This document shows positions 1-64,000 of a DNA stretch of 64,000 nt, piece by piece. The position numbers were made by a program, and so were the translations under genes. Where the stretch lies: the NCBI GenBank assembly GCA_964342675.1, contig CAYFFR010000001.1:20981-84980 (forward strand), written 5' to 3'. Within the stretch, counting starts at the first letter, position 1. Each line of letters starts with the position of its first letter. The notes under the pieces are model-generated. The model worked only from the letters and a program-made list of their open reading frames with translations. It ran no database searches and was not told where the DNA came from. This DNA is from an uncultured Gammaproteobacteria bacterium (GTDB lineage Bacteria; Pseudomonadota; Gammaproteobacteria; Magnimaribacterales; D2472).

Positions 1-381
1 CAAGATAGAATCTTTGCGGCTGAAAATGAAGGTAAGATTCAAATTCACTGGAACTCAAATTTAAAAGAAGTCATTGGGGACGATTCAGGAGTGACTAGTG
101 CCAAAATCTCAATAAATGATAAGGAAGATGATTTAAATGTAAATGGTATATTTATAGCTATAGGTCATGAGCCAAATACTAATATTTTTAAAAATCAACT
201 AAAAATGGAAGATGGCTATATTCTAATAAAATCAGGCCTAGATGGATCAGTTACATCTACTAGTATGCCTGGGGTGTTTGCTGCAGGTGACGTCTCAGAT
301 CAAGTTTATCGACAAGCAGTTACATCTGCTGGCTTTGGATGTATGGCAGCTTTAGATGCTGAAAAATATCTTGCTGAATAA
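1..381 (+). CDS. trxB: thioredoxin-disulfide reductase, C-terminal fragment (5' end lies outside the window)
   Basis: Frame 1 is open from base 1 to the stop at 379-381. The tail FIAIGHEPNT...GVFAAGDVSDQVYRQAVTSAGFGCMAALDAEKYL is the conserved TrxB C-terminal region. The GTG at 91 in the ORF track is an internal codon. Confidence 0.85.
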   Translation, partial: QDRIFAAENEGKIQIHWNSNLKEVIGDDSGVTSAKISINDKEDDLNVNGIFIAIGHEPNTNIFKNQLKMEDGYILIKSGLDGSVTSTSMPGVFAAGDVSDQVYRQAVTSAGFGCMAALDAEKYLAE

Positions 382-388
382 ATTCTAT

Positions 389-1174
389 CTAATCCTGTTC
401 TAGCATTATGTTGCTATTCCACCATGCAGCATCTGAAAATGCCCTCATATCAAGCTCATGTGTCCACGAAGATCTATGTTGTTGAGCTAAATGATAATAA
501 GTATCGGCGATCTTTTCTGGAAGTAACAAACCATCATGCTCCATTCCTTTTGACTCTCTAAACTTTTGATACATTTCAGGTCCCATCATCTTACCTAGAG
601 TATCAGGGGCATCAACAGCACCATCAATAACGATATGAGTAACGTGAATACCTTGAGAGGAAAACTCGGCATTAAGTGACTGACAAAGCATTCTTCTTGC
701 TCCCATAGCTGCAGCATGAGAATGTTGGTTCATATTTCCTCTCATTGCTGCTGTAGCAGAGGTTACTAATAAAGTTCCTTTACCTCGTTCCACCATCAAG
801 GGACAAAGAACCTTTGCTGCTCTAAACAAACCAAAACTTGCCATTCTCCATCCCCACTCAAATTCTTTATGGCTAGTTTGATCAAGCAACTTCATCCCTG
901 TTTGTGCACCCAGGTTGTATACAAGGACTTCAATAGGACCAAAATCAGATTCTACAGAATGAATCGTTTCTTCTATGGCGTTATCTTCTATGGCATTCAT
1001 GATGTAACCATTGGCTGAGCCGCCTTGGTCTGTAATATTGTTGACTAATCGATCCAATCCTTCCTTATCAGATCTCCTGCATAGTGAAGAATGATATCCC
1101 TCTTGTGCAAATTTAGTAGCTACTGTTCCACCAATACCTGCCCCGGCTCCTAGAACTAAACAAACTGGTTTCAT
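389..1174 (-). CDS. short-chain dehydrogenase/reductase (SDR) family oxidoreductase
   Basis: 261 aa. N-terminal Rossmann glycine motif LGAGAGIGG. Length and layout are typical of SDRs. Substrate unknown. Confidence 0.8.
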   Translation of the reverse strand: MKPVCLVLGAGAGIGGTVATKFAQEGYHSSLCRRSDKEGLDRLVNNITDQGGSANGYIMNAIEDNAIEETIHSVESDFGPIEVLVYNLGAQTGMKLLDQTSHKEFEWGWRMASFGLFRAAKVLCPLMVERGKGTLLVTSATAAMRGNMNQHSHAAAMGARRMLCQSLNAEFSSQGIHVTHIVIDGAVDAPDTLGKMMGPEMYQKFRESKGMEHDGLLLPEKIADTYYHLAQQHRSSWTHELDMRAFSDAAWWNSNIMLEQD

Positions 1175-1189
1175 AGTTTTAAATATTCA

Positions 1190-1321
1190 CTATTGGCCTG
1201 CTACCCAAAAGAGCGCTGCTATTACAACGACAAAAATAATTATAGTAGCAATAACTGCATCTGATTTTGAATCATCATTAGCTTCAGGTGATTCATAATA
1301 TTTTTCATATTCATCACTCAT
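1190..1321 (-). CDS. possible 43-aa single-pass membrane peptide (below the ORF-track size cut-off)
   Basis: Manual translation gives MSDEYEKYYESPEANDDSKSDAVIATIIIFVVVIAALFWVAGQ*. Its ATG (1321-1319) overlaps the TGA of the upstream gene as ATGA. It has an acidic head followed by one hydrophobic helix and fills an otherwise empty 143-bp gap. Confidence 0.3.
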   Translation of the reverse strand: MSDEYEKYYESPEANDDSKSDAVIATIIIFVVVIAALFWVAGQ

Positions 1322-2307
1322 ACATTTTCTCCGTGTTTAATAATTATTCTACCCTGTTGTTGACCAGATAATATTTTTTGGATTTCATTATCAAGCTTAT
1401 TTAATGATATTTCCTTAATAAAAGGATTCATATTAATTTTCCAGTCTGATGATAATTTCTTCCATAGATATTCTTTATATTCTATCTTTGCTTCAGCTGA
1501 ATCAATGCCTTTGAGAATAATACCCCTTAAAATAAATGGAAAGACTGTGGTATTTAATTTTATTGAATTTACATTTCCACAACAAGTAATAACAGCATGT
1601 CTATCTGTTTTAGAAATAATTCTAGCAAGTATTTCACCACCGACAGTATCAATAGCATGAGAGAATTCAGATTTATCTAACGGTTTAATATCATTTTCAA
1701 CAAAACTATCACGCATAATGATCGATGAAGCACCTAAATCATTAAGAAAATCTGTAGCTAAAGGTTTACCAGTAATGGCAGCCACTGATACACCAAGTTT
1801 CGATAAAATTCCAATAGATATACAGCCCACTCCTCCGGTTGCACCAGTTACTACAACAGGTTTATCTAAAGAATTATCAAGCGGTAATGAATCAACGCTA
1901 GCAGCAGCAGTTAGGCCAGCTGTACCAAAGGAAATAGCTTCTTTTTTTGATAAATTAGAAGGTAATGCAATCACCCATGATGATGGAACTTGAATATATT
2001 CTCCAAAACCACCATGTGTATTCATTCCCATATCATAACCAGTGACTATAACCTCATCACCTTCCTTAAAATTATCTGAAGAAGATTTATATATAGTTCC
2101 AACTGCATCAATGCCAGGTACAAAAGGATATACTTTTGTGACACCTTTATTTCCTGATGCTGATAAAGCATCCTTATAATTCAAAGATGAATAATTAACT
2201 TGGATAATTACTTTATCAGATTCTAAATCAGGTATAGGTAATTCTGTTATAGACGACTTAAAACCTTCATCATATTCTTCGACGTAATAAGCTTTATAGG
2301 TAGACAA
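1318..2307 (-). CDS. MDR-superfamily NADPH:quinone/acrylyl-CoA reductase (YhdH/AcuI-like)
   Basis: 329 aa. VNYSSLNYKDALSASGNKGVTKVYPFVPGIDAVGT and the GATGGVG nucleotide motif are typical of the zinc-free YhdH/YhfP/AcuI subgroup. Confidence 0.75.
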   Translation of the reverse strand: MSTYKAYYVEEYDEGFKSSITELPIPDLESDKVIIQVNYSSLNYKDALSASGNKGVTKVYPFVPGIDAVGTIYKSSSDNFKEGDEVIVTGYDMGMNTHGGFGEYIQVPSSWVIALPSNLSKKEAISFGTAGLTAAASVDSLPLDNSLDKPVVVTGATGGVGCISIGILSKLGVSVAAITGKPLATDFLNDLGASSIIMRDSFVENDIKPLDKSEFSHAIDTVGGEILARIISKTDRHAVITCCGNVNSIKLNTTVFPFILRGIILKGIDSAEAKIEYKEYLWKKLSSDWKINMNPFIKEISLNKLDNEIQKILSGQQQGRIIIKHGENV

Positions 2308-2309
2308 TC

Positions 2310-3080
2310 TTATCTCGGCTTCATTCTCATGGCAGAATCTAATCTTATTGTTTCACCGTTCAGATAAGTATTCTGAACTATGTGAGCAGCTAATTCTCCA
2401 AATTCAGATGGGTTACCGAATCTATGAGGGAACTGGGTAGATTCTATAAGAGGGTCTCTAATTTTCTCGGGAGCTAGTTTCATTAAAGGAGTATCAAAAA
2501 TTCCAGGAGCTATAGTATTAACCCTTATAGCATGTCTAGCTAAATCTCTTGCTGCAGTTAATGTTAATCCAATCACTCCAGCTTTTGATGCACTATATGC
2601 TGATTGACCAATTTGTCCTTCATAACCAGCTATAGATGCTGTATTTATAATCACGCCTTTTTCACCCTTTACGTCAGGTTCATTCTTATCCATCAATGAA
2701 GCTGATAACCTCATCACATTGAAAGTACCCACTAAGTTCAAATCAATAATAAATTTAAAATGATCTAGTGGATGAGGTTCATCTTTACCAATGATTCTTC
2801 CTCCATAGCCAGTGCCCGCACAATTTACAACAACATGTAATGAGCCAAAGTTCTTGTCAATTAAGTTCATTGCATCTTTAACAGGGTCTTCTTCAATAAT
2901 ATTGGTGTTTATAAATTGAACATTTTCAGAACCAAGATCATCAATAATCTTATTTGCATTTTCTTCATTTAAATCCAAAATTACTGCTTTTGCTCCTGCA
3001 TGTACAAAATTCCTAACAGTTGCTTCACCAAGACCAGAAGCTCCCCCAGTGATTGCTGCGACTTTTCCTGAAATATCCAT
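2310..3080 (-). CDS. SDR, 3-hydroxyacyl-CoA dehydrogenase type II-like
   Basis: 256 aa. TGGASGLG cofactor motif, YSASKAG catalytic motif, C-terminal NGETIRLDSAMRM. Overall pattern resembles HSD10/FadB2x-type enzymes. Confidence 0.75.
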   Translation of the reverse strand: MDISGKVAAITGGASGLGEATVRNFVHAGAKAVILDLNEENANKIIDDLGSENVQFINTNIIEEDPVKDAMNLIDKNFGSLHVVVNCAGTGYGGRIIGKDEPHPLDHFKFIIDLNLVGTFNVMRLSASLMDKNEPDVKGEKGVIINTASIAGYEGQIGQSAYSASKAGVIGLTLTAARDLARHAIRVNTIAPGIFDTPLMKLAPEKIRDPLIESTQFPHRFGNPSEFGELAAHIVQNTYLNGETIRLDSAMRMKPR

Positions 3081-3169
3081 ATATATATCCTTTTTAGATC
3101 AAATAAAACGACATAATTATAAGCTTTTCGAGGACTTATTACAGGTTTATGCGTTATGAATAAGTAAAT

Positions 3170-3185
3170 TGGCACCAGAGTTGCA
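3170..3185 (+). promoter_or_regulatory. sigma-54 (RpoN) -24/-12 promoter
   Basis: TGGCAC-cagag-TTGCA matches the consensus TGGCAC-N5-TTGCW exactly. It lies about 30 bp upstream of the porin-glnK-amtB operon, a classical NtrC/sigma-54 target. Confidence 0.7.
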
Positions 3186-3216
3186 TTAATTATAATAAAT
3201 AGTTATGGAGTTAATT

Positions 3217-3810
3217 ATGAAAAATTGTATTTTAACAATAGTTGGTTTGATCTCACTACCTATTTTGTCTGAAGTAAGTGCAAATATTTCATTTACCTCA
3301 GATTATATTTGGAGAGGAATGACTCAAAGTGATGGTTCTGCTATACAAGGAGGCTTTGATTATAGTTCTGAATCAGGTTTTTATGCAGGTTTTTGGGGAT
3401 CTAATGTAGATTTCAATAATGGTAATGGTCAAGAACTTGATTATTACTTAGGTTATGGATTTGATGTAGAGAATATTGGTATTGATATGGGTTATATTAC
3501 CTATGACTATCCTGATTCAAATCCAGATTTAAAATTTGAAGAAATTTACCTTGGTTTCAATATTGGTAATTTAGGTTTAGCTTTTTCATCAGGACAAAAT
3601 AAAGCTCCAGATTACACTGAAATTTCATATGTTGTAGGTGATGTATCTATTTCTTATGGTGAGTACGATGACTATGGAGACAACACTACTATAAGTTATG
3701 GATTTAGTTGTGGATCGTTTGATTGTTCTATTGCTGCATATGATTTTACTGATGGTGGGTATGGAGCAGATGAAGACGGTTTTTTATTTAGTGTTTCGGC
3801 AAGTCTATAG
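3217..3810 (+). CDS. TorF-family putative outer-membrane porin (TIGR02001-like)
   Basis: Signal peptide MKNCILTIVGLISLPILSEVSA followed by ISFTSDYIWRGMTQSDGSAIQGGFDYSSESGFYAGFWGSNVDF and ELDYYLGYGF, the hallmark N-terminal pattern of this family. I prefer the ATG at 3217 because GGAG sits 6 nt upstream. The ATG at 3205 would leave almost no leader after the sigma-54 promoter. Confidence 0.75.
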   Translation: MKNCILTIVGLISLPILSEVSANISFTSDYIWRGMTQSDGSAIQGGFDYSSESGFYAGFWGSNVDFNNGNGQELDYYLGYGFDVENIGIDMGYITYDYPDSNPDLKFEEIYLGFNIGNLGLAFSSGQNKAPDYTEISYVVGDVSISYGEYDDYGDNTTISYGFSCGSFDCSIAAYDFTDGGYGADEDGFLFSVSASL

Positions 3811-3819
3811 GAGGTAACA

Positions 3820-4158
3820 ATGAAATTAGTCACTGCAATTATAAAACCTTTTAAATTACAAGAGGTTAGAGAAGAGTTAGTTAAGGCTGGAGTTGAGGGT
3901 CTTACCATAACAGAGGTTAAAGGTTACGGAAGACAAAAAGGTCATACTGAACTCTATAGAGGAGCTGAATATACCGTTGATACATTACCAAAAATTAAAT
4001 TAGAAATAATTGTTAGTGCTGATAAATCATCACAAGTCATTGATGTAATAACAAAAACAGCTGGTACAGGAAAAATTGGTGATGGAAAAATATTTGTAAC
4101 AAATGTTGATGAAGTCATCAGAATAAGAACTGGCGAGACAGGCAATGATGCTATATAA
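3820..4158 (+). CDS. glnK: nitrogen regulatory protein P-II
   Basis: 112 aa. [13 protein letters not shown]...T-loop [17 protein letters not shown] with the modifiable Tyr. AGGAGG ribosome-binding site. Located directly upstream of amtB. Confidence 0.95.
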
Positions 4159-4177
4159 ATATTTAAGGAGAAATAAT

Positions 4178-5467
4178 ATGAGGATATTAACTTTATGTGT
4201 TGGCCTATTTATGGCTCTTACTAGTCAAGGCTTATATGCTGATGAATTGAATTCTGGAGATACTTCTTGGATCTTAACTTCAACAGCCTTAGTTCTATTA
4301 ATGACTTTACCAGGTCTAGCCCTATTCTACGGTGGTCTAGTTAGAACAAAAAATGTTTTATCGGTATTGATGCAATGTTTTGCCATCGCCTGCATAGTTT
4401 CCGTTTTGTGGGTGCTTTATGGATATAGTCTATCTTTTTATGGAGATGGAGATTTCTTCGGTAATGGTGCCGCGTTATTCTTAAGTAGTGTTGTTAGAGA
4501 TGGATTATCGGTTGGATACGCCACATCAATACCTGAGTCATTGTTTGTAATATTCCAAATGACTTTTGCAATAATTACTCCTGCATTAGTGGTTGGAGCA
4601 TTTGCTGAAAGGATGAAATTTCCAGCAATGTGCTTATTTAGTGCTTTATGGTTAACCCTTGTATATATTCCTGCATGCCATATGGTTTGGGGTGGAGGAT
4701 TATTAGCTGACTGGGGTGTAGTGGATCTTGCTGGTGGATTAGTAGTTCACGCAACATGTGGAGTTGCTGCGCTAGTAGTTGCGATTATTTTAGGCCCTAG
4801 AAAAGATTTTCCTGGACCTTCACTAGTTCCTCACAATAGACCTATGGTAGTAATGGGAGCGGCATTTTTGTGGGTGGGTTGGTTTGGTTTTAATGCTGGA
4901 AGTGCTTGGTCTGCAGGTGCTGATGCTGGTATGGCTATGCTCGTAACTCATATAAGTGCTGCAGTTGGAGCCTTAACTTGGATGACTGTTGAGTGGCTTA
5001 AAACTGGAAAACCTACCGTTGTTGGAATAGCAACAGGAATGGTAGCAGGTCTTGCAACCATAACGCCAGCTTCAGGAACGGTAGGACCACAAGGAGCATT
5101 ATTAATTGGCTTTCTGGCTGGATTAGTTTGTTTCTATGCAACACAATTTATAAAAGGAACTTTAAAAATTGATGATTCCCTAGATGTATTCCCTGTTCAT
5201 GGTGTAGGCGGAATTATGGGTATACTTTTATTGAGTTTTCTCGGGACTAAAGGAATACTAAGTGTCGGCTCATCAGGAGATTTTAATCCAATAACTCAAT
5301 TTATAATTCAGCTGAAAGGAGTTGGTGTAATAGTCTTATGGACTATCGTCTTTACATGGATTGCCATTAAAATAACATCTTTAATTACTTCTCTTAGAGT
5401 GAATGATGAAGATGAAAGCGAAGGATTAGACCTTATAGAGCATAATGAAACTGGGTATAGTAATTAA
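4178..5467 (+). CDS. amtB: ammonium transporter
   Basis: Multi-TM protein with Amt signatures (DLAGGLVVHATCGVAAL, FGFNAGSA, VFPVHGVGGIMG). I prefer the ATG at 4178, which is preceded by AAGGAG and begins a signal-like MRILTLCVGLFMALTSQGLYA. The track start at 4145 lies inside glnK. Confidence 0.95.
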   Translation: MRILTLCVGLFMALTSQGLYADELNSGDTSWILTSTALVLLMTLPGLALFYGGLVRTKNVLSVLMQCFAIACIVSVLWVLYGYSLSFYGDGDFFGNGAALFLSSVVRDGLSVGYATSIPESLFVIFQMTFAIITPALVVGAFAERMKFPAMCLFSALWLTLVYIPACHMVWGGGLLADWGVVDLAGGLVVHATCGVAALVVAIILGPRKDFPGPSLVPHNRPMVVMGAAFLWVGWFGFNAGSAWSAGADAGMAMLVTHISAAVGALTWMTVEWLKTGKPTVVGIATGMVAGLATITPASGTVGPQGALLIGFLAGLVCFYATQFIKGTLKIDDSLDVFPVHGVGGIMGILLLSFLGTKGILSVGSSGDFNPITQFIIQLKGVGVIVLWTIVFTWIAIKITSLITSLRVNDEDESEGLDLIEHNETGYSN

Positions 5468-6600
5468 GATCTTTGTTTAGCTTTACTAAGGACAGGATTA
5501 GCGTATTGTTGAAATAATCTTTGACTTACGCTAATTTTAGTTTTCTTAGTTCTTTCTTTTAAATATTGTATTGCCGCATTAATTTCTAATTCAGAGAACT
5601 GATCATCTATAGGGTTATCTTCATTTAAAAGTTCGAGTGCAGCAAAATTAGTTGGATGTAGTTTATATAAATCAATAATGGATGAAGTGATCTTATAGGA
5701 GGATTTTTCATAATCATCTTCATTATCAAAGTGTAAAGGCTTTCCTATATTTAATAAGACATTCCCTTTATAGCCCTGTATGCCATTAGCAATACTAATT
5801 AAATCTTCTTTTTCATGTTTTTGATATAAGCCCTGATCATCAATCATCTGCAATTCATATGCCTTCTTAAGGTCGTTGGGATCATACTCATATGAAATAG
5901 CAACAGGCACTATTTGAATCCTATTTAACAAATTTGATAATGATAGATCTTTTTTTGATGCAAGATGTATCATTTTTAATATTGCTGGGTCTGTAAAGTC
6001 TAATCCGTCTTTTGCCCTACCCTGTTTTTGGGCTATCCAAACTGATTCGGTTTGATCAAAAATACAATGATGAATAAACTCTGATGCAAGCAACAAGTCT
6101 TTATAAATATCTTTTTTATTCTTTCCAGATCGTTGAATAATAAAACTCTTATTTAATCTCATTAAGTCTGCTGCCCATTCCTCACTCATAAGGTTATTAC
6201 CTACAGCCATATTGAAGGTGTCGTGATTATTCTTAAATAAACAATAGTTTAGTAACGCTGCATCTAAAGTGATATCTCGATGGTTAGAGATATATAAATA
6301 TGCTTTACTATTATCAACGTTCTCTATTCCGTTGCACATAAAATTGTTCATACTTTTATTGATGGTGTTTGTCACTAATTTTTCAAAAATTAACTGGTAA
6401 TCATGAATGTTCTTTATTTCTTTAAATTTATTCTTTAAAACGCGTTTTACAAAAGAGTCTTTAAAGGGTAAAAAATTTAGATATTTAGGGATTGAAATAC
6501 TACCAAAAACATTTATCAATTGTTTATTATTAATTAGCTTCTCAAGGACTGGAAAAATCTCACCTTCCTGATAAGGCCTAATCGATTTAAATTTGTCCAT
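5464..6600 (-). CDS. PlsC-like phospholipid/glycerol acyltransferase family protein (putative)
   Basis: 378 aa. YISNHRDITLDAALL resembles the acyltransferase catalytic-His block, but the spacing is H-x5-D rather than the canonical H-x4-D. The gene starts 4 bp after the oadB stop. Confidence 0.5.
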   Translation of the reverse strand: MDKFKSIRPYQEGEIFPVLEKLINNKQLINVFGSISIPKYLNFLPFKDSFVKRVLKNKFKEIKNIHDYQLIFEKLVTNTINKSMNNFMCNGIENVDNSKAYLYISNHRDITLDAALLNYCLFKNNHDTFNMAVGNNLMSEEWAADLMRLNKSFIIQRSGKNKKDIYKDLLLASEFIHHCIFDQTESVWIAQKQGRAKDGLDFTDPAILKMIHLASKKDLSLSNLLNRIQIVPVAISYEYDPNDLKKAYELQMIDDQGLYQKHEKEDLISIANGIQGYKGNVLLNIGKPLHFDNEDDYEKSSYKITSSIIDLYKLHPTNFAALELLNEDNPIDDQFSELEINAAIQYLKERTKKTKISVSQRLFQQYANPVLSKAKQRS

Positions 6601-6604
6601 GGAT

Positions 6605-7894
6605 CTAGGCTAAATATTGAATCATAATGCCTGCAGCAACTGCAGAGCCAATTACGCCAGCTACATTTGGTCCCATTGCATGCATAAGTAAAAAATTCTG
6701 AGAATTATATTCTAAGCCTACTTTATTAACCACTCTAGCCGCCATGGGTACTGCTGATACACCAGCAGCACCGATTAGTGGGTTAACTTTATTTTTACTA
6801 AACAAGTTCATTATTTTGGCCATTAGGACTCCAGCTGCAGTACCAATTCCAAAAGCAACTACTCCTAGTAATAAAATACCCAATGTTTCAGGAGTTAAGA
6901 ATTTATCAGCTGCTAAGCGTGACCCAACACTTAAGCCTAGAATAATTGTGACAATATTTATGAGAGAGTTCTGTGCAACCTCACTTAGTCGTTCAACAAC
7001 CAATGATTCTCGTAATAAGTTACCAAAACAGAACATCCCTAATAGTGGTGCTGCAGAAGGCAATAATAAAGCAACTAATAATAATAATATTAAAGGGAAA
7101 AGAATTTTTTCTCTTTGGCTTACTTCTCTTAGTTGAACCATTTGAATAATTCTTTCCTTTTTAGTCGTCATCAACCGCATGATTGGAGGTTGTATTAACG
7201 GAACAAGAGCCATGTAAGAATATGCTGCTACAGCAATAGCGCCTAACAACTCCGGTGCTAAAATAGATGCAACATAAATTGCTGTCGGTCCATCTGCACC
7301 ACCAATGATTCCGGTAGCGGCTGCTTGAGACAGAGTAAAACTAAATGTATCAAAATTATTAAGCAGTAAGGCGCCTATTACAGTTGCAAAAATACCAAAT
7401 TGAGCAGCAGCTCCTAGAATAAGTGTTTTAGGGTTGCCTAACAATGGCCCAAAATCTGTCATAGCGCCTACCCCCATAAAGATAAGTAAAGGGGCAACAC
7501 CCGAGGCAATTGCAACGTTATAAAATTTATATAATATTCCTGATTTATACCCAGCTTCATTAGCTGCAAGCTCTAAAGCCATTAGTTCGATTTCAGTTAA
7601 ATTATTAGGCCACCTTTCTAAGCCAACATCAACAATACTTAATTTTAGTGTTTGAATTAATTCCTCATTACCGCTAATCAACAATTTCTCAAATCCACTT
7701 AATGCTAATCCTATGTCTGGAATGTTTGTCAAAATTGCGCCAAAACCTATTGGTAATAATAATAAGGGTTCAAATTTTTTATTTATTGCTAGATATAGCA
7801 ACAGTAGACCAACAAAGATCATGATAATTTGGCCATTAGTGATATTAAAAAAACCAAATGAATTAACTAGATCAGAAATATTAAAGTTATCCAT
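6605..7894 (-). CDS. oadB: oxaloacetate decarboxylase (Na+-translocating) beta subunit
   Basis: 429-aa polytopic protein with [14 protein letters not shown]...[28 protein letters not shown], conserved in OadB/GcdB/MmdB pumps. Confidence 0.9.
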
Positions 7895-9648
7895 TATATA
7901 AAATCAATTAACAGATCTTGAGGTGATACTGCATCTCCTATTGAAACATGAATGTTTTTAACTGTTCCAGAATAAGGAGATTTAACCTCGGTTTCCATCT
8001 TCATAGCTTCAAGTATAAAAAGAACTTGATCTGGTGTAACTGCATCTCCCTCTTGAACAAGAATTTTAAATATATTCCCACCTAAAGGAGCTCTTAACTG
8101 ATGCTGAACATTATCAGATTCCTTATCATCGATATCTGCTTGGTTCTTATGTAGATTATTTCTATCACTAGTAATGTCACCATTTTCATCTACAAAAACA
8201 TTAAATGTTTTCTCATTAATTGTAATGCGATAATTTCCTGAGGATATTTCATCGATCTCTGGAGGTCTTGATTCAAAGAAGCTTGGATTATTTAGATTTT
8301 CAAAATACTGAGTTCCAATTTCTGGGAACAATGCATATATAAGAATATTCTCATCATTCATTTTTATATTTAATTTCTTATCCTGCAATACTTCAGAAAA
8401 ATTATTAGATATATCATCAAAAGTCTCTTCAATTAAATCTGCTGGTCTACAAGTAATCGCAGCCTTGCCATCTAATGCTCGTTCTTGCAGTTCTTTATTT
8501 ACAGGAGCTGGAGTTGCACCATACTCACCAGATAAAAGTGCTTGCGTTTCTTTAGTAATAGTTTTATATCTCTCATTATTCAAAACATTAATAACAGATT
8601 GAGTTCCCACAATTTGTGATGTTGGTGTTACGAGAGGTATATAACCTAAATCCTTCCGCACCTCTGGTATTTCATTTAAAACCTCATCAAACTTATCAGA
8701 TGCATTTTGTTCTTTAAGTTGATTTTCTAAATTAGTGAGCATTCCTCCGGGAACTTGGCTTACAAGTATTCTTGAATCAACCCCTCGTAAAGAACCTTCA
8801 AATTGCTTATATCTTTTTCTAATATTTTTAAAATGTTCTGCTACTGGTTCTAATCCCTTTAAATCTATTGCGGTCTCTCTGTTGGTACCTTCTAAAATTG
8901 CTATTAGTGATTCAGTTGGGGAATGTCCATATGTCATACTCATACTGGAAATTGATGTATCAATATTATCTAAGCCTGCTTCAATGGCTTTGATACCAGT
9001 TGCAGTTGACATACCTGTAGTTGCATGACATTGCATATGAATAGGAATTTCTAATTTTTCTTTTAAAGAACTTACTAGCTCATAAGCTACATAAGGTTTT
9101 AATAATCCTGCCATATCTTTAATTGCAAGAGAATCTGCACCTAAATCTTGAAGCTTCATTGATGTTTCAACCCAATTATCAATGTTATGAACTGGGCTAG
9201 TTGTATAAGAAATAGTTCCTTGAGCATGACCACCAAATTCTTTAGTTGCAACGATAGCCTGTTGCATATTTCTAACATCATTTAAAGCGTCAAATATTCT
9301 AAAAACGTCAACGCCATTTAATTTTGAGCATTCTACAAATTTCTTTACTACATCATCAGAATAATGTTTGTATCCAAGTAAATTTTGACTTCTAAGAAGC
9401 ATCTGTTGCTTTGTTTTAGGCATCATTTTCTTAATTTTTCTTATTCTTTCCCAAGGATCTTCTCCTAGATACCTGATACAAGAATCAAAAATTGCACCTC
9501 CCCAAGATTCTACAGACCAATAACCCACATCATCCATAAGAGTTAAGGCTGCTTCCATATCTTCATATCTAAACCTTGTAGCTAATAGTGACTGGTGTCC
9601 ATCCCTTAGGACGACTTCAGTTATACCGATTGGGTTTTGATTATTCAT
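7894..9648 (-). CDS. oadA: oxaloacetate decarboxylase alpha subunit (carboxyltransferase plus biotinyl domain)
   Basis: 584 aa. N-terminal [20 protein letters not shown]-barrel carboxyltransferase motif and C-terminal biotin attachment motif [10 protein letters not shown]. Confidence 0.9.
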
Positions 9649-9872
9649 GATTCGTGAAATTTTATTACTTCTTTAATTGCAGTCAATTCATCTTCATTAA
9701 TTTGATTCTCATCATATGATTGATTTGTTGGTACGATGTTTTGTGATGAAAATTTGGAAACAACTAATGTCATGGATTTGGTCACAGTAATTAAAACTAA
9801 CAAAAATAAGAAAACGACAGACATGCCTGTGTACATCAACATAATGCCCGGTTGTATCATTTCATAAAACAT
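9645..9872 (-). CDS. oadG: oxaloacetate decarboxylase gamma subunit
   Basis: 75-aa protein with a single N-terminal TM helix (MLMYTGMSVVFLFLLVLITV). Its stop overlaps the oadA start as ATGA, in the canonical oadGAB order. Confidence 0.7.
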   Translation of the reverse strand: MFYEMIQPGIMLMYTGMSVVFLFLLVLITVTKSMTLVVSKFSSQNIVPTNQSYDENQINEDELTAIKEVIKFHES

Positions 9873-9916
9873 TTTTTGTATTTTACATCATCAATAAGGG
9901 TTAGAATAAGTTTCTT

Positions 9917-10654
9917 ATGCATCCATATCTAAAAGCTAAAAGTCCTTCAATTCTTGCTCACAGAGGTGGTAGCTTAGAAACAAGTGAAAATACGTTACAA
10001 GGATTTGAGTATGCTATTAACCTAGGTGCTGAATATATCGAAACAGATGTGCAACTAAGTAAAGATGGAATTCCTTATATTTTTCATGATGATGACCTAA
10101 AAAGAATATGTAAAAAAAATATTACTTTTAATCAGCTCAATGGAAATGAAATTGATTTAATAAAAATATTTAATGGTTGCAATATTCCAACTCTTCAAGA
10201 GTGCTTGGATGTGTTTCCAGATACTAAATTCAATATTGATCTTAAAACTGATGAGGTGGTAGTTCCAGCATTAAAAATACTTTCCAATATGAAAACTGAA
10301 GATAGAGTTTGTATAGCAAGTTTTGCAAATGAAAGATTAGAGTTTACTCGCGAAAACTATCCTAAGTTTTGTACTTCAATGGGTCCTAAGGAAATTCTAA
10401 ATCTCAAACTCTCATCATTGGGTATATCATCACCAAAAGTTTCTGGTAATTGTGTACAAATTCCAATTTATAAATATGCGATAAAATTAGTTACAAAGAG
10501 ATTAATAAGATTGTCTCATAAATTAGGTTTAAAGGTTCATGTATGGACTATCAATGACCCTAATATCATGCAAAAATTAATAGATATGGACATTGATGGG
10601 ATAATCACTGATAAACCAAAACTACTGAGAGAGATCATTCAAGGATTAAATTAG
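9917..10654 (+). CDS. glycerophosphodiester phosphodiesterase (cytoplasmic, UgpQ-like)
   Basis: ILAHRGGSLETSENTLQGF...ETDVQLSKDGIPYIFHDDDL and C-terminal VWTINDP...DGIITDKP are GDPD-family motifs. No signal peptide. Confidence 0.85.
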   Translation: MHPYLKAKSPSILAHRGGSLETSENTLQGFEYAINLGAEYIETDVQLSKDGIPYIFHDDDLKRICKKNITFNQLNGNEIDLIKIFNGCNIPTLQECLDVFPDTKFNIDLKTDEVVVPALKILSNMKTEDRVCIASFANERLEFTRENYPKFCTSMGPKEILNLKLSSLGISSPKVSGNCVQIPIYKYAIKLVTKRLIRLSHKLGLKVHVWTINDPNIMQKLIDMDIDGIITDKPKLLREIIQGLN

Positions 10655-10831
10655 ATATTTAATAAGAATCTTTCTGCAAATGATATATAAAGGAATAATG
10701 ACAGCTGAAGTTATTAGTATTTCAGTAAGCAAAGAATAGTCTAAAACATCTCTTAGCCATCTAGCTATAAATAAGCTAATAACACCAAGGATACTATAAA
10801 AAATGATAGATTTTTTACTAAATAGCTTCAT
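10646..10831 (-). CDS. possible small two-TM membrane protein
   Basis: ORF-track entry trimmed to the internal Met (MKLFSKKSIIFYSILGVISLFIARW...). It contains two hydrophobic helices. Both ends overlap neighbouring genes and there is no recognisable homology. Confidence 0.25.
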   Translation of the reverse strand: MKLFSKKSIIFYSILGVISLFIARWLRDVLDYSLLTEILITSAVIIPLYIICRKILIKYLI

Positions 10832-12068
10832 TTTTAACTTTAAGTAGAACAATTCCTCCAAGAACAAATAAAATAATAACTGGTAGTAATCCGAGTTGAA
10901 TATTCTCAGGAGTCAATGCTATCCCCACAAGTGTAGGTCCAATAAAGGCGCCTGCTTTACCGAACATATTAAAAAAACCAAAAAATTCTCCAGATTTTTC
11001 AGCAGGGATAATAGAAGCAAAAAATGATCTTGAGCTAGCCTGTATTCCACCTTGAACACTTCCAACCAAAGCTGCAAGGATATAAAACTCAATTGCATTA
11101 GATAAAGTTAAAGAAAAAACAATAACCCCAATATAGATAATTATTGAAAGATTAATAACTAATTTATCATTATATCTATCTGCGATATAAGCCCAAATTA
11201 ATGTAAATGGAAAAGCAACAAATTGAACAATTAATAGACCAACAATAATTGCGCTGTCATCTAATTCTAATAATTTTGCATAAAGAACAGCTGAACTCAT
11301 AACTGTATGGACTCCATCAATATATAAAAAGAATGCTAATAAAAATAAAAATATTTTTTTATTTTGAGATATAGATTTTATTGTTAAATAAATTCTCTTA
11401 AACGGTTCTAAAATAATATTTCCTTGAAAATTATTTTGCATGACTTTTTCTTCTTTGTAAGTTAAGGCTAGAGGAAGGAGAAATATAAGCCACCATATAG
11501 ATACAGATAAAAAAGCAAATAATATTGCTTCAGAGGAATTTACAAATCCAAGATCTTGCCAAAACATAAACATTAAAGCATTTATTAAAAAGAGTAATCC
11601 GCCCCCAAAATAACCCCATGCATAACCAATACCTGATATTTTTGAATATCTATCAGGGCTAGTAATCTTTATTAAAATTTTGTCATATAAAATATTACCA
11701 GCTGAAAAGAAATAATTAGCTACCCCAAAAAAAACTAAAGCAGAAATCCACATTCCTGCATCTGTTAAATACAGCATTCCAACGCAAACAATTGAGATCA
11801 TTGTAAAAACTATAAATACCTTTTTTGTAGATCCATTAATATCTGTTAATGCTCCTATTACAGGAGCACTTACAAATAGAAGAAAATTTGATAGAGCTAC
11901 GGTCCAAAGTAAATAGGATGCAGATTGAATGGGCGATAAGTCCATACCCCAAAATTCAGGAAAGAATAATGGAAAAAATGCCGCTAAGACAGTTGTAGCA
12001 AATGCAGAATTACCAGCATCATAAGCAATCCATGATTTAACTACCTTTGGTAATTTATTTTTGTTCAT
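10818..12068 (-). CDS. MFS transporter, UMF1/Atg22-like family
   Basis: 416 aa, about 12 TM helices. The N-terminal SWIAYDAGNSAFATTVLAAFFPLFF pattern is typical of UMF1-type MFS proteins. Confidence 0.8.
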   Translation of the reverse strand: MNKNKLPKVVKSWIAYDAGNSAFATTVLAAFFPLFFPEFWGMDLSPIQSASYLLWTVALSNFLLFVSAPVIGALTDINGSTKKVFIVFTMISIVCVGMLYLTDAGMWISALVFFGVANYFFSAGNILYDKILIKITSPDRYSKISGIGYAWGYFGGGLLFLINALMFMFWQDLGFVNSSEAILFAFLSVSIWWLIFLLPLALTYKEEKVMQNNFQGNIILEPFKRIYLTIKSISQNKKIFLFLLAFFLYIDGVHTVMSSAVLYAKLLELDDSAIIVGLLIVQFVAFPFTLIWAYIADRYNDKLVINLSIIIYIGVIVFSLTLSNAIEFYILAALVGSVQGGIQASSRSFFASIIPAEKSGEFFGFFNMFGKAGAFIGPTLVGIALTPENIQLGLLPVIILFVLGGIVLLKVKNEAI

Positions 12069-13080
12069 AAAAGATTTCTTTATTCTTCAATCTCTTATCA
12101 ATCAAGCCTCTGTTAAATAAACAATTTAAATGAGCAATTGACTCACCTGTAGCCATTAAAAAATTACCATCATCAATTTTTCTTTTAAATAATACAGAAA
12201 ATACATCAACAGATCTTTTAGGTTCAGATAGAAAGTCTAATAACTTATCTAAAGAAGTCTCATGATGATTGATGATTGTATTCAATCTCTTATGAGCACC
12301 TACAAATGGCCTCCCATGCGCTGGTAATACTAAAACGTCTTCAGGTAATTTATCTAACAATTTTTTACATGAATTCAGCCAATCCTCTAAAGGGTTAGCT
12401 TCAGGTTCAGTTGGAAATACTCCAACATGTGAAGTTATCTTTGGAAGTAATTGGTCTCCAGCAATAAAAATATTTTTATCTTTTGATAATAAGCATAGAT
12501 GTTCCATTGTGTGTCCCTTCCCATCAATGATTTCCCAAGATTCATTGTTGAGAATAATTCTATCGCCATCTTTAAGCCTATTAAATGAGTTAGGTAATCT
12601 GTGAATCATTGAACCAAAAAAACCAAACCTCTCTACATATGCTTTAATCTGTGATTCTGATAAACCTGCTTGTGTGTAAAAATCAATTGCTTCATGAGGA
12701 ACATTGTCTCCAGTGTCAGCAGCAAGGACTCTGCATTGTAAATAATCAGTCCGGCTCATGTATAAAGGGATATTAAAGTTTGAAGTAAACCATCCTGCTA
12801 AACCAATATGATCAGGATGCATATGTGTAACTATCACTCTTTTGAAAGATAGCTTTTCTTTATCAATTAAATCACTCCATGCATTTTTTACATCCTCTAA
12901 AAACATTCCACTATCAACTAAGGTACATTCTTCTTTAGATCCAATAATCCATAAATTAATATGATTTAAGTCCATTGGGAGAGGCATCCTAACCCAATGG
13001 ATGTCTTTTTGAATACTAAATAAAGTTCCATTTTTAGGAACTTCATCAATTGGGAAATCTAACCTTGTGTCTGCATTCAT
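12055..13080 (-). CDS. MBL-fold metallo-hydrolase
   Basis: 341 aa with the HxHxDH motif (VTHMHPDHIG) and later His/Asp ligands (GHTMEH, PAHG). Confidence 0.8.
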   Translation of the reverse strand: MNADTRLDFPIDEVPKNGTLFSIQKDIHWVRMPLPMDLNHINLWIIGSKEECTLVDSGMFLEDVKNAWSDLIDKEKLSFKRVIVTHMHPDHIGLAGWFTSNFNIPLYMSRTDYLQCRVLAADTGDNVPHEAIDFYTQAGLSESQIKAYVERFGFFGSMIHRLPNSFNRLKDGDRIILNNESWEIIDGKGHTMEHLCLLSKDKNIFIAGDQLLPKITSHVGVFPTEPEANPLEDWLNSCKKLLDKLPEDVLVLPAHGRPFVGAHKRLNTIINHHETSLDKLLDFLSEPKRSVDVFSVLFKRKIDDGNFLMATGESIAHLNCLFNRGLIDKRLKNKEIFYEQK

Positions 13081-13195
13081 ATTTTTTTATTATTAAATAT
13101 AATTATGGAAGATAAAAAAACAATTATCGGCTTAAGTGGGTTCATAATAGGTATAGGATGTTTAGTTTTTTTGTTAGGTATTTTAGCTTATTTAA

Positions 13196-13810
13196 TCACC
13201 TAACCTTAATTTTTGGATCCTTTGCATTGCCTCTTAATTTTTGAAGAAATTCGCCTACTTTCACAGGCTTACTAACATCAGCAAAACGATTATACTTGCT
13301 ATCCCAAAACTCTTTCCATGTTGGAAAAAGATCATGAAAGAAACCATCGTATGGATCCTCATTAGGCCAGCGCATTTTTTTCTTACCTATTGGGGGATGA
13401 TTAATATCAGTAGCATACCAATACATAGGCAATCTTTTTTTAAATAACCACACATCATCTAAACGAACATAAACATCCCAATACAGCATTTGCATAATCA
13501 CCCAGTCTGTTTTTGTTTCATGCTCATTTTTTGAGTAGACAAGACCCAATGCTTGATCTTGATTTATAAATTCAATAATGTGATTGCCTGTCTGATGCGA
13601 TGTTCCAAAAAACTTTGATCTAAATGTCTCATCAGCCCATTTTTTTAAAGCCTGTCTTCCAACTCTATCTTTTCCAACACGAACCTCTGGAACAAATAAA
13701 TTAACGTGCATATCGATAGCTCTCATATCTAAAGTGACTGCATATTTTGATACAAGCTGTTTGATTTCTTCTATAGACTCTAGTCGATCAATTCTTGCGT
13801 TAATATCCAT
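13196..13810 (-). CDS. NTF2-fold SnoaL-like (SnoaL_4 type) protein
   Basis: 204 aa. The N-terminal RIDRLESIEEIKQLVSKYAVTLD helix and overall pattern are typical of SnoaL_4/NTF2-like proteins in catabolic clusters. Assignment is by pattern only. Confidence 0.6.
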   Translation of the reverse strand: MDINARIDRLESIEEIKQLVSKYAVTLDMRAIDMHVNLFVPEVRVGKDRVGRQALKKWADETFRSKFFGTSHQTGNHIIEFINQDQALGLVYSKNEHETKTDWVIMQMLYWDVYVRLDDVWLFKKRLPMYWYATDINHPPIGKKKMRWPNEDPYDGFFHDLFPTWKEFWDSKYNRFADVSKPVKVGEFLQKLRGNAKDPKIKVR

Positions 13811-13813
13811 TAA

Positions 13814-14152
13814 TTATCCTGGAGGCCAAGTAAATGGTCTGCCGCTAAGAAGATGAAGGTGAAGGTGAAAAACACTTTGTCCTGCTTTTGCTCCATTGTT
13901 AATAACTACTCTATAAGCATCCTCAACATTTAATTGGCGTGCTACTTCAGTAACTACCCAAAGAAGGTGTCCTAATGTCTCTGTATCTTGTTTTTGAGAT
14001 TTAGATAATTGCGGTATTATCATTTTAGGGATAATAAGAATATGAGTTGGGGCTTGAGGATTAATATCCTCAAAAGCTAAAGAGATATCGTCTTCGTACA
14101 CTATCTTTGCTGGAATTTCTTTATTTATAATTTTTAAAAATAGATCATCCAT
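13814..14152 (-). CDS. HIT-family histidine triad nucleotide-binding protein
   Basis: 112 aa. IPAKIVYEDD... and the histidine triad HLHLHLL. Confidence 0.9.
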   Translation of the reverse strand: MDDLFLKIINKEIPAKIVYEDDISLAFEDINPQAPTHILIIPKMIIPQLSKSQKQDTETLGHLLWVVTEVARQLNVEDAYRVVINNGAKAGQSVFHLHLHLLSGRPFTWPPG

Positions 14153-14341
14153 TTAGAATATTCCTCTAAGTAATCTTAGTGTTATAAATACTACCAACAC
14201 AGTTAAGCCTAAGGCTAAAATAACAACAAGAAAATCTCTAAGAAGTTTTAAGAAACTATTTCCTTTATTTCCCTTTAATAAATTATTTACCAAAAAAAAG
14301 ATGGCAATTGTTGTTAGTATTGCTATTGTTAATCTAACCAT
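14153..14341 (-). CDS. small two-TM membrane protein, unknown function
   Basis: 62 aa with two hydrophobic helices. The gene abuts the HIT gene start with no gap. Confidence 0.4.
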   Translation of the reverse strand: MVRLTIAILTTIAIFFLVNNLLKGNKGNSFLKLLRDFLVVILALGLTVLVVFITLRLLRGIF

Positions 14342-14351
14342 AAGTAAAATC

Positions 14352-14939
14352 TTAACTCCTTTGTTTTGATCTAAGCAAATATGTAATGACTAGGAATAAA
14401 GTGATAATCCCTAACATTGTGGTAATCAATGCAAACATAGAAGCTTTGCCTAGCAGCAATAAAAGCACTAAAGCAGATCCCCATGTTAAGCAAGCAATAA
14501 TATCAGCACGATAAAACTTATAAAGTTTTAGACTACCAATACCGAGCAGGAAGGGGGTTAAGGATCTTATAACAAATATAAATCTTCCATATATAACTGC
14601 ATATGAACCATATCTACCTATAAATTTTTTAGCTTTTTCTACTTTAGATTGACGATTTTTAAAAAATTTACGGTCCAAAAGTTTTGGTCCTACAAGCTTT
14701 CCTATTAAATATCCTGATAAATCACCTAAATGAGCTCCTAGAATTGCTAAGCTAGCAATCATATAAATACTCAAAATGTCATTGTTATATAAAAACACAC
14801 ATACAGAAAAAAGAATAATGCTAGGAATAAAAATACCAGTGATTACCATTGATTCAAGAAATGCAAATGCAAGAACTGCGGCCCACGCAAACTCAGTGTT
14901 GGTTGATAGAAAATCTTGAATATTTTTAATGTGAATCAT
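14352..14939 (-). CDS. DedA/VTT-domain membrane protein
   Basis: 195 aa. ESMVITGIFIPS...LGAHLGDLSGYLIGKLVGPKLL matches the DedA pattern. Its start overlaps the upstream crotonase stop as ATGA. Confidence 0.7.
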   Translation of the reverse strand: MIHIKNIQDFLSTNTEFAWAAVLAFAFLESMVITGIFIPSIILFSVCVFLYNNDILSIYMIASLAILGAHLGDLSGYLIGKLVGPKLLDRKFFKNRQSKVEKAKKFIGRYGSYAVIYGRFIFVIRSLTPFLLGIGSLKLYKFYRADIIACLTWGSALVLLLLLGKASMFALITTMLGIITLFLVITYLLRSKQRS

Positions 14940-15670
14940 TTAGTAAAAAATTTAGTCACCGCTTGAAGGTTAGCCTCTGAACCAAATAATGCTTTCATTC
15001 CATCTGCTTCTAATTTTCTACTCAATAAAACTTTATCTTTATCAAATGACTTAAGAATACGTTTAGTTTCGATTAATGATTCTTGTGATAATGCATTAAT
15101 TTTTTTACTAAGCTTTAAAGCCTTATCAAGTGGATTATTAGATACGTTTGTTGCTAAGCCTAATGAGTAATATTCATCAGCCAAAATCCATTCAGAAGAA
15201 GTTAATAGTTCAAATGCTTTATGAAAACCAACTTTATTGTAAAGTAAATAAGTGCTTCCAAGTTCAGGAACTAGACCAAGCTCTGTAAATGGGTACTTCA
15301 TCTTGAATTTATGATCTAAGAAAATAAAATCAAAATGCAATAAAATTGTAGCGCCTCCTCCAACTGCCATACCTTCGGCTGCAGCAATTAGAGGTTTATT
15401 AAAATTCATCAGTGCATCAATGCAGGTTTCAAAGGGCTCTTCATATTTATTCCCCTGATCTCCAACCATACTTTCTAAATCTACCCCCGATGAAAAATTT
15501 CCACCAGCTCCAGTAATTACAACTGATTTAATATTATTATTAAGATCAGCCTCGATGAGAGCATCTCTAAGCAACATCCAAATCTCAGCATCAAGTGCAT
15601 TAATTTTTTTAGGTCGATTTAATGTTAGAAGAAGAGTTTGATGAACATTCTTACGTAAAAGTTTTGTCAT
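14936..15670 (-). CDS. enoyl-CoA hydratase/isomerase (crotonase fold)
   Basis: 244 aa. LTLNRPKKINAL, ITGAGGNFSSGVDL and AAAEGMAVGGGATILL are oxyanion-hole crotonase motifs. Confidence 0.8.
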   Translation of the reverse strand: MTKLLRKNVHQTLLLTLNRPKKINALDAEIWMLLRDALIEADLNNNIKSVVITGAGGNFSSGVDLESMVGDQGNKYEEPFETCIDALMNFNKPLIAAAEGMAVGGGATILLHFDFIFLDHKFKMKYPFTELGLVPELGSTYLLYNKVGFHKAFELLTSSEWILADEYYSLGLATNVSNNPLDKALKLSKKINALSQESLIETKRILKSFDKDKVLLSRKLEADGMKALFGSEANLQAVTKFFTK

Positions 15671-16464
15671 TTTCCTTTAAAGTTTGGTTTTCTTTTCTCA
15701 GCAAAAGCAGTAAGACCTTCCATCATATCTTCGGTAGTAAATATTGGTTCTCCTATTTCTAATTCTTTTGCTAAAGCTTCTGTCTCATGATAGCTTTCAT
15801 CATATTCTCTTAGTGACTTTGTAATCGCCTGAATTGATAATGGTGCATTTTCAGCAATAGATTTAGCTATTTCAAATGCTTTATCTAAGGCTTTTCCATC
15901 TTCAACAATATGTCCAATTAAACCAAAACGTAAAGCTTCTTCAGCATTCACTCTTCTGCCAGTTAGCAACATCTCAGCAGCCAGTGTATATGGTATTTGA
16001 CGTCTTAATCTAATTGATGAGCCACCAAGAGGGAATAAGCCTCGCAACGGTTCAGTTAGTCCAAAAGTAGCAGATTTACCAGAAACCCTTATATCAGTTC
16101 CTTGAAGTATTTCAGTACCGCCAGCTAAAGCAAAACCTTCAACTGCAGCAATAATAGGTTTGGTTGGGCGATTGTGTCTTAGTAGAGCTTGCCAATGCAG
16201 ATCAGGAATTGTTTTAAGTTTTTCCATCATGTCTGAATCTTCTTGTCCATCTTTCATTGCTGATAAATCTGCACCAGAGCAAAATGTGCCTCCAGCACCA
16301 GTTAATATTGCACATCTTAAATTCTTATCATCATTAAGTTTCCTCCATGCTTCATAAACGGTTACAAGCATCCCTGGACTCAAAGCATTTCTTTTTTCAG
16401 GTCTATTTAAAGTAATAATTAAAATATGTCCTTGTTCTTCTACTATTGCATGATTTTTATCCAT
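15667..16464 (-). CDS. enoyl-CoA hydratase (crotonase fold)
   Basis: ITLNRPEKRNAL, LTGAGGTFCSGADL and AAVEGFALAGGTEIL motifs. I prefer the ATG at 16464 (MDKNHAIVEE...), which avoids a 25-nt overlap with the upstream gene. The track start is 16497. Confidence 0.85.
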   Translation of the reverse strand: MDKNHAIVEEQGHILIITLNRPEKRNALSPGMLVTVYEAWRKLNDDKNLRCAILTGAGGTFCSGADLSAMKDGQEDSDMMEKLKTIPDLHWQALLRHNRPTKPIIAAVEGFALAGGTEILQGTDIRVSGKSATFGLTEPLRGLFPLGGSSIRLRRQIPYTLAAEMLLTGRRVNAEEALRFGLIGHIVEDGKALDKAFEIAKSIAENAPLSIQAITKSLREYDESYHETEALAKELEIGEPIFTTEDMMEGLTAFAEKRKPNFKGK

Positions 16465-16472
16465 AATATTTC

Positions 16473-17618
16473 CTATATATTTTTTCCTACAATCCACATT
16501 GCAAAAAACTGAGAGGCACCACCATAGGCATGACCCATAGCAATATTTGCTCCTTCAACTTGATGTTTATCTGCCTTCCCCATAACCTGTAAACAAGCTT
16601 CACCAAATCTTATCATTCCAGAGGCTCCAATTGGATTAGATGATAAGACACCACCAGACATATTAATAGGTAAGTCACCGGTTAAACTAGTTGTTCCATT
16701 TTCAGTTAATTTCCATCCATTACCTAAATTACAAAAATGTAAATTCTCAAGCCACATTGGTTCATACCAAGAAAAAGGAACATATATTTCAGCACAATCA
16801 ATCTCTTTAAAAGGATTAGTTATTCCTGCTTGATTATAAATATCTTTAGCACAATCTTTACCTCCTTGAGGATTCACTTCATCTCTTCCGGCTGAAAGCG
16901 TTCCTTCAGACCTAACTGCCATACCTTTAATCCAAGCTGCATTTCTATCCTTAGCTAATTTTTTGTTTGATATTACTAAGGCACATGCGCCGTCGGAAGA
17001 AGGACAACTTTCTAAATATCTTAGTGGCTCCCATAACATAGGTGTATCTGAAACCATCTTTTCATCTATTCCAGGTACATGTAAATGCGCTAAGGGATTC
17101 AGCAGTGCATTTTGACGATCTTTTGCTGCTACGATCCAACCAATATTTTCAGGAGCATTATATCTTCTAATATACTCTCTCATATAAGGAGCAAAATATC
17201 CTCCAGCACCAGCATTAATGTGTGGAGAGTATGGGTATTTTGGCGATAATGCCCATGTTGCATTAGATTCAGATTGTTTTTCAAATGTAACAGTTAAGAC
17301 TGTATCAAAGCTTCCAGAACAAACATGTGATGCTGCTATAACAGCAGTACTACCACCAACACTACCAGCAGTATGCACTCTCATAACAGGCTTTCCTACA
17401 CCCCCAATTGCATCAACTAAAGACAACTCAGGCATTACTAACCCCTCAAACATATCTGGAGCTTTTCCCAATATAACTGCATCGATTGCATCCCAATCAA
17501 CATCTGCATCCTTCATAGCATTATTGATAGCTTCTCTCACTAAACCACCGATAGAAACATCTCTCCTTTTAGAATCATATTTTGTTTGGCCTACACCAAT
17601 GACTGCAGCACGTTTCAT
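16473..17618 (-). CDS. thiolase-fold protein, SCP-x/Ltp-like, apparently lacking the nucleophilic Cys
   Basis: 381 aa from MKRAAVIGVGQTKYD. I prefer the ATG at 17618, which forms an ATGA overlap with the upstream stop. The thiolase-fold blocks are present, but the nucleophile block reads RVHTAGSVGGSTAV. The C-terminal blocks read NMSGGVLSSNPIGASG and GHAYGGAS. Confidence 0.8.
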   Translation of the reverse strand: MKRAAVIGVGQTKYDSKRRDVSIGGLVREAINNAMKDADVDWDAIDAVILGKAPDMFEGLVMPELSLVDAIGGVGKPVMRVHTAGSVGGSTAVIAASHVCSGSFDTVLTVTFEKQSESNATWALSPKYPYSPHINAGAGGYFAPYMREYIRRYNAPENIGWIVAAKDRQNALLNPLAHLHVPGIDEKMVSDTPMLWEPLRYLESCPSSDGACALVISNKKLAKDRNAAWIKGMAVRSEGTLSAGRDEVNPQGGKDCAKDIYNQAGITNPFKEIDCAEIYVPFSWYEPMWLENLHFCNLGNGWKLTENGTTSLTGDLPINMSGGVLSSNPIGASGMIRFGEACLQVMGKADKHQVEGANIAMGHAYGGASQFFAMWIVGKNI

Positions 17619-18670
17619 TGCTTTCTCTCTAAATGCACTAGCATATTTTGTTGCAAACATGGACCAGAGGTAGCATGTGCAAGAGCATTACTATAGTTAT
17701 TATTTAATAATGACTCATAAGACTTACCAATCGCATCTAAACCAGCAGCCATAACAACATTGCCTGATAATGGGCCACCAGATAAATTAACAGGAATATC
17801 TTGTAAACCAATTAAATTGCTAATAAATGGTGCTTCAAAACTAAACTGAGTATGTAATTCAGCAAAATCTAATTTTATTTGATCAAGCTGTATTAATTTA
17901 GCAAGACTAGTTATGCTTTTAGAGGTTGTCAGATCTCTAGCACCTAAATTAGAAGTTTCAATATTGTGATGAATTGAATTAATACATACAAACTTGCGAT
18001 TGATATTTTCAGCAAACTCTTTAGTGCCTATGATCATAGCTGAGGCACCATCTGATATAGGTGAACAATCAAATTTATTTAAGGGTGACGAAATAAATTC
18101 TGAGTCTAAATATTGATCTAATGATGGTGATGATTGTACGAGAGAATTTTGATTATTTTGTGCATTTGTCATTGCCTGTTGAATTGCATCAAACATTGAA
18201 TCTTTTGTGATGATAGATCTATCTAATAAAACTCTAGCTTGGAGAGCAGCTAAAGATACTCTATCAGCCCACAAAGGGGCTAAATAATATGGGTCAGTTT
18301 GTAAGGATACAATTGAATCTAGATTACCAGGTGAGGATTTACCAAAACCGTAAATTAATGCGCTCTCTGCATCACCCATTTGAATTTTTAAAATTGATTC
18401 AAACAATGCCCATGCCGCATCCATCTCTACATGAGATTCTTTAATTGGCGGATTTGTTTGAATTGCTGACAAGCCTTCTACAAAAGCAAATGCTGCGCCC
18501 TGTAAATAATCACAACTACCCGAACACGTAAAATCAATGTTGTCTTGATTTAATCCAGTTTGTTTAAAAACTTCATGGACGACAGGCATAATAAGCTCAA
18601 CCTCATTAGCAGCGCCTGCATCAGACAAGATTTGGTTTTGAGCGTAACCTAGTATGTAAATATCCTTCAT
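17615..18670 (-). CDS. divergent thiolase-fold protein (second subunit type), also without the nucleophilic Cys
   Basis: 351 aa. The region aligned to the nucleophile block reads SHVEMDAAWALFESILKIQMGDAESALIYGFGKSS. Also present are SPISDGASAMIIG and NLSGGPLSGNVVMAAG. Alignment was done by eye. Confidence 0.7.
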   Translation of the reverse strand: MKDIYILGYAQNQILSDAGAANEVELIMPVVHEVFKQTGLNQDNIDFTCSGSCDYLQGAAFAFVEGLSAIQTNPPIKESHVEMDAAWALFESILKIQMGDAESALIYGFGKSSPGNLDSIVSLQTDPYYLAPLWADRVSLAALQARVLLDRSIITKDSMFDAIQQAMTNAQNNQNSLVQSSPSLDQYLDSEFISSPLNKFDCSPISDGASAMIIGTKEFAENINRKFVCINSIHHNIETSNLGARDLTTSKSITSLAKLIQLDQIKLDFAELHTQFSFEAPFISNLIGLQDIPVNLSGGPLSGNVVMAAGLDAIGKSYESLLNNNYSNALAHATSGPCLQQNMLVHLERKQ

Positions 18671-19173
18671 TTTGTTTTAAAAATATAGCTATCAGGGTCC
18701 ATATCAGGCTCACCTGTTGGTTGAAACCATTTAATATTTTCTAATGTTGTATCCCATTCTGATTTATCTTTCCAAACAGCTTTCACTCGCATTCCAATTC
18801 TGATTTCTGCTAAATCAATATCTTGGATCAGATGAAGGAATGAGATGTCTGCACCATCAAGCCTTATCATTGCACAAACATATGGTGGGACAATTGGGTT
18901 GCCTGGTATTGGAATATGAACAATGGTAAATGATTCTACTGATCCAGTATCAGGTAATTCAACTTCCTCATTGGTTGGGATCCCATCTCTTGGACAACTT
19001 CCTCTTGGAGGAACATATACAGCTTTACATTTAGGGCATTTTTGACCAACTAATTTACCTAATGCAACTTTTTTTAAAAATCTTGTTGTAGCAAATCCAG
19101 CTGTATAGTTATAATTTAATGATATTGGTGATTCAAAATAATCTTTGTTTTCTTCAGTCATTTTTGAGCTCAA
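18667..19173 (-). CDS. DUF35 OB-fold/zinc-ribbon protein (thiolase/aldolase partner)
   Basis: 168 aa. Zinc-ribbon-like CPKCKAVYVPPRGSCPRDG is followed by an OB-fold region (GSVESFTIVH...RIGMRVKAVW). Confidence 0.75.
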   Translation of the reverse strand: MSSKMTEENKDYFESPISLNYNYTAGFATTRFLKKVALGKLVGQKCPKCKAVYVPPRGSCPRDGIPTNEEVELPDTGSVESFTIVHIPIPGNPIVPPYVCAMIRLDGADISFLHLIQDIDLAEIRIGMRVKAVWKDKSEWDTTLENIKWFQPTGEPDMDPDSYIFKTK

Positions 19174-19600
19174 AATATTTAATATCTAAAATGGTTTTAG
19201 TTTTTTTAGAGTTCCAAACAACGGTAACTTTCTGACCCATATAAAGATCTTCTTCTTGACAATTTGTTACCATATGAAGCATGCAAGAGGATGTACCATC
19301 AAGATTAATTAGAGCAAAAGCAAATGGTTTATTGAGTAGATGATGATCCCTAGGCTTATTGATCCAAGTAAAGGATTTAATTGTTCCTGTAGATGAAACC
19401 TCAACAAAATCCTTTAATTCTTCACATGTAACTGGATCAAATTCTGCTGCTGGAACAAGTATATCCCCATTAGAGTTTTTTGTTCCTAATATTTTATTTT
19501 TAGATAACGCATCAAAAAATTTACCAATGATGGGTCCTGTAGATCGTTTATATGTATATTCTAATTTAAAGGGAGCTCGTAACATTTTATCCTTATTCAT
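19154..19600 (-). CDS. DUF35-like OB-fold protein with a degenerate zinc ribbon
   Basis: 148 aa. It has the same layout as the neighbouring DUF35 protein (GTIKSFTWIN...YMGQKVTVVW), but the CxxC...C positions are replaced (GTKNSNGDILVPAAEFDPVTCEE). Confidence 0.65.
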   Translation of the reverse strand: MNKDKMLRAPFKLEYTYKRSTGPIIGKFFDALSKNKILGTKNSNGDILVPAAEFDPVTCEELKDFVEVSSTGTIKSFTWINKPRDHHLLNKPFAFALINLDGTSSCMLHMVTNCQEEDLYMGQKVTVVWNSKKTKTILDIKYFELKND

Positions 19601-21254
19601 CTTCGTTGATCATATTATTACTTTTAGAGTTAATTAAAACATGTTTCATCACTTTACCAGAAGCATTTCTTGGTAGTGACTCTTGCACTATTTCCCAAAG
19701 AGTTGGTATTTTAAAATATGCGAGATGCTCTTTTAAGTAATTTTCTAGATCTTTAAGATTAACATCTAGATCTTTCATCACTACATAAGCCTTTACTTCT
19801 TGTCCCAGATCTTTGTTTGGCACTCCAACTACAGCTGACTCTGTTACTTTATCATGAACATCTAACAGTAATTCTATCTCTTGCGGGTAAACATTTTCTC
19901 CTCCCCTCAATATTAAATCGGTTCTTCTAGAAGATATATAAAATAAACCATTGGATATGTAACCAAAATCACCGGTCTTCAAAAATCTGTTTGTAGATAG
20001 GACTTTTTTTGTTTCTGAAGGCTTATTATAGTAACCAAGCATCACTGATGGGCTTCTAACAAATATTTCACCCTCTACATTGTCTGATGTAATTACATCT
20101 CCATCATTATCTCTTAATTCTATTTCTATAGTTGGCATAGGCTGACCAGGGGATGTGGGATGCTTGTCCATTGGATCTCCCCAATTTATTATTGTAATAG
20201 CGCCAGATTCAGTTAAGCCATAACCATAACCAAAATTATGCTTCACATTAGGAAAAACTAATTTTGTTTTTTTAATAAGCTTCTCAGGAATTGGAGCTCC
20301 GCCACCCCCAATTACCAACATGCTTGTCAAATCATATGCTTTATTTTGAGCAAAATTAACCACTCTTCTTAAAGCAGTAGGAACAGCTCCGCCCCACGAA
20401 GTGATTTTAAATTTTTCAATAATACCTATTATTGCTTTAGCGGAAAATTTACCTTCATATAAAAATGTAGATGTTCCCGCAAATAATGATGTAACTGCTC
20501 CTGCGGATAATCCAGAAACATGAAACAAGGGAGAGGTCAGTAAAGTTTTAGGTGCATTCTTGGTCCAATCAACACCCAGCTTAGAACTTCTCATAGATAC
20601 AGATGCACCTTGAAGTAATTGAAGCATAGTATTAGATATCATTGATCGATGGGAAGTCATAACACCTTTTGGCGAACCTGTAGTTCCACTTGTATATAAC
20701 AAACATGCGCATTCATCTTCATCAGCATCATAAAAATTATTATCAGAGTCTACTAATTGAGTAAAAGAAAAATGATCAGTAATCAATTTATCAGAATTTT
20801 TATATGAGTTTAATCTGTCAAATCTTTTTTGATCTGCAATTAATAGTTTAGGCTGTGCATCATTTAAAGCTTTTATTGCTTCTTTACCATTCCACCAACC
20901 ATTTAATGCGCAAGCTATAGCGCCAATTGATACTGATGCCCAAAAGAAAATAATCCATTCAAAAGAATTTGCACCATATATTGCAATCCTATCTCCTGGT
21001 TGAATTTTATATTTTGATCTTAGTAAATGTATAGCTTTAGTAACTAATTCATAATGTTCAATAAAAGATATTTCTTTATTTTGATTTAATAAATACAATT
21101 TATTTTCATGATTTAATGAAGACGTTAATAGTTTTGCTAGATTTTTTGGCCGGTTTTTAAAAACTGATAATTTTTTACCTAATACCACCTCTTCAGTTAA
21201 TTCAAAAAATGCGTTTTCCTTTAAAAGGGAATTTAAGTCTTGATCAGTATGCAT
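19593..21254 (-). CDS. acyl-CoA synthetase (AMP-forming, ANL superfamily)
   Basis: 553 aa. LLYTSGTTGSPKGV (AMP-binding core), GYGLTESG, TGDFGY, RGGENVYPQEIE and C-terminal PRNASGKV. Confidence 0.9.
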   Translation of the reverse strand: MHTDQDLNSLLKENAFFELTEEVVLGKKLSVFKNRPKNLAKLLTSSLNHENKLYLLNQNKEISFIEHYELVTKAIHLLRSKYKIQPGDRIAIYGANSFEWIIFFWASVSIGAIACALNGWWNGKEAIKALNDAQPKLLIADQKRFDRLNSYKNSDKLITDHFSFTQLVDSDNNFYDADEDECACLLYTSGTTGSPKGVMTSHRSMISNTMLQLLQGASVSMRSSKLGVDWTKNAPKTLLTSPLFHVSGLSAGAVTSLFAGTSTFLYEGKFSAKAIIGIIEKFKITSWGGAVPTALRRVVNFAQNKAYDLTSMLVIGGGGAPIPEKLIKKTKLVFPNVKHNFGYGYGLTESGAITIINWGDPMDKHPTSPGQPMPTIEIELRDNDGDVITSDNVEGEIFVRSPSVMLGYYNKPSETKKVLSTNRFLKTGDFGYISNGLFYISSRRTDLILRGGENVYPQEIELLLDVHDKVTESAVVGVPNKDLGQEVKAYVVMKDLDVNLKDLENYLKEHLAYFKIPTLWEIVQESLPRNASGKVMKHVLINSKSNNMINEDE

Positions 21255-21295
21255 ATTAAAAATGTTATTATAGAGAATGAAATAAGTTATTTATC

Positions 21296-22042
21296 ATGGA
21301 CACAAAAAAAATTGCATTAATAACTGGCGGTGCTTCAGGGATAGGATTGGCAACCGTGAATAGATTTACAGCTGAAGGCATTAAAACTATAGTTTTTGAT
21401 TCGGATATTAATAATAAAAATAACGCTAAATCAGATACTAATGATTACATCTCTTATCAAGTGGATGTCTCTAATCATGATTCTATTAAAGAAGCATTTG
21501 CTCAACTTAGTGAATCATCGCATATACCCACTATTTTAGTAAATTGTGCTGGAATAAGCCCTCCTCTGAATCCGTTACATAAATATACTCTGAAAGATTG
21601 GCAAAACTGTCTTGATATAAATCTAACAGGTACATTCCTAATGTGTAAAGAATTCATGAATTGTTTTATTCAGAATAAATTAGAAGCTGGTGCTATTGTA
21701 AATATATCATCAATAATGGGTTCTCGGGCAAGTGCTGCTCAAGCTGTATATAGTGCTAGTAAACATGGTGTTGTTGGTATAACAAAATCTATAGCTCAAG
21801 ATTATGCAGGTTTAAATATAAGAGCTAATGCTGTAGGTCCTGGAGCAGTTAAAACTCCAATGACAGATAGTATTGTTAAAGATGATCCTAATGTTATGGA
21901 ATTAATGAATACTAGGATACCTATGAAGAGATTTGCAAAACCTGAAGAGATTTCAAACCTAATATATTTTTTAGCTAGTGATGAATCTTCTTACATTACT
22001 GGTTCTTATATACCAATTGATGGCGGGTATCTTGCAACCTAA
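21296..22042 (+). CDS. SDR oxidoreductase (FabG-like)
   Basis: 248 aa. ITGGASGIG, NCAG, YSASKHG catalytic motif, C-terminal ITGSYIPIDGGY. Confidence 0.85.
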   Translation: MDTKKIALITGGASGIGLATVNRFTAEGIKTIVFDSDINNKNNAKSDTNDYISYQVDVSNHDSIKEAFAQLSESSHIPTILVNCAGISPPLNPLHKYTLKDWQNCLDINLTGTFLMCKEFMNCFIQNKLEAGAIVNISSIMGSRASAAQAVYSASKHGVVGITKSIAQDYAGLNIRANAVGPGAVKTPMTDSIVKDDPNVMELMNTRIPMKRFAKPEEISNLIYFLASDESSYITGSYIPIDGGYLAT

Positions 22043-22847
22043 GAGTCCTATTTCATTGATAACAGGAGCAGCAAGTGGAATAGGTCAAGCTATTGCAATT
22101 CATGCATCAAATTTAAATCATAAACTAGTGCTTATTGATATTGATGAAAGTAGTCTAAAAAAAACTGCTAGCCTACTTAAGCATAATGATGCCTTGATCT
22201 ATTCAATAGATGTATCTGATATAAATCAAATAAAAACTATATATAAAGAAATTAAATCTAAATTTGGTGGAATTAATTATATGTTTAACAATGCAGGAAT
22301 ATTTATTGAAGGCAGATCCTGGAAAGTAAAACCAAAATTATGGTCAAGAATTTTTGATGTTAATGTTTTATCAATAGTTAATATGTTAAATGTGTTTTTA
22401 GACGATATGATTTATTGTGATGAGGATTGTCATGTCATCAACACCTCATCGATGGCAGGCTTAATTGTTGGAGGTTATCTATCACCTTATACAACATCAA
22501 AGCATGCTGTAATAGGTTTATCAAGGAGCCTTTATGAAGAAATGAATTCATCAAATCATAGCGTTGGGGTTTCGGTTCTATGCCCAGGTGAAGTGAAAAC
22601 AGAGATTATTAATAATGAAAGAAATATTCTTGGCTTAAAAGATGATTTATTAGATCGAGATAAAAATACCTTAGAATATAAAGAATTTTTAGCTAATGGC
22701 GTAAAAGAAGGCATGGAACCAATAGAAGTAGCTAAAATTGTATTTGAAGCAATCGCACATAAAAAGTTTTGGATCTTTACTCACTCTGATTTTAAAGAAA
22801 CTTATGAGGGCTATGCTAACGAAATCATTGAAGGGATGAAGATCTAG
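22020..22847 (+). CDS. SDR oxidoreductase
   Basis: ITGAASGIG, NNAG and YTTSKHA motifs. The track start (GTG at 21978) would overlap the previous SDR by 65 nt. ATG 22020 or TTG 22032 is more plausible, so the start is uncertain. Confidence 0.8.
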   Translation: MAGILQPKSPISLITGAASGIGQAIAIHASNLNHKLVLIDIDESSLKKTASLLKHNDALIYSIDVSDINQIKTIYKEIKSKFGGINYMFNNAGIFIEGRSWKVKPKLWSRIFDVNVLSIVNMLNVFLDDMIYCDEDCHVINTSSMAGLIVGGYLSPYTTSKHAVIGLSRSLYEEMNSSNHSVGVSVLCPGEVKTEIINNERNILGLKDDLLDRDKNTLEYKEFLANGVKEGMEPIEVAKIVFEAIAHKKFWIFTHSDFKETYEGYANEIIEGMKI

Positions 22848-23944
22848 TCTTTATCCAAATTCTCTAAAATTTTATCAAACGAGACTATTTTAAAATTCTG
22901 GTTATATAAAATTCCATTTGAATCTGTATTGAAACCATCCTGTATCACCATCATCCCTTTTGGAAAAATTTTAAAATTGCCATTATTGATAGCTATACCA
23001 TCAGTATCTTGAACTCCATCTATGTTTGAAGCACCCACTACAATAAAGCTACCAACAAATTGATTAGGATATTTTCTTCTATAAATATTGAAACTTGAAT
23101 TGCCTTGGGAAGATAAAATAATATACCCATCATCTTCTGATGTTCTGTATATTGCCACACCTTCTGGATCACCCACAATATTATGATCTCTAGAATCTAT
23201 CACATGAATCAAATCTAAAGATGATGAGTCATACATTTTTAGGTATCCTTTATTGCCTTCTCTAGAAATCAAAATAAATTGATTTTCATCATCAAAAACA
23301 CATCCCTCAGCTTCATTACCAAAAGGAGATGTATTCTTCTCATCTTCAATAAGGTTAATAGTTTTTTCTAATGTTCTGTTGTTTAAGTTCCAATATTGAA
23401 TATTTTGGCCCTCTTCTTCTGTTAGGATCGCATATAGATTGTTACCAACAAAGCCAATACAAACTCCATATATATCCATCTTGGCTTGTAGATGAGCATG
23501 CTCAATATCCTCTGAAAATGCGTTATTTGGATTGAGTTTAAAATATTTAAAAAGATTATCAGTTGGAAGTATCCAATAATCTAATGTGCTTGCAGATCTA
23601 TTCGATGACACTACATGAAGTTTATTATCGCTGGCCCTTAGATCAATATTATTGATCTTTCCTAATTTAGTGTAGCTAATCTGGTTACCAAAAATATCAT
23701 AAACATAAATACCAGATTTCTTATCGGTACCAAAAATTAATGACTCTTGCGGATTGTTAGGATTGAACCATATCGCTGGATCATCAGCTGCATCATTTAT
23801 AGATATAACTGGCTCAGTTTCATAATCAGGAGTAACTATAAATGGAACGTCTGCAAAAATATGTAAGCATAAAAAAAAGGCTAGGATTAGGTTGACCTTC
23901 CCTATAATCTTAAATCTAGTTGTTGTAGGTAAATCCGATAGCAT
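22844..23944 (-). CDS. beta-propeller phytase (3-phytase, BPP family), secreted
   Basis: DDPAIWFNPNNPQESLIFGTDKKSGIYVYDIFGNQ...NNIDLR closely parallels the Bacillus BPP N-terminal blades. Signal peptide RFKIIGKVNLILAFFLCLHIFA. Every in-frame ATG (23944 to 23983) lies inside the 3' end of the TonB receptor gene. Confidence 0.85.
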   Translation of the reverse strand: MLSDLPTTTRFKIIGKVNLILAFFLCLHIFADVPFIVTPDYETEPVISINDAADDPAIWFNPNNPQESLIFGTDKKSGIYVYDIFGNQISYTKLGKINNIDLRASDNKLHVVSSNRSASTLDYWILPTDNLFKYFKLNPNNAFSEDIEHAHLQAKMDIYGVCIGFVGNNLYAILTEEEGQNIQYWNLNNRTLEKTINLIEDEKNTSPFGNEAEGCVFDDENQFILISREGNKGYLKMYDSSSLDLIHVIDSRDHNIVGDPEGVAIYRTSEDDGYIILSSQGNSSFNIYRRKYPNQFVGSFIVVGASNIDGVQDTDGIAINNGNFKIFPKGMMVIQDGFNTDSNGILYNQNFKIVSFDKILENLDKD

Positions 23945-26459
23945 AAGAGGTTCCATACTCATCATATTGAGAAAGTCTGTCATTATATCCCCAATAATAA
24001 AATTCTGGTCTATCTTCTATATTAGTAATTTCAAATTTAAGTTTTAGATTATCATTAACCCTATAACTAGCTTTTAAATCCCATTGTTTATGAGCAGCAA
24101 CAAATCTTGAATTTTCTAACGATACTTTGTCAATATCATCTTCCTCGTCTGCTAACCAATCTAAGTAATCCCCTCTCGAGTTCATCGCTAAACGGATATC
24201 AAAAGATCCTTGATCATATCCTATAGAAAAGTTTTCTTGCTTATCAGATAGCTTTCTAAAAGGAGAAGTAAATGTCTTATTGTCTTCAAATTTAAACGTG
24301 CTATCCCCATCTGTCCAAGTAACATTTATAGCCACAAATAAGCCATTGAATGGTTCAGGAAGAAATTCAAAATCTTGAGAAAAATTAAATTCAAAGCCGG
24401 TAATATCAGACTCATCTGCATTTATCCATGTATTGACACCATCATTAAATGTAATGCCATTAACAGTGGCTGTTTTTTGTACAGTTTTATAAATTGCATT
24501 ATCTATTTGTTTCAGGAATGCGCCTACGCTAATAAAAGAAAGGTTATCACCATAATATTCCAACGAAATATCAAAGTTGTTTGATTCATAAGGTTCTAAA
24601 TTGGGGTTTCCATAACTGCCTTTGATATCATCACCTTGTATTTCTAATTCAAGACTCGGAGCAGTGGCTTTAAATGAAGGTCTGGATAGAGATCTAGAAA
24701 TGGCTGTTCTTAGTAAGGTATTATCATTTATAAAGTATTTATGATTTAAACTCGGTGCAATAAATGTATGGTCTTTGCTTCCTTTTGTGATTTGTCCATT
24801 TTGATCAAAAGCAGTTGTATCCATCTGCATGTGCTCAACTCTGACACCATAAGTAAGAAGTGAGTTTTCGTATTCAGAACTAACCATTACATAAACTGCA
24901 AAAATATCCTCTTTGGTAGAGAAATCTTCTTGATAAGTTTCGGCTTCATCTAATTCTAGAGAAGAAGTTTGATTTTGAAGTGCATATATTAATGTTGGGC
25001 TAGCTTGTGGGCTAAATGTTTGTCCAACAAAAGGCCAATTAAGATTCTGGGGATTAAAGTCTGCAACAGTTCTCTTATTTGGATCTTTATAAAAGTCTTT
25101 GTTTTTATCTACTTCAACTTCACGCTGTCTATATTTAAGACCAAATTTAATTATTGATGAATCAGCACTTCCAAAGTTGAGATCCTTAGAAAAATCTAAT
25201 TTAAAAGAAGTTTCTGTGTCTTCTATGACAGAATTTTCAATCTCTAACTCTTTCCACTTCAAATTACTTGGATTATATGCTTGAAGATAATAATGATTAA
25301 GAACTGGCTTTCGAGGATTAGTGAATAAAATCTGGCCAACAGGTCCAGAAGTATTACTTAAATCCACGCACTCATCTTCACCTATTTCTATATCACATCT
25401 GAATGTCAGGTCAACATTATCAGTATCATCTTCTTCAGCAAACGAATGGCTTAATTGGAATTCTGTATTCCAATCATTGATTATAGTTTCTCCACCAAAA
25501 TTAAGAGCGGATATTGTTCTTATCTCTTCTCTGACCTTAGTCTCGGCATCATGCCTAATTCTATCAGTAAACATTGAGTCAGAAGTTGTGATTCCTGTTG
25601 CTCCTATTTTCCCATATTCATCCTTCCATCTTAATTCATCATCAATATATTCGTTATAAAATGCATTTAAAAAAATTGAAGTGTCATTTCCGACTAAGAA
25701 ATTAATATCATAAGTAAATCCTATTCTTTTTCTAGTTAAGTCATAAAATCTCATCTCCCAATCATCATTCATTTCCTTTAAACCACTTGAATTAGTTTCC
25801 CAACCAAATCCAATTTCATTGTTATACGTGACAATTTGTTTACTTGAATAAGTAAACCCTAAAACATGAGCAGCTAAATCAGATATTTTATTCCCATATG
25901 TCATTGCCAGTCTAGGATTGTCACTTGATGTAGCATTCTCATTATATTGAGTATCCAACTTAATCTTTATCAGTTCACCATCTAAGTCAGTAGGTCTTTT
26001 TGTTTTAAAATCAATTCTTCCGCCAATAGAATCAGCGTCTTGATCGGGAGTTAAACTTTTAGATACTTCTATAGAATCTAATAGCTCAGTTGGTAGTCCA
26101 TCTAACATAACACTTCTATCACCTTCTGGTGCAGGCATTAATGCTCCATTTATAGAAACTGAATTAAGATCTGAGCTTAATCCCCTGATAGAAACGTATC
26201 TACCCTCACCTTGGTCATTCTCAATGGAAATACCTGATAATCTTCTAATAGCTTCGGCTGCAGTAGTATCAGGAAATTCACCAAGAGCATCTGAATCAAC
26301 TACAGAAATAATCTTATTACTTTCTCTTTGTTTATCAATTGCAGATATTAAGCTCGCCTTTGAACCAACAACAATAACTTCTTCAACTACATCGATAGTA
26401 TTTGTATTTTGTGAGTGAATTATTAATGGGATAAGTGTAATAAATAGAATTTTTTTCAT
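23916..26459 (-). CDS. TonB-dependent outer-membrane receptor
   Basis: 847 aa. Signal peptide, plug-domain motifs (DALGEFPDTTAAEAIRRLSGISI, YVSIRGL) and a long Asn/Tyr/Asp-rich beta-barrel. Confidence 0.9.
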   Translation of the reverse strand: MKKILFITLIPLIIHSQNTNTIDVVEEVIVVGSKASLISAIDKQRESNKIISVVDSDALGEFPDTTAAEAIRRLSGISIENDQGEGRYVSIRGLSSDLNSVSINGALMPAPEGDRSVMLDGLPTELLDSIEVSKSLTPDQDADSIGGRIDFKTKRPTDLDGELIKIKLDTQYNENATSSDNPRLAMTYGNKISDLAAHVLGFTYSSKQIVTYNNEIGFGWETNSSGLKEMNDDWEMRFYDLTRKRIGFTYDINFLVGNDTSIFLNAFYNEYIDDELRWKDEYGKIGATGITTSDSMFTDRIRHDAETKVREEIRTISALNFGGETIINDWNTEFQLSHSFAEEDDTDNVDLTFRCDIEIGEDECVDLSNTSGPVGQILFTNPRKPVLNHYYLQAYNPSNLKWKELEIENSVIEDTETSFKLDFSKDLNFGSADSSIIKFGLKYRQREVEVDKNKDFYKDPNKRTVADFNPQNLNWPFVGQTFSPQASPTLIYALQNQTSSLELDEAETYQEDFSTKEDIFAVYVMVSSEYENSLLTYGVRVEHMQMDTTAFDQNGQITKGSKDHTFIAPSLNHKYFINDNTLLRTAISRSLSRPSFKATAPSLELEIQGDDIKGSYGNPNLEPYESNNFDISLEYYGDNLSFISVGAFLKQIDNAIYKTVQKTATVNGITFNDGVNTWINADESDITGFEFNFSQDFEFLPEPFNGLFVAINVTWTDGDSTFKFEDNKTFTSPFRKLSDKQENFSIGYDQGSFDIRLAMNSRGDYLDWLADEEDDIDKVSLENSRFVAAHKQWDLKASYRVNDNLKLKFEITNIEDRPEFYYWGYNDRLSQYDEYGTSYAIGFTYNN

Positions 26460-26497
26460 AATTCTTTTATTTGTTGCATAAGATTATAGAAATCATA

Positions 26498-26516
26498 TGT
26501 GTCATCTTTGTGAAGA
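26498..26516 (+). promoter_or_regulatory. Pho-box-like tandem direct repeat (site 1)
   Basis: TGTGTCAT-CTTT-GTGAAGA. The first heptamer GTGTCAT matches the E. coli Pho-box heptamer CTGTCAT at 6 of 7 positions. The second unit starts at the same offset as in sites 2 and 3. The site lies 9 bp from a perfect TATAAT on the minus strand (26488-26483) that faces the TonB receptor/phytase operon. Confidence 0.4.
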
Positions 26517-26609
26517 TATAAAAATCATTTAGCCACATTATTGGAACATTTTGTTTCTTAATTTTTTATCAATATTGTAATTAATTAAACATTTGTCGAT
26601 AATAAATCT

Positions 26610-27200
26610 ATGGAAGGATTAGCAAAACAAGCCAGAAGCCTTAAAAGGATTAATAAGCTCTTGGATACTGCTCATGAACTTCTAGAAACAGATTCAATTG
26701 ATAAAATAACGATTGCAAACCTCGCTAAACTATCAGAATTAAAACGTACATCTACATATAAATTTTTTCCTGACCCTGATCATATAAAAATAGCTTTAAT
26801 CAAAAGGTACATAAATGAATTAAATGAATCTATAAATGCAATGATGACTAATGATAGTCATTTTGATCATCAGCTATGTATGACTGATATGGTTAAAGTC
26901 ATATTTGATTATTTTCAGAATAACATTCCAGCACAAAAGATGATCTTACAAAATACTGTATCGCCTCCAGTCAATAGTCAACTTCTACATAAATTAGCTA
27001 AATCTTTATTAAAAAAAATAGAAAATAAAAAATCATTACCTAATATGTTTAATAAAGAAGGAGTTTTTTTGGTGATTACTCAAATCATTATTTCAATATT
27101 TTCTTTGAGTGCAAAAGAAAATGAACGATTAGATGAAGTTGGTTTCAATGAAGCCAATCGTTCTTCATATGCTTATTTCCTAAGCTGTACTACAAAATAA
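26610..27200 (+). CDS. TetR-family transcriptional regulator
   Basis: 196 aa. N-terminal helix-turn-helix ITIANLAKLSELKRTSTYKFFPDPDHI. Transcribed divergently from the receptor/phytase operon. Confidence 0.75.
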   Translation: MEGLAKQARSLKRINKLLDTAHELLETDSIDKITIANLAKLSELKRTSTYKFFPDPDHIKIALIKRYINELNESINAMMTNDSHFDHQLCMTDMVKVIFDYFQNNIPAQKMILQNTVSPPVNSQLLHKLAKSLLKKIENKKSLPNMFNKEGVFLVITQIIISIFSLSAKENERLDEVGFNEANRSSYAYFLSCTTK

Positions 27201-27213
27201 AATATTAAATTAA

Positions 27214-27693
27214 TTAAGCTGAGCCCGCAAAAATTACTTTAAGCATATCATCTTCTATTTTGCTTTGAAGTGTTGAGGTAGCCGTAAAAGTTGTCTTGCA
27301 GATAAGCCAAGAGTCATTTATTTTAATATATTCATCATCATATTTACCATTCAAGGTTGTAAGGAACTGATCATCAGTATTAATTAAGCTATATGTTAAT
27401 TTCCAAATACCTTTAGCATTGTTCGGATCAATAATATTAATGATGGGGTTGTGAGCATGGTGAGCCTCAACCATATAAGAATGGCAAGCTACATTAGTGA
27501 AAACATCACCTAAATCTTCTCTGTTATCAAAGACGCCAACTGCGCCATAATCTATTTCACACTGGCCTTTAACAAATGTAGATAACATAGATTGGACATC
27601 CTTTTCATCACAAGCATTTAAATAAGTATGTTTTAGATTTTTTATTTCTTGAATATCTTCTAGGATTCTTAGTCTTTCTTCTATATCAGACAT
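27214..27693 (-). CDS. NTF2-fold SnoaL-like protein
   Basis: 159 aa. IEERLRILEDIQEIKNLKHTYLNACDEKD start, typical of the SnoaL_4 family. It overlaps the PiT gene stop by 8 nt. Confidence 0.6.
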   Translation of the reverse strand: MSDIEERLRILEDIQEIKNLKHTYLNACDEKDVQSMLSTFVKGQCEIDYGAVGVFDNREDLGDVFTNVACHSYMVEAHHAHNPIINIIDPNNAKGIWKLTYSLINTDDQFLTTLNGKYDDEYIKINDSWLICKTTFTATSTLQSKIEDDMLKVIFAGSA

Positions 27694-28951
27694 TTTCTAC
27701 ACCAAAAGTAATTAACAATGCTCTTATAAGACTATAAAACATTATTGTAAATGCTGCACCAACAGGAATGGTAATAATCCAAGACATAAAAATATTAAGA
27801 ATAACTTTTAAGTTTAATTTCTTTGCATTATGCGCTAGTCCAACGCCAATAACACCACCAATTAGAGTATGGGTTGTTGAGATGGGTAACCCTAAATATG
27901 ATGCAAATACAACAGTGGATGCCGTAGCTAAATTTGCACTAAAACCAAAAGATGGAGTCAATTTAGTAATTTTTTTACCTACAGTCTTTATAACCTTATG
28001 GCCATAAGTAGCTAGGCCAAAAACTATTCCAATTCCACCTAATAACAAAATCCAAATATTTAACTTAGACTCTGCTCCTAAACCACCATCACCTACAGCA
28101 GATACTATTGCTGCTAGTGGCCCTATAGCATTAGCTACATCATTAGACCCATGAGCAAATGCCATTGCACATGCAGCAACAACCATTAATAAGGAAAAAG
28201 CAACCTCTATACCACCTCTGCTATTAATAATTTCTTGTTTAATTCGTAAATAAAAAAATGAGATTATTCCTAAGAAAATGCTACCAAAAACACTTATATA
28301 TAATGACTGTACATCCGTAAGATCGACCTCCACATACTTTAATCCTTTCTGAAAAGTGACTTGTAGAATTACAAACAACAAGATTGTTACATAGACAGGT
28401 ATCAATCTAATAGCCATGGTTGATCGTTTGTCGCTATCAAAAATTAATTTTTTAATGGAAAAAAAGATTAGAAATGCAATTACTCCAGATAATATAGGTG
28501 AAGTTATCCAACTAGACCCTATTTCTGTAACCTTATCCCAACTTATTGCATCTCCACCCTTAGTGACCCAAACAAAACCAATAATTGCGCCGACAATAGA
28601 GTGGGTCGTAGAAACTGGCCATCCTTTTCTACTCGCTATATATAACCACGACCCTGCTGCAAGCAAAGTAGACATCATTCCAATAATAAAGATATTAACA
28701 TTGTCTTGATAAATATTTGGGTCAACAATTTCTTTTCTGATAGTATCAGTCACTCCTCCGCCTGCAAGAAAAGCTCCAAGAAATTCAAATATTGCAGCAA
28801 TGATAACTGCTTGTTTCAATGTAAGCGCCTTACTACCAACAGAAGTACCCATTGCATTAGCAACATCATTGGCACCAATACCCCATGCAGTAAAAAAACC
28901 TAAGATGCAAGCAATTGCAATAATAACTGTGGGTTCAAAAAAAAGTTCCAT
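27686..28951 (-). CDS. pitA: inorganic phosphate transporter, PiT family
   Basis: 421 aa. Duplicated GANDVANA signature (GANDVANAMGTSVGS near the N-terminus, GSNDVANAIGPLAA in the second half). Confidence 0.9.
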   Translation of the reverse strand: MELFFEPTVIIAIACILGFFTAWGIGANDVANAMGTSVGSKALTLKQAVIIAAIFEFLGAFLAGGGVTDTIRKEIVDPNIYQDNVNIFIIGMMSTLLAAGSWLYIASRKGWPVSTTHSIVGAIIGFVWVTKGGDAISWDKVTEIGSSWITSPILSGVIAFLIFFSIKKLIFDSDKRSTMAIRLIPVYVTILLFVILQVTFQKGLKYVEVDLTDVQSLYISVFGSIFLGIISFFYLRIKQEIINSRGGIEVAFSLLMVVAACAMAFAHGSNDVANAIGPLAAIVSAVGDGGLGAESKLNIWILLLGGIGIVFGLATYGHKVIKTVGKKITKLTPSFGFSANLATASTVVFASYLGLPISTTHTLIGGVIGVGLAHNAKKLNLKVILNIFMSWIITIPVGAAFTIMFYSLIRALLITFGVENV

Positions 28952-28985
28952 ATATAATTCTTTTATCTTTAGCCTAAACTAAAAA

Positions 28986-29004
28986 TGTGTCAAATTAGTG
29001 AAAA
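28986..29004 (+). promoter_or_regulatory. Pho-box-like tandem direct repeat (site 2)
   Basis: TGTGTCAA-ATTA-GTGAAAA. Core and spacing are identical to site 1. A TATTAT -10 hexamer (29015-29020) follows 10 bp later, about 30 bp upstream of ppk2. This is the same geometry as E. coli pstS. Confidence 0.45.
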
Positions 29005-29051
29005 GATTGTACTTTATTATGAATAGAACAAATATCCTTTAAGATATAAAA

Positions 29052-29888
29052 ATGATTATCTCATTTGACCAAAGAGAATATAAAAAATTAAATGATAAAG
29101 CATATACTCTTGAGAAAAGAAGGCTCCAAATTGAGCTATTAAAACTTCAAGAAGACGTAATTAAAAATAAAAGAAGAATATGTCTAGTTTTTGAAGGAAG
29201 AGATACGGCTGGTAAAAGTTCAACTATTAAATTCTTTTCACAACACCTAATACCTAAAAATTTTAATTACGTTCAACTAGGTATTCCAAATAAATGGGAA
29301 TCTACTCATTGGTTCAAAAGATGGGAAAAAGCTCTCCCTAAGAAGGGTCAAATAAATTTCTTAGATAGAAGTTGGTACACGAGAGCTCTAACAGAACCCG
29401 TTATGGGTTATTGTTCTGAAACTCAATACAGAGAATTTATGAAAAGAGTTATTCCATGGGAACAAAGGTTATTAGAAAAAGGTTATGAAATAATTAAATT
29501 CTATTTTTCTCTTACTAAAGATCAACAAAAAAGAAGAATGAAAGCTAGAAAGGAATCTAGACTCAAGTACTGGAAATTATCACCCAATGATGAAGGAATA
29601 GTAACTAAATGGGATGCTTTTAGTCTTTATAAAGACCAGATGTTTGAAAAAACTGCTCTAGAGAAACTTCCTTGGGTAGTTATTAATGCGAATAATAAAA
29701 TGATAGCTAGATTAACAGCATTAAGATTTTTACTTAACCAAATTGGATATGAAAATAAAAAATTACTTAAGCCTTTAGCATGGTCAAAAAAAATAAATAA
29801 TTATAAGGTTTCTTTAGAAGGTGTTGAGTTTGATAATCTTAATTATGATCAATTTATGATTCTAACAAAGTACAGTGATGATATTTGA
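29052..29888 (+). CDS. ppk2: polyphosphate kinase 2
   Basis: 278 aa. P-loop-like VFEGRDTAGKSSTIK, DRSWYTRA, and the lid region typical of the PPK2 family. Confidence 0.85.
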   Translation: MIISFDQREYKKLNDKAYTLEKRRLQIELLKLQEDVIKNKRRICLVFEGRDTAGKSSTIKFFSQHLIPKNFNYVQLGIPNKWESTHWFKRWEKALPKKGQINFLDRSWYTRALTEPVMGYCSETQYREFMKRVIPWEQRLLEKGYEIIKFYFSLTKDQQKRRMKARKESRLKYWKLSPNDEGIVTKWDAFSLYKDQMFEKTALEKLPWVVINANNKMIARLTALRFLLNQIGYENKKLLKPLAWSKKINNYKVSLEGVEFDNLNYDQFMILTKYSDDI

Positions 29889-29891
29889 AAC

Positions 29892-30749
29892 ATGAAAATT
29901 GCATCTATAGATATTGGAACAAATGCTGTTAAAGCTAAAATTTTTATGACTTCACCGACTCTAATTGAATTTTGTGAAGGTATGAGATCGCCGATGAGGC
30001 TTGGGACTGATGTATTTATTGATGGCATGCTATCTAATAAGAGTATTAATAAGTTAATAAAAGTTTTAAAAGAATATATTGATCATTTTAAAATCAATAG
30101 CATTGACCACTTTGAAATAGTTGCTACATCAGCTTTTAGAGATACACAAAACTCTGAAGAAGCCAGAAGAATTGTAGAAAATAAAATAGAGCATCCTATT
30201 CGAATTATTTCTGGATTAGAAGAAGCAAAATTAATTGGGCTGCACCCGAAGGTAGAAAATAAGAAAGATAGTGTTTTTGTTGATTTAGGTGGAGGAAGTA
30301 CTGAATTTTTTTATATTCATAAAAATAAACGAGTTATTAAATCTTTCCAGCTTGGAGCAGTTAGAAATATGTTAAGAAAAGACTCTCCTTCTGAATGGAA
30401 TAAATTATCTAGATGGCTCAAAATCATACCAAATAAGAAAAAGCTCATTGGAATTGGAGGAAACATAAGATCTTTTCTGCAAATTAATGAATCTAATAGG
30501 ATTAGTCAGAAAGCTTTTATCAATGCAAAAGATAGTTTAAACAAGCTAACATTCCAGGAGAAAATTCATAAGTATAATTTTTCTCAAGACAGAGCTGATG
30601 TTATTGATTACGCTATGAGTGTGTATGAATTTATTCTTAATAGAACAAACATTACATCCATTCAATCAACAAAATGGGGTGTATCTGATTCAATTGCTGT
30701 AAAGTTATATCATGAGCTTTACTCAGGAGAACTTACAATCAATAATTAA
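29892..30749 (+). CDS. Ppx/GppA-family phosphatase, short form (ASKHA domains only)
   Basis: 285 aa. IASIDIGTNAVKAKIF and VDLGGGSTEF are the two ASKHA phosphate-binding motifs of exopolyphosphatase. The C-terminal HD-type domain of long PPX is absent. Confidence 0.7.
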   Translation: MKIASIDIGTNAVKAKIFMTSPTLIEFCEGMRSPMRLGTDVFIDGMLSNKSINKLIKVLKEYIDHFKINSIDHFEIVATSAFRDTQNSEEARRIVENKIEHPIRIISGLEEAKLIGLHPKVENKKDSVFVDLGGGSTEFFYIHKNKRVIKSFQLGAVRNMLRKDSPSEWNKLSRWLKIIPNKKKLIGIGGNIRSFLQINESNRISQKAFINAKDSLNKLTFQEKIHKYNFSQDRADVIDYAMSVYEFILNRTNITSIQSTKWGVSDSIAVKLYHELYSGELTINN

Positions 30750-30767
30750 AATAACCAACAGAACTTT

Positions 30768-32528
30768 TTAATCAACTGATTTTAGAGTGAACCAAAATCT
30801 TGATCCACCTTTTTTTCTTGGCATCACACCAACATCACCACCCAATTGATCTACTAAATGTTTAACTATAGCTAATCCAAGCCCGCTGCCTCTATCTGAT
30901 TCAGCTCTTGCTTTAGCAGTCCTATAAAATCTATTAAAAATAAGCTTTCTTTCTGGCTCTTCTACTCCAACTCCATCGTCTAAAATAGATACTTTAGTAT
31001 GGTCTTTTGTTTTTCTTAGCTTGATTTCTATTTTTTTATCTGGATTACTGTATTTAATAGAGTTTTCAATTAAGTTGTTTAGAATTTGCTCTATAGCTTC
31101 TTTATCAGCATAAACAAAAACATCTCCGCTATAATCAAAAATAAACTCTATATTCTTTTTTTTTGCTAGATTCTTTAATCCATCTAGCACATGATTAATC
31201 TCATGTTTTAAATCAATTTTTTCAATATTAAAATGCTGGTCACCATATTCAATTCTCGATAAATCAATAAGTCTAGAAATCATTTCTGACAACCTAACTG
31301 AGTTATGTAAAATTGCTTTAGTAAATCGATTAGCTGTTCTCTTGTCATCTAAAGCACCGTCTAATAGGGTCTCCGAGTTTGCCCTAATAACACTTACAGG
31401 TGTATTTAATTCGTGTGATAAATTTGCAATAAAATCCCTTCTCATAGAATCCATTTGCCTAAGTTGTGTTTCATCATGTAAAACGAGTATTAATTCCTTT
31501 GTAGCTTTTGCCTTATTAATTTGAGCTAAAATCCATTTAACATCGTTATCTTTAATTGCATGTTCAAATTCCAAAGCATATTTACCTTTTTTAGAAGCCT
31601 GACTAAATAATTGTTGTATTGGTTTAATTTGAATATCATCAACATGCACATCATCAATATCATCGATTTGAAGAATGTTTAATGCTTCATCATTACTAAA
31701 AGTAACTATTCCATCTTCACTAAAAACAATAATGCCTTGACCTAAGTCATCTAAAACTCTTCCAAATTGATCTCGTTGTTTGGCTATTAAACCTATCTGA
31801 TTTTTTAAATCGATTGATATAGAAGAGATGCTTCTTGCTACAGAACCAATTTCATCAGGTCTTTTTGTAGGTAGGGATTTAATGGTTTTCTTTTTTAAAT
31901 TACCTCTGACTAATAAATTAGCAGCTTTTTCTAAGTCAAAAAGGTTATCTCGAGCATAATTACCTGCGATTATGCTTGCTAATATGGCTACGATGAAAGC
32001 GACAGCAAGAATTAAGTTAATTGAGGTATTTAAAGAATTAAAAGCTTCATCAAAATATATATTAGGCACAGCTATTCTAATAATGTTTGGAGATTTGGTT
32101 GACTGGTCTAAAATAGCAAAATAAAGCATTTCTTTTTTTACGGTATCGCTATATCTTCTACTCCAACCCATACCATCTTTAAATGCATCAATAACCTCGG
32201 GTCTAGATCCGTGGTTATCTATTCCATCAAGATCATTAACCGCAATATCCGAATCGCCTAATACTTTACCGTCATGAGAAATTAAAGTAATTCTAGAGTC
32301 TGCAGCTTGAGAGTATTTATCTATCTGATCTTTTAAAGAATTCCGATCTTCATATTCGGAGATATTTCCTAAATTCTCTTTAAGAATTTGTCCTTGTTTT
32401 TGGAGTTCAGTTTCTATTTGTGTTTGAAGTTTAGTGCCTAAATCTCTTTCAGCTACTATAAAAGCTATGATTAAGCCTATCGACAAACATGATAGTACAA
32501 TAAAAAATATTCGAGTTCTGATTCCCAT
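30768..32528 (-). CDS. phoR: phosphate-regulon-type sensor histidine kinase with a large extracytoplasmic domain
   Basis: 586 aa. Two TM helices (about residues 6-26 and 170-192) bracket a loop of about 145 aa. These are followed by HAMP, PAS (GQGIIVFSEDGIVTFSNDEA), an H-box RRDFIANLSHELNTPV and an ATPase G-box GSGLGLAIVKHLV. Confidence 0.8.
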   Translation of the reverse strand: MGIRTRIFFIVLSCLSIGLIIAFIVAERDLGTKLQTQIETELQKQGQILKENLGNISEYEDRNSLKDQIDKYSQAADSRITLISHDGKVLGDSDIAVNDLDGIDNHGSRPEVIDAFKDGMGWSRRYSDTVKKEMLYFAILDQSTKSPNIIRIAVPNIYFDEAFNSLNTSINLILAVAFIVAILASIIAGNYARDNLFDLEKAANLLVRGNLKKKTIKSLPTKRPDEIGSVARSISSISIDLKNQIGLIAKQRDQFGRVLDDLGQGIIVFSEDGIVTFSNDEALNILQIDDIDDVHVDDIQIKPIQQLFSQASKKGKYALEFEHAIKDNDVKWILAQINKAKATKELILVLHDETQLRQMDSMRRDFIANLSHELNTPVSVIRANSETLLDGALDDKRTANRFTKAILHNSVRLSEMISRLIDLSRIEYGDQHFNIEKIDLKHEINHVLDGLKNLAKKKNIEFIFDYSGDVFVYADKEAIEQILNNLIENSIKYSNPDKKIEIKLRKTKDHTKVSILDDGVGVEEPERKLIFNRFYRTAKARAESDRGSGLGLAIVKHLVDQLGGDVGVMPRKKGGSRFWFTLKSVD

Positions 32529-32534
32529 TAATAG

Positions 32535-33230
32535 CTAATCCGGGTTTCTTGAGAATCTATAACCTACGCCCCTAATTGTTTGGATATATGATCCAATTTC
32601 ACCTAATTTTTCTCTTAATCTCTTGATATGAGTATCTACCGTTCTGGTAGTAACTTCAGCACTATACCCCCATACTTCACTTAAGAGTTGATCTCTTGTC
32701 TGTACCCTGCCCCTTCTATCTATTAAATGTTTTAAAAGTCGAAATTCGAGAGCAGTCAATATAACCTCATCGTTATTAATAAAAACTTGATGTGCATCAA
32801 AGTTTAATTCTAAATCACCAAATTTATAAGGTGCCGGTGTGGGTGAGTTAGCGTTCTGATCACCTCTTTTTAAAATGGCTTTTATTCTTAAAACTAACTC
32901 TCTTACACTAAAAGGTTTTGTTACGTAGTCATCTGCGCCTAACTCAAAACCAACAACTCTATCAACTTCATCTGCCTTGGCAGTTAATATAATGACAGGT
33001 ATAGATTTGGTTGTATCCAATGATTTTATTTCTCGGCAGAAATCTAATCCTGATCCATCTGGAAGCATTAAATCAAGCACTACTAAGTCAATTGCTTTTG
33101 TTGTAAATAATGTATTGGCTTCTGAGATTGATGGTGCAGTAACAACATCGTAAGATTCTTTGGTTAGATTATAGTGAAGAGTCTTTCGAATATCTGGTTC
33201 GTCTTCTACTACTAATATTCTTGTTGACAT
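32535..33230 (-). CDS. phoB: OmpR/PhoB-family response regulator (PhoB/PhoP-type)
   Basis: 231 aa. Receiver domain (ILVVEDEPDI...VVLDLMLPDGSG...LTAKADEVDRVVGFELGADDYVTKPFS) plus winged helix (TRTVDTHIKRLREKL...IRGVGYRF). Paired with the PhoR-like kinase and embedded in phosphate genes. Confidence 0.85.
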   Translation of the reverse strand: MSTRILVVEDEPDIRKTLHYNLTKESYDVVTAPSISEANTLFTTKAIDLVVLDLMLPDGSGLDFCREIKSLDTTKSIPVIILTAKADEVDRVVGFELGADDYVTKPFSVRELVLRIKAILKRGDQNANSPTPAPYKFGDLELNFDAHQVFINNDEVILTALEFRLLKHLIDRRGRVQTRDQLLSEVWGYSAEVTTRTVDTHIKRLREKLGEIGSYIQTIRGVGYRFSRNPD

Positions 33231-33291
33231 TTTTCTATATTTTTTCTCCCTCCTTTATAACCGATTTATAGCTAAATTGTAAAAAATTTAC

Positions 33292-34965
33292 TTAATTTTT
33301 TAAATTATTCACAAACTGGTCACGAAGAAAGGGTTTAGAAAATTTTCCTGAGGCTATTCTTGGTAATGGTTCAAATTGTATTGCTACATTTTCAGGTATC
33401 TGAAATTTTGCTAATTTATCTTTTAAGAATTCTTGAATTTCGTCACTACTTAGCTTAGCTGAGTCATGAGCGTAAATTGCTGCGCATAATATTTCACCCA
33501 ATCTTTCATCTGGAATTCCAAAAACTGCAACCTCCCTTACTAATTTGTGCTCAGCAATTGCTGATTCAACTTCGATACAAGAAATATTTTCTCCACCTCT
33601 TATTACCAAATCTTTAACCCTATCAACAATAAATAAGAATCCGTCTTGTATATATCCTAGGTCTCCAGATCTAAACCAACCATCACTGTTAAATACCTCT
33701 TTTGTTGCTTTATCGTTATTCCAATAGCCAATCATGTTTGCTGGAGATTTTATTAGCACCTCACCTACGTTTCCATCAGGTAAAAAATTCCAATCTTGAT
33801 CAGAAATAGCTAGCTCGGTGATAGGAGGAACTGCTCTACCACAGCTGGATGGATGTTCTAAATAATCATCATCTGCATTTAATGTTCCAAGGGCATTTGT
33901 TTCAGTTAAACCGTAACCAATAGATGGAGTACCTGCCATCTCATCATTCAAGCGCTTTACATGCTCTGGAGGTCTAGGGGCACCTCCCCCGCTTAAATCT
34001 TTCAATGAAGATAAATCATATTTATCTCTATCAGGATGATTTAAAATATCCCATGTTTGTGTAGGAACCCCTGTGATTGATGTAATTTTTTCTTTTGCAA
34101 TTAATTTCATAGCTTCTAAAACATCCCATTTTGGAATTAGAATCATTTTTCTTCCTGAGATCACAGACATCAAGAACCCTGCATGTGATCCAGTTACATG
34201 GAATAATGGAACGCAATGAAGTATTGATTGGGGATGATCAGTTGCTGTTTGATCCGAATCAGAATCAACTTCTCTCGCTACTCGAATTGAAAAAAATAAT
34301 GCCCAACTAAACAAAGTAGCAAGGACGTTTCTGTGAGATGATAAGACTCCTTTAGGGTTTCCTGTAGAACCAGAAGTATAAAAAATTGTTGCATGATCGT
34401 CAGGGTCTATTGTGACTTCAGGCCAAGTATCTGGTTGATTATTGATAAAATTATTGAAACTTGGTTGATTTTTATTAGATCTGACGAAAATCTTTTTTAG
34501 ATCTTTTATTTCGTCCAACCCCTCTAATCTTTTTTCATCTCCAATAATAATTTTTGATGAAGAATCTTTTAATGCATAAATTATCTCAACTGGGACCCAC
34601 CAAGAATTTAATGGGACAAGTACTGCTCCCATTGATACGACTGCAATGTAAATAATAATATATTCAGGATTATTTGGCATACATACTGATACACGATCAC
34701 CTTTCTGAACACCAGCTGATTTTAAGGCATGTGCTGTTTGTGCAGCTTTGCTGTAGATATCCTTAAAGGTATATCTTTCTTCCTGATAAACAAGCCAATC
34801 TTGATCTGGAAATAACAAACCAAATTCAAAATAATCTTTTAATGTCTTAGGTGCAGACTTAAATTCTTTATAAGTTATCCCTGACTTGTGCTTAATCTCT
34901 TCATACTCGAACAGTTGTCCTGGAGCAGTTAGCTCATCAACATATTCAAAAAAATCTTTCTTCAT
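33292..34965 (-). CDS. acyl-CoA synthetase (AMP-forming)
   Basis: 557 aa. IFYTSGSTGNPKGV, GYGLTETN, SGDLGY, RGGENISCIEVE and C-terminal PRIASGKF. Confidence 0.9.
   Translation of the reverse strand: MKKDFFEYVDELTAPGQLFEYEEIKHKSGITYKEFKSAPKTLKDYFEFGLLFPDQDWLVYQEERYTFKDIYSKAAQTAHALKSAGVQKGDRVSVCMPNNPEYIIIYIAVVSMGAVLVPLNSWWVPVEIIYALKDSSSKIIIGDEKRLEGLDEIKDLKKIFVRSNKNQPSFNNFINNQPDTWPEVTIDPDDHATIFYTSGSTGNPKGVLSSHRNVLATLFSWALFFSIRVAREVDSDSDQTATDHPQSILHCVPLFHVTGSHAGFLMSVISGRKMILIPKWDVLEAMKLIAKEKITSITGVPTQTWDILNHPDRDKYDLSSLKDLSGGGAPRPPEHVKRLNDEMAGTPSIGYGLTETNALGTLNADDDYLEHPSSCGRAVPPITELAISDQDWNFLPDGNVGEVLIKSPANMIGYWNNDKATKEVFNSDGWFRSGDLGYIQDGFLFIVDRVKDLVIRGGENISCIEVESAIAEHKLVREVAVFGIPDERLGEILCAAIYAHDSAKLSSDEIQEFLKDKLAKFQIPENVAIQFEPLPRIASGKFSKPFLRDQFVNNLKN
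33306..33323 (-). promoter_or_regulatory. Pho-box-like tandem direct repeat (site 4), upstream of phoB
   Basis: Read on the minus strand: GTGACCA-GTTT-GTGAATA, with the same architecture as sites 1-3. It lies about 75-95 bp upstream of the phoB start, inside the last codons (RDQFVNN) of the upstream acyl-CoA synthetase gene. Confidence 0.35.
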
Positions 34966-35007
34966 ACTTTTCCAGAATCACTAGGAGTAGTATCCTAAAC
35001 GATTATT

Positions 35008-37479
35008 ATGATAAATAGAATTCATTTATACATAGTTTTTATAATATTAGCTGGTTGTGGTGGTGGTGGTGGAGGTGGTTCTTCTGGACCTCCGGCCTTA
35101 TACACTGAACAAGATACTCCTACTACTACTCCACCGAATAACCCAGTTACTCCTACCCTCTCATATGATGAGCTAAAAGAAAAATATGAAAACAATTATG
35201 AATATATAAGCCAATGGGGTCTTAAATCAGTGAATGCTGCATCTGCTTATGCAAGAGGAGCAACAGGGTCTAATATAATTATAGGTGTCACTGACTCAGG
35301 ATTAGATACCTCTCATGAAGAAATCTCTTATATGCGTATAGATTCTAGAAGTGATTTAAGCTATTCGAATTATGTCCCTAATACTCGTCAAAAAAGACAT
35401 GGCACTATGGTCTCATCTGTTGCTGCAGGAATTCTAAGTGAAAACGATGACTCACCCATGCATGGAGTAGCATTTGACGCAGACATTTTTTTTATTGCTA
35501 TTCAATTAGCTGAGCCAGACGAAAATTATGATCCTATTGATCTAGGAGATAGTAGTGGAGACAACTCTCCTGACTACACTGGTGTAGATAACTTTTTTAG
35601 TCAATTATTTAATATATATAGTAGTTATGATGTAGATATTGTAAATAATAGTTATGGTTATGCTGGAAACATAACTGACTATACTGAAGCACAACTTAGA
35701 TCTGCTTTTCCTAAAACAATTGAAGCAATGGCTCAATTAGATACAAATGATTCTGATAAAACTATATTTGTTTGGTCAGCAGGAAATGCTGGAAGCTATG
35801 CGGATCAAGGAGTTGATTTCTCAAGTCCAGAAGTCTTGCCAGGTATTGCTGCATATATTTCGGAAGTACAGGGCCACTCTATAGCGGTTGTATCAATAGA
35901 TGAAAGTGGTGAGATTTCTGATTTTTCAAGTAGATGTGGAATTGCAGCAGAATATTGTATTGCTGCTCCAGGAGCTGAAATTACTGTTGCTTATCCAGTA
36001 TCTCAATCCGATCAAGGTATATATGATGATGTTGATAGAGACTGTGAAACAAATAATAGTTGTTATGCAATAACTAATGGAACTTCATTTGCATCCCCTT
36101 TCGTCGCTGGTGGTCTAGCTGTTATTGCAGATCACTTTGAAGGTCAGTTAGGAAGTACTGAATTGGTTGAAAGACTCTTTGCTACTGCTAATAAAGAAGG
36201 TGTATATGCAAATTCAGAAATTTATGGACAAGGTTTAATGGATCTAGATGCTGCAACATCGCCTGTGGGTCAGTTAACCGCGACTTTAACTAGTTCTATT
36301 GATGGTATAAAAGTCCCGTTACATTCTACAATTATTGATGTATCCAGTATGGCTTTTGGTGATTCAATTATAAATAACCTATCAAACCAATCACTTATAC
36401 TCTTTGATGAATTAAATGCGCCATTTAGATATTCATTAACAAACTTTATAACTGATATTGGTCAAGAAAGTTTGTTTAAACAAAAGATAAGTCCCCACAT
36501 CAAGCATACAAATCAAAAGATAGTAACTCAGTTTGGCTCAATGGAATTAAGAAAAGCAGTTGATAGAAGTAATATATTCCAATCATTTAATACTCATATT
36601 AACGAAGCTTATATAGAAAATTCTTATGGTTTTTTAATATCAAATAATGAAGATAATTATTTCATCAGTTCTGGCTTTAATTTTGATTCCAGTCTGGGAT
36701 TTTTTAATCATGCCTCAATTAATCAACACTCATATTTAAAAGAAGATATAGGTAATCCGTGGAGTAAATTTACAAAGAATGGAATTACTGTAGGAAAAGA
36801 ATTCTTAATTAACGATTATAAAATTACATTTATTAATTCAATAGGAAGGCCTGAAACTACTAACCCATTTAAAGAAAAATCAACTAATAATTCTATTGTT
36901 TTCAATGTAAGTAATTATAGTGAATGGTTCTCAATGCAATTTGGTGCTTTAAGAGAAAAGAATTCCAGCGTTGGTTTAAATGGCTCAGGGGCATTTAGTA
37001 GCAATTCAAAGCCCATGACAAAATTTATAGGTATGAATCTTCTTTATGAATCTAATTGGGGATTATTCTTCTCAAATTTCTATCATGGAAATACCAATAA
37101 CAATTCATCAAATATTGGCTTTATAAAGAATATACAAAACCTTCAATCAGAATCATTTAATCTTGGCTATAAACCCTTCCTGAAAAATAACAAACACCAA
37201 TTAATCTTGTCAGTCAATCAACCGTTAAGATTAAAATCTGGAACTATGAATCTTAAGGTACCTGTATATAGGTCAAAAAATAAACAAATATTTTTTAATA
37301 ATCTTAATATTGATTTACAACCATCAGGAAGAGAGATCAACTCTAAGATAGACTACAGTTTCTCAGAAAATTCATGGAGCATACAGTTTGGTATAGGTTA
37401 TAAACAAGATGCTTATCACTCTAAATATAGTAAAGATTATTGGTTTGGTAATATCAGTTTCATGAAATATTTATATTAA
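35008..37479 (+). CDS. S8 subtilisin-like serine protease lipoprotein with a C-terminal putative outer-membrane beta-barrel domain
   Basis: 823 aa. Canonical lipobox LAGC, followed by a G7SSGP and Pro/Thr linker. Catalytic triad blocks are GVTDSGLD, HGTMVSSVAAG and NGTSFASPFVAGG. The last 300-400 aa or so are Asn/Ser/Tyr-rich with alternating hydrophobicity and end ...NISFMKYLY. Confidence 0.85.
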   Translation: MINRIHLYIVFIILAGCGGGGGGGSSGPPALYTEQDTPTTTPPNNPVTPTLSYDELKEKYENNYEYISQWGLKSVNAASAYARGATGSNIIIGVTDSGLDTSHEEISYMRIDSRSDLSYSNYVPNTRQKRHGTMVSSVAAGILSENDDSPMHGVAFDADIFFIAIQLAEPDENYDPIDLGDSSGDNSPDYTGVDNFFSQLFNIYSSYDVDIVNNSYGYAGNITDYTEAQLRSAFPKTIEAMAQLDTNDSDKTIFVWSAGNAGSYADQGVDFSSPEVLPGIAAYISEVQGHSIAVVSIDESGEISDFSSRCGIAAEYCIAAPGAEITVAYPVSQSDQGIYDDVDRDCETNNSCYAITNGTSFASPFVAGGLAVIADHFEGQLGSTELVERLFATANKEGVYANSEIYGQGLMDLDAATSPVGQLTATLTSSIDGIKVPLHSTIIDVSSMAFGDSIINNLSNQSLILFDELNAPFRYSLTNFITDIGQESLFKQKISPHIKHTNQKIVTQFGSMELRKAVDRSNIFQSFNTHINEAYIENSYGFLISNNEDNYFISSGFNFDSSLGFFNHASINQHSYLKEDIGNPWSKFTKNGITVGKEFLINDYKITFINSIGRPETTNPFKEKSTNNSIVFNVSNYSEWFSMQFGALREKNSSVGLNGSGAFSSNSKPMTKFIGMNLLYESNWGLFFSNFYHGNTNNNSSNIGFIKNIQNLQSESFNLGYKPFLKNNKHQLILSVNQPLRLKSGTMNLKVPVYRSKNKQIFFNNLNIDLQPSGREINSKIDYSFSENSWSIQFGIGYKQDAYHSKYSKDYWFGNISFMKYLY

Positions 37480-37484
37480 AATTT

Positions 37485-38258
37485 TTGGAGAAAAGTTTGA
37501 ATTTAAAAAACAAAATAGTTTATATAACTGGTGGTAGTGAAGGTATAGGATATGCCATTGCTAAGCAAGCAATGATCCATGGTGCTCAAACCATCATAAC
37601 AGGTCGAGATAGTTCCAAGCTACTTAAGGCCAAAAAAAAACTTATAGACATTTCACCTGATATACATACACAATGTTTTGATATTTCAGATGAAGAAAAA
37701 GTTAAGGATGAGCTGACAAAAACCTATGATAAATATGGTGAAATTCATGGTCTAGTAAATAATGCCCCATCAGTACATGTTGGAATGATAGAAGACATGG
37801 ATTATTCTGCTTGGAGAACTAACTTTAAAGCTAATTTAGATGGTGTATTTTTTACAACAAATTATGTTTTACCAAAGATGAAAAAAGCTAAGCAAGGGGC
37901 TATTGTGAATATAGCATCTGTTGCAGGTTTAAAAGGTACATCATTTCTTTCAGCTTACGGAGCAGCTAAAGCGGGTTTAATACATTTTTCTAAATCTTCA
38001 GCTATAGAAGGAGCTCCTTTTGTTAGAGTAAACTGTGTTATTCCTGGAGCAGTATTAACACCATCATTACGAAATGCTATGCCAACTGATAATATGATGA
38101 ATGAAACCAGTAAATCCATACCTTTAAAACGCATAGGAAAACCTGATGAAATTGCATCAGCAGTTTTATTTCTATTAAGTGATGATGCATCATATATTAC
38201 TGGTGCTGATCTAATAATAGATGGTGGAAAAACAGCAGATTTAAATGCAGGAAATTAA
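37485..38258 (+). CDS. SDR oxidoreductase
   Basis: 257 aa, TTG start. ITGGSEGIG, NNAP and YGAAKAG motifs, C-terminal ITGADLIIDGG. Confidence 0.85.
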   Translation: MEKSLNLKNKIVYITGGSEGIGYAIAKQAMIHGAQTIITGRDSSKLLKAKKKLIDISPDIHTQCFDISDEEKVKDELTKTYDKYGEIHGLVNNAPSVHVGMIEDMDYSAWRTNFKANLDGVFFTTNYVLPKMKKAKQGAIVNIASVAGLKGTSFLSAYGAAKAGLIHFSKSSAIEGAPFVRVNCVIPGAVLTPSLRNAMPTDNMMNETSKSIPLKRIGKPDEIASAVLFLLSDDASYITGADLIIDGGKTADLNAGN

Positions 38259-39948
38259 TATAAAACCTAAAGACCCAAACTGGTTTTCATCAGTAGAGTC
38301 TCCTCAAAAAGTGTCAGACCCATTAATGGTTAATTGGGATGACACAGCTGATCTTATTGTGGTTGGTTTAGGTGGGGCTGGTATAGCTGCAGCTAACGAG
38401 GCTTTAGATAAGAGTTGCACTGTAATAGGAATTGATAAAACTACTGGTGGAGGAGCTACAGCTAGGAGTGGCGGTATATTTTATGCTGGTGGAGGTACAT
38501 CCTTCCAAAAAGATGCAGGAGTTAAAGATACCCCAAATAATATGTTTAATTACTTAATTCAAGAAGTTGGAGATGTTGTTAAAGAAAGCACCTTAAGAAA
38601 CTTTTGTGATACTTCAGTAGAAAATACAGAATGGCTAGTTAAAAATGGCGTTAAATTTAATTCTGCATATTATAAAAAGAAAACCAGTTATCCTGATGCA
38701 GGTCATTTTTTATATCATTCAGATAATTCTTTAGTGCCTAAGTATATGGAAAATGCTGAACCAGCACCAAGAGGTCATAGAGGTTATGAAGAAGGTCCTT
38801 TCAAGCCAGTAGGGGTTGGTGGAACTATTTATCATCCTTTAAAAAAATCAGCTATTAAAAAAGGTTTAAAAATTTACCCACAAACTGAAGCTAGAGGTTT
38901 GATAGTGAATTCAAACAATGATGTTGTAGGAATTAAAGTTCTAAGCTTACCAGGAGGAAAACAGGCAGAGAAGCATAAAAAATTAATGCGTAAAGGAGAA
39001 GCATTTCAAATGCTGTTACCACAAAACTATCCTGGAGCAAGTTTTTTTCAAGCTATAGGAAGCTTCTATATAAATAGAGCAAAAAAAATCGAAGCTAAAT
39101 ATAGAGAAATAAAACTTTTTAGAGCAAAAAAAGGGGTGTGTATAGCAGCAGGAGGATTTATATTCAATCGCGAGATGGTCAAGCATTATGCTCCAAAGTA
39201 TTTTTCAGGAATGCCCTTAGGTACAGTAAATGATGATGGTTCTGGCATCAGACTAGGTCAAAGTGTTGGGGGACGTGCTGATTTAATGGATAGAGTTACT
39301 GCATGGAGGATGATCAATCCACCTACTGCTTTTGCTCAAGGCATTGTTGTAAATAAATCTGGTAATAGATTTACAAATGAAATGGTCTATGGTGCAACAT
39401 TAGGTGATGCAATGTGTGAAAAACAAAATGGTAAATCATATTTAATTCTAGATGAGGTATTGTTTAAAAAAGCAAAAGCAGAAGCAAAAACAGCCTTGCC
39501 TTTTCAAAGAGATCCTGCACTGATTATGATGTACTTTAATGCAAGAAAGAAAACACAATTATCAAAACTATCCAAAATATATGATATAGATGAATCTAAT
39601 CTCAAAAAATCTATAGAGAAATATAACGCTTCTGCAAGATCGAACAAACCTTGTGAGTATGGGAAAGCAGCTAAAGATGTGCATGAATTAAAAGCTCCCT
39701 TCTATATCATGGATATTTCAATTGATTCAAGACTCTCTCCCTTACCATGCATTACTCTTGGTGGGTTGGTATTAAATGAGGCAACTGGGGAAGTATTAAA
39801 TAAAGATAATAATGAAATTAAAGGACTCTATGCTGCTGGAAGATCAGCTATTGGGATTTGTTCTAATATATATGTTTCGGGTCTCTCAATAGCAGACTGC
39901 ATATTTTCTGGAAGACGAGTTGGTAGCCATATAGGAGGTAATAAATAA
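38245..39948 (+). CDS. FAD-dependent oxidoreductase, 3-oxosteroid 1-dehydrogenase/fumarate-reductase flavoprotein family
   Basis: 567 aa. Dinucleotide motif DLIVVGLGGAGIAAANEA, ARSGG, and C-terminal GLYAAGRSA...SG, typical of the FAD_binding_2 family. Confidence 0.75.
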   Translation: MQEINIKPKDPNWFSSVESPQKVSDPLMVNWDDTADLIVVGLGGAGIAAANEALDKSCTVIGIDKTTGGGATARSGGIFYAGGGTSFQKDAGVKDTPNNMFNYLIQEVGDVVKESTLRNFCDTSVENTEWLVKNGVKFNSAYYKKKTSYPDAGHFLYHSDNSLVPKYMENAEPAPRGHRGYEEGPFKPVGVGGTIYHPLKKSAIKKGLKIYPQTEARGLIVNSNNDVVGIKVLSLPGGKQAEKHKKLMRKGEAFQMLLPQNYPGASFFQAIGSFYINRAKKIEAKYREIKLFRAKKGVCIAAGGFIFNREMVKHYAPKYFSGMPLGTVNDDGSGIRLGQSVGGRADLMDRVTAWRMINPPTAFAQGIVVNKSGNRFTNEMVYGATLGDAMCEKQNGKSYLILDEVLFKKAKAEAKTALPFQRDPALIMMYFNARKKTQLSKLSKIYDIDESNLKKSIEKYNASARSNKPCEYGKAAKDVHELKAPFYIMDISIDSRLSPLPCITLGGLVLNEATGEVLNKDNNEIKGLYAAGRSAIGICSNIYVSGLSIADCIFSGRRVGSHIGGNK

Positions 39949-41567
39949 TGAACCTTAATTTTGCAACATTATGGGAAAATATTTCAGACTTAATACCTGA
40001 TACAAATGCCCTGATCTGTCGTGATGAAGTATATACCTGGAGGGATTATGAAAAACAATCTGCAAAAGTAGCATCAGCTCTAAGTAAAGCAGGTCTGAAA
40101 GAACATTCAACTGCAGGAATATACTTACATAATTCAAATGAGTACCTAATTGCACAATTCTCTATATTTAAAGTCGGTGGAGTTTCAATCAATGTAAATT
40201 ATAGATATCAAGCTGATGAACTTATTTATCTTATTGATAATGCAGATTGCGAAGCTATTTTTTATCAAGCATGTTATGGAGAACAAATAAACAAAATTAA
40301 AGATCACTTACCGAAAGTAAAAGCATGGATCGAGGTAGCCGATGGTTCAGAGTCTATTGTGAAGCACGCCCTTCATTATGAGGAATTAATTGAAAGATAT
40401 GATCCTATGGAAAGGTTTGAAAGATCTGAAGATATTTTGTATATGCTTTACACGGGCGGAACAACAGGCATGCCTAAAGGGGTAATGTATAAGCAATCAG
40501 AATTTATTGTTGCAATGTTTAGAACTCTTAAAGGCTTAGGTTTTGATGTACCAGAGAATCTTGATGATTTAAATGACTATATATTAAAGGTTAATCAATC
40601 TGGAGAAACTCCTGTTAGCTTAGTTGGATGTCCTTTAATGCATGGCACAGGTATGTGGTTAGGTTGTTTTTTACCTCATAATCTTGGTGGAACAGTAGTC
40701 ACTATGCCAGAACTTGGATTCAACCCTCATAATTTATGGGAAGAATGTCTAAGATCTAAAGCAACAAGCATTACCATAGTTGGTGATGCCTTTGCTAGAC
40801 CTATGCTAGATGCATTGAATGATGCAAAAGACAGGAATCAGCCCTATGACTTAAGATATCTTAAAACAATTATCTCAAGCGGAGTAATGTGGAGCTCAGA
40901 AGTTAAAATGGGTATTCTGGAACATGCTGACATAGTTCTAATGGATACTATGGGATCAACTGAGGGTGGTATGGGATCATCAATAACAACTCGTGATGCT
41001 AAAACCCAAACTGCTAAATTTAGACTAAACCCAGGTACTATTGTCCTCGGAGATGATGGTGAACTAGTAGAGCCTGGATCAAACAAAATGGGAATGATTG
41101 GAACAGCTGGGCTTGTACCAATTGGCTATTATAAAGATGAAGAGAAATCTAAAGCTACCTTTAAAGAATATCAAGGTGTCCGATATAGCTTTCCTGGTGA
41201 TTATGCAAAAGTCGAAGTAGATGGCACTATCACTCTTTTAGGTAGAGGAAGTAACTGTATTAACTCAGCAGGAGAGAAAATTTATCCAGAAGAAGTAGAA
41301 GAAGCGTTAAAAAAGAACCATGAGGTTTTTGATTGTTTGGTTGTAGGCGTTGAAGATAAAAAATTTGGTCAAAAGGTTGTAGCTGTAATTTCTATATCTA
41401 GTACAGATAAGGTCTCCGAAGATGAGCTAATAAATAAAACAAGAGAACATCTATCTGGATATAAATTACCAAAAAAAATTATCTTTGTAGATGAAGTGAA
41501 AAGAGCGCCTAATGGGAAAGCAAATTATAAATGGGCAAAAGAAGTAGCAGATGAAGCATGTGATTAA
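39948..41567 (+). CDS. acyl-CoA synthetase (AMP-forming)
   Basis: 539 aa. MLYTGGTTGMPKGVMY, MGSTEGG, SAGEKIYPEEVE and C-terminal RAPNGKANY. Its ATG overlaps the previous stop (TAATG). Confidence 0.85.
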   Translation: MNLNFATLWENISDLIPDTNALICRDEVYTWRDYEKQSAKVASALSKAGLKEHSTAGIYLHNSNEYLIAQFSIFKVGGVSINVNYRYQADELIYLIDNADCEAIFYQACYGEQINKIKDHLPKVKAWIEVADGSESIVKHALHYEELIERYDPMERFERSEDILYMLYTGGTTGMPKGVMYKQSEFIVAMFRTLKGLGFDVPENLDDLNDYILKVNQSGETPVSLVGCPLMHGTGMWLGCFLPHNLGGTVVTMPELGFNPHNLWEECLRSKATSITIVGDAFARPMLDALNDAKDRNQPYDLRYLKTIISSGVMWSSEVKMGILEHADIVLMDTMGSTEGGMGSSITTRDAKTQTAKFRLNPGTIVLGDDGELVEPGSNKMGMIGTAGLVPIGYYKDEEKSKATFKEYQGVRYSFPGDYAKVEVDGTITLLGRGSNCINSAGEKIYPEEVEEALKKNHEVFDCLVVGVEDKKFGQKVVAVISISSTDKVSEDELINKTREHLSGYKLPKKIIFVDEVKRAPNGKANYKWAKEVADEACD

Positions 41568-42126
41568 TAATTCACAAGAGAATAAGTTCTTATATTTTTC
41601 AAATCAGATGCCTGGTGATTTTTTTTCTGATTCTCTTATATATTTATGTGAACACAATAATGAAGGAGCATTTGGATTTATAGTAAATCAGCCCTTTGAA
41701 GTTTCTGTTAGTAGTTTATTTTCAAAATTAAATCCAAGAAATAACCAAAAAGTTTTATCAACTGATCGAATAATGAGAGGTGGTCCTGTAGAGCCAGATA
41801 GAATTTTTATACTTCATGAAGAAATTGAAAAATCTTTTAAGCAAACAAGTCAGATAACAAATAATCTATACATAACTACTTCCGAAGATTTTATTAAGTA
41901 TTTGAGTTTGAATAACCCAATCATTAAATCAAGGATATTAATTGGTTATTGTGGTTGGGGTCCTGGACAACTTGAAGATGAAATTAAAACAAACTCTTGG
42001 CAAATTATAGAAACAAATGAAGATATCATTTTTGATTCTCTTCCACATCAAATGGTGCCAACCTTGTCTCAAAGACTTGGTTACGATATTAGAAAGATTG
42101 TGAATTCAAATACTAAAAATCATTAA
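41551..42126 (+). CDS. yqgE: YqgE/AlgH-family (UPF0301) protein
   Basis: 191 aa. SLIYLCEHNNEGAFGFIVNQP...GGPVEPDRIFILH...GYCGWGPGQLEDEI are the conserved blocks of the family. Confidence 0.8.
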   Translation: MKHVINNSQENKFLYFSNQMPGDFFSDSLIYLCEHNNEGAFGFIVNQPFEVSVSSLFSKLNPRNNQKVLSTDRIMRGGPVEPDRIFILHEEIEKSFKQTSQITNNLYITTSEDFIKYLSLNNPIIKSRILIGYCGWGPGQLEDEIKTNSWQIIETNEDIIFDSLPHQMVPTLSQRLGYDIRKIVNSNTKNH

Positions 42127-42131
42127 AAGTT

Positions 42132-42878
42132 ATGCAAAGGTTTCAAGGTAAAAATACCCTAATAACAGGAGCGGCCTCTGGAATAGGCAAGTCTACTGCT
42201 ATACGTTTAGCTAATGAAGGAGCAAAATTAATCTTAATTGATTCAAATAAATCGGGTCTACTTAAGATAAATAAAGAACTGAAAGACCACACCTTAGAAT
42301 CAAAGACTCTAGATATTTCTGATAATCAATCTATTAAAGACTTGTTTATAGATATTAATAAAAAGTATAAAAAATTAGATGTTTTAATTAATGTAGCTGG
42401 CATTTTAAGATTTGATCATTCTGAAAACGTAATCCTAAATGATTGGAAACATATAATTGATGTTAATTTAACAGGAACTTTTTTTATGTGCAGATATGCC
42501 CTGCCTCTACTATTAAAATCCAAAGGTAGTATTGTGAATGTCTCATCAACAGCAGCAATTGGATCGCATGCTTGGACAGCAGCATATAGCGCTTCAAAAG
42601 GAGGTATTAGCGCTTTTTCTAAAACTTTAGCAGTTGAGTATGGTATGAAAGGACTTAATGTTAATTGTGTATGTCCGGCCTCAGTTGAAACTCCAATGTC
42701 AACAGGTTCTAACTTACCAAAAGATATAGATAGAAGACTGTTAAAAAAAATTATGCCTTTAGATGGAGTAAATAGGAGTCCTGATGATATTGCCTCTGCC
42801 ATAGCATTTCTGGCCTCAAATGATGCTATTCATATAAATGGTATTGATCTTAGAGTTGATGGAGGTCTTTTATCTTGA
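42132..42878 (+). CDS. SDR oxidoreductase
   Basis: 248 aa. ITGAASGIG, NVAG and YSASKGG motifs, C-terminal INGIDLRVDGG. Confidence 0.85.
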   Translation: MQRFQGKNTLITGAASGIGKSTAIRLANEGAKLILIDSNKSGLLKINKELKDHTLESKTLDISDNQSIKDLFIDINKKYKKLDVLINVAGILRFDHSENVILNDWKHIIDVNLTGTFFMCRYALPLLLKSKGSIVNVSSTAAIGSHAWTAAYSASKGGISAFSKTLAVEYGMKGLNVNCVCPASVETPMSTGSNLPKDIDRRLLKKIMPLDGVNRSPDDIASAIAFLASNDAIHINGIDLRVDGGLLS

Positions 42879-44593
42879 AACCCAAGAAATATCTCTTACT
42901 ACCATTATCATTGTTGGTGCTTGTTACAACTACACCTATTAATGCATCTTTACTTAATTCAAAATCAATAACTCAACCTGTTCTAGGGAAAGATGGTATG
43001 GTCGTGACACAACATTTTTTGGCCACAGAGATTGGATCAGAGGTTCTGTTAAATGGCGGAAATGCATTTGATGCATCTATTGCAGTTGCATTCGCATTAG
43101 CAGTTGTGCTTCCAAGAGCAGGAAATATAGGGGGTGGCGGTTTTATGGTCTTGTATGATGAATCCTCTAATTCATTTGAGGCATTGGATTACCGCGAACG
43201 TGCTCCCGAAAAATCATATAAAGAAATGTTTCTTAATCAAGATGGGACAATGAATGGAGATATATCAACTATTGGTTATAAGTCAATTGCTGTTCCAGGA
43301 ACCGTACATGGAATGTGGGCAATCCATAAAAGATATGGCACGCTTTCATGGAAGTCATTAATCGATCCAGCTATAAACCTGGCTAGAGAAGGATTCAGAA
43401 TCACACCAATGATGGCTGACACTTTAAATGAAAACTATGACAAGTTGAGTAAATTTGAATCTACTAAGAAAATCTTTTTATCTCAAAAACCAATGGAGTT
43501 TGGCATTCTATTAAAACAACCTGACCTGGCTAATACTCTTGAAATTATTTCCATAGATGGAGTGGATGGCTTCTATCAGGGCAAAGTGGCTCAAAAAATT
43601 ACTTCTGAAATGAAAAAAAATGGCGGTCTCATATCTTTAAAAGATTTAAAGAAATATCGTTCTGTTTGGAGAAAGCCTTTAATTGGGGATTACAAAAATT
43701 TTAAGATTGTTACTATGCCCCCACCCTCTTCTGGTGGGATTCACATTATTCAAATGTTGAATATATTAAATCATTTTTCATTACCTGATTTAAAGCATAA
43801 CTCTCCTGAGTATTCATTATTGCTTGCTGAAATTATGAAATATGCCTATGCAGATAGATCAAAATATCTAGCTGATCCAGACTTTGAAAAGGTTCCAGTT
43901 GAATATTTAATATCAAGCAAATATTCTCAGGAAATTGCATCAAGAATTAGTGTTGGTTCGTATACGAATTCTGATCTAATTGCTCCAGGTATTGCAGCTA
44001 GTCATGAAAGTCTTGATACGACCCATTTTTCAATCGCTGATCAATATGGAAACTTAGTTTCCAATACCTACACGATTAATTCTACTTATGGTTCAAAAGT
44101 TGTAATTGAGGGTACTGGAATATTAATGAACAATGAAATGGACGATTTTTCAGCTGCTCCAGGTATTCCGAATCAATTTGGTTTATTGGGTGATGAGTCG
44201 AATGAGATTGAGCCTTTTAAAAGACCTTTGAGTTCCATGAGCCCTACAATTATATTTGATATGAATAAACCATTTATGGTTACTGGATCTCCGGGTGGTT
44301 CAAAAATTATTACTGCTGTACTTCAAAATATCTTAAATGTAATAGAGTTTGATATGGAGATATCTGATGCCATATCAACACCTAGAATTCATCATCAATG
44401 GAAACCAGATGTTTTATCGCTTGAGTATGGATTTGATGAAACACACGCACAATCTATATCAAAACTAGGTCAACCCATTATTTTTGAAGAGCCAGGCACG
44501 TCTTTAGAAGCCATCATGATTCGAAATAATATCTTTTATGGTTATGGAGATACCAGAAGACCTGATTCTAAAGCAATAGGTGTTAATCAATGA
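42875..44593 (+). CDS. ggt: gamma-glutamyltranspeptidase, periplasmic
   Basis: 572 aa. TTG start overlapping the upstream TGA, which is needed to give the signal peptide MKPKKYLLLPLSLLVLVTTTPINA. Autoprocessing/nucleophile site SLDTTHFSIAD, then MNNEMDDFS and GSPGGSKIIT. Confidence 0.9.
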   Translation: MKPKKYLLLPLSLLVLVTTTPINASLLNSKSITQPVLGKDGMVVTQHFLATEIGSEVLLNGGNAFDASIAVAFALAVVLPRAGNIGGGGFMVLYDESSNSFEALDYRERAPEKSYKEMFLNQDGTMNGDISTIGYKSIAVPGTVHGMWAIHKRYGTLSWKSLIDPAINLAREGFRITPMMADTLNENYDKLSKFESTKKIFLSQKPMEFGILLKQPDLANTLEIISIDGVDGFYQGKVAQKITSEMKKNGGLISLKDLKKYRSVWRKPLIGDYKNFKIVTMPPPSSGGIHIIQMLNILNHFSLPDLKHNSPEYSLLLAEIMKYAYADRSKYLADPDFEKVPVEYLISSKYSQEIASRISVGSYTNSDLIAPGIAASHESLDTTHFSIADQYGNLVSNTYTINSTYGSKVVIEGTGILMNNEMDDFSAAPGIPNQFGLLGDESNEIEPFKRPLSSMSPTIIFDMNKPFMVTGSPGGSKIITAVLQNILNVIEFDMEISDAISTPRIHHQWKPDVLSLEYGFDETHAQSISKLGQPIIFEEPGTSLEAIMIRNNIFYGYGDTRRPDSKAIGVNQ

Positions 44594-44676
44594 TAGATAA
44601 GGTTTATATGGTGATGTTATATGCAATACCTACTTTCATATTTCTTTTGATTTGTTATTTTGTAACTAAAAAATAG

Positions 44677-45426
44677 ATGCTCTACTTCACATTGAGTTTA
44701 GCCTTTTGCATTGGTCTTATGCTTGGAAGTTTTGCATCAGTATTAATATACCGATTACCGCAAGGCCTTAATAAAACATTTAATTTAATTACCCCAAGAT
44801 CACATTGTGTGTCATGCAAAGAAAAAATAAGTGTTGTAAATTTAATTCCTCTTATCAGTTATATTCTTTTAAAAGGTAAATGTGGTAATTGTAATCAGCG
44901 CATTAGTGTTTGGTATGTAGTTCATGAAATCTTCTTAGCATTAGCTTGCTTATTATTAGTCTATCAATTTGGTATTAACGATATAAAAACATGGTTGTTG
45001 ATAATAATAATAATGCTTCTTTATATTCAAGCTATAAGCGACCTAAACACTTTACTTTTATCAAACTCAATTAGCTTAGTATTGATACTTATGGGGTTAG
45101 TCTTAAATATTTATTTTAATTTTTATGTACATATTTACGATGTAATACTAGGCACAACATTAGGTTTCTTGATGTTGTGGGTGATAAATATGGTTTATAA
45201 ATTATATAAAGGTGTGAATGGTATTGATCAAGGAGATTTTTTAATGCTATCAGCATCTGGAGCTTTATTAGGTGCATCTTCACTTGGAACAGTTTTACTT
45301 TGCGGATCGATCATTTCTATAGGAGCTTATTACTTTATAAGAAATAAACATGGGCAGTATATACCTCTTGGTTCAGGTATTTCGTTTGTCTCTATTATTT
45401 ATCTTTTTGTAATAATACTGAATTAA
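44677..45426 (+). CDS. pilD: prepilin (type IV leader) peptidase
   Basis: 249 aa. Four-Cys cluster CVSC...CGNC in the first cytoplasmic loop. The two aspartyl-protease regions are ISDLNTLLLSN and GIDQGDFLML. Confidence 0.8.
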   Translation: MLYFTLSLAFCIGLMLGSFASVLIYRLPQGLNKTFNLITPRSHCVSCKEKISVVNLIPLISYILLKGKCGNCNQRISVWYVVHEIFLALACLLLVYQFGINDIKTWLLIIIIMLLYIQAISDLNTLLLSNSISLVLILMGLVLNIYFNFYVHIYDVILGTTLGFLMLWVINMVYKLYKGVNGIDQGDFLMLSASGALLGASSLGTVLLCGSIISIGAYYFIRNKHGQYIPLGSGISFVSIIYLFVIILN

Positions 45427-45571
45427 GTTCTTCTAACATAAAAAAAGATTTTTGAGTTTAGTGAAATAAATTTCTTGTTTTATAAAATAATTGAACTTTT
45501 AGAAAAGGTAGTTGTCTATTAAATAAGGCTGCCCCCTATTTTCCTCTTAATTATTTCTCTGTGGCAGTCAT

Positions 45572-45602
45572 AAAAAAGCGGACCTTATGGTCCGCTTTTT
45601 TT
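45572..45602. terminator. bidirectional rho-independent terminator
   Basis: A6-GCGGACC-ttat-GGTCCGC-T7: a perfect 7-bp GC-rich stem flanked by an A-tract and a T-tract. It sits between the convergent pilD-like gene and the 45619-46455 gene. Confidence 0.8.
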
Positions 45603-45618
45603 AATATGAATGTTGTTA

Positions 45619-46455
45619 TTATTTACCTATTCTCGGTATAGCTAATATTGCTTGAAGAACTGAGACAAAGAAAAATAAGAAAATAAATAAGAAATAAACT
45701 AATGCCGGTAACATTATTCCAAAAAATAATAAACCTAGTCCACCCATAAAATAGCCCACACTGCCAGCACCAGATGAGAAAATACTTATCAAAAGCATGA
45801 CCGCACTTCCAATAACTAAAATTCTACTAATTAATTTTTCTTGCCATACTAAAGTCTTTAATGGAAAAGTTAGAATAGCAATTAGATCGTCTGCTGCAGA
45901 ACTATTATCTGATACCTCTAAACCTATAAGATTTGGTCTAAAGTTTGGAGCAACCAATATCAAGTAAAAGACAACTAGAGCTAATATCATAAGAGCTGGG
46001 ATGAATGCACCAGTAAATAAATTCATCAAAAATAAAACAGTTAGTACTACGGCTCCAATAAAATATCCAACTGCGTTATAAACCAAAACTGCATTATGAC
46101 TTATGTAAGTCTTACATCCAGATAGAACCTTTTCACAAGATTTATGAAACTTCTCCATAAGATAACTCAGTAATAAAAAGAGTATTGGTAAAAGTATCAT
46201 CCCTCCAACAATAAAAACAGCCCATTTAGGCATGCCTATTGTATATTCAATCATTCCCTCAGGTACTTTAAAAAAGCCCACGAGACTTGAAAATATTAAT
46301 AAACCAATAGAGATTAGCAATGCTGCGGCATGCAAGCGATTTAGGCTTGATAAAATCATATTTAAGAACCTATTGGCTATATATTGATCAAGAAATTCTA
46401 TAAATTTGTCACCAATAGAATAGATCTTACTTAAAACATTATTAAATAACTCCAT
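45619..46455 (-). CDS. polytopic membrane protein, unknown function
   Basis: 278 aa with about 6-7 hydrophobic helices and a strong ribosome-binding site (AAAGGAGGAAGG) upstream. No motif recognised. Confidence 0.6.
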   Translation of the reverse strand: MELFNNVLSKIYSIGDKFIEFLDQYIANRFLNMILSSLNRLHAAALLISIGLLIFSSLVGFFKVPEGMIEYTIGMPKWAVFIVGGMILLPILFLLLSYLMEKFHKSCEKVLSGCKTYISHNAVLVYNAVGYFIGAVVLTVLFLMNLFTGAFIPALMILALVVFYLILVAPNFRPNLIGLEVSDNSSAADDLIAILTFPLKTLVWQEKLISRILVIGSAVMLLISIFSSGAGSVGYFMGGLGLLFFGIMLPALVYFLFIFLFFFVSVLQAILAIPRIGK

Positions 46456-46531
46456 ATCCTTCCTCCTTTTAGATATATTTAAGCTAATCGATTGTAAATT
46501 GAATTAAGCTTAACTACAACTTTGATACAAC

Positions 46532-46918
46532 TCACCAATCGCAACTATCTTTAATTTCCCTAGCATCATAGCCATCATATTCATAAGGGTCGGTCGTAAG
46601 TTTGCCAACAACTTCTCCATCTTTTAATAATACCGGTGGATCGGATGCATAGTCATTAAATGCTGATTCAGATGAATAATCATCCCCATAGTCAGAGTAC
46701 TCATTCCAAATAGATTCTGCACTGTATTCATTGCCATAATCACTATATTCATTGTAAATAGAGTCTGATTCATACTGATCATCAATAGTGCCTAAATATG
46801 TGCCATCATCAGCAATAATTTTTGCTCCTTCTAGCTCATAACAATCCCAGCTTGATACTTGAGTGAAGGAATTGAATGATACAGAGGTAATGAATATTAC
46901 AAAAATTTTTTTATACAT
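46532..46918 (-). CDS. small secreted acidic Tyr-rich tandem-repeat protein, unknown function
   Basis: I prefer the internal Met (128 aa: MYKKIFVIFITSVSFNSFTQVSS...), which gives a signal peptide and avoids overlap with the upstream gene. It contains three tandem copies of about 16 aa, xESIxNEYSDYGxxYS. Confidence 0.55.
   Translation of the reverse strand: MYKKIFVIFITSVSFNSFTQVSSWDCYELEGAKIIADDGTYLGTIDDQYESDSIYNEYSDYGNEYSAESIWNEYSDYGDDYSSESAFNDYASDPPVLLKDGEVVGKLTTDPYEYDGYDAREIKDSCDW
46640..46771 (-). repeat. in-frame tandem repeat (about 48 bp, 2.75 copies) encoding the ESI(Y/W)NEYSDYG(N/D)(E/D)YS units
   Basis: Protein residues 50-93 read ESDSIYNEYSDYGNEY / SAESIWNEYSDYGDDY / SSESAFNDYASD. 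Confidence 0.7.
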
Positions 46919-46943
46919 ATAAATTACCTCTTGATAAACTCCC

Positions 46944-47696
46944 TTATGATGAAGAGTCGTATAACCATTCCATTCCAAAAGTTCGGATTTGACCACATTG
47001 AACATGTTTAGCATATTCAGCATAAATGCCTTTCTCTCTCATGAAATCACGAGTTTCAGGCCATTTTGCTGCAGCTTCAGCTCTCTTATCGCTGTTATAC
47101 CAATGCACCATTCTTACCATGTCATACGGAACATCATCATTAAACCCTCTATAAGGTCTTAAATAATGAACACCGTAACCTTCAGCACCTAACTCTCTTG
47201 AATATTCTTCATGTTTTGCTGAGACTTTTAATAGCTCCTGAAAATCTGATTCTTCAGTAAATTTACAATTAGCAAAATCTACAAACTGAATTCTGTCATA
47301 ATCCTCACTGTCAATTCTTAAATGTCTTGCTGCTGTATTGATAAATGCGAAATTGCCATTACAAGTTGCTGGATTAGTTTTTGGGTTCTTAAAATCATTT
47401 AAATAAGCACCATACTCTTTATACATCTCAGAACCATCTGGCCATGTTCCCCACAACACAAAATCAAATTCGTTATTTCCCGCAAGAACAGGTGTTAAAA
47501 TTGATTTAGAATATTTTAAATTATTTTTTCTTAAAAACTTTTCATATTCTTGCTGATACTTAACAACATCATCATAGTCTTTACCTTCATTATATTTACA
47601 GAAGCTTACTTCCGTTCTAACAACGTATTGCTCTGATGCTGCAAATAATTGAAAAGTTACAAAGAATCCACAGGCTATAAAAATTAATTGTTTCAT
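46944..47696 (-). CDS. secreted protein of unknown function with an internal domain duplication
   Basis: 250 aa. Signal peptide MKQLIFIACGFFVTFQLFA. The two halves share a pattern (VSFCKYNEGKDYDDVVKYQQEYEKFL vs VDFANCKFTEESDFQELLKVSAKHEEYS). Confidence 0.6.
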   Translation of the reverse strand: MKQLIFIACGFFVTFQLFAASEQYVVRTEVSFCKYNEGKDYDDVVKYQQEYEKFLRKNNLKYSKSILTPVLAGNNEFDFVLWGTWPDGSEMYKEYGAYLNDFKNPKTNPATCNGNFAFINTAARHLRIDSEDYDRIQFVDFANCKFTEESDFQELLKVSAKHEEYSRELGAEGYGVHYLRPYRGFNDDVPYDMVRMVHWYNSDKRAEAAAKWPETRDFMREKGIYAEYAKHVQCGQIRTFGMEWLYDSSS

Positions 47697-47839
47697 AATT
47701 TCTCCATATATATATTCTTATTTGAACATAAAAACATCAAAAAAAATTTATTTTGTATCAAACTTAAAAATTTAATTAAAATAAAAAATGATTCATCTCT
47801 TGAGGCTAATTTCATTACAAGTACAATAGTAACCCCTTA

Positions 47840-47915
47840 GCGGGTGTGGTGTTAACGGCTAGCACAATAGCCTTCCAAGCTATTGGTACGGGTTCGAATC
47901 CCGTCACCCGCTCCA
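47840..47915 (+). tRNA. tRNA-Gly (anticodon UCC)
   Basis: 76 nt folded by hand. Acceptor GCGGGTG/CACCCGC, D arm GTGT/GCAC, anticodon arm ATAGC-CT[TCC]AA-GCTAT, 4-nt variable loop, T arm ACGGG-TTCGAAT-CCCGT, discriminator T, encoded CCA. Very similar to E. coli tRNA-Gly(UCC). Confidence 0.95.
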
Positions 47916-47982
47916 ATTTATTACATTATCTTTAACTTATTCATAAAAGGACATACTAGAATCTATAGGTTAAAATGAGTCT

Positions 47983-48876
47983 ATGAATCTAATAGCTGGA
48001 TTGTTTGGATTACAAAACTTCTATGATGGTGACATAAACTCCTACATAGAAATCGCACAGGCTGCAGAAGAACTGGGTTTCCATGGGATCAGTCTAACGG
48101 ATCATGTGGTAATGGGTAAAAACTTACATAATTACCCTTTTGGTAAATTTCCTCTTCCATCTGAAGCTCCTTGGTTTGAGCCATTAACAGTTCTGACCAT
48201 GATTGCGTCTCATACAAAAAATCTCCATCTTGGAACAGCGGTTTTAATAGTCCCCTTAAGAAATCCTGGATTACTTGCTAAAACTATCGCAACTCTAGAT
48301 AGTATTTCTCGTGGAAGAGTTGAATTGGGTGTAGGTATGGGCTGGCAATCTGAAGAATATCATGCTGCTGGAGTGCCATTTAAGAAGCGTAGTGAAATTT
48401 TTTGGGAAACCCTAGAAATCTGTAAGTTGCTTTGGAAAGAAAGTCCTGTATCTCATAATGGAGAAATCTATCAGTTTGAAGATATTTGGTGTCAACCTCA
48501 ACCTTTACAGAAAGATAGTGTGCCATTGTTGTTTGGGCTTAAAATGACAGAAAAAACTGCAATAAAGATTGCTGAGATTGGTCATGGCTGGATACCGATC
48601 AAGACTAATAGTGAATTTATTTCAAAAGGAAGTAGTCTACTAAAGCAGGCATTTAAAGAGTTAAATAAATCAGAAGGTCCTATTATTAGAGGTCAATTAC
48701 CAACTCGCTTTGATGGTAACGGAGTGCCTAATCTTGATTTGACACTTAAAGAACTTGAAAAATCAATAAAAGCAGGGTTGACTGAAATAGAGATCTTTCC
48801 AATTAATTTTGTCAGGTCAAAAGAAGACATTTTACCGGTATTAAAAGAAATAGGTTCTTTGAAAGATGCAGTATAG
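47983..48876 (+). CDS. luciferase-like (LLM-class) flavin/F420-dependent oxidoreductase
   Basis: 297 aa. GFHGISLTDHV..., LGTAVLIVPLRNP and GRVELGVGMGW are typical LLM TIM-barrel blocks. Confidence 0.75.
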   Translation: MNLIAGLFGLQNFYDGDINSYIEIAQAAEELGFHGISLTDHVVMGKNLHNYPFGKFPLPSEAPWFEPLTVLTMIASHTKNLHLGTAVLIVPLRNPGLLAKTIATLDSISRGRVELGVGMGWQSEEYHAAGVPFKKRSEIFWETLEICKLLWKESPVSHNGEIYQFEDIWCQPQPLQKDSVPLLFGLKMTEKTAIKIAEIGHGWIPIKTNSEFISKGSSLLKQAFKELNKSEGPIIRGQLPTRFDGNGVPNLDLTLKELEKSIKAGLTEIEIFPINFVRSKEDILPVLKEIGSLKDAV

Positions 48877-49345
48877 GTTTATTCAAAATTTAACTTTATT
48901 CTTATTAATTTCATCATCACTCTCTCTAGGAGCAAATAATATGGAAATAAATAATGACGTCAAGCAAGTAATATACGGATATGCAGATATCATTGATTCA
49001 AGAAGGTTTGATGAGCTAAATACGATTATGTGGGACGACTTTACTATGACTGGAGTCTATGATCTTAAAGGTATTGATGGTTTTATGGGAGCTATGGATC
49101 AATTGGTATCAATGTATGAACGCACTATGCATTTTATTGGGAATATTGAAGGTCAATGGGAAGGTGATATATATAAAGGCAAAACTTATTGTATAGCTAG
49201 CCATATTTATAAAGAAAATGATAAGTACATGAAACTTGATATGGGTATCATTTATGAAGATACCCTGGAAAGAAGAGATGGATCAGTAAAATTTGTTAAT
49301 AGAAACTTTAATCTACAATGGATGAAAACAGACCAGTTAGATTAA
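48866..49345 (+). CDS. NTF2-fold SnoaL-like protein, possibly exported
   Basis: 159 aa. Hydrophobic N-terminus (LTLFLLISSSLSLGA) followed by VKQVIYGYADIIDSRRFDEL, typical of SnoaL_4. The start could instead be the internal MEINN. Confidence 0.55.
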   Translation: MQYRFIQNLTLFLLISSSLSLGANNMEINNDVKQVIYGYADIIDSRRFDELNTIMWDDFTMTGVYDLKGIDGFMGAMDQLVSMYERTMHFIGNIEGQWEGDIYKGKTYCIASHIYKENDKYMKLDMGIIYEDTLERRDGSVKFVNRNFNLQWMKTDQLD

Positions 49346-49540
49346 ATGATTGTTGACTTTAAGCACCTTCAGAAAGCAAAGAAAAACTACTTTTCTCATG
49401 GTATCAGGGTATTAAAAATTTCTTTCTTTATGATAATTCTTTCTATTGCAGGGATTCTGCATGCAATTTTCCCGTTCGTTTTTTTAAAAACCGTTAGTAA
49501 TGGTGTAAAAAAATTGTATAAAGAAACGCAAGATTTTTAA
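49346..49540 (+). CDS. small membrane protein, unknown function
   Basis: 64 aa with one central hydrophobic helix (ISFFMIILSIAGILHAIFPFVF). It starts immediately after the upstream stop. Confidence 0.4.
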   Translation: MIVDFKHLQKAKKNYFSHGIRVLKISFFMIILSIAGILHAIFPFVFLKTVSNGVKKLYKETQDF

Positions 49541-50325
49541 TTAACAATACTTAGCTCTTCACTTGCCTCAATAATATCTCGGTGTAAGTCAAAATAAGCT
49601 ATTCTTTCAGGGTTACTTGGGTGAGTATCGAAAAACGATGATCTCTTACCAACCTTATCTTTAAGTTTTGCAATTCTTAATAAAGCCAGTTTTGCTTCAT
49701 CAAGATCATATCCTGCATGATAAATAATAGATAATGCAAAAAGATCCGCTTCATTCTCTTGATCCCTAGAGAACCTAAAATTTGCTAGTTGGCCTCCAAT
49801 CTCTGATACTTGATCAATATTTACATCATTCCCAAAAATAATGAAGCCTAAAGAGGCCGCTGTGACTCTCCCTAGAGCGTTATTCTTGAAAGATTCATTT
49901 AAGTGATCAGCAATATGGTGAGATATTTCATGAGCTATAACAAAAGCAAGTTCAGATTCAGTTTCTAAGGAGTTAACTAATCCAGAAAAGACAACTATAT
50001 TATTTTGATCAGATGCATATGCATTGAAGCTTGTGTTTCTAACTAATTGAATATCCCATTCGCATGAATCAGTCTTATCTGCATATTGTTCACAAAACTT
50101 TTTACTCCAAAGCGAGATCCGATTTGTAACCTTAATAAATAAAGCAAGTAGTTCTTCTTCTGTCTTAGGAGCCACATCATCTAGGTTTGTTGATCTAATG
50201 TATTTCTGAGACTCTTTAATCTGATCATAAGATAGTTCTCGGACTTTGAAATCTACTCCTACACAACTAGAAATAATGAAAATTGAAAGAAATAGTACTG
50301 TAATTATTTTAAAGTCTTGGAACAT
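49537..50325 (-). CDS. M48-family zinc metallopeptidase lipoprotein
   Basis: 262 aa. Lipobox IISSC, zinc motif HEISHHIADH, downstream ENEADLF and FFDTHPSNPERI. Confidence 0.85.
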   Translation of the reverse strand: MFQDFKIITVLFLSIFIISSCVGVDFKVRELSYDQIKESQKYIRSTNLDDVAPKTEEELLALFIKVTNRISLWSKKFCEQYADKTDSCEWDIQLVRNTSFNAYASDQNNIVVFSGLVNSLETESELAFVIAHEISHHIADHLNESFKNNALGRVTAASLGFIIFGNDVNIDQVSEIGGQLANFRFSRDQENEADLFALSIIYHAGYDLDEAKLALLRIAKLKDKVGKRSSFFDTHPSNPERIAYFDLHRDIIEASEELSIVN

Positions 50326-50371
50326 TTAGAATGGTCCCAAGACTTTAATAATAAAAATTATAGCTAATGAA

Positions 50372-50824
50372 TTAGTCGTCGTTATAGTTAACTTTTCTTA
50401 AGATTACTAAATCAACGATTTCTCTCATATCATCATATCCAGACGCAATATCTCTTTGCTCTTTTTCTGATATAACGTTTCTCCATTCATTAAGGAATTT
50501 CTCGTAGGCTTCTTTATTTGGCTCCATAGCTGCAGCATTTTTATACCTCACAGTTAAAAATACATTTGGGCTTGTCCCTGCCGTATTTGCTGTCCAAACG
50601 CTATAGTCAATAACTTGACCCAACTTTTTTTGGACTTCCAATGAATCCACCCAGGTAGATTTAAGATTTACCAAATAATCATCTACATAGTTAGGTTTAA
50701 CCTTAACTACAGTCATTTCGACAACTTCCTCACTAGGTGAATAATCTTTCCAAATTTCAGCAACACCATAATTAGATATAGAAGCTAAAAAAATCAATGA
50801 AAAAGATAATTTAAATAATTTCAT
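50372..50824 (-). CDS. secreted protein of unknown function (single alpha+beta domain)
   Basis: 150 aa. Signal peptide MKLFKLSFSLIFLASISNYGVA. No catalytic motif recognised. Confidence 0.5.
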   Translation of the reverse strand: MKLFKLSFSLIFLASISNYGVAEIWKDYSPSEEVVEMTVVKVKPNYVDDYLVNLKSTWVDSLEVQKKLGQVIDYSVWTANTAGTSPNVFLTVRYKNAAAMEPNKEAYEKFLNEWRNVISEKEQRDIASGYDDMREIVDLVILRKVNYNDD

Positions 50825-50891
50825 AATAATCTCCTTAAAGAGAACATTATATTCTTATGTTTTTAAAGAGTGTTAGAAACATGTAAAAATC

Positions 50892-51629
50892 TTAATTTAT
50901 TTTATAGCCCTTAAAAATATCTCTTCTAAAACAAGTTGATTGATCTTTGAAATTATCAGAAATTATTCTAAAACTTGTATCATCTAGTGTTGATTCAGCA
51001 AAATCATTGTATTTTGCTTGGCTATCAAAAATATTTACCCAACTAAAATTATTATTCGATGAGTTTTCTAGATACATTGACTGGTATGTAATATCCTTTT
51101 GCGACATAAAAAATTTTAAATCATCAACACTCATATTAAATGTTAGAAATGAGCCATCTTCAGTATATGAGCATTCTAAAAGTTCAATATATGAGCCTTG
51201 AGGATTGAAATTATTTCCATTTGAAACAACCATATCCAAACCATTAGATACAAAATTTGGTTTGATGCACGACGAAACATCTACAAAAGAATTATTAATT
51301 ATTTCATTATAATTATCCAAACTAATTGAGCTCTTTTTTTTAATCCATATCTCAAAAATATTTGAAACTAAGTTACCGTCCATAATTGGAAAAACAATTA
51401 ATATGTTGTCATTAGATGCAACCTGGCCAACTTCATCGACGAAGGCTGGTATCAGCTCTTCAACTTTATTCAAAGTGAAATCATTGATAATTGAGCATCT
51501 AAATGCTTGAAATTGATAATTAAAATCTGGCTTGATTAATTGACTGATTCTTGATTCGCTATCATTTCTGCCATATTCACACGAGCAAATTAAGCTAGTA
51601 GATAGAAGTATCAAAATAAACTTTTGCAC
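50892..51629 (-). CDS. exported (possibly lipo-) protein of unknown function with two similar halves
   Basis: 245 aa. N-terminal MQKFILILLSTSLICSC. Halves begin FRCSIINDFTLNKVEELIPAFV and LLECSYTEDGSFLTFNMSVDDLKFFM. Confidence 0.5.
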   Translation of the reverse strand: MQKFILILLSTSLICSCEYGRNDSESRISQLIKPDFNYQFQAFRCSIINDFTLNKVEELIPAFVDEVGQVASNDNILIVFPIMDGNLVSNIFEIWIKKKSSISLDNYNEIINNSFVDVSSCIKPNFVSNGLDMVVSNGNNFNPQGSYIELLECSYTEDGSFLTFNMSVDDLKFFMSQKDITYQSMYLENSSNNNFSWVNIFDSQAKYNDFAESTLDDTSFRIISDNFKDQSTCFRRDIFKGYKIN

Positions 51630-51672
51630 GGTTGCACTCTAACATTAAAAAGAAGTATGTGATAATAAAAAG

Positions 51673-52641
51673 GTGTATAAATACAATAAAAATTTCTTTT
51701 ATATATACATTATATTTTTAATATTCCCACTTAATGCAGGGTATAAAATTGCCTTTGGATCATGTTTAGATCAAAAGCTTCCTCAGCCAATATGGAGTGC
51801 TATAGAAAAAGAGAATATTAATAGTTTTATTTTTCTAGGAGACAATGTTTATGGTGATAAACCTGATGGAAATATTGAATACTTAAAACAAGCTTATGCT
51901 ATTCAAGGTAAAAAACTACCAGCATGGTTAAAGCAAAAAGATCTAATGGTAATTTGGGATGATCATGACTACGGAGTTAATGATGGAGGTAGCGATTATT
52001 ATAATAAAAAGATTTCGCAAGAAATTTTCTTAAAATTTTGGAACATTAATCTAGATGATAAAAGGTACTCTCGTGAAGGCATATATTTTAGTTCCTATAA
52101 AAACATTAATGGATTTAAAGTTCATTTTATTGGCTTAGATACAAGGTTTTTCCGATCAAGATTAAAAGGTAAAAGAAAAAGATATGTGCCTAATAATGAT
52201 GAAAATGCGACTATACTAGGTAATCAACAATGGGCTTGGTTAAAAAAAGAGTTAGAACTAAAGTCTGATATTAAGGTTATCATGTCATCAATTCAAATTC
52301 TTGCTTCTAGTCATCGATTTGAAAAATGGTCTAACTTTCCACATGAGAGAAACCAATTACTTGATCTATTAAAGAATAAAACCAACGCAAAAAATATATT
52401 ATTAATTTCTGGAGATAGGCATCGTGGAGGAATCTATAAATTAGATAATATTGTTGAAATTACTGCGTCGAGTCTTAATAAACCTGGTTCGATAAAAGCA
52501 GAAACTGATCCGCTACTTATAGGAAAAACACATCCAAATGAAAATTATGGATTAATGGAAATTTCTAATAACAAATTAATAATCTACTTAAAAGATATCA
52601 ATGGTGCTCTCTTGGAGAGTATCAATATAAGCATTAATTAG
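51673..52641 (+). CDS. PhoD-like (alkaline phosphatase D family) metallophosphatase, short form
   Basis: 322 aa, GTG start, signal-like N-terminus. FGSCLDQ, FIFLGDNVYGD, VIWDDHDYGVNDGG and ISGDRHRG are calcineurin-fold/PhoD metal-ligand blocks. Confidence 0.8.
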   Translation: MYKYNKNFFYIYIIFLIFPLNAGYKIAFGSCLDQKLPQPIWSAIEKENINSFIFLGDNVYGDKPDGNIEYLKQAYAIQGKKLPAWLKQKDLMVIWDDHDYGVNDGGSDYYNKKISQEIFLKFWNINLDDKRYSREGIYFSSYKNINGFKVHFIGLDTRFFRSRLKGKRKRYVPNNDENATILGNQQWAWLKKELELKSDIKVIMSSIQILASSHRFEKWSNFPHERNQLLDLLKNKTNAKNILLISGDRHRGGIYKLDNIVEITASSLNKPGSIKAETDPLLIGKTHPNENYGLMEISNNKLIIYLKDINGALLESINISIN

Positions 52642-52649
52642 ATAAAACC

Positions 52650-53102
52650 TTAGTTAAGAACAAGGATTTGTCCTTTAAATAAAGTATTGCATTGGCCTTC
52701 ATAAAGATTAGCGAGCCTCTTTTCATCATTATATTCAAGAAATTTTACTTTCTGTTCACAAGTATAAAGAGAGTTAATAGTTCTACTATTTTTATATTGT
52801 AGATAGTCTGCATATAATCCAAATAGAACTACATCATGATGTGCTTCTGGAAGTGTATTCTTTAAGATAATTTTTCCATTACCTTCAGAGCTAAAGCATC
52901 CAACAGACCCAGATGGACATACAGAAATTACAGCATCATCATTATAAATAACCTCAATTTGAGGTTGATTTATACCCAGTATATTTTTGGCAATTGAAAA
53001 AATATTTTCATTTCCATAGGAGATAGGAGATGAAAATAATATAATTAAGAAAAAACACCAGGGCCAACTTAATGATTGTACAAATTTATATAAATGTGTC
53101 AT
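52650..53102 (-). CDS. secreted Cys-containing protein of unknown function
   Basis: 150 aa with a hydrophobic N-terminus (WPWCFFLIILFSSPISYG). No recognisable motif. Confidence 0.45.
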   Translation of the reverse strand: MTHLYKFVQSLSWPWCFFLIILFSSPISYGNENIFSIAKNILGINQPQIEVIYNDDAVISVCPSGSVGCFSSEGNGKIILKNTLPEAHHDVVLFGLYADYLQYKNSRTINSLYTCEQKVKFLEYNDEKRLANLYEGQCNTLFKGQILVLN

Positions 53103-53114
53103 ATATGTCTCTTA

Positions 53115-53144
53115 TGTGACAATTATGTGTCACAAACGTCAAAT
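53115..53144 (+). promoter_or_regulatory. three tandem Pho-box-like units (site 3), also forming an inverted repeat
   Basis: TGTGACA-ATTA-TGTGTCA-CAAAC-GTCAAAT. Unit starts are 11 and 12 bp apart. The first two units also form TGTGACA-N6-TGTCACA. TATATA follows 10 bp after the GTGACAATTATGTGTCAC box. The site lies between the divergent 52650-53102 gene and the amidohydrolase operon. Confidence 0.4.
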
Positions 53145-53196
53145 ATATATGAACTTTCATAAATTTGTCAAATAATGAAACTCTATAGGGGGAAAT

Positions 53197-54474
53197 ATGA
53201 AAAAACTAATATTAGCAATTATTACATTTAATACCTTTTCTATAAGTGTTACATCAAAAACCTTAATTCATGCAGGTGAATTACTTGATGTATATAATGG
53301 AAAAGTAGAAACAAAAATTTCTATAATAATTGATCAAAACAAAATCGAGTCCGTTAAGAAAGGCTATGTTTCTACATCTGGTTTTGATGAAGTTATAAAT
53401 TTAAAAGATGCTTTTGTTTTACCTGGCTTGATGGATGCTCATGTTCATTTGGCTGGGGAATATATGCCTAAATCAGAAAGAGAAATGAAAATTGAACCTG
53501 AATTCAATGCTATTTTTGCTTCAAATAGTGCTAAAAAAACTCTAATGGCTGGGTTTACATCAGTTAGAAATCTTGGTGATGGTGGAATGGAAACAATCTC
53601 ATTAAGAAAAGCAATTAGTAAGGGGGTTGTGGTTGGGCCAAGAATTATTACCTCCGGTAAGACTATTGCTACTACCGGTGGTCATGGAGATCCTACTAAT
53701 GGTCTACCAAAACTCTTATATTCCCCTCCTACACCAGAAGAAGGAGTGGTGGATAGTAGTACTGATATAAAAAAAGCAGTTAGGCAACGTTATAAAGATG
53801 GTGCTGATGGAATTAAAATTACTGCGACGGGTGGAGTGCTAAGTGTAGCTAAATCTGGAGACAATCCTCAATTTACTAATAACGAATTAGAAGCTCTAAT
53901 TAAAATAGCTAAGGACTATGATTTCTGGGTTGCTGCACATGCCCATGGAAAAATGGGTATGCTTAGGGCAGTTAATGCAGGGGTTGATTCAATTGAGCAT
54001 GGTACATTTATGGATCAAGAAGTCATGGATGCAATGATAAAGCAAGGCACATATTATGTCCCAACTATTTTAGCTGGTGAATGGGTTGCTGAAAAATCTA
54101 AAATAGATAACTTCTTTCCTGAATTAGTTAGGCCAAAAGCAGCAAGGATTGGTCCAAAAATTTTATCAACATTTACTGAAGCTCATAAGGCGGGTGTAAA
54201 AATTGCATTTGGAACTGATTCTGGAGTATCAGCACATGGTGATAACTGGAAAGAATTTCCGTTAATGGTAAAAGGAGGTATGACTCCATTAGAAGCGATC
54301 CAAAGTGCTACCATTGAAACAGCTATTCTATTTAGAATGGAAGATAGTATTGGTCAAATAAAACCTAATTATATGGCCGATATTATTGCTTTCAAAAATA
54401 GTCCTTTAGATGATATCTCAGAAATAGAAAATGTCATTTTTGTTATGAAAGATGGTGTGGTCTATAAGAATTAA
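53197..54474 (+). CDS. amidohydrolase-superfamily metal-dependent hydrolase, exported
   Basis: 425 aa. Signal peptide, LPGLMDAHVHL (HxH), later AAHAHG, IEHG and FGTDSG metal/catalytic blocks. Resembles the Xaa-Pro dipeptidase/imidazolonepropionase-related subgroup. Confidence 0.8.
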   Translation: MKKLILAIITFNTFSISVTSKTLIHAGELLDVYNGKVETKISIIIDQNKIESVKKGYVSTSGFDEVINLKDAFVLPGLMDAHVHLAGEYMPKSEREMKIEPEFNAIFASNSAKKTLMAGFTSVRNLGDGGMETISLRKAISKGVVVGPRIITSGKTIATTGGHGDPTNGLPKLLYSPPTPEEGVVDSSTDIKKAVRQRYKDGADGIKITATGGVLSVAKSGDNPQFTNNELEALIKIAKDYDFWVAAHAHGKMGMLRAVNAGVDSIEHGTFMDQEVMDAMIKQGTYYVPTILAGEWVAEKSKIDNFFPELVRPKAARIGPKILSTFTEAHKAGVKIAFGTDSGVSAHGDNWKEFPLMVKGGMTPLEAIQSATIETAILFRMEDSIGQIKPNYMADIIAFKNSPLDDISEIENVIFVMKDGVVYKN

Positions 54475-54510
54475 TATCGTCTTTGATAAATAAAGTCTAT
54501 TACAAATTAG

Positions 54511-54945
54511 ATGACTATGATTTGGAAAACTCAACCAACAGCAGAAATATTGTCGACATTTAGATCTAGTATGAGTAAACATCTAGATATTAATGTTGTG
54601 GATGTTGGAGATGATTGGTTAAGAATGAGCATGCCTGTAAATACCAAAACCACACAACCGATGGGCTTTCTTCATGGTGGAGCATCTTGTGTATTAGCAG
54701 AATCTGTAGCCAGTTCTGCTGCATGGCTGTGTATTGATTCATCAAAAGAGATAGTTTTAGGGTTAGAAATTAATGCCAATCATGTTAAAACAGTTAGGGA
54801 GGGTCTGATATATGGTACTGCAAAACCAATTCATCTTGGAAAATCAACCTCGGTCTGGGATGTCAGAATCACTCAAGACATGAATGAAGAATTAATATGT
54901 ATATCTAGAGTTACTTTAGCAGTTAAACCCCTTCGCAATGATTAA
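54511..54945 (+). CDS. PaaI/YbdB-type hotdog-fold thioesterase
   Basis: 144 aa. QPMGFLHGGASCVLAESVASSAA is the signature block of PaaI-family thioesterases. Confidence 0.8.
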   Translation: MTMIWKTQPTAEILSTFRSSMSKHLDINVVDVGDDWLRMSMPVNTKTTQPMGFLHGGASCVLAESVASSAAWLCIDSSKEIVLGLEINANHVKTVREGLIYGTAKPIHLGKSTSVWDVRITQDMNEELICISRVTLAVKPLRND

Positions 54946-55183
54946 TAAAAAAATAACCTACTGGAAATTAAATTTGATCATAATTTCAGTGTTAATAATT
55001 ATATGGTTTATGGCCTCACTTGGTTTTGGTGTCATTTTTGCTGATAGCATTGATCATATAAAAATAGGAGGTTTTAAACTTGGATTTTGGTTTGCTCAAC
55101 AAGGAAGCATAATTATATTTCTATTATTAATTCTAATTTATGTATTAGTCATGAACATCGTTGATAAAAAATTTAAAGATTAA
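54938..55183 (+). CDS. DUF4212 small membrane subunit of a Na+/solute symporter
   Basis: 81 aa, two TM helices, YWKLNLIIISVL...GFKLGFWFAQQGSIIIF. Always found immediately upstream of VC_2705-type symporters, as it is here. Confidence 0.75.
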   Translation: MINKKITYWKLNLIIISVLIIIWFMASLGFGVIFADSIDHIKIGGFKLGFWFAQQGSIIIFLLLILIYVLVMNIVDKKFKD

Positions 55184-56931
55184 TGGATGTTCAATCTTTA
55201 ACATATTTATTTGTTGGTAGTACATTTGTCTTATACATTTTGATAGCAATTTGGTCTAAAGCAAAATCAACTAATGACTTTTATATTGCTGGTAAAGGTG
55301 TCCATCCTATAGCTAATGGAATGGCAACGGCTGCAGATTGGATGTCAGCAGCTTCATTTTTATCAATGGCGGGTTTAATAGCATTTATGGGTAGAGATGG
55401 ATCAGTTTATTTAATGGGATGGACTGGTGGATATGTATTGCTAGCATTACTCTTAGCTCCCTATCTTAGAAAATTTGGTCAATTTACTGTACCAGACTTT
55501 ATAGGCGCAAGATATTATTCAAAATTAGCGAGATTCATAGCTGTAATTTGTCTAATAGTAATCTCTTTTACCTATATTGCAGGTCAAATGAGAGGAGTCG
55601 GTATTGTTTTTTCAAGATTCCTAGAAATCGATATTAATTTAGGGGTAATTGTTGGTATGTGTATAGTATTCTTCTATGCGGTGCTTGGAGGGATGAAAGG
55701 TATCACTTATACACAAGTAGCACAATATTGTGTTTTAATATTTGCTTATTTAGTTCCAGCGATATTTATATCCATAATTATGACAAATAATCCAAATCCT
55801 ATTTTTGGTTTTGGTGATACATTAGCAAATTCTTCAGTATATTTATTAGATAAGCTTGATAAGATTTCTATAGATCTTGGATTTGGTGCTTATACAGAAT
55901 TTAAAAAATCAACTATTGATATTTTCTGCATAACAGCTGCTTTGATGATAGGCACAGCTGGATTACCTCATGTAATTGTTAGATTCTTTACCGTTCCAAA
56001 AATAAAAGATGCAAGAAAGTCGGCAGGTTATGCATTGTTATTTATTGCTATCTTATATTTAACTGCTCCAGCTGTTGCAGCCTTTGCAAGAGTTAATTTA
56101 ATTGATTCAATTCAAGATCAGAGTTACGAAAATACTCCCGCTTGGTTTAAAAATTGGGAAGAAATAGGTTTGATAGCATGGGTAGATAAAAACAATGATG
56201 GAAAAATAAACTACTCAGATGGTAAAGCGCTAGTACCAGAAAAACCTCAATATAAAGATAACTCTAAGCAGAATAAACAAAGAGAAGTTAGTAATAAACT
56301 CAATAATGACTCAAAGAATGAAGTTTACATAGACAGGGATATTATTGTATTAGCTAATCCTGAAATTGCTCAGCTACCTGGATGGGTTATTGCTCTTGTA
56401 GCAGCAGGTGGATTAGCGGCTGCTTTATCAACTGCAGCTGGATTGCTTTTAGTTATTTCATCCGCGGTATCACATGATCTATTAAAAAAGATATTTATGC
56501 CAAAAATAAGTGAAAAACAGGAGTTACTTTTTGCAAGAATAGCTGCGGGTATTGCTGTTATAATTGCTGGTTTATTCGGCATCTTCCCGCCATCATTTGT
56601 TGCTGAAGTGGTTGCTTTAGCTTTTGGTCTAGCTGCAGCTACAATCTTTCCGGTTCTATTTTTGGGTATTTTTACAAAATGGGTTACAAAAGAGGGTGCT
56701 ATTCTAGGTATGTTATCGGGTCTTATCTTTACTCTAGGCTATATTATTAAATATAAATTTATATCACCTGAAATAAATAATTCAGAAAATTGGCTGTTTG
56801 GAATATCCCCTGAAGGCATTGGCGTTATAGGTTTTATAATTAACATGCTTGTCTCACTCTTCATAAGTATGATGACCCCTTCTACTCCAGTAAATGTTAA
56901 AAAGATGGTTAATGAACTTAGGCAGCCTTAA
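55183..56931 (+). CDS. sodium:solute symporter (SSS family, ActP/VC_2705-like)
   Basis: 582 aa, about 13-14 TM helices, with blocks FYIAGKGVHPIANGMATAADWMSAASFL and GGMKGITYTQVAQY. Confidence 0.9.
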   Translation: MDVQSLTYLFVGSTFVLYILIAIWSKAKSTNDFYIAGKGVHPIANGMATAADWMSAASFLSMAGLIAFMGRDGSVYLMGWTGGYVLLALLLAPYLRKFGQFTVPDFIGARYYSKLARFIAVICLIVISFTYIAGQMRGVGIVFSRFLEIDINLGVIVGMCIVFFYAVLGGMKGITYTQVAQYCVLIFAYLVPAIFISIIMTNNPNPIFGFGDTLANSSVYLLDKLDKISIDLGFGAYTEFKKSTIDIFCITAALMIGTAGLPHVIVRFFTVPKIKDARKSAGYALLFIAILYLTAPAVAAFARVNLIDSIQDQSYENTPAWFKNWEEIGLIAWVDKNNDGKINYSDGKALVPEKPQYKDNSKQNKQREVSNKLNNDSKNEVYIDRDIIVLANPEIAQLPGWVIALVAAGGLAAALSTAAGLLLVISSAVSHDLLKKIFMPKISEKQELLFARIAAGIAVIIAGLFGIFPPSFVAEVVALAFGLAAATIFPVLFLGIFTKWVTKEGAILGMLSGLIFTLGYIIKYKFISPEINNSENWLFGISPEGIGVIGFIINMLVSLFISMMTPSTPVNVKKMVNELRQP

Positions 56932-57761
56932 TCAATATCTTCTAAAATAAAATTGGCGCTGGCTTTAGTCATATCTATATTATCGTGTGAAACATCAGGA
57001 ACGATCTCAAACCTCCATCTAAAAGGTATCTGATTTAATTCTGCAAAATCAACAAGACTAGAAAAGTAATTGACTCCTCTACTTAATCTATGTTTTCCTT
57101 GTTTGCGTGCTAATCGACTTTTTCTAAATGACCTCTCAGTATCAAGCTCAGCTAAAAAAATTCCTCCTTTAAGTCGTAAAAACCATTCTATTCTTTCTTT
57201 ATCTACATTGACTCCTTTAAGACCAAAAGGATATTTGTATCTATTATTTAAAAATGTATAGAAGTCAGCATTGGTCATTACAGCTTTATCTATTCTCAAA
57301 TCATTGCTGAGTAATAAATATCTATGTACAAACTGAGCTCCACCAGAGTGACCATAAATCCTATATGTATTACCAGTTAATTGAAATTTTGCATGAAAAA
57401 CGTCAAAAATCTCACCTATAATTGAGTCGAGGTATAAGGACTGATCTTTTATTTGTTTCCCATCATAATCTGACATCATTAAGGTCCCATAAAAAGGGAA
57501 GGCTTCTTTTGTGAATAAGGGTGATATAACTATTAGGTTTTTATCTTCAGCATGCGGCAACCAATCCTTTAAATACTTCTCTGCATCCCGAGATCCTCCA
57601 TGAATAATAAATAGAATTTCTGTATTTTCATTGACTTCGTTTGGTCGAGAATAAAATACCTCTATATCTGGTAAATCTGAGTATGCAAATATAGTTTGCT
57701 CAATGTATCTTGCTTGAGAGAATAAAGATAGAAAAACTAGAATATAAATATTATGCTTCAA
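56928..57761 (-). CDS. secreted alpha/beta-hydrolase-fold protein (esterase-like)
   Basis: 277 aa. Signal peptide, ILFIIHGGSRDAEKY, and nucleophile elbow GHSGG (IYGHSGGAQF). Confidence 0.55.
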   Translation of the reverse strand: MKHNIYILVFLSLFSQARYIEQTIFAYSDLPDIEVFYSRPNEVNENTEILFIIHGGSRDAEKYLKDWLPHAEDKNLIVISPLFTKEAFPFYGTLMMSDYDGKQIKDQSLYLDSIIGEIFDVFHAKFQLTGNTYRIYGHSGGAQFVHRYLLLSNDLRIDKAVMTNADFYTFLNNRYKYPFGLKGVNVDKERIEWFLRLKGGIFLAELDTERSFRKSRLARKQGKHRLSRGVNYFSSLVDFAELNQIPFRWRFEIVPDVSHDNIDMTKASANFILEDID

Positions 57762-59401
57762 TGTTTTACATGCTTTCCATTATTATTTTTTCTGAGTTCA
57801 CACTTGCCATTCTCCCAATCATTAGGATCACAATCATAGATTAATCTCCCTTGGTCTTTAAGAAGAAAATCAAGAATTTGATGAGCATGGGATCCAAAAC
57901 CTAAAGATGCATCATCTTGGAGTTCATCAAGTGGTATTGTATAAGTAGACCAATCATTTGGAGCCCTCCAACCAGGAGGTGGGACCAGTAATGATCTAGT
58001 TCCTGAGATAGGATGAAGTGCTCTCCAGCGTCTTATTTTTTCAGCCATTTCTTTTACCAAATCTGGGTGATTATAAGCAAGATTAGTATATTCATACGGA
58101 TCTTCCGCAATATTAAAGAGTTTGTTCTCTACCTTTATATCCATAAGAGAAGAAGAAATTATTTGAACTAATTTCCATTCTTTATTGAATACAGTGGTAT
58201 GGAATTCTCCATAATTAGGAGTCTCAGAAGCAAAAAAAATATCTTCCTCTAATTCAATCTCTTCTCCATAACTAATTGCGGGCCACATATTTCTTCCTAT
58301 AATTTCTTTTTTATTTAGCATTTGAATATTAGAGGCGCCTGCTAAAGTAGGAAAGATATCCATAACAGTAATTATTTCATCTGAATTTGAGTTGCTTTTT
58401 ATTTTTCCTTTCCATTTGATAGCAGCGATCACTCTTATACCTCCTTCATATGTATCTCCCTTCCCTCCCCTTAATGGAAAGTTATCTGCACCTCCACCAC
58501 CATAAGCAGCACCTCCATTATCTGAACTAAACAAGATAATAGTTTCTTCTTCTATTCCCTCTTCTTCAAGAACTTTAATAACCCTACCAATTGATTGGTC
58601 TAAAGCATCTACAACTGCAGCATATAATGGTCTGGCTGAAGGTTGAATTAATGAAGCCATTTTTCTTGCTCTATCAATAGATTTATTTCTTGTAGGTTTG
58701 CGAAGGTCTTCAAGGTCCTGATATTTAATTATTAAGTCCTCTGGTGCTTCCAAAGGTGTGTGAGGTGCTAGAAAAGGCATATACAAAAAAAATGGTTTGT
58801 CTTTATCGCGAGATTTAATCCATCTTACAGCTTCATCAGCTAATAAATAAGTTTCATACCCCAGGTCATCGATGGTCTCACCATTTCTTTGAAAGTCTAC
58901 GCCTCCTTGGTTTTGAAAAGGGGGGAAATAACCAACTTCAGTATGTAAATGTCCATAAAAATCTTCAAACCCCCTTGCATTAGGATGAAAAATTTCCTGT
59001 GAATGACCTAAATGCCACTTACCTATTAAAGCAGTTTGATACCCCGCTGCACTAAAAGACTCTGGCATTAGATGTTCATCAGGATGAATGCCATTATTCA
59101 TCCAAGGCATGATTACGCTATATGCAATCCCTAAACGCATTGGATCTCTGCCTGTCATTAATGCAGCACGAGTTGGACTACATATTGGTGTTGCATAGAA
59201 TCTGTTAAGTGTCATCCCATCTTTAAAAATAGAATCTATATTTGGCGTGTTAAATGGTGCGCCTCTAAGAGAGATATCTGCCCACCCTAAATCATCTACC
59301 AAAAAGATAATAATATTTGGTTTAGTTAGGCTGAAACTTGAAGCAAATATTAAAAATATATAAAGAGATAATCTCTGTAAGTTTCTTATAAGCATTGTCA
59401 T
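57758..59401 (-). CDS. arylsulfatase (formylglycine-dependent sulfatase family)
   Basis: 547 aa. Signal peptide, FLVDDLGWAD, formylglycine motif CSPTRAALMTGR, and GKWHLG. Confidence 0.9.
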   Translation of the reverse strand: MTMLIRNLQRLSLYIFLIFASSFSLTKPNIIIFLVDDLGWADISLRGAPFNTPNIDSIFKDGMTLNRFYATPICSPTRAALMTGRDPMRLGIAYSVIMPWMNNGIHPDEHLMPESFSAAGYQTALIGKWHLGHSQEIFHPNARGFEDFYGHLHTEVGYFPPFQNQGGVDFQRNGETIDDLGYETYLLADEAVRWIKSRDKDKPFFLYMPFLAPHTPLEAPEDLIIKYQDLEDLRKPTRNKSIDRARKMASLIQPSARPLYAAVVDALDQSIGRVIKVLEEEGIEEETIILFSSDNGGAAYGGGGADNFPLRGGKGDTYEGGIRVIAAIKWKGKIKSNSNSDEIITVMDIFPTLAGASNIQMLNKKEIIGRNMWPAISYGEEIELEEDIFFASETPNYGEFHTTVFNKEWKLVQIISSSLMDIKVENKLFNIAEDPYEYTNLAYNHPDLVKEMAEKIRRWRALHPISGTRSLLVPPPGWRAPNDWSTYTIPLDELQDDASLGFGSHAHQILDFLLKDQGRLIYDCDPNDWENGKCELRKNNNGKHVKH

Positions 59402-59439
59402 AATATATCATTCAATATGACTAAAGAGTTGTTTATTTA

Positions 59440-60558
59440 ATGATAAATAAAGAATTAAACAATAAGGATTTGATTTCAGAAATTCATGCATCAAAATTGA
59501 AACTTGTTATTGTTTCAAGTGGTGGCGGTACTGATGCTATTGCATCTTTACTAAAGCATCCTGGATCAAGTAAAACAGTTCTAGAAGCATACATTCCATA
59601 TGCTCAAGAATCATTAGACTATTATCTGTTAAAAAAACCTGACCAATATTGTTCCCTTGATACGACACTAAGCATGGCAGCAAAAGCCTATAGCGCTGCG
59701 AAACAGATTGATAAAAATAACAATATCAAGGATTTAGTGGGCATTGCTATTACTGCGACGCTATCGACTACATATAAAAAAAGAGGGTCTCATAGATTCT
59801 TCATAGTCCTTCAGACTAGAGACTATTCAAAAAGTATTTCATGTATCTTAGATAAAGGGTCAAGAACGAGAGAGATGGAAGAACAACTAGTCACTCAGTA
59901 TGTCGTAAACCTTTTAGCAGAAAATGCTAACTTACCATTTCAATACCCTAATCACAGTGAAGAAACCATTTTTAAAACAGTAGAAGCAAAAAAAGATTGG
60001 ATAAAATTAATTAACGATAAGATTGATTTCGTGTCTTCAACGAATCGTAAACCAGAATTAATATTTCCTGGTTCATTTAACCCGCTCCATTCAGGCCATA
60101 CATCAATGAAAAAACTAGCAGAGAATAAAACCGGTATGGAAGTCACATATGAAGTATGTATTCAAAATGCTGATAAACCTCCATTAAGTTACCATGCAAT
60201 AGATCGTACATTGAACCAGTTTCATGATAATGATAATTGGGTTATGACAAAAGCTGGTAAATTTTCTGACAAGGCAATGATGTTTCCTGATTCGGTTTTT
60301 ATTATTGGTGCTGATACCTTAGTCAGAATATTAAATGAAAAATTTTATTTAAGTAGAAAAGATATGATGGACCAATTAGATTTGTTTAATTCTAATAATA
60401 TCAATTTCCTTGTGTTTGGAAGAAAGTTAGATAAGAAATTTATAACCCTTCAAGATATTGATTTACCAGAACATATATCTGATAGATTTACTGGATTTGC
60501 TGAAGAAATGTTTAGAGATGACATTTCTTCCACTTTGATTAGGCTGGAGTCCTCATAA
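59440..60558 (+). CDS. two-domain protein: N-terminal CinA-C/PncC-like (NMN deamidase fold) fused to a C-terminal NMN/NaMN adenylyltransferase-like nucleotidyltransferase
   Basis: 372 aa. The N-terminal half, VSSGGGTDAIASLLKHPGSSKTVLEAYIPYAQESL, parallels PncC ESCTGG...GSS...V.YSNE.K. The C-terminal half carries both NMNAT/NadD signatures, GSFNPLHSGH and ISSTLIR. Confidence 0.65.
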   Translation: MINKELNNKDLISEIHASKLKLVIVSSGGGTDAIASLLKHPGSSKTVLEAYIPYAQESLDYYLLKKPDQYCSLDTTLSMAAKAYSAAKQIDKNNNIKDLVGIAITATLSTTYKKRGSHRFFIVLQTRDYSKSISCILDKGSRTREMEEQLVTQYVVNLLAENANLPFQYPNHSEETIFKTVEAKKDWIKLINDKIDFVSSTNRKPELIFPGSFNPLHSGHTSMKKLAENKTGMEVTYEVCIQNADKPPLSYHAIDRTLNQFHDNDNWVMTKAGKFSDKAMMFPDSVFIIGADTLVRILNEKFYLSRKDMMDQLDLFNSNNINFLVFGRKLDKKFITLQDIDLPEHISDRFTGFAEEMFRDDISSTLIRLESS

Positions 60559-60648
60559 AGACTATTTATTTACTTACAAGTTAACCTCTTAAGCTTATTT
60601 GCAATTTATAATAGTGGTTAAACTTAAAATCATTTTGGGGTGTAATTT

Positions 60649-61791
60649 ATGGATGGTTTTCTTCCATCAAAAGAACCGATTAAAGATTACTCAGTAAAAT
60701 CTGAGTCATGTCTGAGGATCAGATCTATAGCTTCAAATTTACCAAAATTATTATTAACTGGACAGCTCCAACCATTAATCAATTCTTTAAAAGATGATGA
60801 TCTATCTATCGAAGAATTATTAATCAATAAACTCACAACAGATATTAAATTAGCAATGCTAGATTTAAGCTTTATAGCGCATGGATATGTATGGGGAGAT
60901 AAGAATCCTAATCAAAGCATTCCATATGCTCTGTCTAAACCATGGGTCCAAGCAGCTCATGAACTTAATAGACCGCCTGTACTCAGTTATGCAAGTTACT
61001 GTTTAGATAATTGGTACCGAATAAATCAAGGCAAAAAAATCTCCTTAGAGAATGTCGCTTTAATTAATAACTTTTTAGGTGGAGTTGATGAAGATTGGTT
61101 TGTCACAATTCATGTATGTATTGAAAATGCAGCGTCAGGGGCTATCTCCAATGCTCATGCCTTATCAAAAATTACAGAGGATGAGGCAATCGATGAAATC
61201 TCATTATGTATAAATAACATCACAAAATCTCTCAAGCAAGTGAATAAAATTTTTGCAAGAATGCCAGAAAAATGTGATCCATATATTTATTATCATAGAG
61301 TTAGGCCTTTTATCTTTGGTTCTAAAGATAATCCTGATCTTAAAAAAGGATTAATATATGAAGGCATGTTTGATAACAAGCCGCAGTTTTATAGGGGTGA
61401 AACTGGTGCTCAAAGCAGCATTATCCCTTCTTTAGATGCAGCACTTCAGATTAAGCATTCTAATGATAGCCTAAGACATTATTTAAATGAAATGAGAGAT
61501 TACATGCCTAAAAAACATAGAAACTTTATTGCTTCACTGGAACAATCCTCAAAAACACGAAGTCTGATTTCACAATCAAAAAAATTACAAGATCAATACA
61601 ATCAATGTTTAGAGGAGATTAGATTGTTTAGAAGCATGCATCTTCAATATGCTGATACATATATTCATCAACAATCTCAAGTTAAGAATCCATTCGGTAG
61701 AGGTGGATCTACAATTACTGGTACAGGTGGAACTCCATTTATGAGTTACCTAAAAAAACATAGAGATGAAACTGAAAAACATAAAAAATAA
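60649..61791 (+). CDS. indoleamine 2,3-dioxygenase family haem protein
   Basis: 380 aa. GETGAQSSIIPSLDA (compare IDO GGSAGQSS), MRDYMPKKHRNFI (compare MRIYMPPAHRNFL), FRSMHLQY (proximal-His block SYHLQ) and GTGGTPFMSYLKKHRDET (compare GTGGTDLMNFLKTVRSTT). Confidence 0.85.
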   Translation: MDGFLPSKEPIKDYSVKSESCLRIRSIASNLPKLLLTGQLQPLINSLKDDDLSIEELLINKLTTDIKLAMLDLSFIAHGYVWGDKNPNQSIPYALSKPWVQAAHELNRPPVLSYASYCLDNWYRINQGKKISLENVALINNFLGGVDEDWFVTIHVCIENAASGAISNAHALSKITEDEAIDEISLCINNITKSLKQVNKIFARMPEKCDPYIYYHRVRPFIFGSKDNPDLKKGLIYEGMFDNKPQFYRGETGAQSSIIPSLDAALQIKHSNDSLRHYLNEMRDYMPKKHRNFIASLEQSSKTRSLISQSKKLQDQYNQCLEEIRLFRSMHLQYADTYIHQQSQVKNPFGRGGSTITGTGGTPFMSYLKKHRDETEKHKK

Positions 61792-61799
61792 AAAAATAT

Positions 61800-62003
61800 T
61801 TACTTTGTGTGCGGTGGCAATTTAGCCTCTACAAACCATTCATGAACTCTCTTAACTGGGTTAAATTTCTTTATACGAATCTTCTGGTTTTCTAGAACAA
61901 GTCTTTTTGTTTTAACTGCTAGATAATGATAAGTATGACTATCTCTAGTCTCACCTTCCGGAATCAAGTAAACCTTTGTTTGTTTTTTCTTAGAATCGGC
62001 CAT
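61800..62003 (-). CDS. ribosomal protein L33-like small basic protein (divergent, stand-alone)
   Basis: YLAVKTKRLVLENQKIRIKKFNPVKRVHEWFVEAKL parallels E. coli L33 [34 protein letters not shown]. I prefer the start at MADSKKK (62003); the track start is 62018. Assignment is by eye only. Confidence 0.45.
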   Translation of the reverse strand: MADSKKKQTKVYLIPEGETRDSHTYHYLAVKTKRLVLENQKIRIKKFNPVKRVHEWFVEAKLPPHTK

Positions 62004-62107
62004 GGCGAGATTATACATAGATTCAATTAAATAACATTATTTTTTTCATATAATCCTTTAAAACACTATATCTACAGCCTTTTTTCAAATAAAATGCTGT
62101 CTGTTTC

Positions 62108-64000
62108 ATGAAAGATTTTTACCAAAAACTATCAACAATTCTAGTAATTAATTTATTGCTGTTTAGTAGTGTTGTAAGCAGTCAAGAGTTAATTAATTTT
62201 GATGGGAAAGTTGACCCCGTAGAATGGAAAGATGCTCAAAGATTTGAGCTTATTTATGAAGTCATGCCTTCGCGCAATACTGAAGCAAAACATAAGACAA
62301 CTTCATATGTTTTATCTGATAGCAAATTTATTTACATTGGGTTTATAGCATTAATGGATCCTAATTTAATTCGTGCAACACAAAGAAATAGAGATACTGC
62401 ATGGTGGGAAGACTATGTTGCTGTGTTATTAGATCCATATGGAGATGGAAGATATGCAATCTTAGTTGGTTCAAATGCTGTGGAGTCTCAACTTGATGCA
62501 AGACAAACCTCAGATGGGGTTGAGGATAGCTCATATAATATAATTTTTGAATCAAAGACTCAGATAAATCAATCTGGTTATACCGCTGAATTCAAAATAC
62601 CATTTTCGCAACTGCAATACCCAAATTATGATAATCACAAGTGGAAAATTGGCTTTATTCGTAAGACGTTTGTTCCAGGAACTGAAACTATCAATGCTGA
62701 CTTTAAAAATTTACCTCGTAATCAATGCTTTGGCTGTCAAATTGATAAAAACATTCAATTTAAAAAAATTGAAAGTCCTAGGAGAAGATATTTATATCCA
62801 TATATTACTTTGAACCAAACTGGAAACAGAAATAACGATAATTTTAGTTTGGAAAATCCAGATCATTCAATAGGATTAAGTGGTCTATATGATATTTCTT
62901 CCACATCAACAATTGAATATACGGTTAATCCTGATTTCTCTCAAGTTGAGTCAGATGCTCCAGTTATTGATATTAATGACACATTTGCAATTTCATACCC
63001 AGAAAAAAGGACATTCTTTCTAGATGGAACCGAGTTATTAAGAAGTGATATGCAAACAATATATACACGCTCAATTAATGATACACAGAATGCGCTTAAG
63101 TATATTAGTCAATCTAAGGATGCCTCTGTATATTTATTGACTGCTACCGATTCAAATAGCCCATACTTGGCAGCAGGAGCATATGGTTCTTACTTAGGAA
63201 ATGCAGGTAAAAGTAAGATTAATGTATTGAGATATAGAAGAAATCTCAAAAATCAGTCAAATATTGGAATAATTGCAACGAATAGAGACTATCACCTAGG
63301 CGGTGATGGATCTGTAATCGAATTAGATGGATTATTGAACCTCAGTGAAAATTATGTAATGGATTTTAACTTAGCTAAATCTAGAACTAATGAAGGTTTT
63401 AATAACTTCTTGAACACAGATGATGTATTTAATAACAAAACTTATGCTATGGATGGAGAAAAATTCTCTGGCAATGCATCAAATTTACGTTTAAGAAGAA
63501 TAACTGACGGGTACTCCACTGGGGTCAGAATAAAACAAGTTTCTCCAAATTATAGATCTCATGTAGGTTTTGTTTCTAAAAATAGCTATAAAGTCAGAAA
63601 TTATTGGCAAGCTAAAACCTTTAGATCGGAAGGTAAATTCCGATTATTAAGGCTAAATTACAATAATAGAAATACCTATGATTATAGAGACCAAAAAATT
63701 AAAGAGTTCTATGAATATAGTATTTTCTTTGAAACTGACTTTGATTTAAAGGGTAAGATTGAAAGACAAATCAAACCCAGTGAAATATTTAAAGAATTTA
63801 GATTTAATAAACAAACTGAGACTGAAATGTGGATGAGCTATTACCCAAGTGAGGAATGGTATTTCCGTCTTGAATATGAATACGGTGATAGAGTTGCATA
63901 TAACGCAAACGTTCCTGCAATAGGTGATGGAAAATCATATTTAATGAAAGGTGTATTTAAATATTCGGACTCAATTAAGTTAACGTTGGAACATAATTAT
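62108..64000 (+). CDS. CBM9-like/DUF5916-family exported protein, 5' portion (continues beyond the window)
   Basis: I translated frame 2 manually from ATG 62108 and found it open for all 631 codons to the window edge. The track omits it because it has no in-window stop. Signal peptide MKDFYQKLSTILVINLLLFSSVVSSQ. Then DGKVDPVEWKDAQRFELIYEVMP...YIGF...RDTAWWEDYVAVLLDPYGDGRYAILVGSNAVESQLDA, the pattern of the CBM9-like N-domain of DUF5916 proteins. Confidence 0.6.
   Translation, partial: MKDFYQKLSTILVINLLLFSSVVSSQELINFDGKVDPVEWKDAQRFELIYEVMPSRNTEAKHKTTSYVLSDSKFIYIGFIALMDPNLIRATQRNRDTAWWEDYVAVLLDPYGDGRYAILVGSNAVESQLDARQTSDGVEDSSYNIIFESKTQINQSGYTAEFKIPFSQLQYPNYDNHKWKIGFIRKTFVPGTETINADFKNLPRNQCFGCQIDKNIQFKKIESPRRRYLYPYITLNQTGNRNNDNFSLENPDHSIGLSGLYDISSTSTIEYTVNPDFSQVESDAPVIDINDTFAISYPEKRTFFLDGTELLRSDMQTIYTRSINDTQNALKYISQSKDASVYLLTATDSNSPYLAAGAYGSYLGNAGKSKINVLRYRRNLKNQSNIGIIATNRDYHLGGDGSVIELDGLLNLSENYVMDFNLAKSRTNEGFNNFLNTDDVFNNKTYAMDGEKFSGNASNLRLRRITDGYSTGVRIKQVSPNYRSHVGFVSKNSYKVRNYWQAKTFRSEGKFRLLRLNYNNRNTYDYRDQKIKEFYEYSIFFETDFDLKGKIERQIKPSEIFKEFRFNKQTETEMWMSYYPSEEWYFRLEYEYGDRVAYNANVPAIGDGKSYLMKGVFKYSDSIKLTLEHNY

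Follow-up and report, generated by a model that had tools for sequence, protein, structure and literature searches.

The window analysed here (the whole stretch of 64,000 nucleotides), from an uncultured marine SAR86 bacterium, carries on its minus strand, at 14936-21254, seven genes that are translationally coupled through ATGA overlaps of start and stop codons: one for a CoA ligase and two each for DUF35 proteins, thiolase-fold proteins and crotonases. A sequence-only reading had described seven co-directional, overlapping genes, and the ORF listing agreed with it in every coordinate. Gene identities were assigned from Pfam and NCBIfam profile matches. The first gene (19593-21254, 553 aa) encodes a CasG-like acyl-CoA synthetase with the Pfam domains AMP-binding and AMP-binding_C. 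It is followed by DUF35a (19154-19600, 148 aa, or 143 aa from an alternative start at 19585), an OB-fold protein without zinc ribbon that matched OB_ChsH2_C only, and by DUF35b (18667-19173, an ORF of 168 aa), which combines zinc ribbon and OB fold (zf-ChsH2 and OB_ChsH2_C). The thiolase-fold proteins are an Ltp4-like subunit (17615-18670, 351 aa, NCBIfam PRK07937) and an Ltp3-like subunit (16473-17660, an ORF of 395 aa with Thiolase_N, Thiolase_C_1 and PRK08313). An EchA19-type enoyl-CoA hydratase (15667-16497, an ORF of 276 aa, Pfam ECH_1 and NCBIfam PRK07799) and a second crotonase without the first catalytic glutamate (14936-15670, 244 aa, ECH_1) complete the set. Translation likely starts inside three of these ORFs: at Met15 (17618) of the Ltp3-like ORF, giving 381 aa and an ATGA overlap with the preceding stop codon, at MDKNH (16464) of the first crotonase, giving 265 aa, and at MTEEN (19161) of DUF35b, giving 164 aa.

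An eighth minus-strand gene (14352-14939) for a DedA/VTT-domain membrane protein (Pfam VTT_dom in the precomputed annotation) is joined to the operon by an ATGA overlap with the second crotonase gene; it is conserved at the same place in four further species of SAR86 (loci L008, L009, L011 and L012). On the plus strand, divergent from the operon, lie genes for two short-chain dehydrogenases of 248 and 289 aa (21296-22847, Pfam adh_short). Both occupy the same position in these four loci at 48-60% identity, and the SAR86 locus L013 retains only the one of 248 aa; they are tied to the operon by conserved position only.

The two DUF35 proteins share 27% identity. A fused actinobacterial tandem-DUF35 protein shared 38-40% identity with DUF35a in its N-terminal half and 40-52% with DUF35b in its C-terminal half, and the SAR86 genes follow the order of these halves. 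Within the first 70 residues, 61 of 79 DUF35a family members were free of cysteine and the other 18 had a single one; therefore no member has a cysteine set for a ribbon. In DUF35b the zinc ribbon ligands are Cys46, Cys49, Cys60 and Asp63, i.e., Cys3Asp. The ligand pattern in its family was CCCC in 40 and CCCD in 14 of 81 sequences; Rhodococcus has lost these ligands. The earlier view that one DUF35 protein has a zinc ribbon and the other does not was borne out, as only DUF35b matched zf-ChsH2. In the ChsH2-Ltp2 and Shy-Sal systems the hydratase is tethered to the lyase, whereas the DUF35 proteins of the SAR86 operon are free-standing, and therefore no such tether exists here.

The actinobacterial counterpart of the operon is the Rv3521 (tandem DUF35)-ltp4-ltp3 module with echA19, and BLASTP matches of the SAR86 operon to the Tsukamurella and Streptomyces modules were collinear. 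The Ltp4-like protein matched PRK07937 ("lipid-transfer protein") over its full length with 398.6 bits, below the cut-off of 419; its homologues from Rhodococcus, Tsukamurella and Spongiibacter scored 642, 593 and 499 bits, respectively. It was 41-42% identical to actinobacterial Ltp4-type proteins (BLASTP). The Ltp3-like ORF scored 626.6 bits with PRK08313, above the cut-off of 514, and shared 57-62% identity with actinobacterial Ltp3-type proteins (BLASTP). The same two models were matched by Rhodococcus pairs located beside an Rv3520c-family F420 oxidoreductase and a steroid 3-ketoacyl-CoA thiolase. Structural models of the monomers (AF2) had pLDDT values of 83 for the Ltp4-like protein, with a thiolase fold and TM-scores of about 0.74-0.85 normalised to the query, and of 81 for the Ltp3-like protein, whose Foldseek matches (TM 0.80-0.88) were SCP2-thiolase, archaeal thiolases, ST0096, Ltp2 (6OK1) and Sal (9MYR).

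All 84 loci with both DUF35 halves scorable, which came from Proteobacteria, Actinobacteria, Myxococcota and Spirochaetes, had the order DUF35a-DUF35b-Ltp4-Ltp3; 50 of them encode the DUF35 pair as separate proteins and 34 as a fusion. The two-plus-two layout, which the sequence-only reading had singled out without recognising the family, is real but universal in the named Ltp3/Ltp4 family, and therefore the SAR86 arrangement is not unusual. The SAR86 module is of an already known and named kind rather than a new arrangement.

The first crotonase matched PRK07799 with 369 bits, above the cut-off of 316, and the EchA19 model with 345.7 bits, below 400. Its best solved relatives were the EchA19 structures 4F47 (277 bits) and 6WYI (274 bits), followed by a match at 211 bits. 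It was 52-53% identical to the crotonase adjoining actinobacterial ltp genes and, by eye, keeps both catalytic glutamate positions (GGTE and LTE). The second crotonase has GGGATI in place of the hydratase GGGxE, as do its best PDB relatives 3QMJ and 3FDU, and came close to the cut-off of no NCBIfam model; it is a candidate isomerase or decarboxylase. Most gammaproteobacterial loci have a homologue of it (34-58% identity) close to the module. The best NCBIfam match of the in-operon ligase was NF052580 CasG, of the steroid-24-oyl-CoA synthetase family, with 523 bits, below the cut-off of 750. This ligase keeps its position in SAR86 loci (58-68% identity) and is only 24-32% identical to the module-adjoining ligase of other phyla. 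About 19 kb from the operon, on the plus strand (39948-41567, 539 aa), lies a FadD19-type acyl-CoA synthetase that matched PRK07798 with 611.7 bits, above the cut-off of 543. The ltp-adjoining ligases of Rhodococcus (807 bits; 40% identical to it) and Spongiibacter (690 bits) match the same model, and a FadD19-type ligase adjoins the module in most non-SAR86 loci. The FadD19-type ligase of the window is a possible pathway partner of the operon.

In the published genetics, C24-branched sterols are the only ones that require Ltp3/Ltp4 and FadD19, and a heteromeric Ltp3-Ltp4 aldol-lyase is credited with C24-C25 cleavage (PMC6678751, PMC10832528, PMC6273163). Phytosterol induces ltp3, ltp4, echA19 and fadD19 about 70- to 97-fold (PMC6593523). 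The searchable literature contained no enzymology of any Ltp3/Ltp4 family member, so that "aldol-lyase" is itself a genetic inference; the one paper in it that names Ltp3, Ltp4 and DUF35 does not connect them. For SAR86 genomes, genes for the catabolism of steroid side chains have been reported, in some lineages along with ring catabolism (PMC4810484, PMC11582366).

With moderate confidence, we regard the operon as the SAR86 form of the Ltp3/Ltp4 aldol-lyase module known from actinobacteria, most plausibly serving the degradation of sterol side chains. It is probably a genuine C-C lyase module and is predicted to work. The retro-aldolase reading is supported by orthology to Ltp3/Ltp4, which upholds the earlier proposal that thiolase-fold proteins without the nucleophilic cysteine, together with DUF35 proteins, act as a retro-aldolase on a branched acyl-CoA; the proposed crotonase-type hydration feeding the aldolase agrees with the published echA19 and fadD19 beside ltp3/ltp4. 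The substrate had been considered not deducible, but orthology narrows its class to acyl-CoAs with a beta-alkyl branch, a sterol side chain being the most plausible. The Ltp4-like score just short of its cut-off and an in-operon ligase that is not of the FadD19 type count against this reading, as does the lack of recognisable steroid-ring genes in the 64,000-nt window, which has no Rieske KshA, extradiol dioxygenase or acyl-CoA dehydrogenase.

It is possible, though we lean away from it, that the same retro-aldol chemistry serves a non-sterol substrate in SAR86 and many other carriers, such as isoprenoid- or phytol-derived acids, branched alkanoates or other terpenoid side chains. The module would then be a general remover of beta-alkyl branches from acyl-CoAs that actinobacterial sterol degraders had recruited. 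It is found in at least 587 GTDB species, including Myxococcota and Spirochaetes as well as carriers not known as sterol degraders, such as Endozoicomonas, Zhongshania (by its name a hydrocarbon degrader) and Streptomyces plasmids, on which a polyketide cluster adjoins the module. The missing steroid-ring genes fit such a role. So does the neighbourhood in Spongiibacter, none of whose members points specifically to steroids: it comprises a family III CoA-transferase or racemase-like protein, a nitroreductase, a thioesterase, a SnoaL/LEH protein and a P450. Moreover, SAR86 is reported to have phytanoyl-CoA dioxygenase genes for phytol-type substrates (PMC11582366). However, the sole genetic data on the family concern C24-branched sterols, EchA19 is the nearest relative of the crotonase, and the best match of the in-operon ligase is the steroid-24-oyl-CoA synthetase model. 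Furthermore, a Sterolibacterium MAG is among the carriers, and the main marine ones, SAR86 and OM60/Halieaceae, were already predicted to be steroid catabolisers (PMC4810484, PMC11582366).

Catalytic positions of the thiolase-fold pair were assigned by HMM alignment to solved thiolases. The 395-aa ORF contains the motifs RVHTAGSVGG (94-103), NMSGGVLSSNPIGASG (333-348) and GHAYGGAS (376-383), and the 351-aa protein contains ESHVEMDAAWAL (78-89) and NLSGGPLSGNVVMAAG (295-310). The position of the nucleophilic cysteine is taken by Gly99 in the former and by a shortened E-M-D-A-A-W loop in the latter, HDCF by Y293-V-P-F and HTQF, respectively, and the GHP histidine by Asn in both (N342 in the 395-aa ORF). 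Both proteins thus lack the nucleophile Cys, the HDCF Cys and the GHP His, in line with the sequence-only reading, which had noted the missing nucleophile and the altered C-terminal His/Cys blocks. The Ltp3-like active-site states, including G376-H-A-Y-G-G, recurred in all 65 complete sequences, with Tyr379 (64/65) as the one exception. In the Ltp4-like family the loop E78-S-H-V-E-M-D84 stands in for the nucleophile loop in all 83 sequences; the HDCF position varies.

That one or both proteins are dead scaffolds, leaving the chemistry to the two crotonases and the ligase, is very unlikely. Of the two, the Ltp4-like protein has diverged more across phyla (41% against about 60% identity for the Ltp3-like one), has no Pfam match and lacks 13 residues between its HDCF and NxSGG motifs; but polar active-site-loop residues are strictly invariant in both families over several phyla, and ltp3 and ltp4 are each reported to be essential for branched-sterol degradation (PMC6273163, PMC6678751). 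Least credible is a thiolase with an unconventional nucleophile and thiolytic or Claisen-type chemistry, modelled on BbsAB, the archaeal thiolase/HMG-CoA synthase/DUF35 complex or PhlABC: true thiolases and acyltransferases share the fold and the DUF35 partnership (Foldseek TM 0.75-0.88 to SCP2-thiolase, Pyrococcus and Methanothermococcus thiolases, BbsB and PhlC), and the Ltp4-like family has a near-invariant Cys49 (82/83) and a partly conserved Cys338 (58/83), but these two align with no thiolase catalytic position, the nucleophile is replaced in all 65 Ltp3-like and all 83 Ltp4-like sequences, the GHP His is Asn in 65/65 Ltp3-like and 78/83 Ltp4-like sequences (His in the other 5), no family member examined has the HDCF Cys, and Sal, likewise with Gly in place of the nucleophile, is described as incapable of thiolysis.

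Comparison with the aldolases Sal and Ltp2 revealed two features common to them and the Ltp3-like protein: the nucleophile position is Gly, and HDCF begins with Tyr, where their catalytic Tyr lies. Their proton donors are not conserved: the Ltp3-like protein has Pro where Sal has Cys304 and Asn at the position that appears to match Tyr344 of Ltp2. Sal uses Cys304 as its catalytic acid and is not strictly Cys-less, contrary to what the sequence-only reading had assumed.

For the Ltp3/Ltp4-type lyase we infer a complex of both thiolase-fold subunits with the DUF35 proteins, its retro-aldol chemistry, catalytic residues and substrate as follows. The carboxylate would be converted to its CoA thioester by the in-operon CasG-like ligase or the FadD19-type ligase. 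The EchA19-type crotonase would hydrate the C3-alkyl-branched 2-enoyl-CoA to a tertiary 3-hydroxyacyl-CoA, which a dehydrogenase could not oxidise. The Ltp3-like/Ltp4-like heterodimer, probably with one DUF35 protein capping each subunit by analogy with the alpha-beta-beta-alpha assemblies of Ltp2-DUF35 and Sal-DUF35, would then cut the C2-C3 bond in a retro-aldol reaction, yielding a ketone and propionyl- or acetyl-CoA. The base would most likely be the invariant Ltp3-like Tyr (Y293 in the 395-aa ORF, Y279 in the 381-aa protein), and the proton donor would have to differ from those of Ltp2 and Sal; the invariant polar loop ESHVEMD of the Ltp4-like subunit counts against assigning catalysis to the Ltp3-like subunit alone. 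Soil actinobacteria depend on the related Ltp3 and Ltp4 to strip plant-sterol side chains of their extra alkyl branch; in SAR86, the most plausible substrate would be the C24-alkylated side chain of phytoplankton sterols.

Seven genes on the reverse strand at 14936-21254 were found by ORF listing and by Pfam and NCBIfam scans of the window, whose G+C content is approximately 32%. In the order of transcription they encode an AMP-forming CoA ligase (553 aa, 19593-21254; Pfam/NCBIfam), a DUF35 protein with the OB domain only (DUF35a, 148 aa, 19154-19600; Pfam), a DUF35 protein with zinc ribbon and OB domain (DUF35b, 168-aa ORF, 18667-19173; Pfam), an Ltp4-like thiolase-fold protein (351 aa, 17615-18670), an Ltp3-like thiolase-domain protein (395-aa ORF, 16473-17660), a first crotonase (276-aa ORF, 15667-16497) and a poorly assignable second crotonase (244 aa, 14936-15670). 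Most neighbouring genes overlap at their stop and start codons, by ATGA or by 8 nt, and a DedA/VTT membrane-protein gene (14352-14939, reverse strand) is coupled to the second crotonase gene by an ATGA overlap. Homologue lengths and other gene calls indicated shorter true products for the Ltp3-like protein (381 aa), the first crotonase (265 aa) and DUF35b (164 aa); residue numbers of the Ltp3-like protein refer here to the 395-aa ORF. A promoter and terminator scan yielded fewer matches than shuffled sequence and was uninformative. Antisense to the Ltp3-like gene lies a 151-aa ORF (17218-17673, forward strand) rich in Ala, Thr, Ser and Pro, most likely a chance ORF opposite a coding region. 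The exact window proteins also occur in the NCBI MAG GCA_054229025.1, one TARA Oceans scaffold and one Logan assembly. The nearest species representatives among the matches listed were SAR86-cluster genomes, with 63-69% identity for the Ltp4-like protein.

A tblastn search of plasmids with the Ltp4-like protein returned eight actinobacterial records, of which the Tsukamurella and Streptomyces matches sit in a like module encoding an acyl-CoA synthetase, a crotonase, an “OB-fold nucleic acid binding” protein of about 310 aa and two thiolase-domain proteins of about 350 and 390 aa. BLASTP comparison revealed that DUF35a matches the N-terminal half (38-40% identity) and DUF35b the C-terminal half (40-52%) of the fused 309/313-aa actinobacterial proteins, in the same order as the genes. 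The Ltp4-like protein matched the shorter actinobacterial thiolase-like protein over its whole length (41-42%), the Ltp3-like protein matched the longer one (57-62%), and the ORF of the first crotonase matched the crotonase of the module (52-53%). The Ltp3-like protein matched the NCBIfam model PRK08313 over its full length with 626.6 bits, above the cut-off of 514; homologues from Rhodococcus, Tsukamurella and Spongiibacter scored 731, 734 and 667 bits. The best match of the Ltp4-like protein, for which there was no Pfam match, was PRK07937, end to end, with 398.6 bits against a cut-off of 419; it carries all family-invariant residues, and its gene is placed and coupled as in other family members. 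These features together make a strong case, although the curated score is narrowly missed. The proteins of all three genera and those of the window fall on these two models. The first crotonase scored 369 bits on PRK07799 (cut-off 316) and 345.7 bits on the EchA19 model (cut-off 400), and of all solved structures those of EchA19 (crystal structures 4F47 and 6WYI) match it best, far ahead of any other.

The module of Rhodococcus sp. OK519 adjoins genes for a PRK07798 ligase, for a steroid 3-ketoacyl-CoA thiolase and for an F420 oxidoreductase of the Rv3520c family (TIGR03559, 498 bits), and this neighbourhood reproduces the order Rv3520c, Rv3521, ltp4, ltp3 published for M. tuberculosis. The link to Rv3521-Rv3523 rests on this Rhodococcus locus with its Rv3520c-family neighbour, on the shared NCBIfam models and on the published gene order. 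The collinear BLASTP matches, the shared models and the EchA19 relatives together indicate that the operon is the SAR86 counterpart of Rv3521-ltp4-ltp3 with echA19 and, as judged from its sequences, a divergent marine representative of the module already named Ltp3/Ltp4. The retro-aldolase activity that the sequence-only reading had proposed was, through this membership, right in kind, and every motif quoted there was found in the window proteins. The Ltp3/Ltp4 system (Rv3523/Rv3522 in M. tuberculosis, with Rv3521, EchA19 and FadD19) belongs to the same two NCBIfam families and has, like the window, tandem DUF35 followed by Ltp4 and Ltp3 with an EchA19-type crotonase alongside, at 41-62% identity. 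It also shares with the window proteins the replacements at every thiolase catalytic position. The window differs from it in the additional single-Glu crotonase, the coupled DedA protein and the score of the Ltp4-like protein, which stays slightly under the curated cut-off.

Ltp3/Ltp4 were characterised genetically in Rhodococcus rhodochrous DSM 43269, and Ltp3, Ltp4 and FadD19 are needed for sitosterol and campesterol and not for cholesterol (PMC6273163, PMC10832528). The route proposed in a review comprises C26 oxidation, CoA activation by FadD19, 24(25)-desaturation, C28 carboxylation, hydration and finally C24-C25 cleavage by a “heteromeric aldol-lyase (Ltp3-Ltp4)” with release of propionyl- or acetyl-CoA, after which the remaining carboxylate must be thioesterified again (PMC6678751). 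Phytosterol induces ltp3, ltp4, echA19 and fadD19 about 70- to 97-fold in a Mycobacterium (PMC6593523). Rv3521, encoded beside ltp4, is still called a hypothetical protein (PMC9782250). The literature searched yielded neither a biochemical description of the Ltp3/Ltp4 family nor a published link between Ltp3/Ltp4 and DUF35 (the one paper that names Ltp3, Ltp4 and DUF35 draws no connection between them), and the constant pairing with two DUF35 domains, one of them never zinc-ribboned, does not seem to have been discussed before.

Catalytic residues were compared by HMM alignment to the solved thiolases 7YVY, 6ESQ, 4YZO and 3ZBG, the last being the SCP2-type thiolase of Leishmania. In the Ltp3-like protein the position of the nucleophile cysteine is occupied by Gly99 (VHTAGS versus AACASG of 7YVY), the HDCF motif reads Y293-V-P-F (AEIYVPFSW versus AEVHDCFTI of 3ZBG) and Asn342 stands at the position of the GHP histidine. 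In the Ltp4-like protein a shortened E-S-H-V-E-M-D-A-A-W loop is found where the nucleophile loop stands in thiolases, HTQF replaces HDCF and Asn304 occupies the GHP histidine position. The HDCF cysteine is replaced by Pro in the Ltp3-like and by Gln in the Ltp4-like protein. The alignments confirmed that neither protein has the nucleophile cysteine, as had been noticed from the sequence by eye, and a conserved Cys/His/Cys triad, named in the same reading as contrary evidence and looked for here, was absent from both. A thiolase reading of the pair was rejected in view of these catalytic-residue alignments.

The same positions were counted in homologues extracted from the fetched loci (65 complete Ltp3-like and 83 Ltp4-like sequences). 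The Ltp3-like replacements at the nucleophile, HDCF and GHP positions are identical in 65/65 sequences, and a G-H-A-Y-G-G loop near the classical CxG position is invariant, with Tyr379 present in 64/65. In the Ltp4-like family E78-S-H-V-E-M-D84 is identical in all 83 sequences. Its HDCF motif takes the form H/Y-[AT]-[PQ]-F, with His (43/83) or Tyr (35/83) in most first positions and no Cys in the third, and its GHP position holds Asn (78/83) or His (5/83). AF2 monomer models of the Ltp3-like and Ltp4-like proteins both displayed the five-layer thiolase fold (pLDDT 81.4 and 83.0, pTM 0.87 and 0.86, respectively). Foldseek E-values reached 1e-32 and 1e-24 with TM scores of about 0.75-0.88, and the top matches belonged to the DUF35-partnered and SCP2 clade: zebrafish SCP2-thiolase, Pyrococcus and Methanothermococcus thiolases, Sulfolobus ST0096, Ltp2 (6OK1), BbsB, PhlC and Sal (9MYR). 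The identity is 25% between the Ltp3-like and Ltp4-like proteins and 27% between DUF35a and DUF35b, which marks both pairs as old duplicates.

SCP2-type and archaeal thiolases share this structural clade and are among the best PDB sequence and fold matches; the nucleophile Cys (archaeal, Pyrococcus thiolases), the HDCF Cys (SCP2-type) and the GHP His were confirmed there, whereas the window proteins lack all three. The solved steroid aldolases, Ltp2 and Sal, are thiolase-fold dimers with two flanking DUF35 domains. Gly takes the place of the nucleophile, the first HDCF residue is a catalytic Tyr, and Tyr344 (Ltp2) or Cys304 (Sal) serves as the catalytic acid (PMC12329534). Ltp2-ChsH2(DUF35) of Thermomonospora curvata (6OK1) cleaves a tertiary beta-hydroxyacyl-CoA, releasing propionyl-CoA. 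Its thiolase fold (TM about 0.8, 25% identity to the Ltp3-like protein) likewise lacks the nucleophile Cys, has Tyr first in the YDHF/HDCF motif and has a DUF35 partner. However, Ltp2 is a homodimer on the C-terminal DUF35 domain of a MaoC hydratase, while the window encodes two different subunits and two free-standing DUF35 proteins; no MaoC domain was found among the scanned window ORFs of at least 120 aa. The motif of Ltp2, YDHF, corresponds to YVPF in the Ltp3-like protein, so that from the pair Tyr294/Tyr344 the equivalent of Tyr294 is kept, and the inferred position of Tyr344, which is that of the GHP His, holds Asn in 65/65 Ltp3-like sequences. The bile-acid aldolase Sal-Shy(DUF35) of Comamonas testosteroni (9MYR) resembles the Ltp3-like protein in the Gly at the nucleophile position and the Tyr base, and it is proteobacterial like the window system, but the identity is only 20% and 14%. 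Moreover, Sal needs Cys304 (YDCY, dyad Tyr302/Cys304), where the Ltp3-like protein has Pro and the Ltp4-like family has no third-position Cys, and its DUF35 domain, joined to a MaoC hydratase, carries a ribbon of the Cys3His type, unlike the free-standing window proteins. Ltp2 Tyr294/Tyr344 and Sal Tyr302/Cys304 were placed indirectly, by the HDCF/GHP motif equivalences (PMC12329534) and motif spacing, and this mapping leaned on alignments to 3ZBG, 4U4E, 7YVY and 4YZO, not to 6OK1 or 9MYR. By this comparison the predicted active-site make-up of the family differs from both Ltp2 and Sal.

A scan with an Ltp4-like profile, with one genome per GTDB species, gave matches in at least 587 species. 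The carriers include SAR86, Halieaceae/OM60, Spongiibacteraceae, Zhongshania, Endozoicomonas and a Sterolibacterium MAG, as well as Myxococcota, Spirochaetes, Rhodococcus, Prescottella, Saccharopolyspora and Microthrixaceae. Among 1.84 billion cluster representatives searched with the profile, 395 matched with E-values up to 1e-30, which indicates a compact and well-delimited family. The order DUF35a-DUF35b-Ltp4-Ltp3 was found in all 84 loci in which both DUF35 halves could be scored. The “2+2” arrangement singled out in the sequence-only reading is therefore present here but is the universal architecture of the family and no peculiarity of the window. The window pair is split, and not fused as in the Ltp3/Ltp4 system, and two genes are also the commoner state elsewhere (50/84 loci, against 34/84 with one fused gene). 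A frameshift artefact was ruled out by the same split in three independent assemblies of the organism and in those 50 loci. In a single cluster representative (P0344, 642 aa) a segment with DUF35 zinc ribbon and OB fold (199-270) occurs together with one that is Ltp4-like (405-598). Either DUF35 and Ltp4 are naturally fused in this protein or the combination is an artefact of assembly or gene calling; as the only such case, it was set aside as too weak to serve as evidence.

No ribbon cysteines were found in the DUF35a family members examined. The ribbon ligands of DUF35b are CCCC in 40/81 sequences and CCCD in 14/81, the latter being the state of the window protein (Cys-Cys-Cys-Asp, residues 46-63 of the 168-aa ORF) and of a Gammaproteobacteria MAG with SAR86-like gene order (locus L013). 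Four other SAR86 species (loci L008-L012) have four Cys. In Rhodococcus and Prescottella all ribbon ligands are lost, which indicates that some members of the family can do without the ribbon.

The neighbourhood of the operon is conserved among SAR86 species, from two divergent SDR genes upstream to DedA, HIT, SnoaL_4, MBL-fold and MFS genes downstream. In the window the HIT, SnoaL_4 (204 aa), MBL-fold and MFS/ATG22-like genes follow the DedA/VTT gene at 10818-14152 (reverse strand), and the run from DedA/VTT to MFS/ATG22-like is conserved in four other SAR86 species (loci L008, L009, L011 and L012). The in-operon ligase is CasG-like, with 523 bits on the steroid-24-oyl-CoA synthetase model (cut-off 750); in most other lineages, including the Ltp3/Ltp4 system, the adjoining ligase is instead of the FadD19/PRK07798 type. 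In the window a FadD19-type acyl-CoA synthetase (539 aa, 39948-41567, forward strand; PRK07798 611.7 bits, cut-off 543) lies approximately 19 kb from the operon and is 40% identical to the Rhodococcus ligase beside the ltp genes. It is the last of three adjacent forward-strand genes (37485-41567), after an SDR (257 aa) and a 567-aa FAD_binding_2 flavoprotein (38245-39948; PRK07121, PRK07121.1-4, 658.7 bits) that matched KstD models weakly. This cluster may share the pathway of the module, since a FadD19-type ligase adjoins the module in most non-SAR86 lineages. The second crotonase has GGGATI in place of the GGGxE of hydratases, so that the first catalytic Glu is missing, and it keeps the second (FTELG). 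Most gammaproteobacterial loci with the module also have a homologue of it, whereas the actinobacterial loci do not, and one may speculate that this crotonase could be of the isomerase or decarboxylase type.

Downstream of the module in Spongiibacter (loci L006/L007, 15071-21059) lie a family III CoA-transferase/racemase-like gene, a nitroreductase, the second crotonase, a 4HBT thioesterase, a SnoaL/LEH-like protein and a cytochrome P450; those absent from the SAR86 operon are possibly further pathway genes. Elsewhere in the window, a phosphate-scavenging neighbourhood (22844-33230) encodes a phytase, an overlapping TonB-dependent receptor ORF, a PHO4 phosphate transporter, PPK2, Ppx/GppA and a histidine kinase/response regulator pair, with a PhoD-like phosphatase at 51673-52641. 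Genes at 6605-9648 (reverse strand) encode the alpha and beta subunits of an oxaloacetate decarboxylase of the Na+-translocating type, and the annotation of the matching NCBI contig places a gamma-subunit gene immediately upstream; this is a biotin enzyme, but not of the acyl-CoA carboxylase type needed for sterol C28 carboxylation. A luciferase-like oxidoreductase (47983-48876, forward strand; F420-dependent family model TIGR03619, 192.7 bits, cut-off 166.9) and an indoleamine 2,3-dioxygenase homologue (60649-61791, forward strand; Pfam IDO, 295 bits) are unexpected for a streamlined marine gammaproteobacterium.

The module appears somewhat likely to act as a retro-aldol lyase with a sterol side chain as its most plausible substrate. 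The first crotonase and the in-operon ligase are both closest to steroid-pathway relatives, and all genetics on the family, in the literature searched, concern C24-branched sterols in Rhodococcus and Mycobacterium. SAR86 and OM60 were predicted as steroid degraders in 2016 (PMC4810484), and in 2024 an analysis of over 700 genomes, together with the first isolate of SAR86, reported widespread genes for steroid side-chain beta-oxidation, as well as cyp125 homologues in one SAR86 family (PMC11582366). The same retro-aldol chemistry might instead act on a non-steroid branched acyl-CoA. This is the less probable substrate, but the module is also carried by Streptomyces plasmids and by other taxa not known for sterol use, the 2016 survey found no evidence of sterol alkyl side-chain degradation in Proteobacteria, and a search for steroid-ring genes in the window found none, which sets its streamlined marine host apart from the hosts of the Ltp3/Ltp4 system. 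Thiolase chemistry of the pair, despite the thiolase fold, and a dead-scaffold role of one or both thiolase-fold proteins retain only a small residual probability.

In the proposed mechanism, the EchA19-type crotonase, which keeps both catalytic Glu residues by eye (compared with Glu144 and Glu164 of rat enoyl-CoA hydratase), would hydrate a beta-alkyl-branched enoyl-CoA to a tertiary alcohol. A heterodimer of the Ltp3-like and Ltp4-like proteins, with one DUF35 protein per subunit, would then cleave this alcohol by retro-aldol chemistry, and the CasG-like ligase would suit the re-activation step after branch cleavage. The Ltp3-like protein is the better catalytic candidate because it has the Gly and Tyr that are found in Sal and Ltp2, is much more conserved across phyla (about 60% versus 41%) and keeps the loop from HDCF to NxSGG, which is absent from the Ltp4-like protein. 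With Pro at the Sal Cys position and Asn at the inferred position of the second Ltp2 Tyr, its proton donor must differ; candidates are the invariant His and Tyr of GHAYGG, His96 and the Ltp4-like ESHVEMD loop. We tentatively propose, as a doubtful though possible extension, that the two thiolase-fold proteins and DUF35a and DUF35b assemble into an asymmetric four-protein lyase whose thiolase-fold aldolase site is of a third, previously undescribed kind, and which would remove the C24-alkyl branch of phytoplankton sterols in SAR86 and OM60/Halieaceae. The Tyr of the Ltp3-like protein would be the base, without use of the Sal Cys or of the second Ltp2 Tyr, and the site may draw on the invariant His-Ala-Tyr of GHAYGG or on the Ltp4-like E-S-H-V-E-M-D loop.

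As an annotation, the operon is a routine case, a divergent marine orthologue of genes already named and studied by genetics, and adds little that is new. The remaining interest lies at the family level, in the four-protein architecture and in an active site that appears unlike that of Ltp2 or Sal, which makes the family a natural next target for the enzymologists of these aldolases. SAR86 can reach several percent of the bacteria in the surface ocean, and a C24 alkyl group is present in most algal sterols, so a working C24-branch lyase would bear on the recycling of marine membrane sterols. Such an enzyme is in line with the recently proposed use of lipids and steroid side chains as food by SAR86. 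If the asymmetric four-protein lyase exists and acts in this way, abundant marine Proteobacteria would degrade sterol alkyl side chains, a capacity unsupported for Proteobacteria in the 2016 survey, and the ecological question raised is that of algal-sterol dealkylation by abundant marine Gammaproteobacteria.
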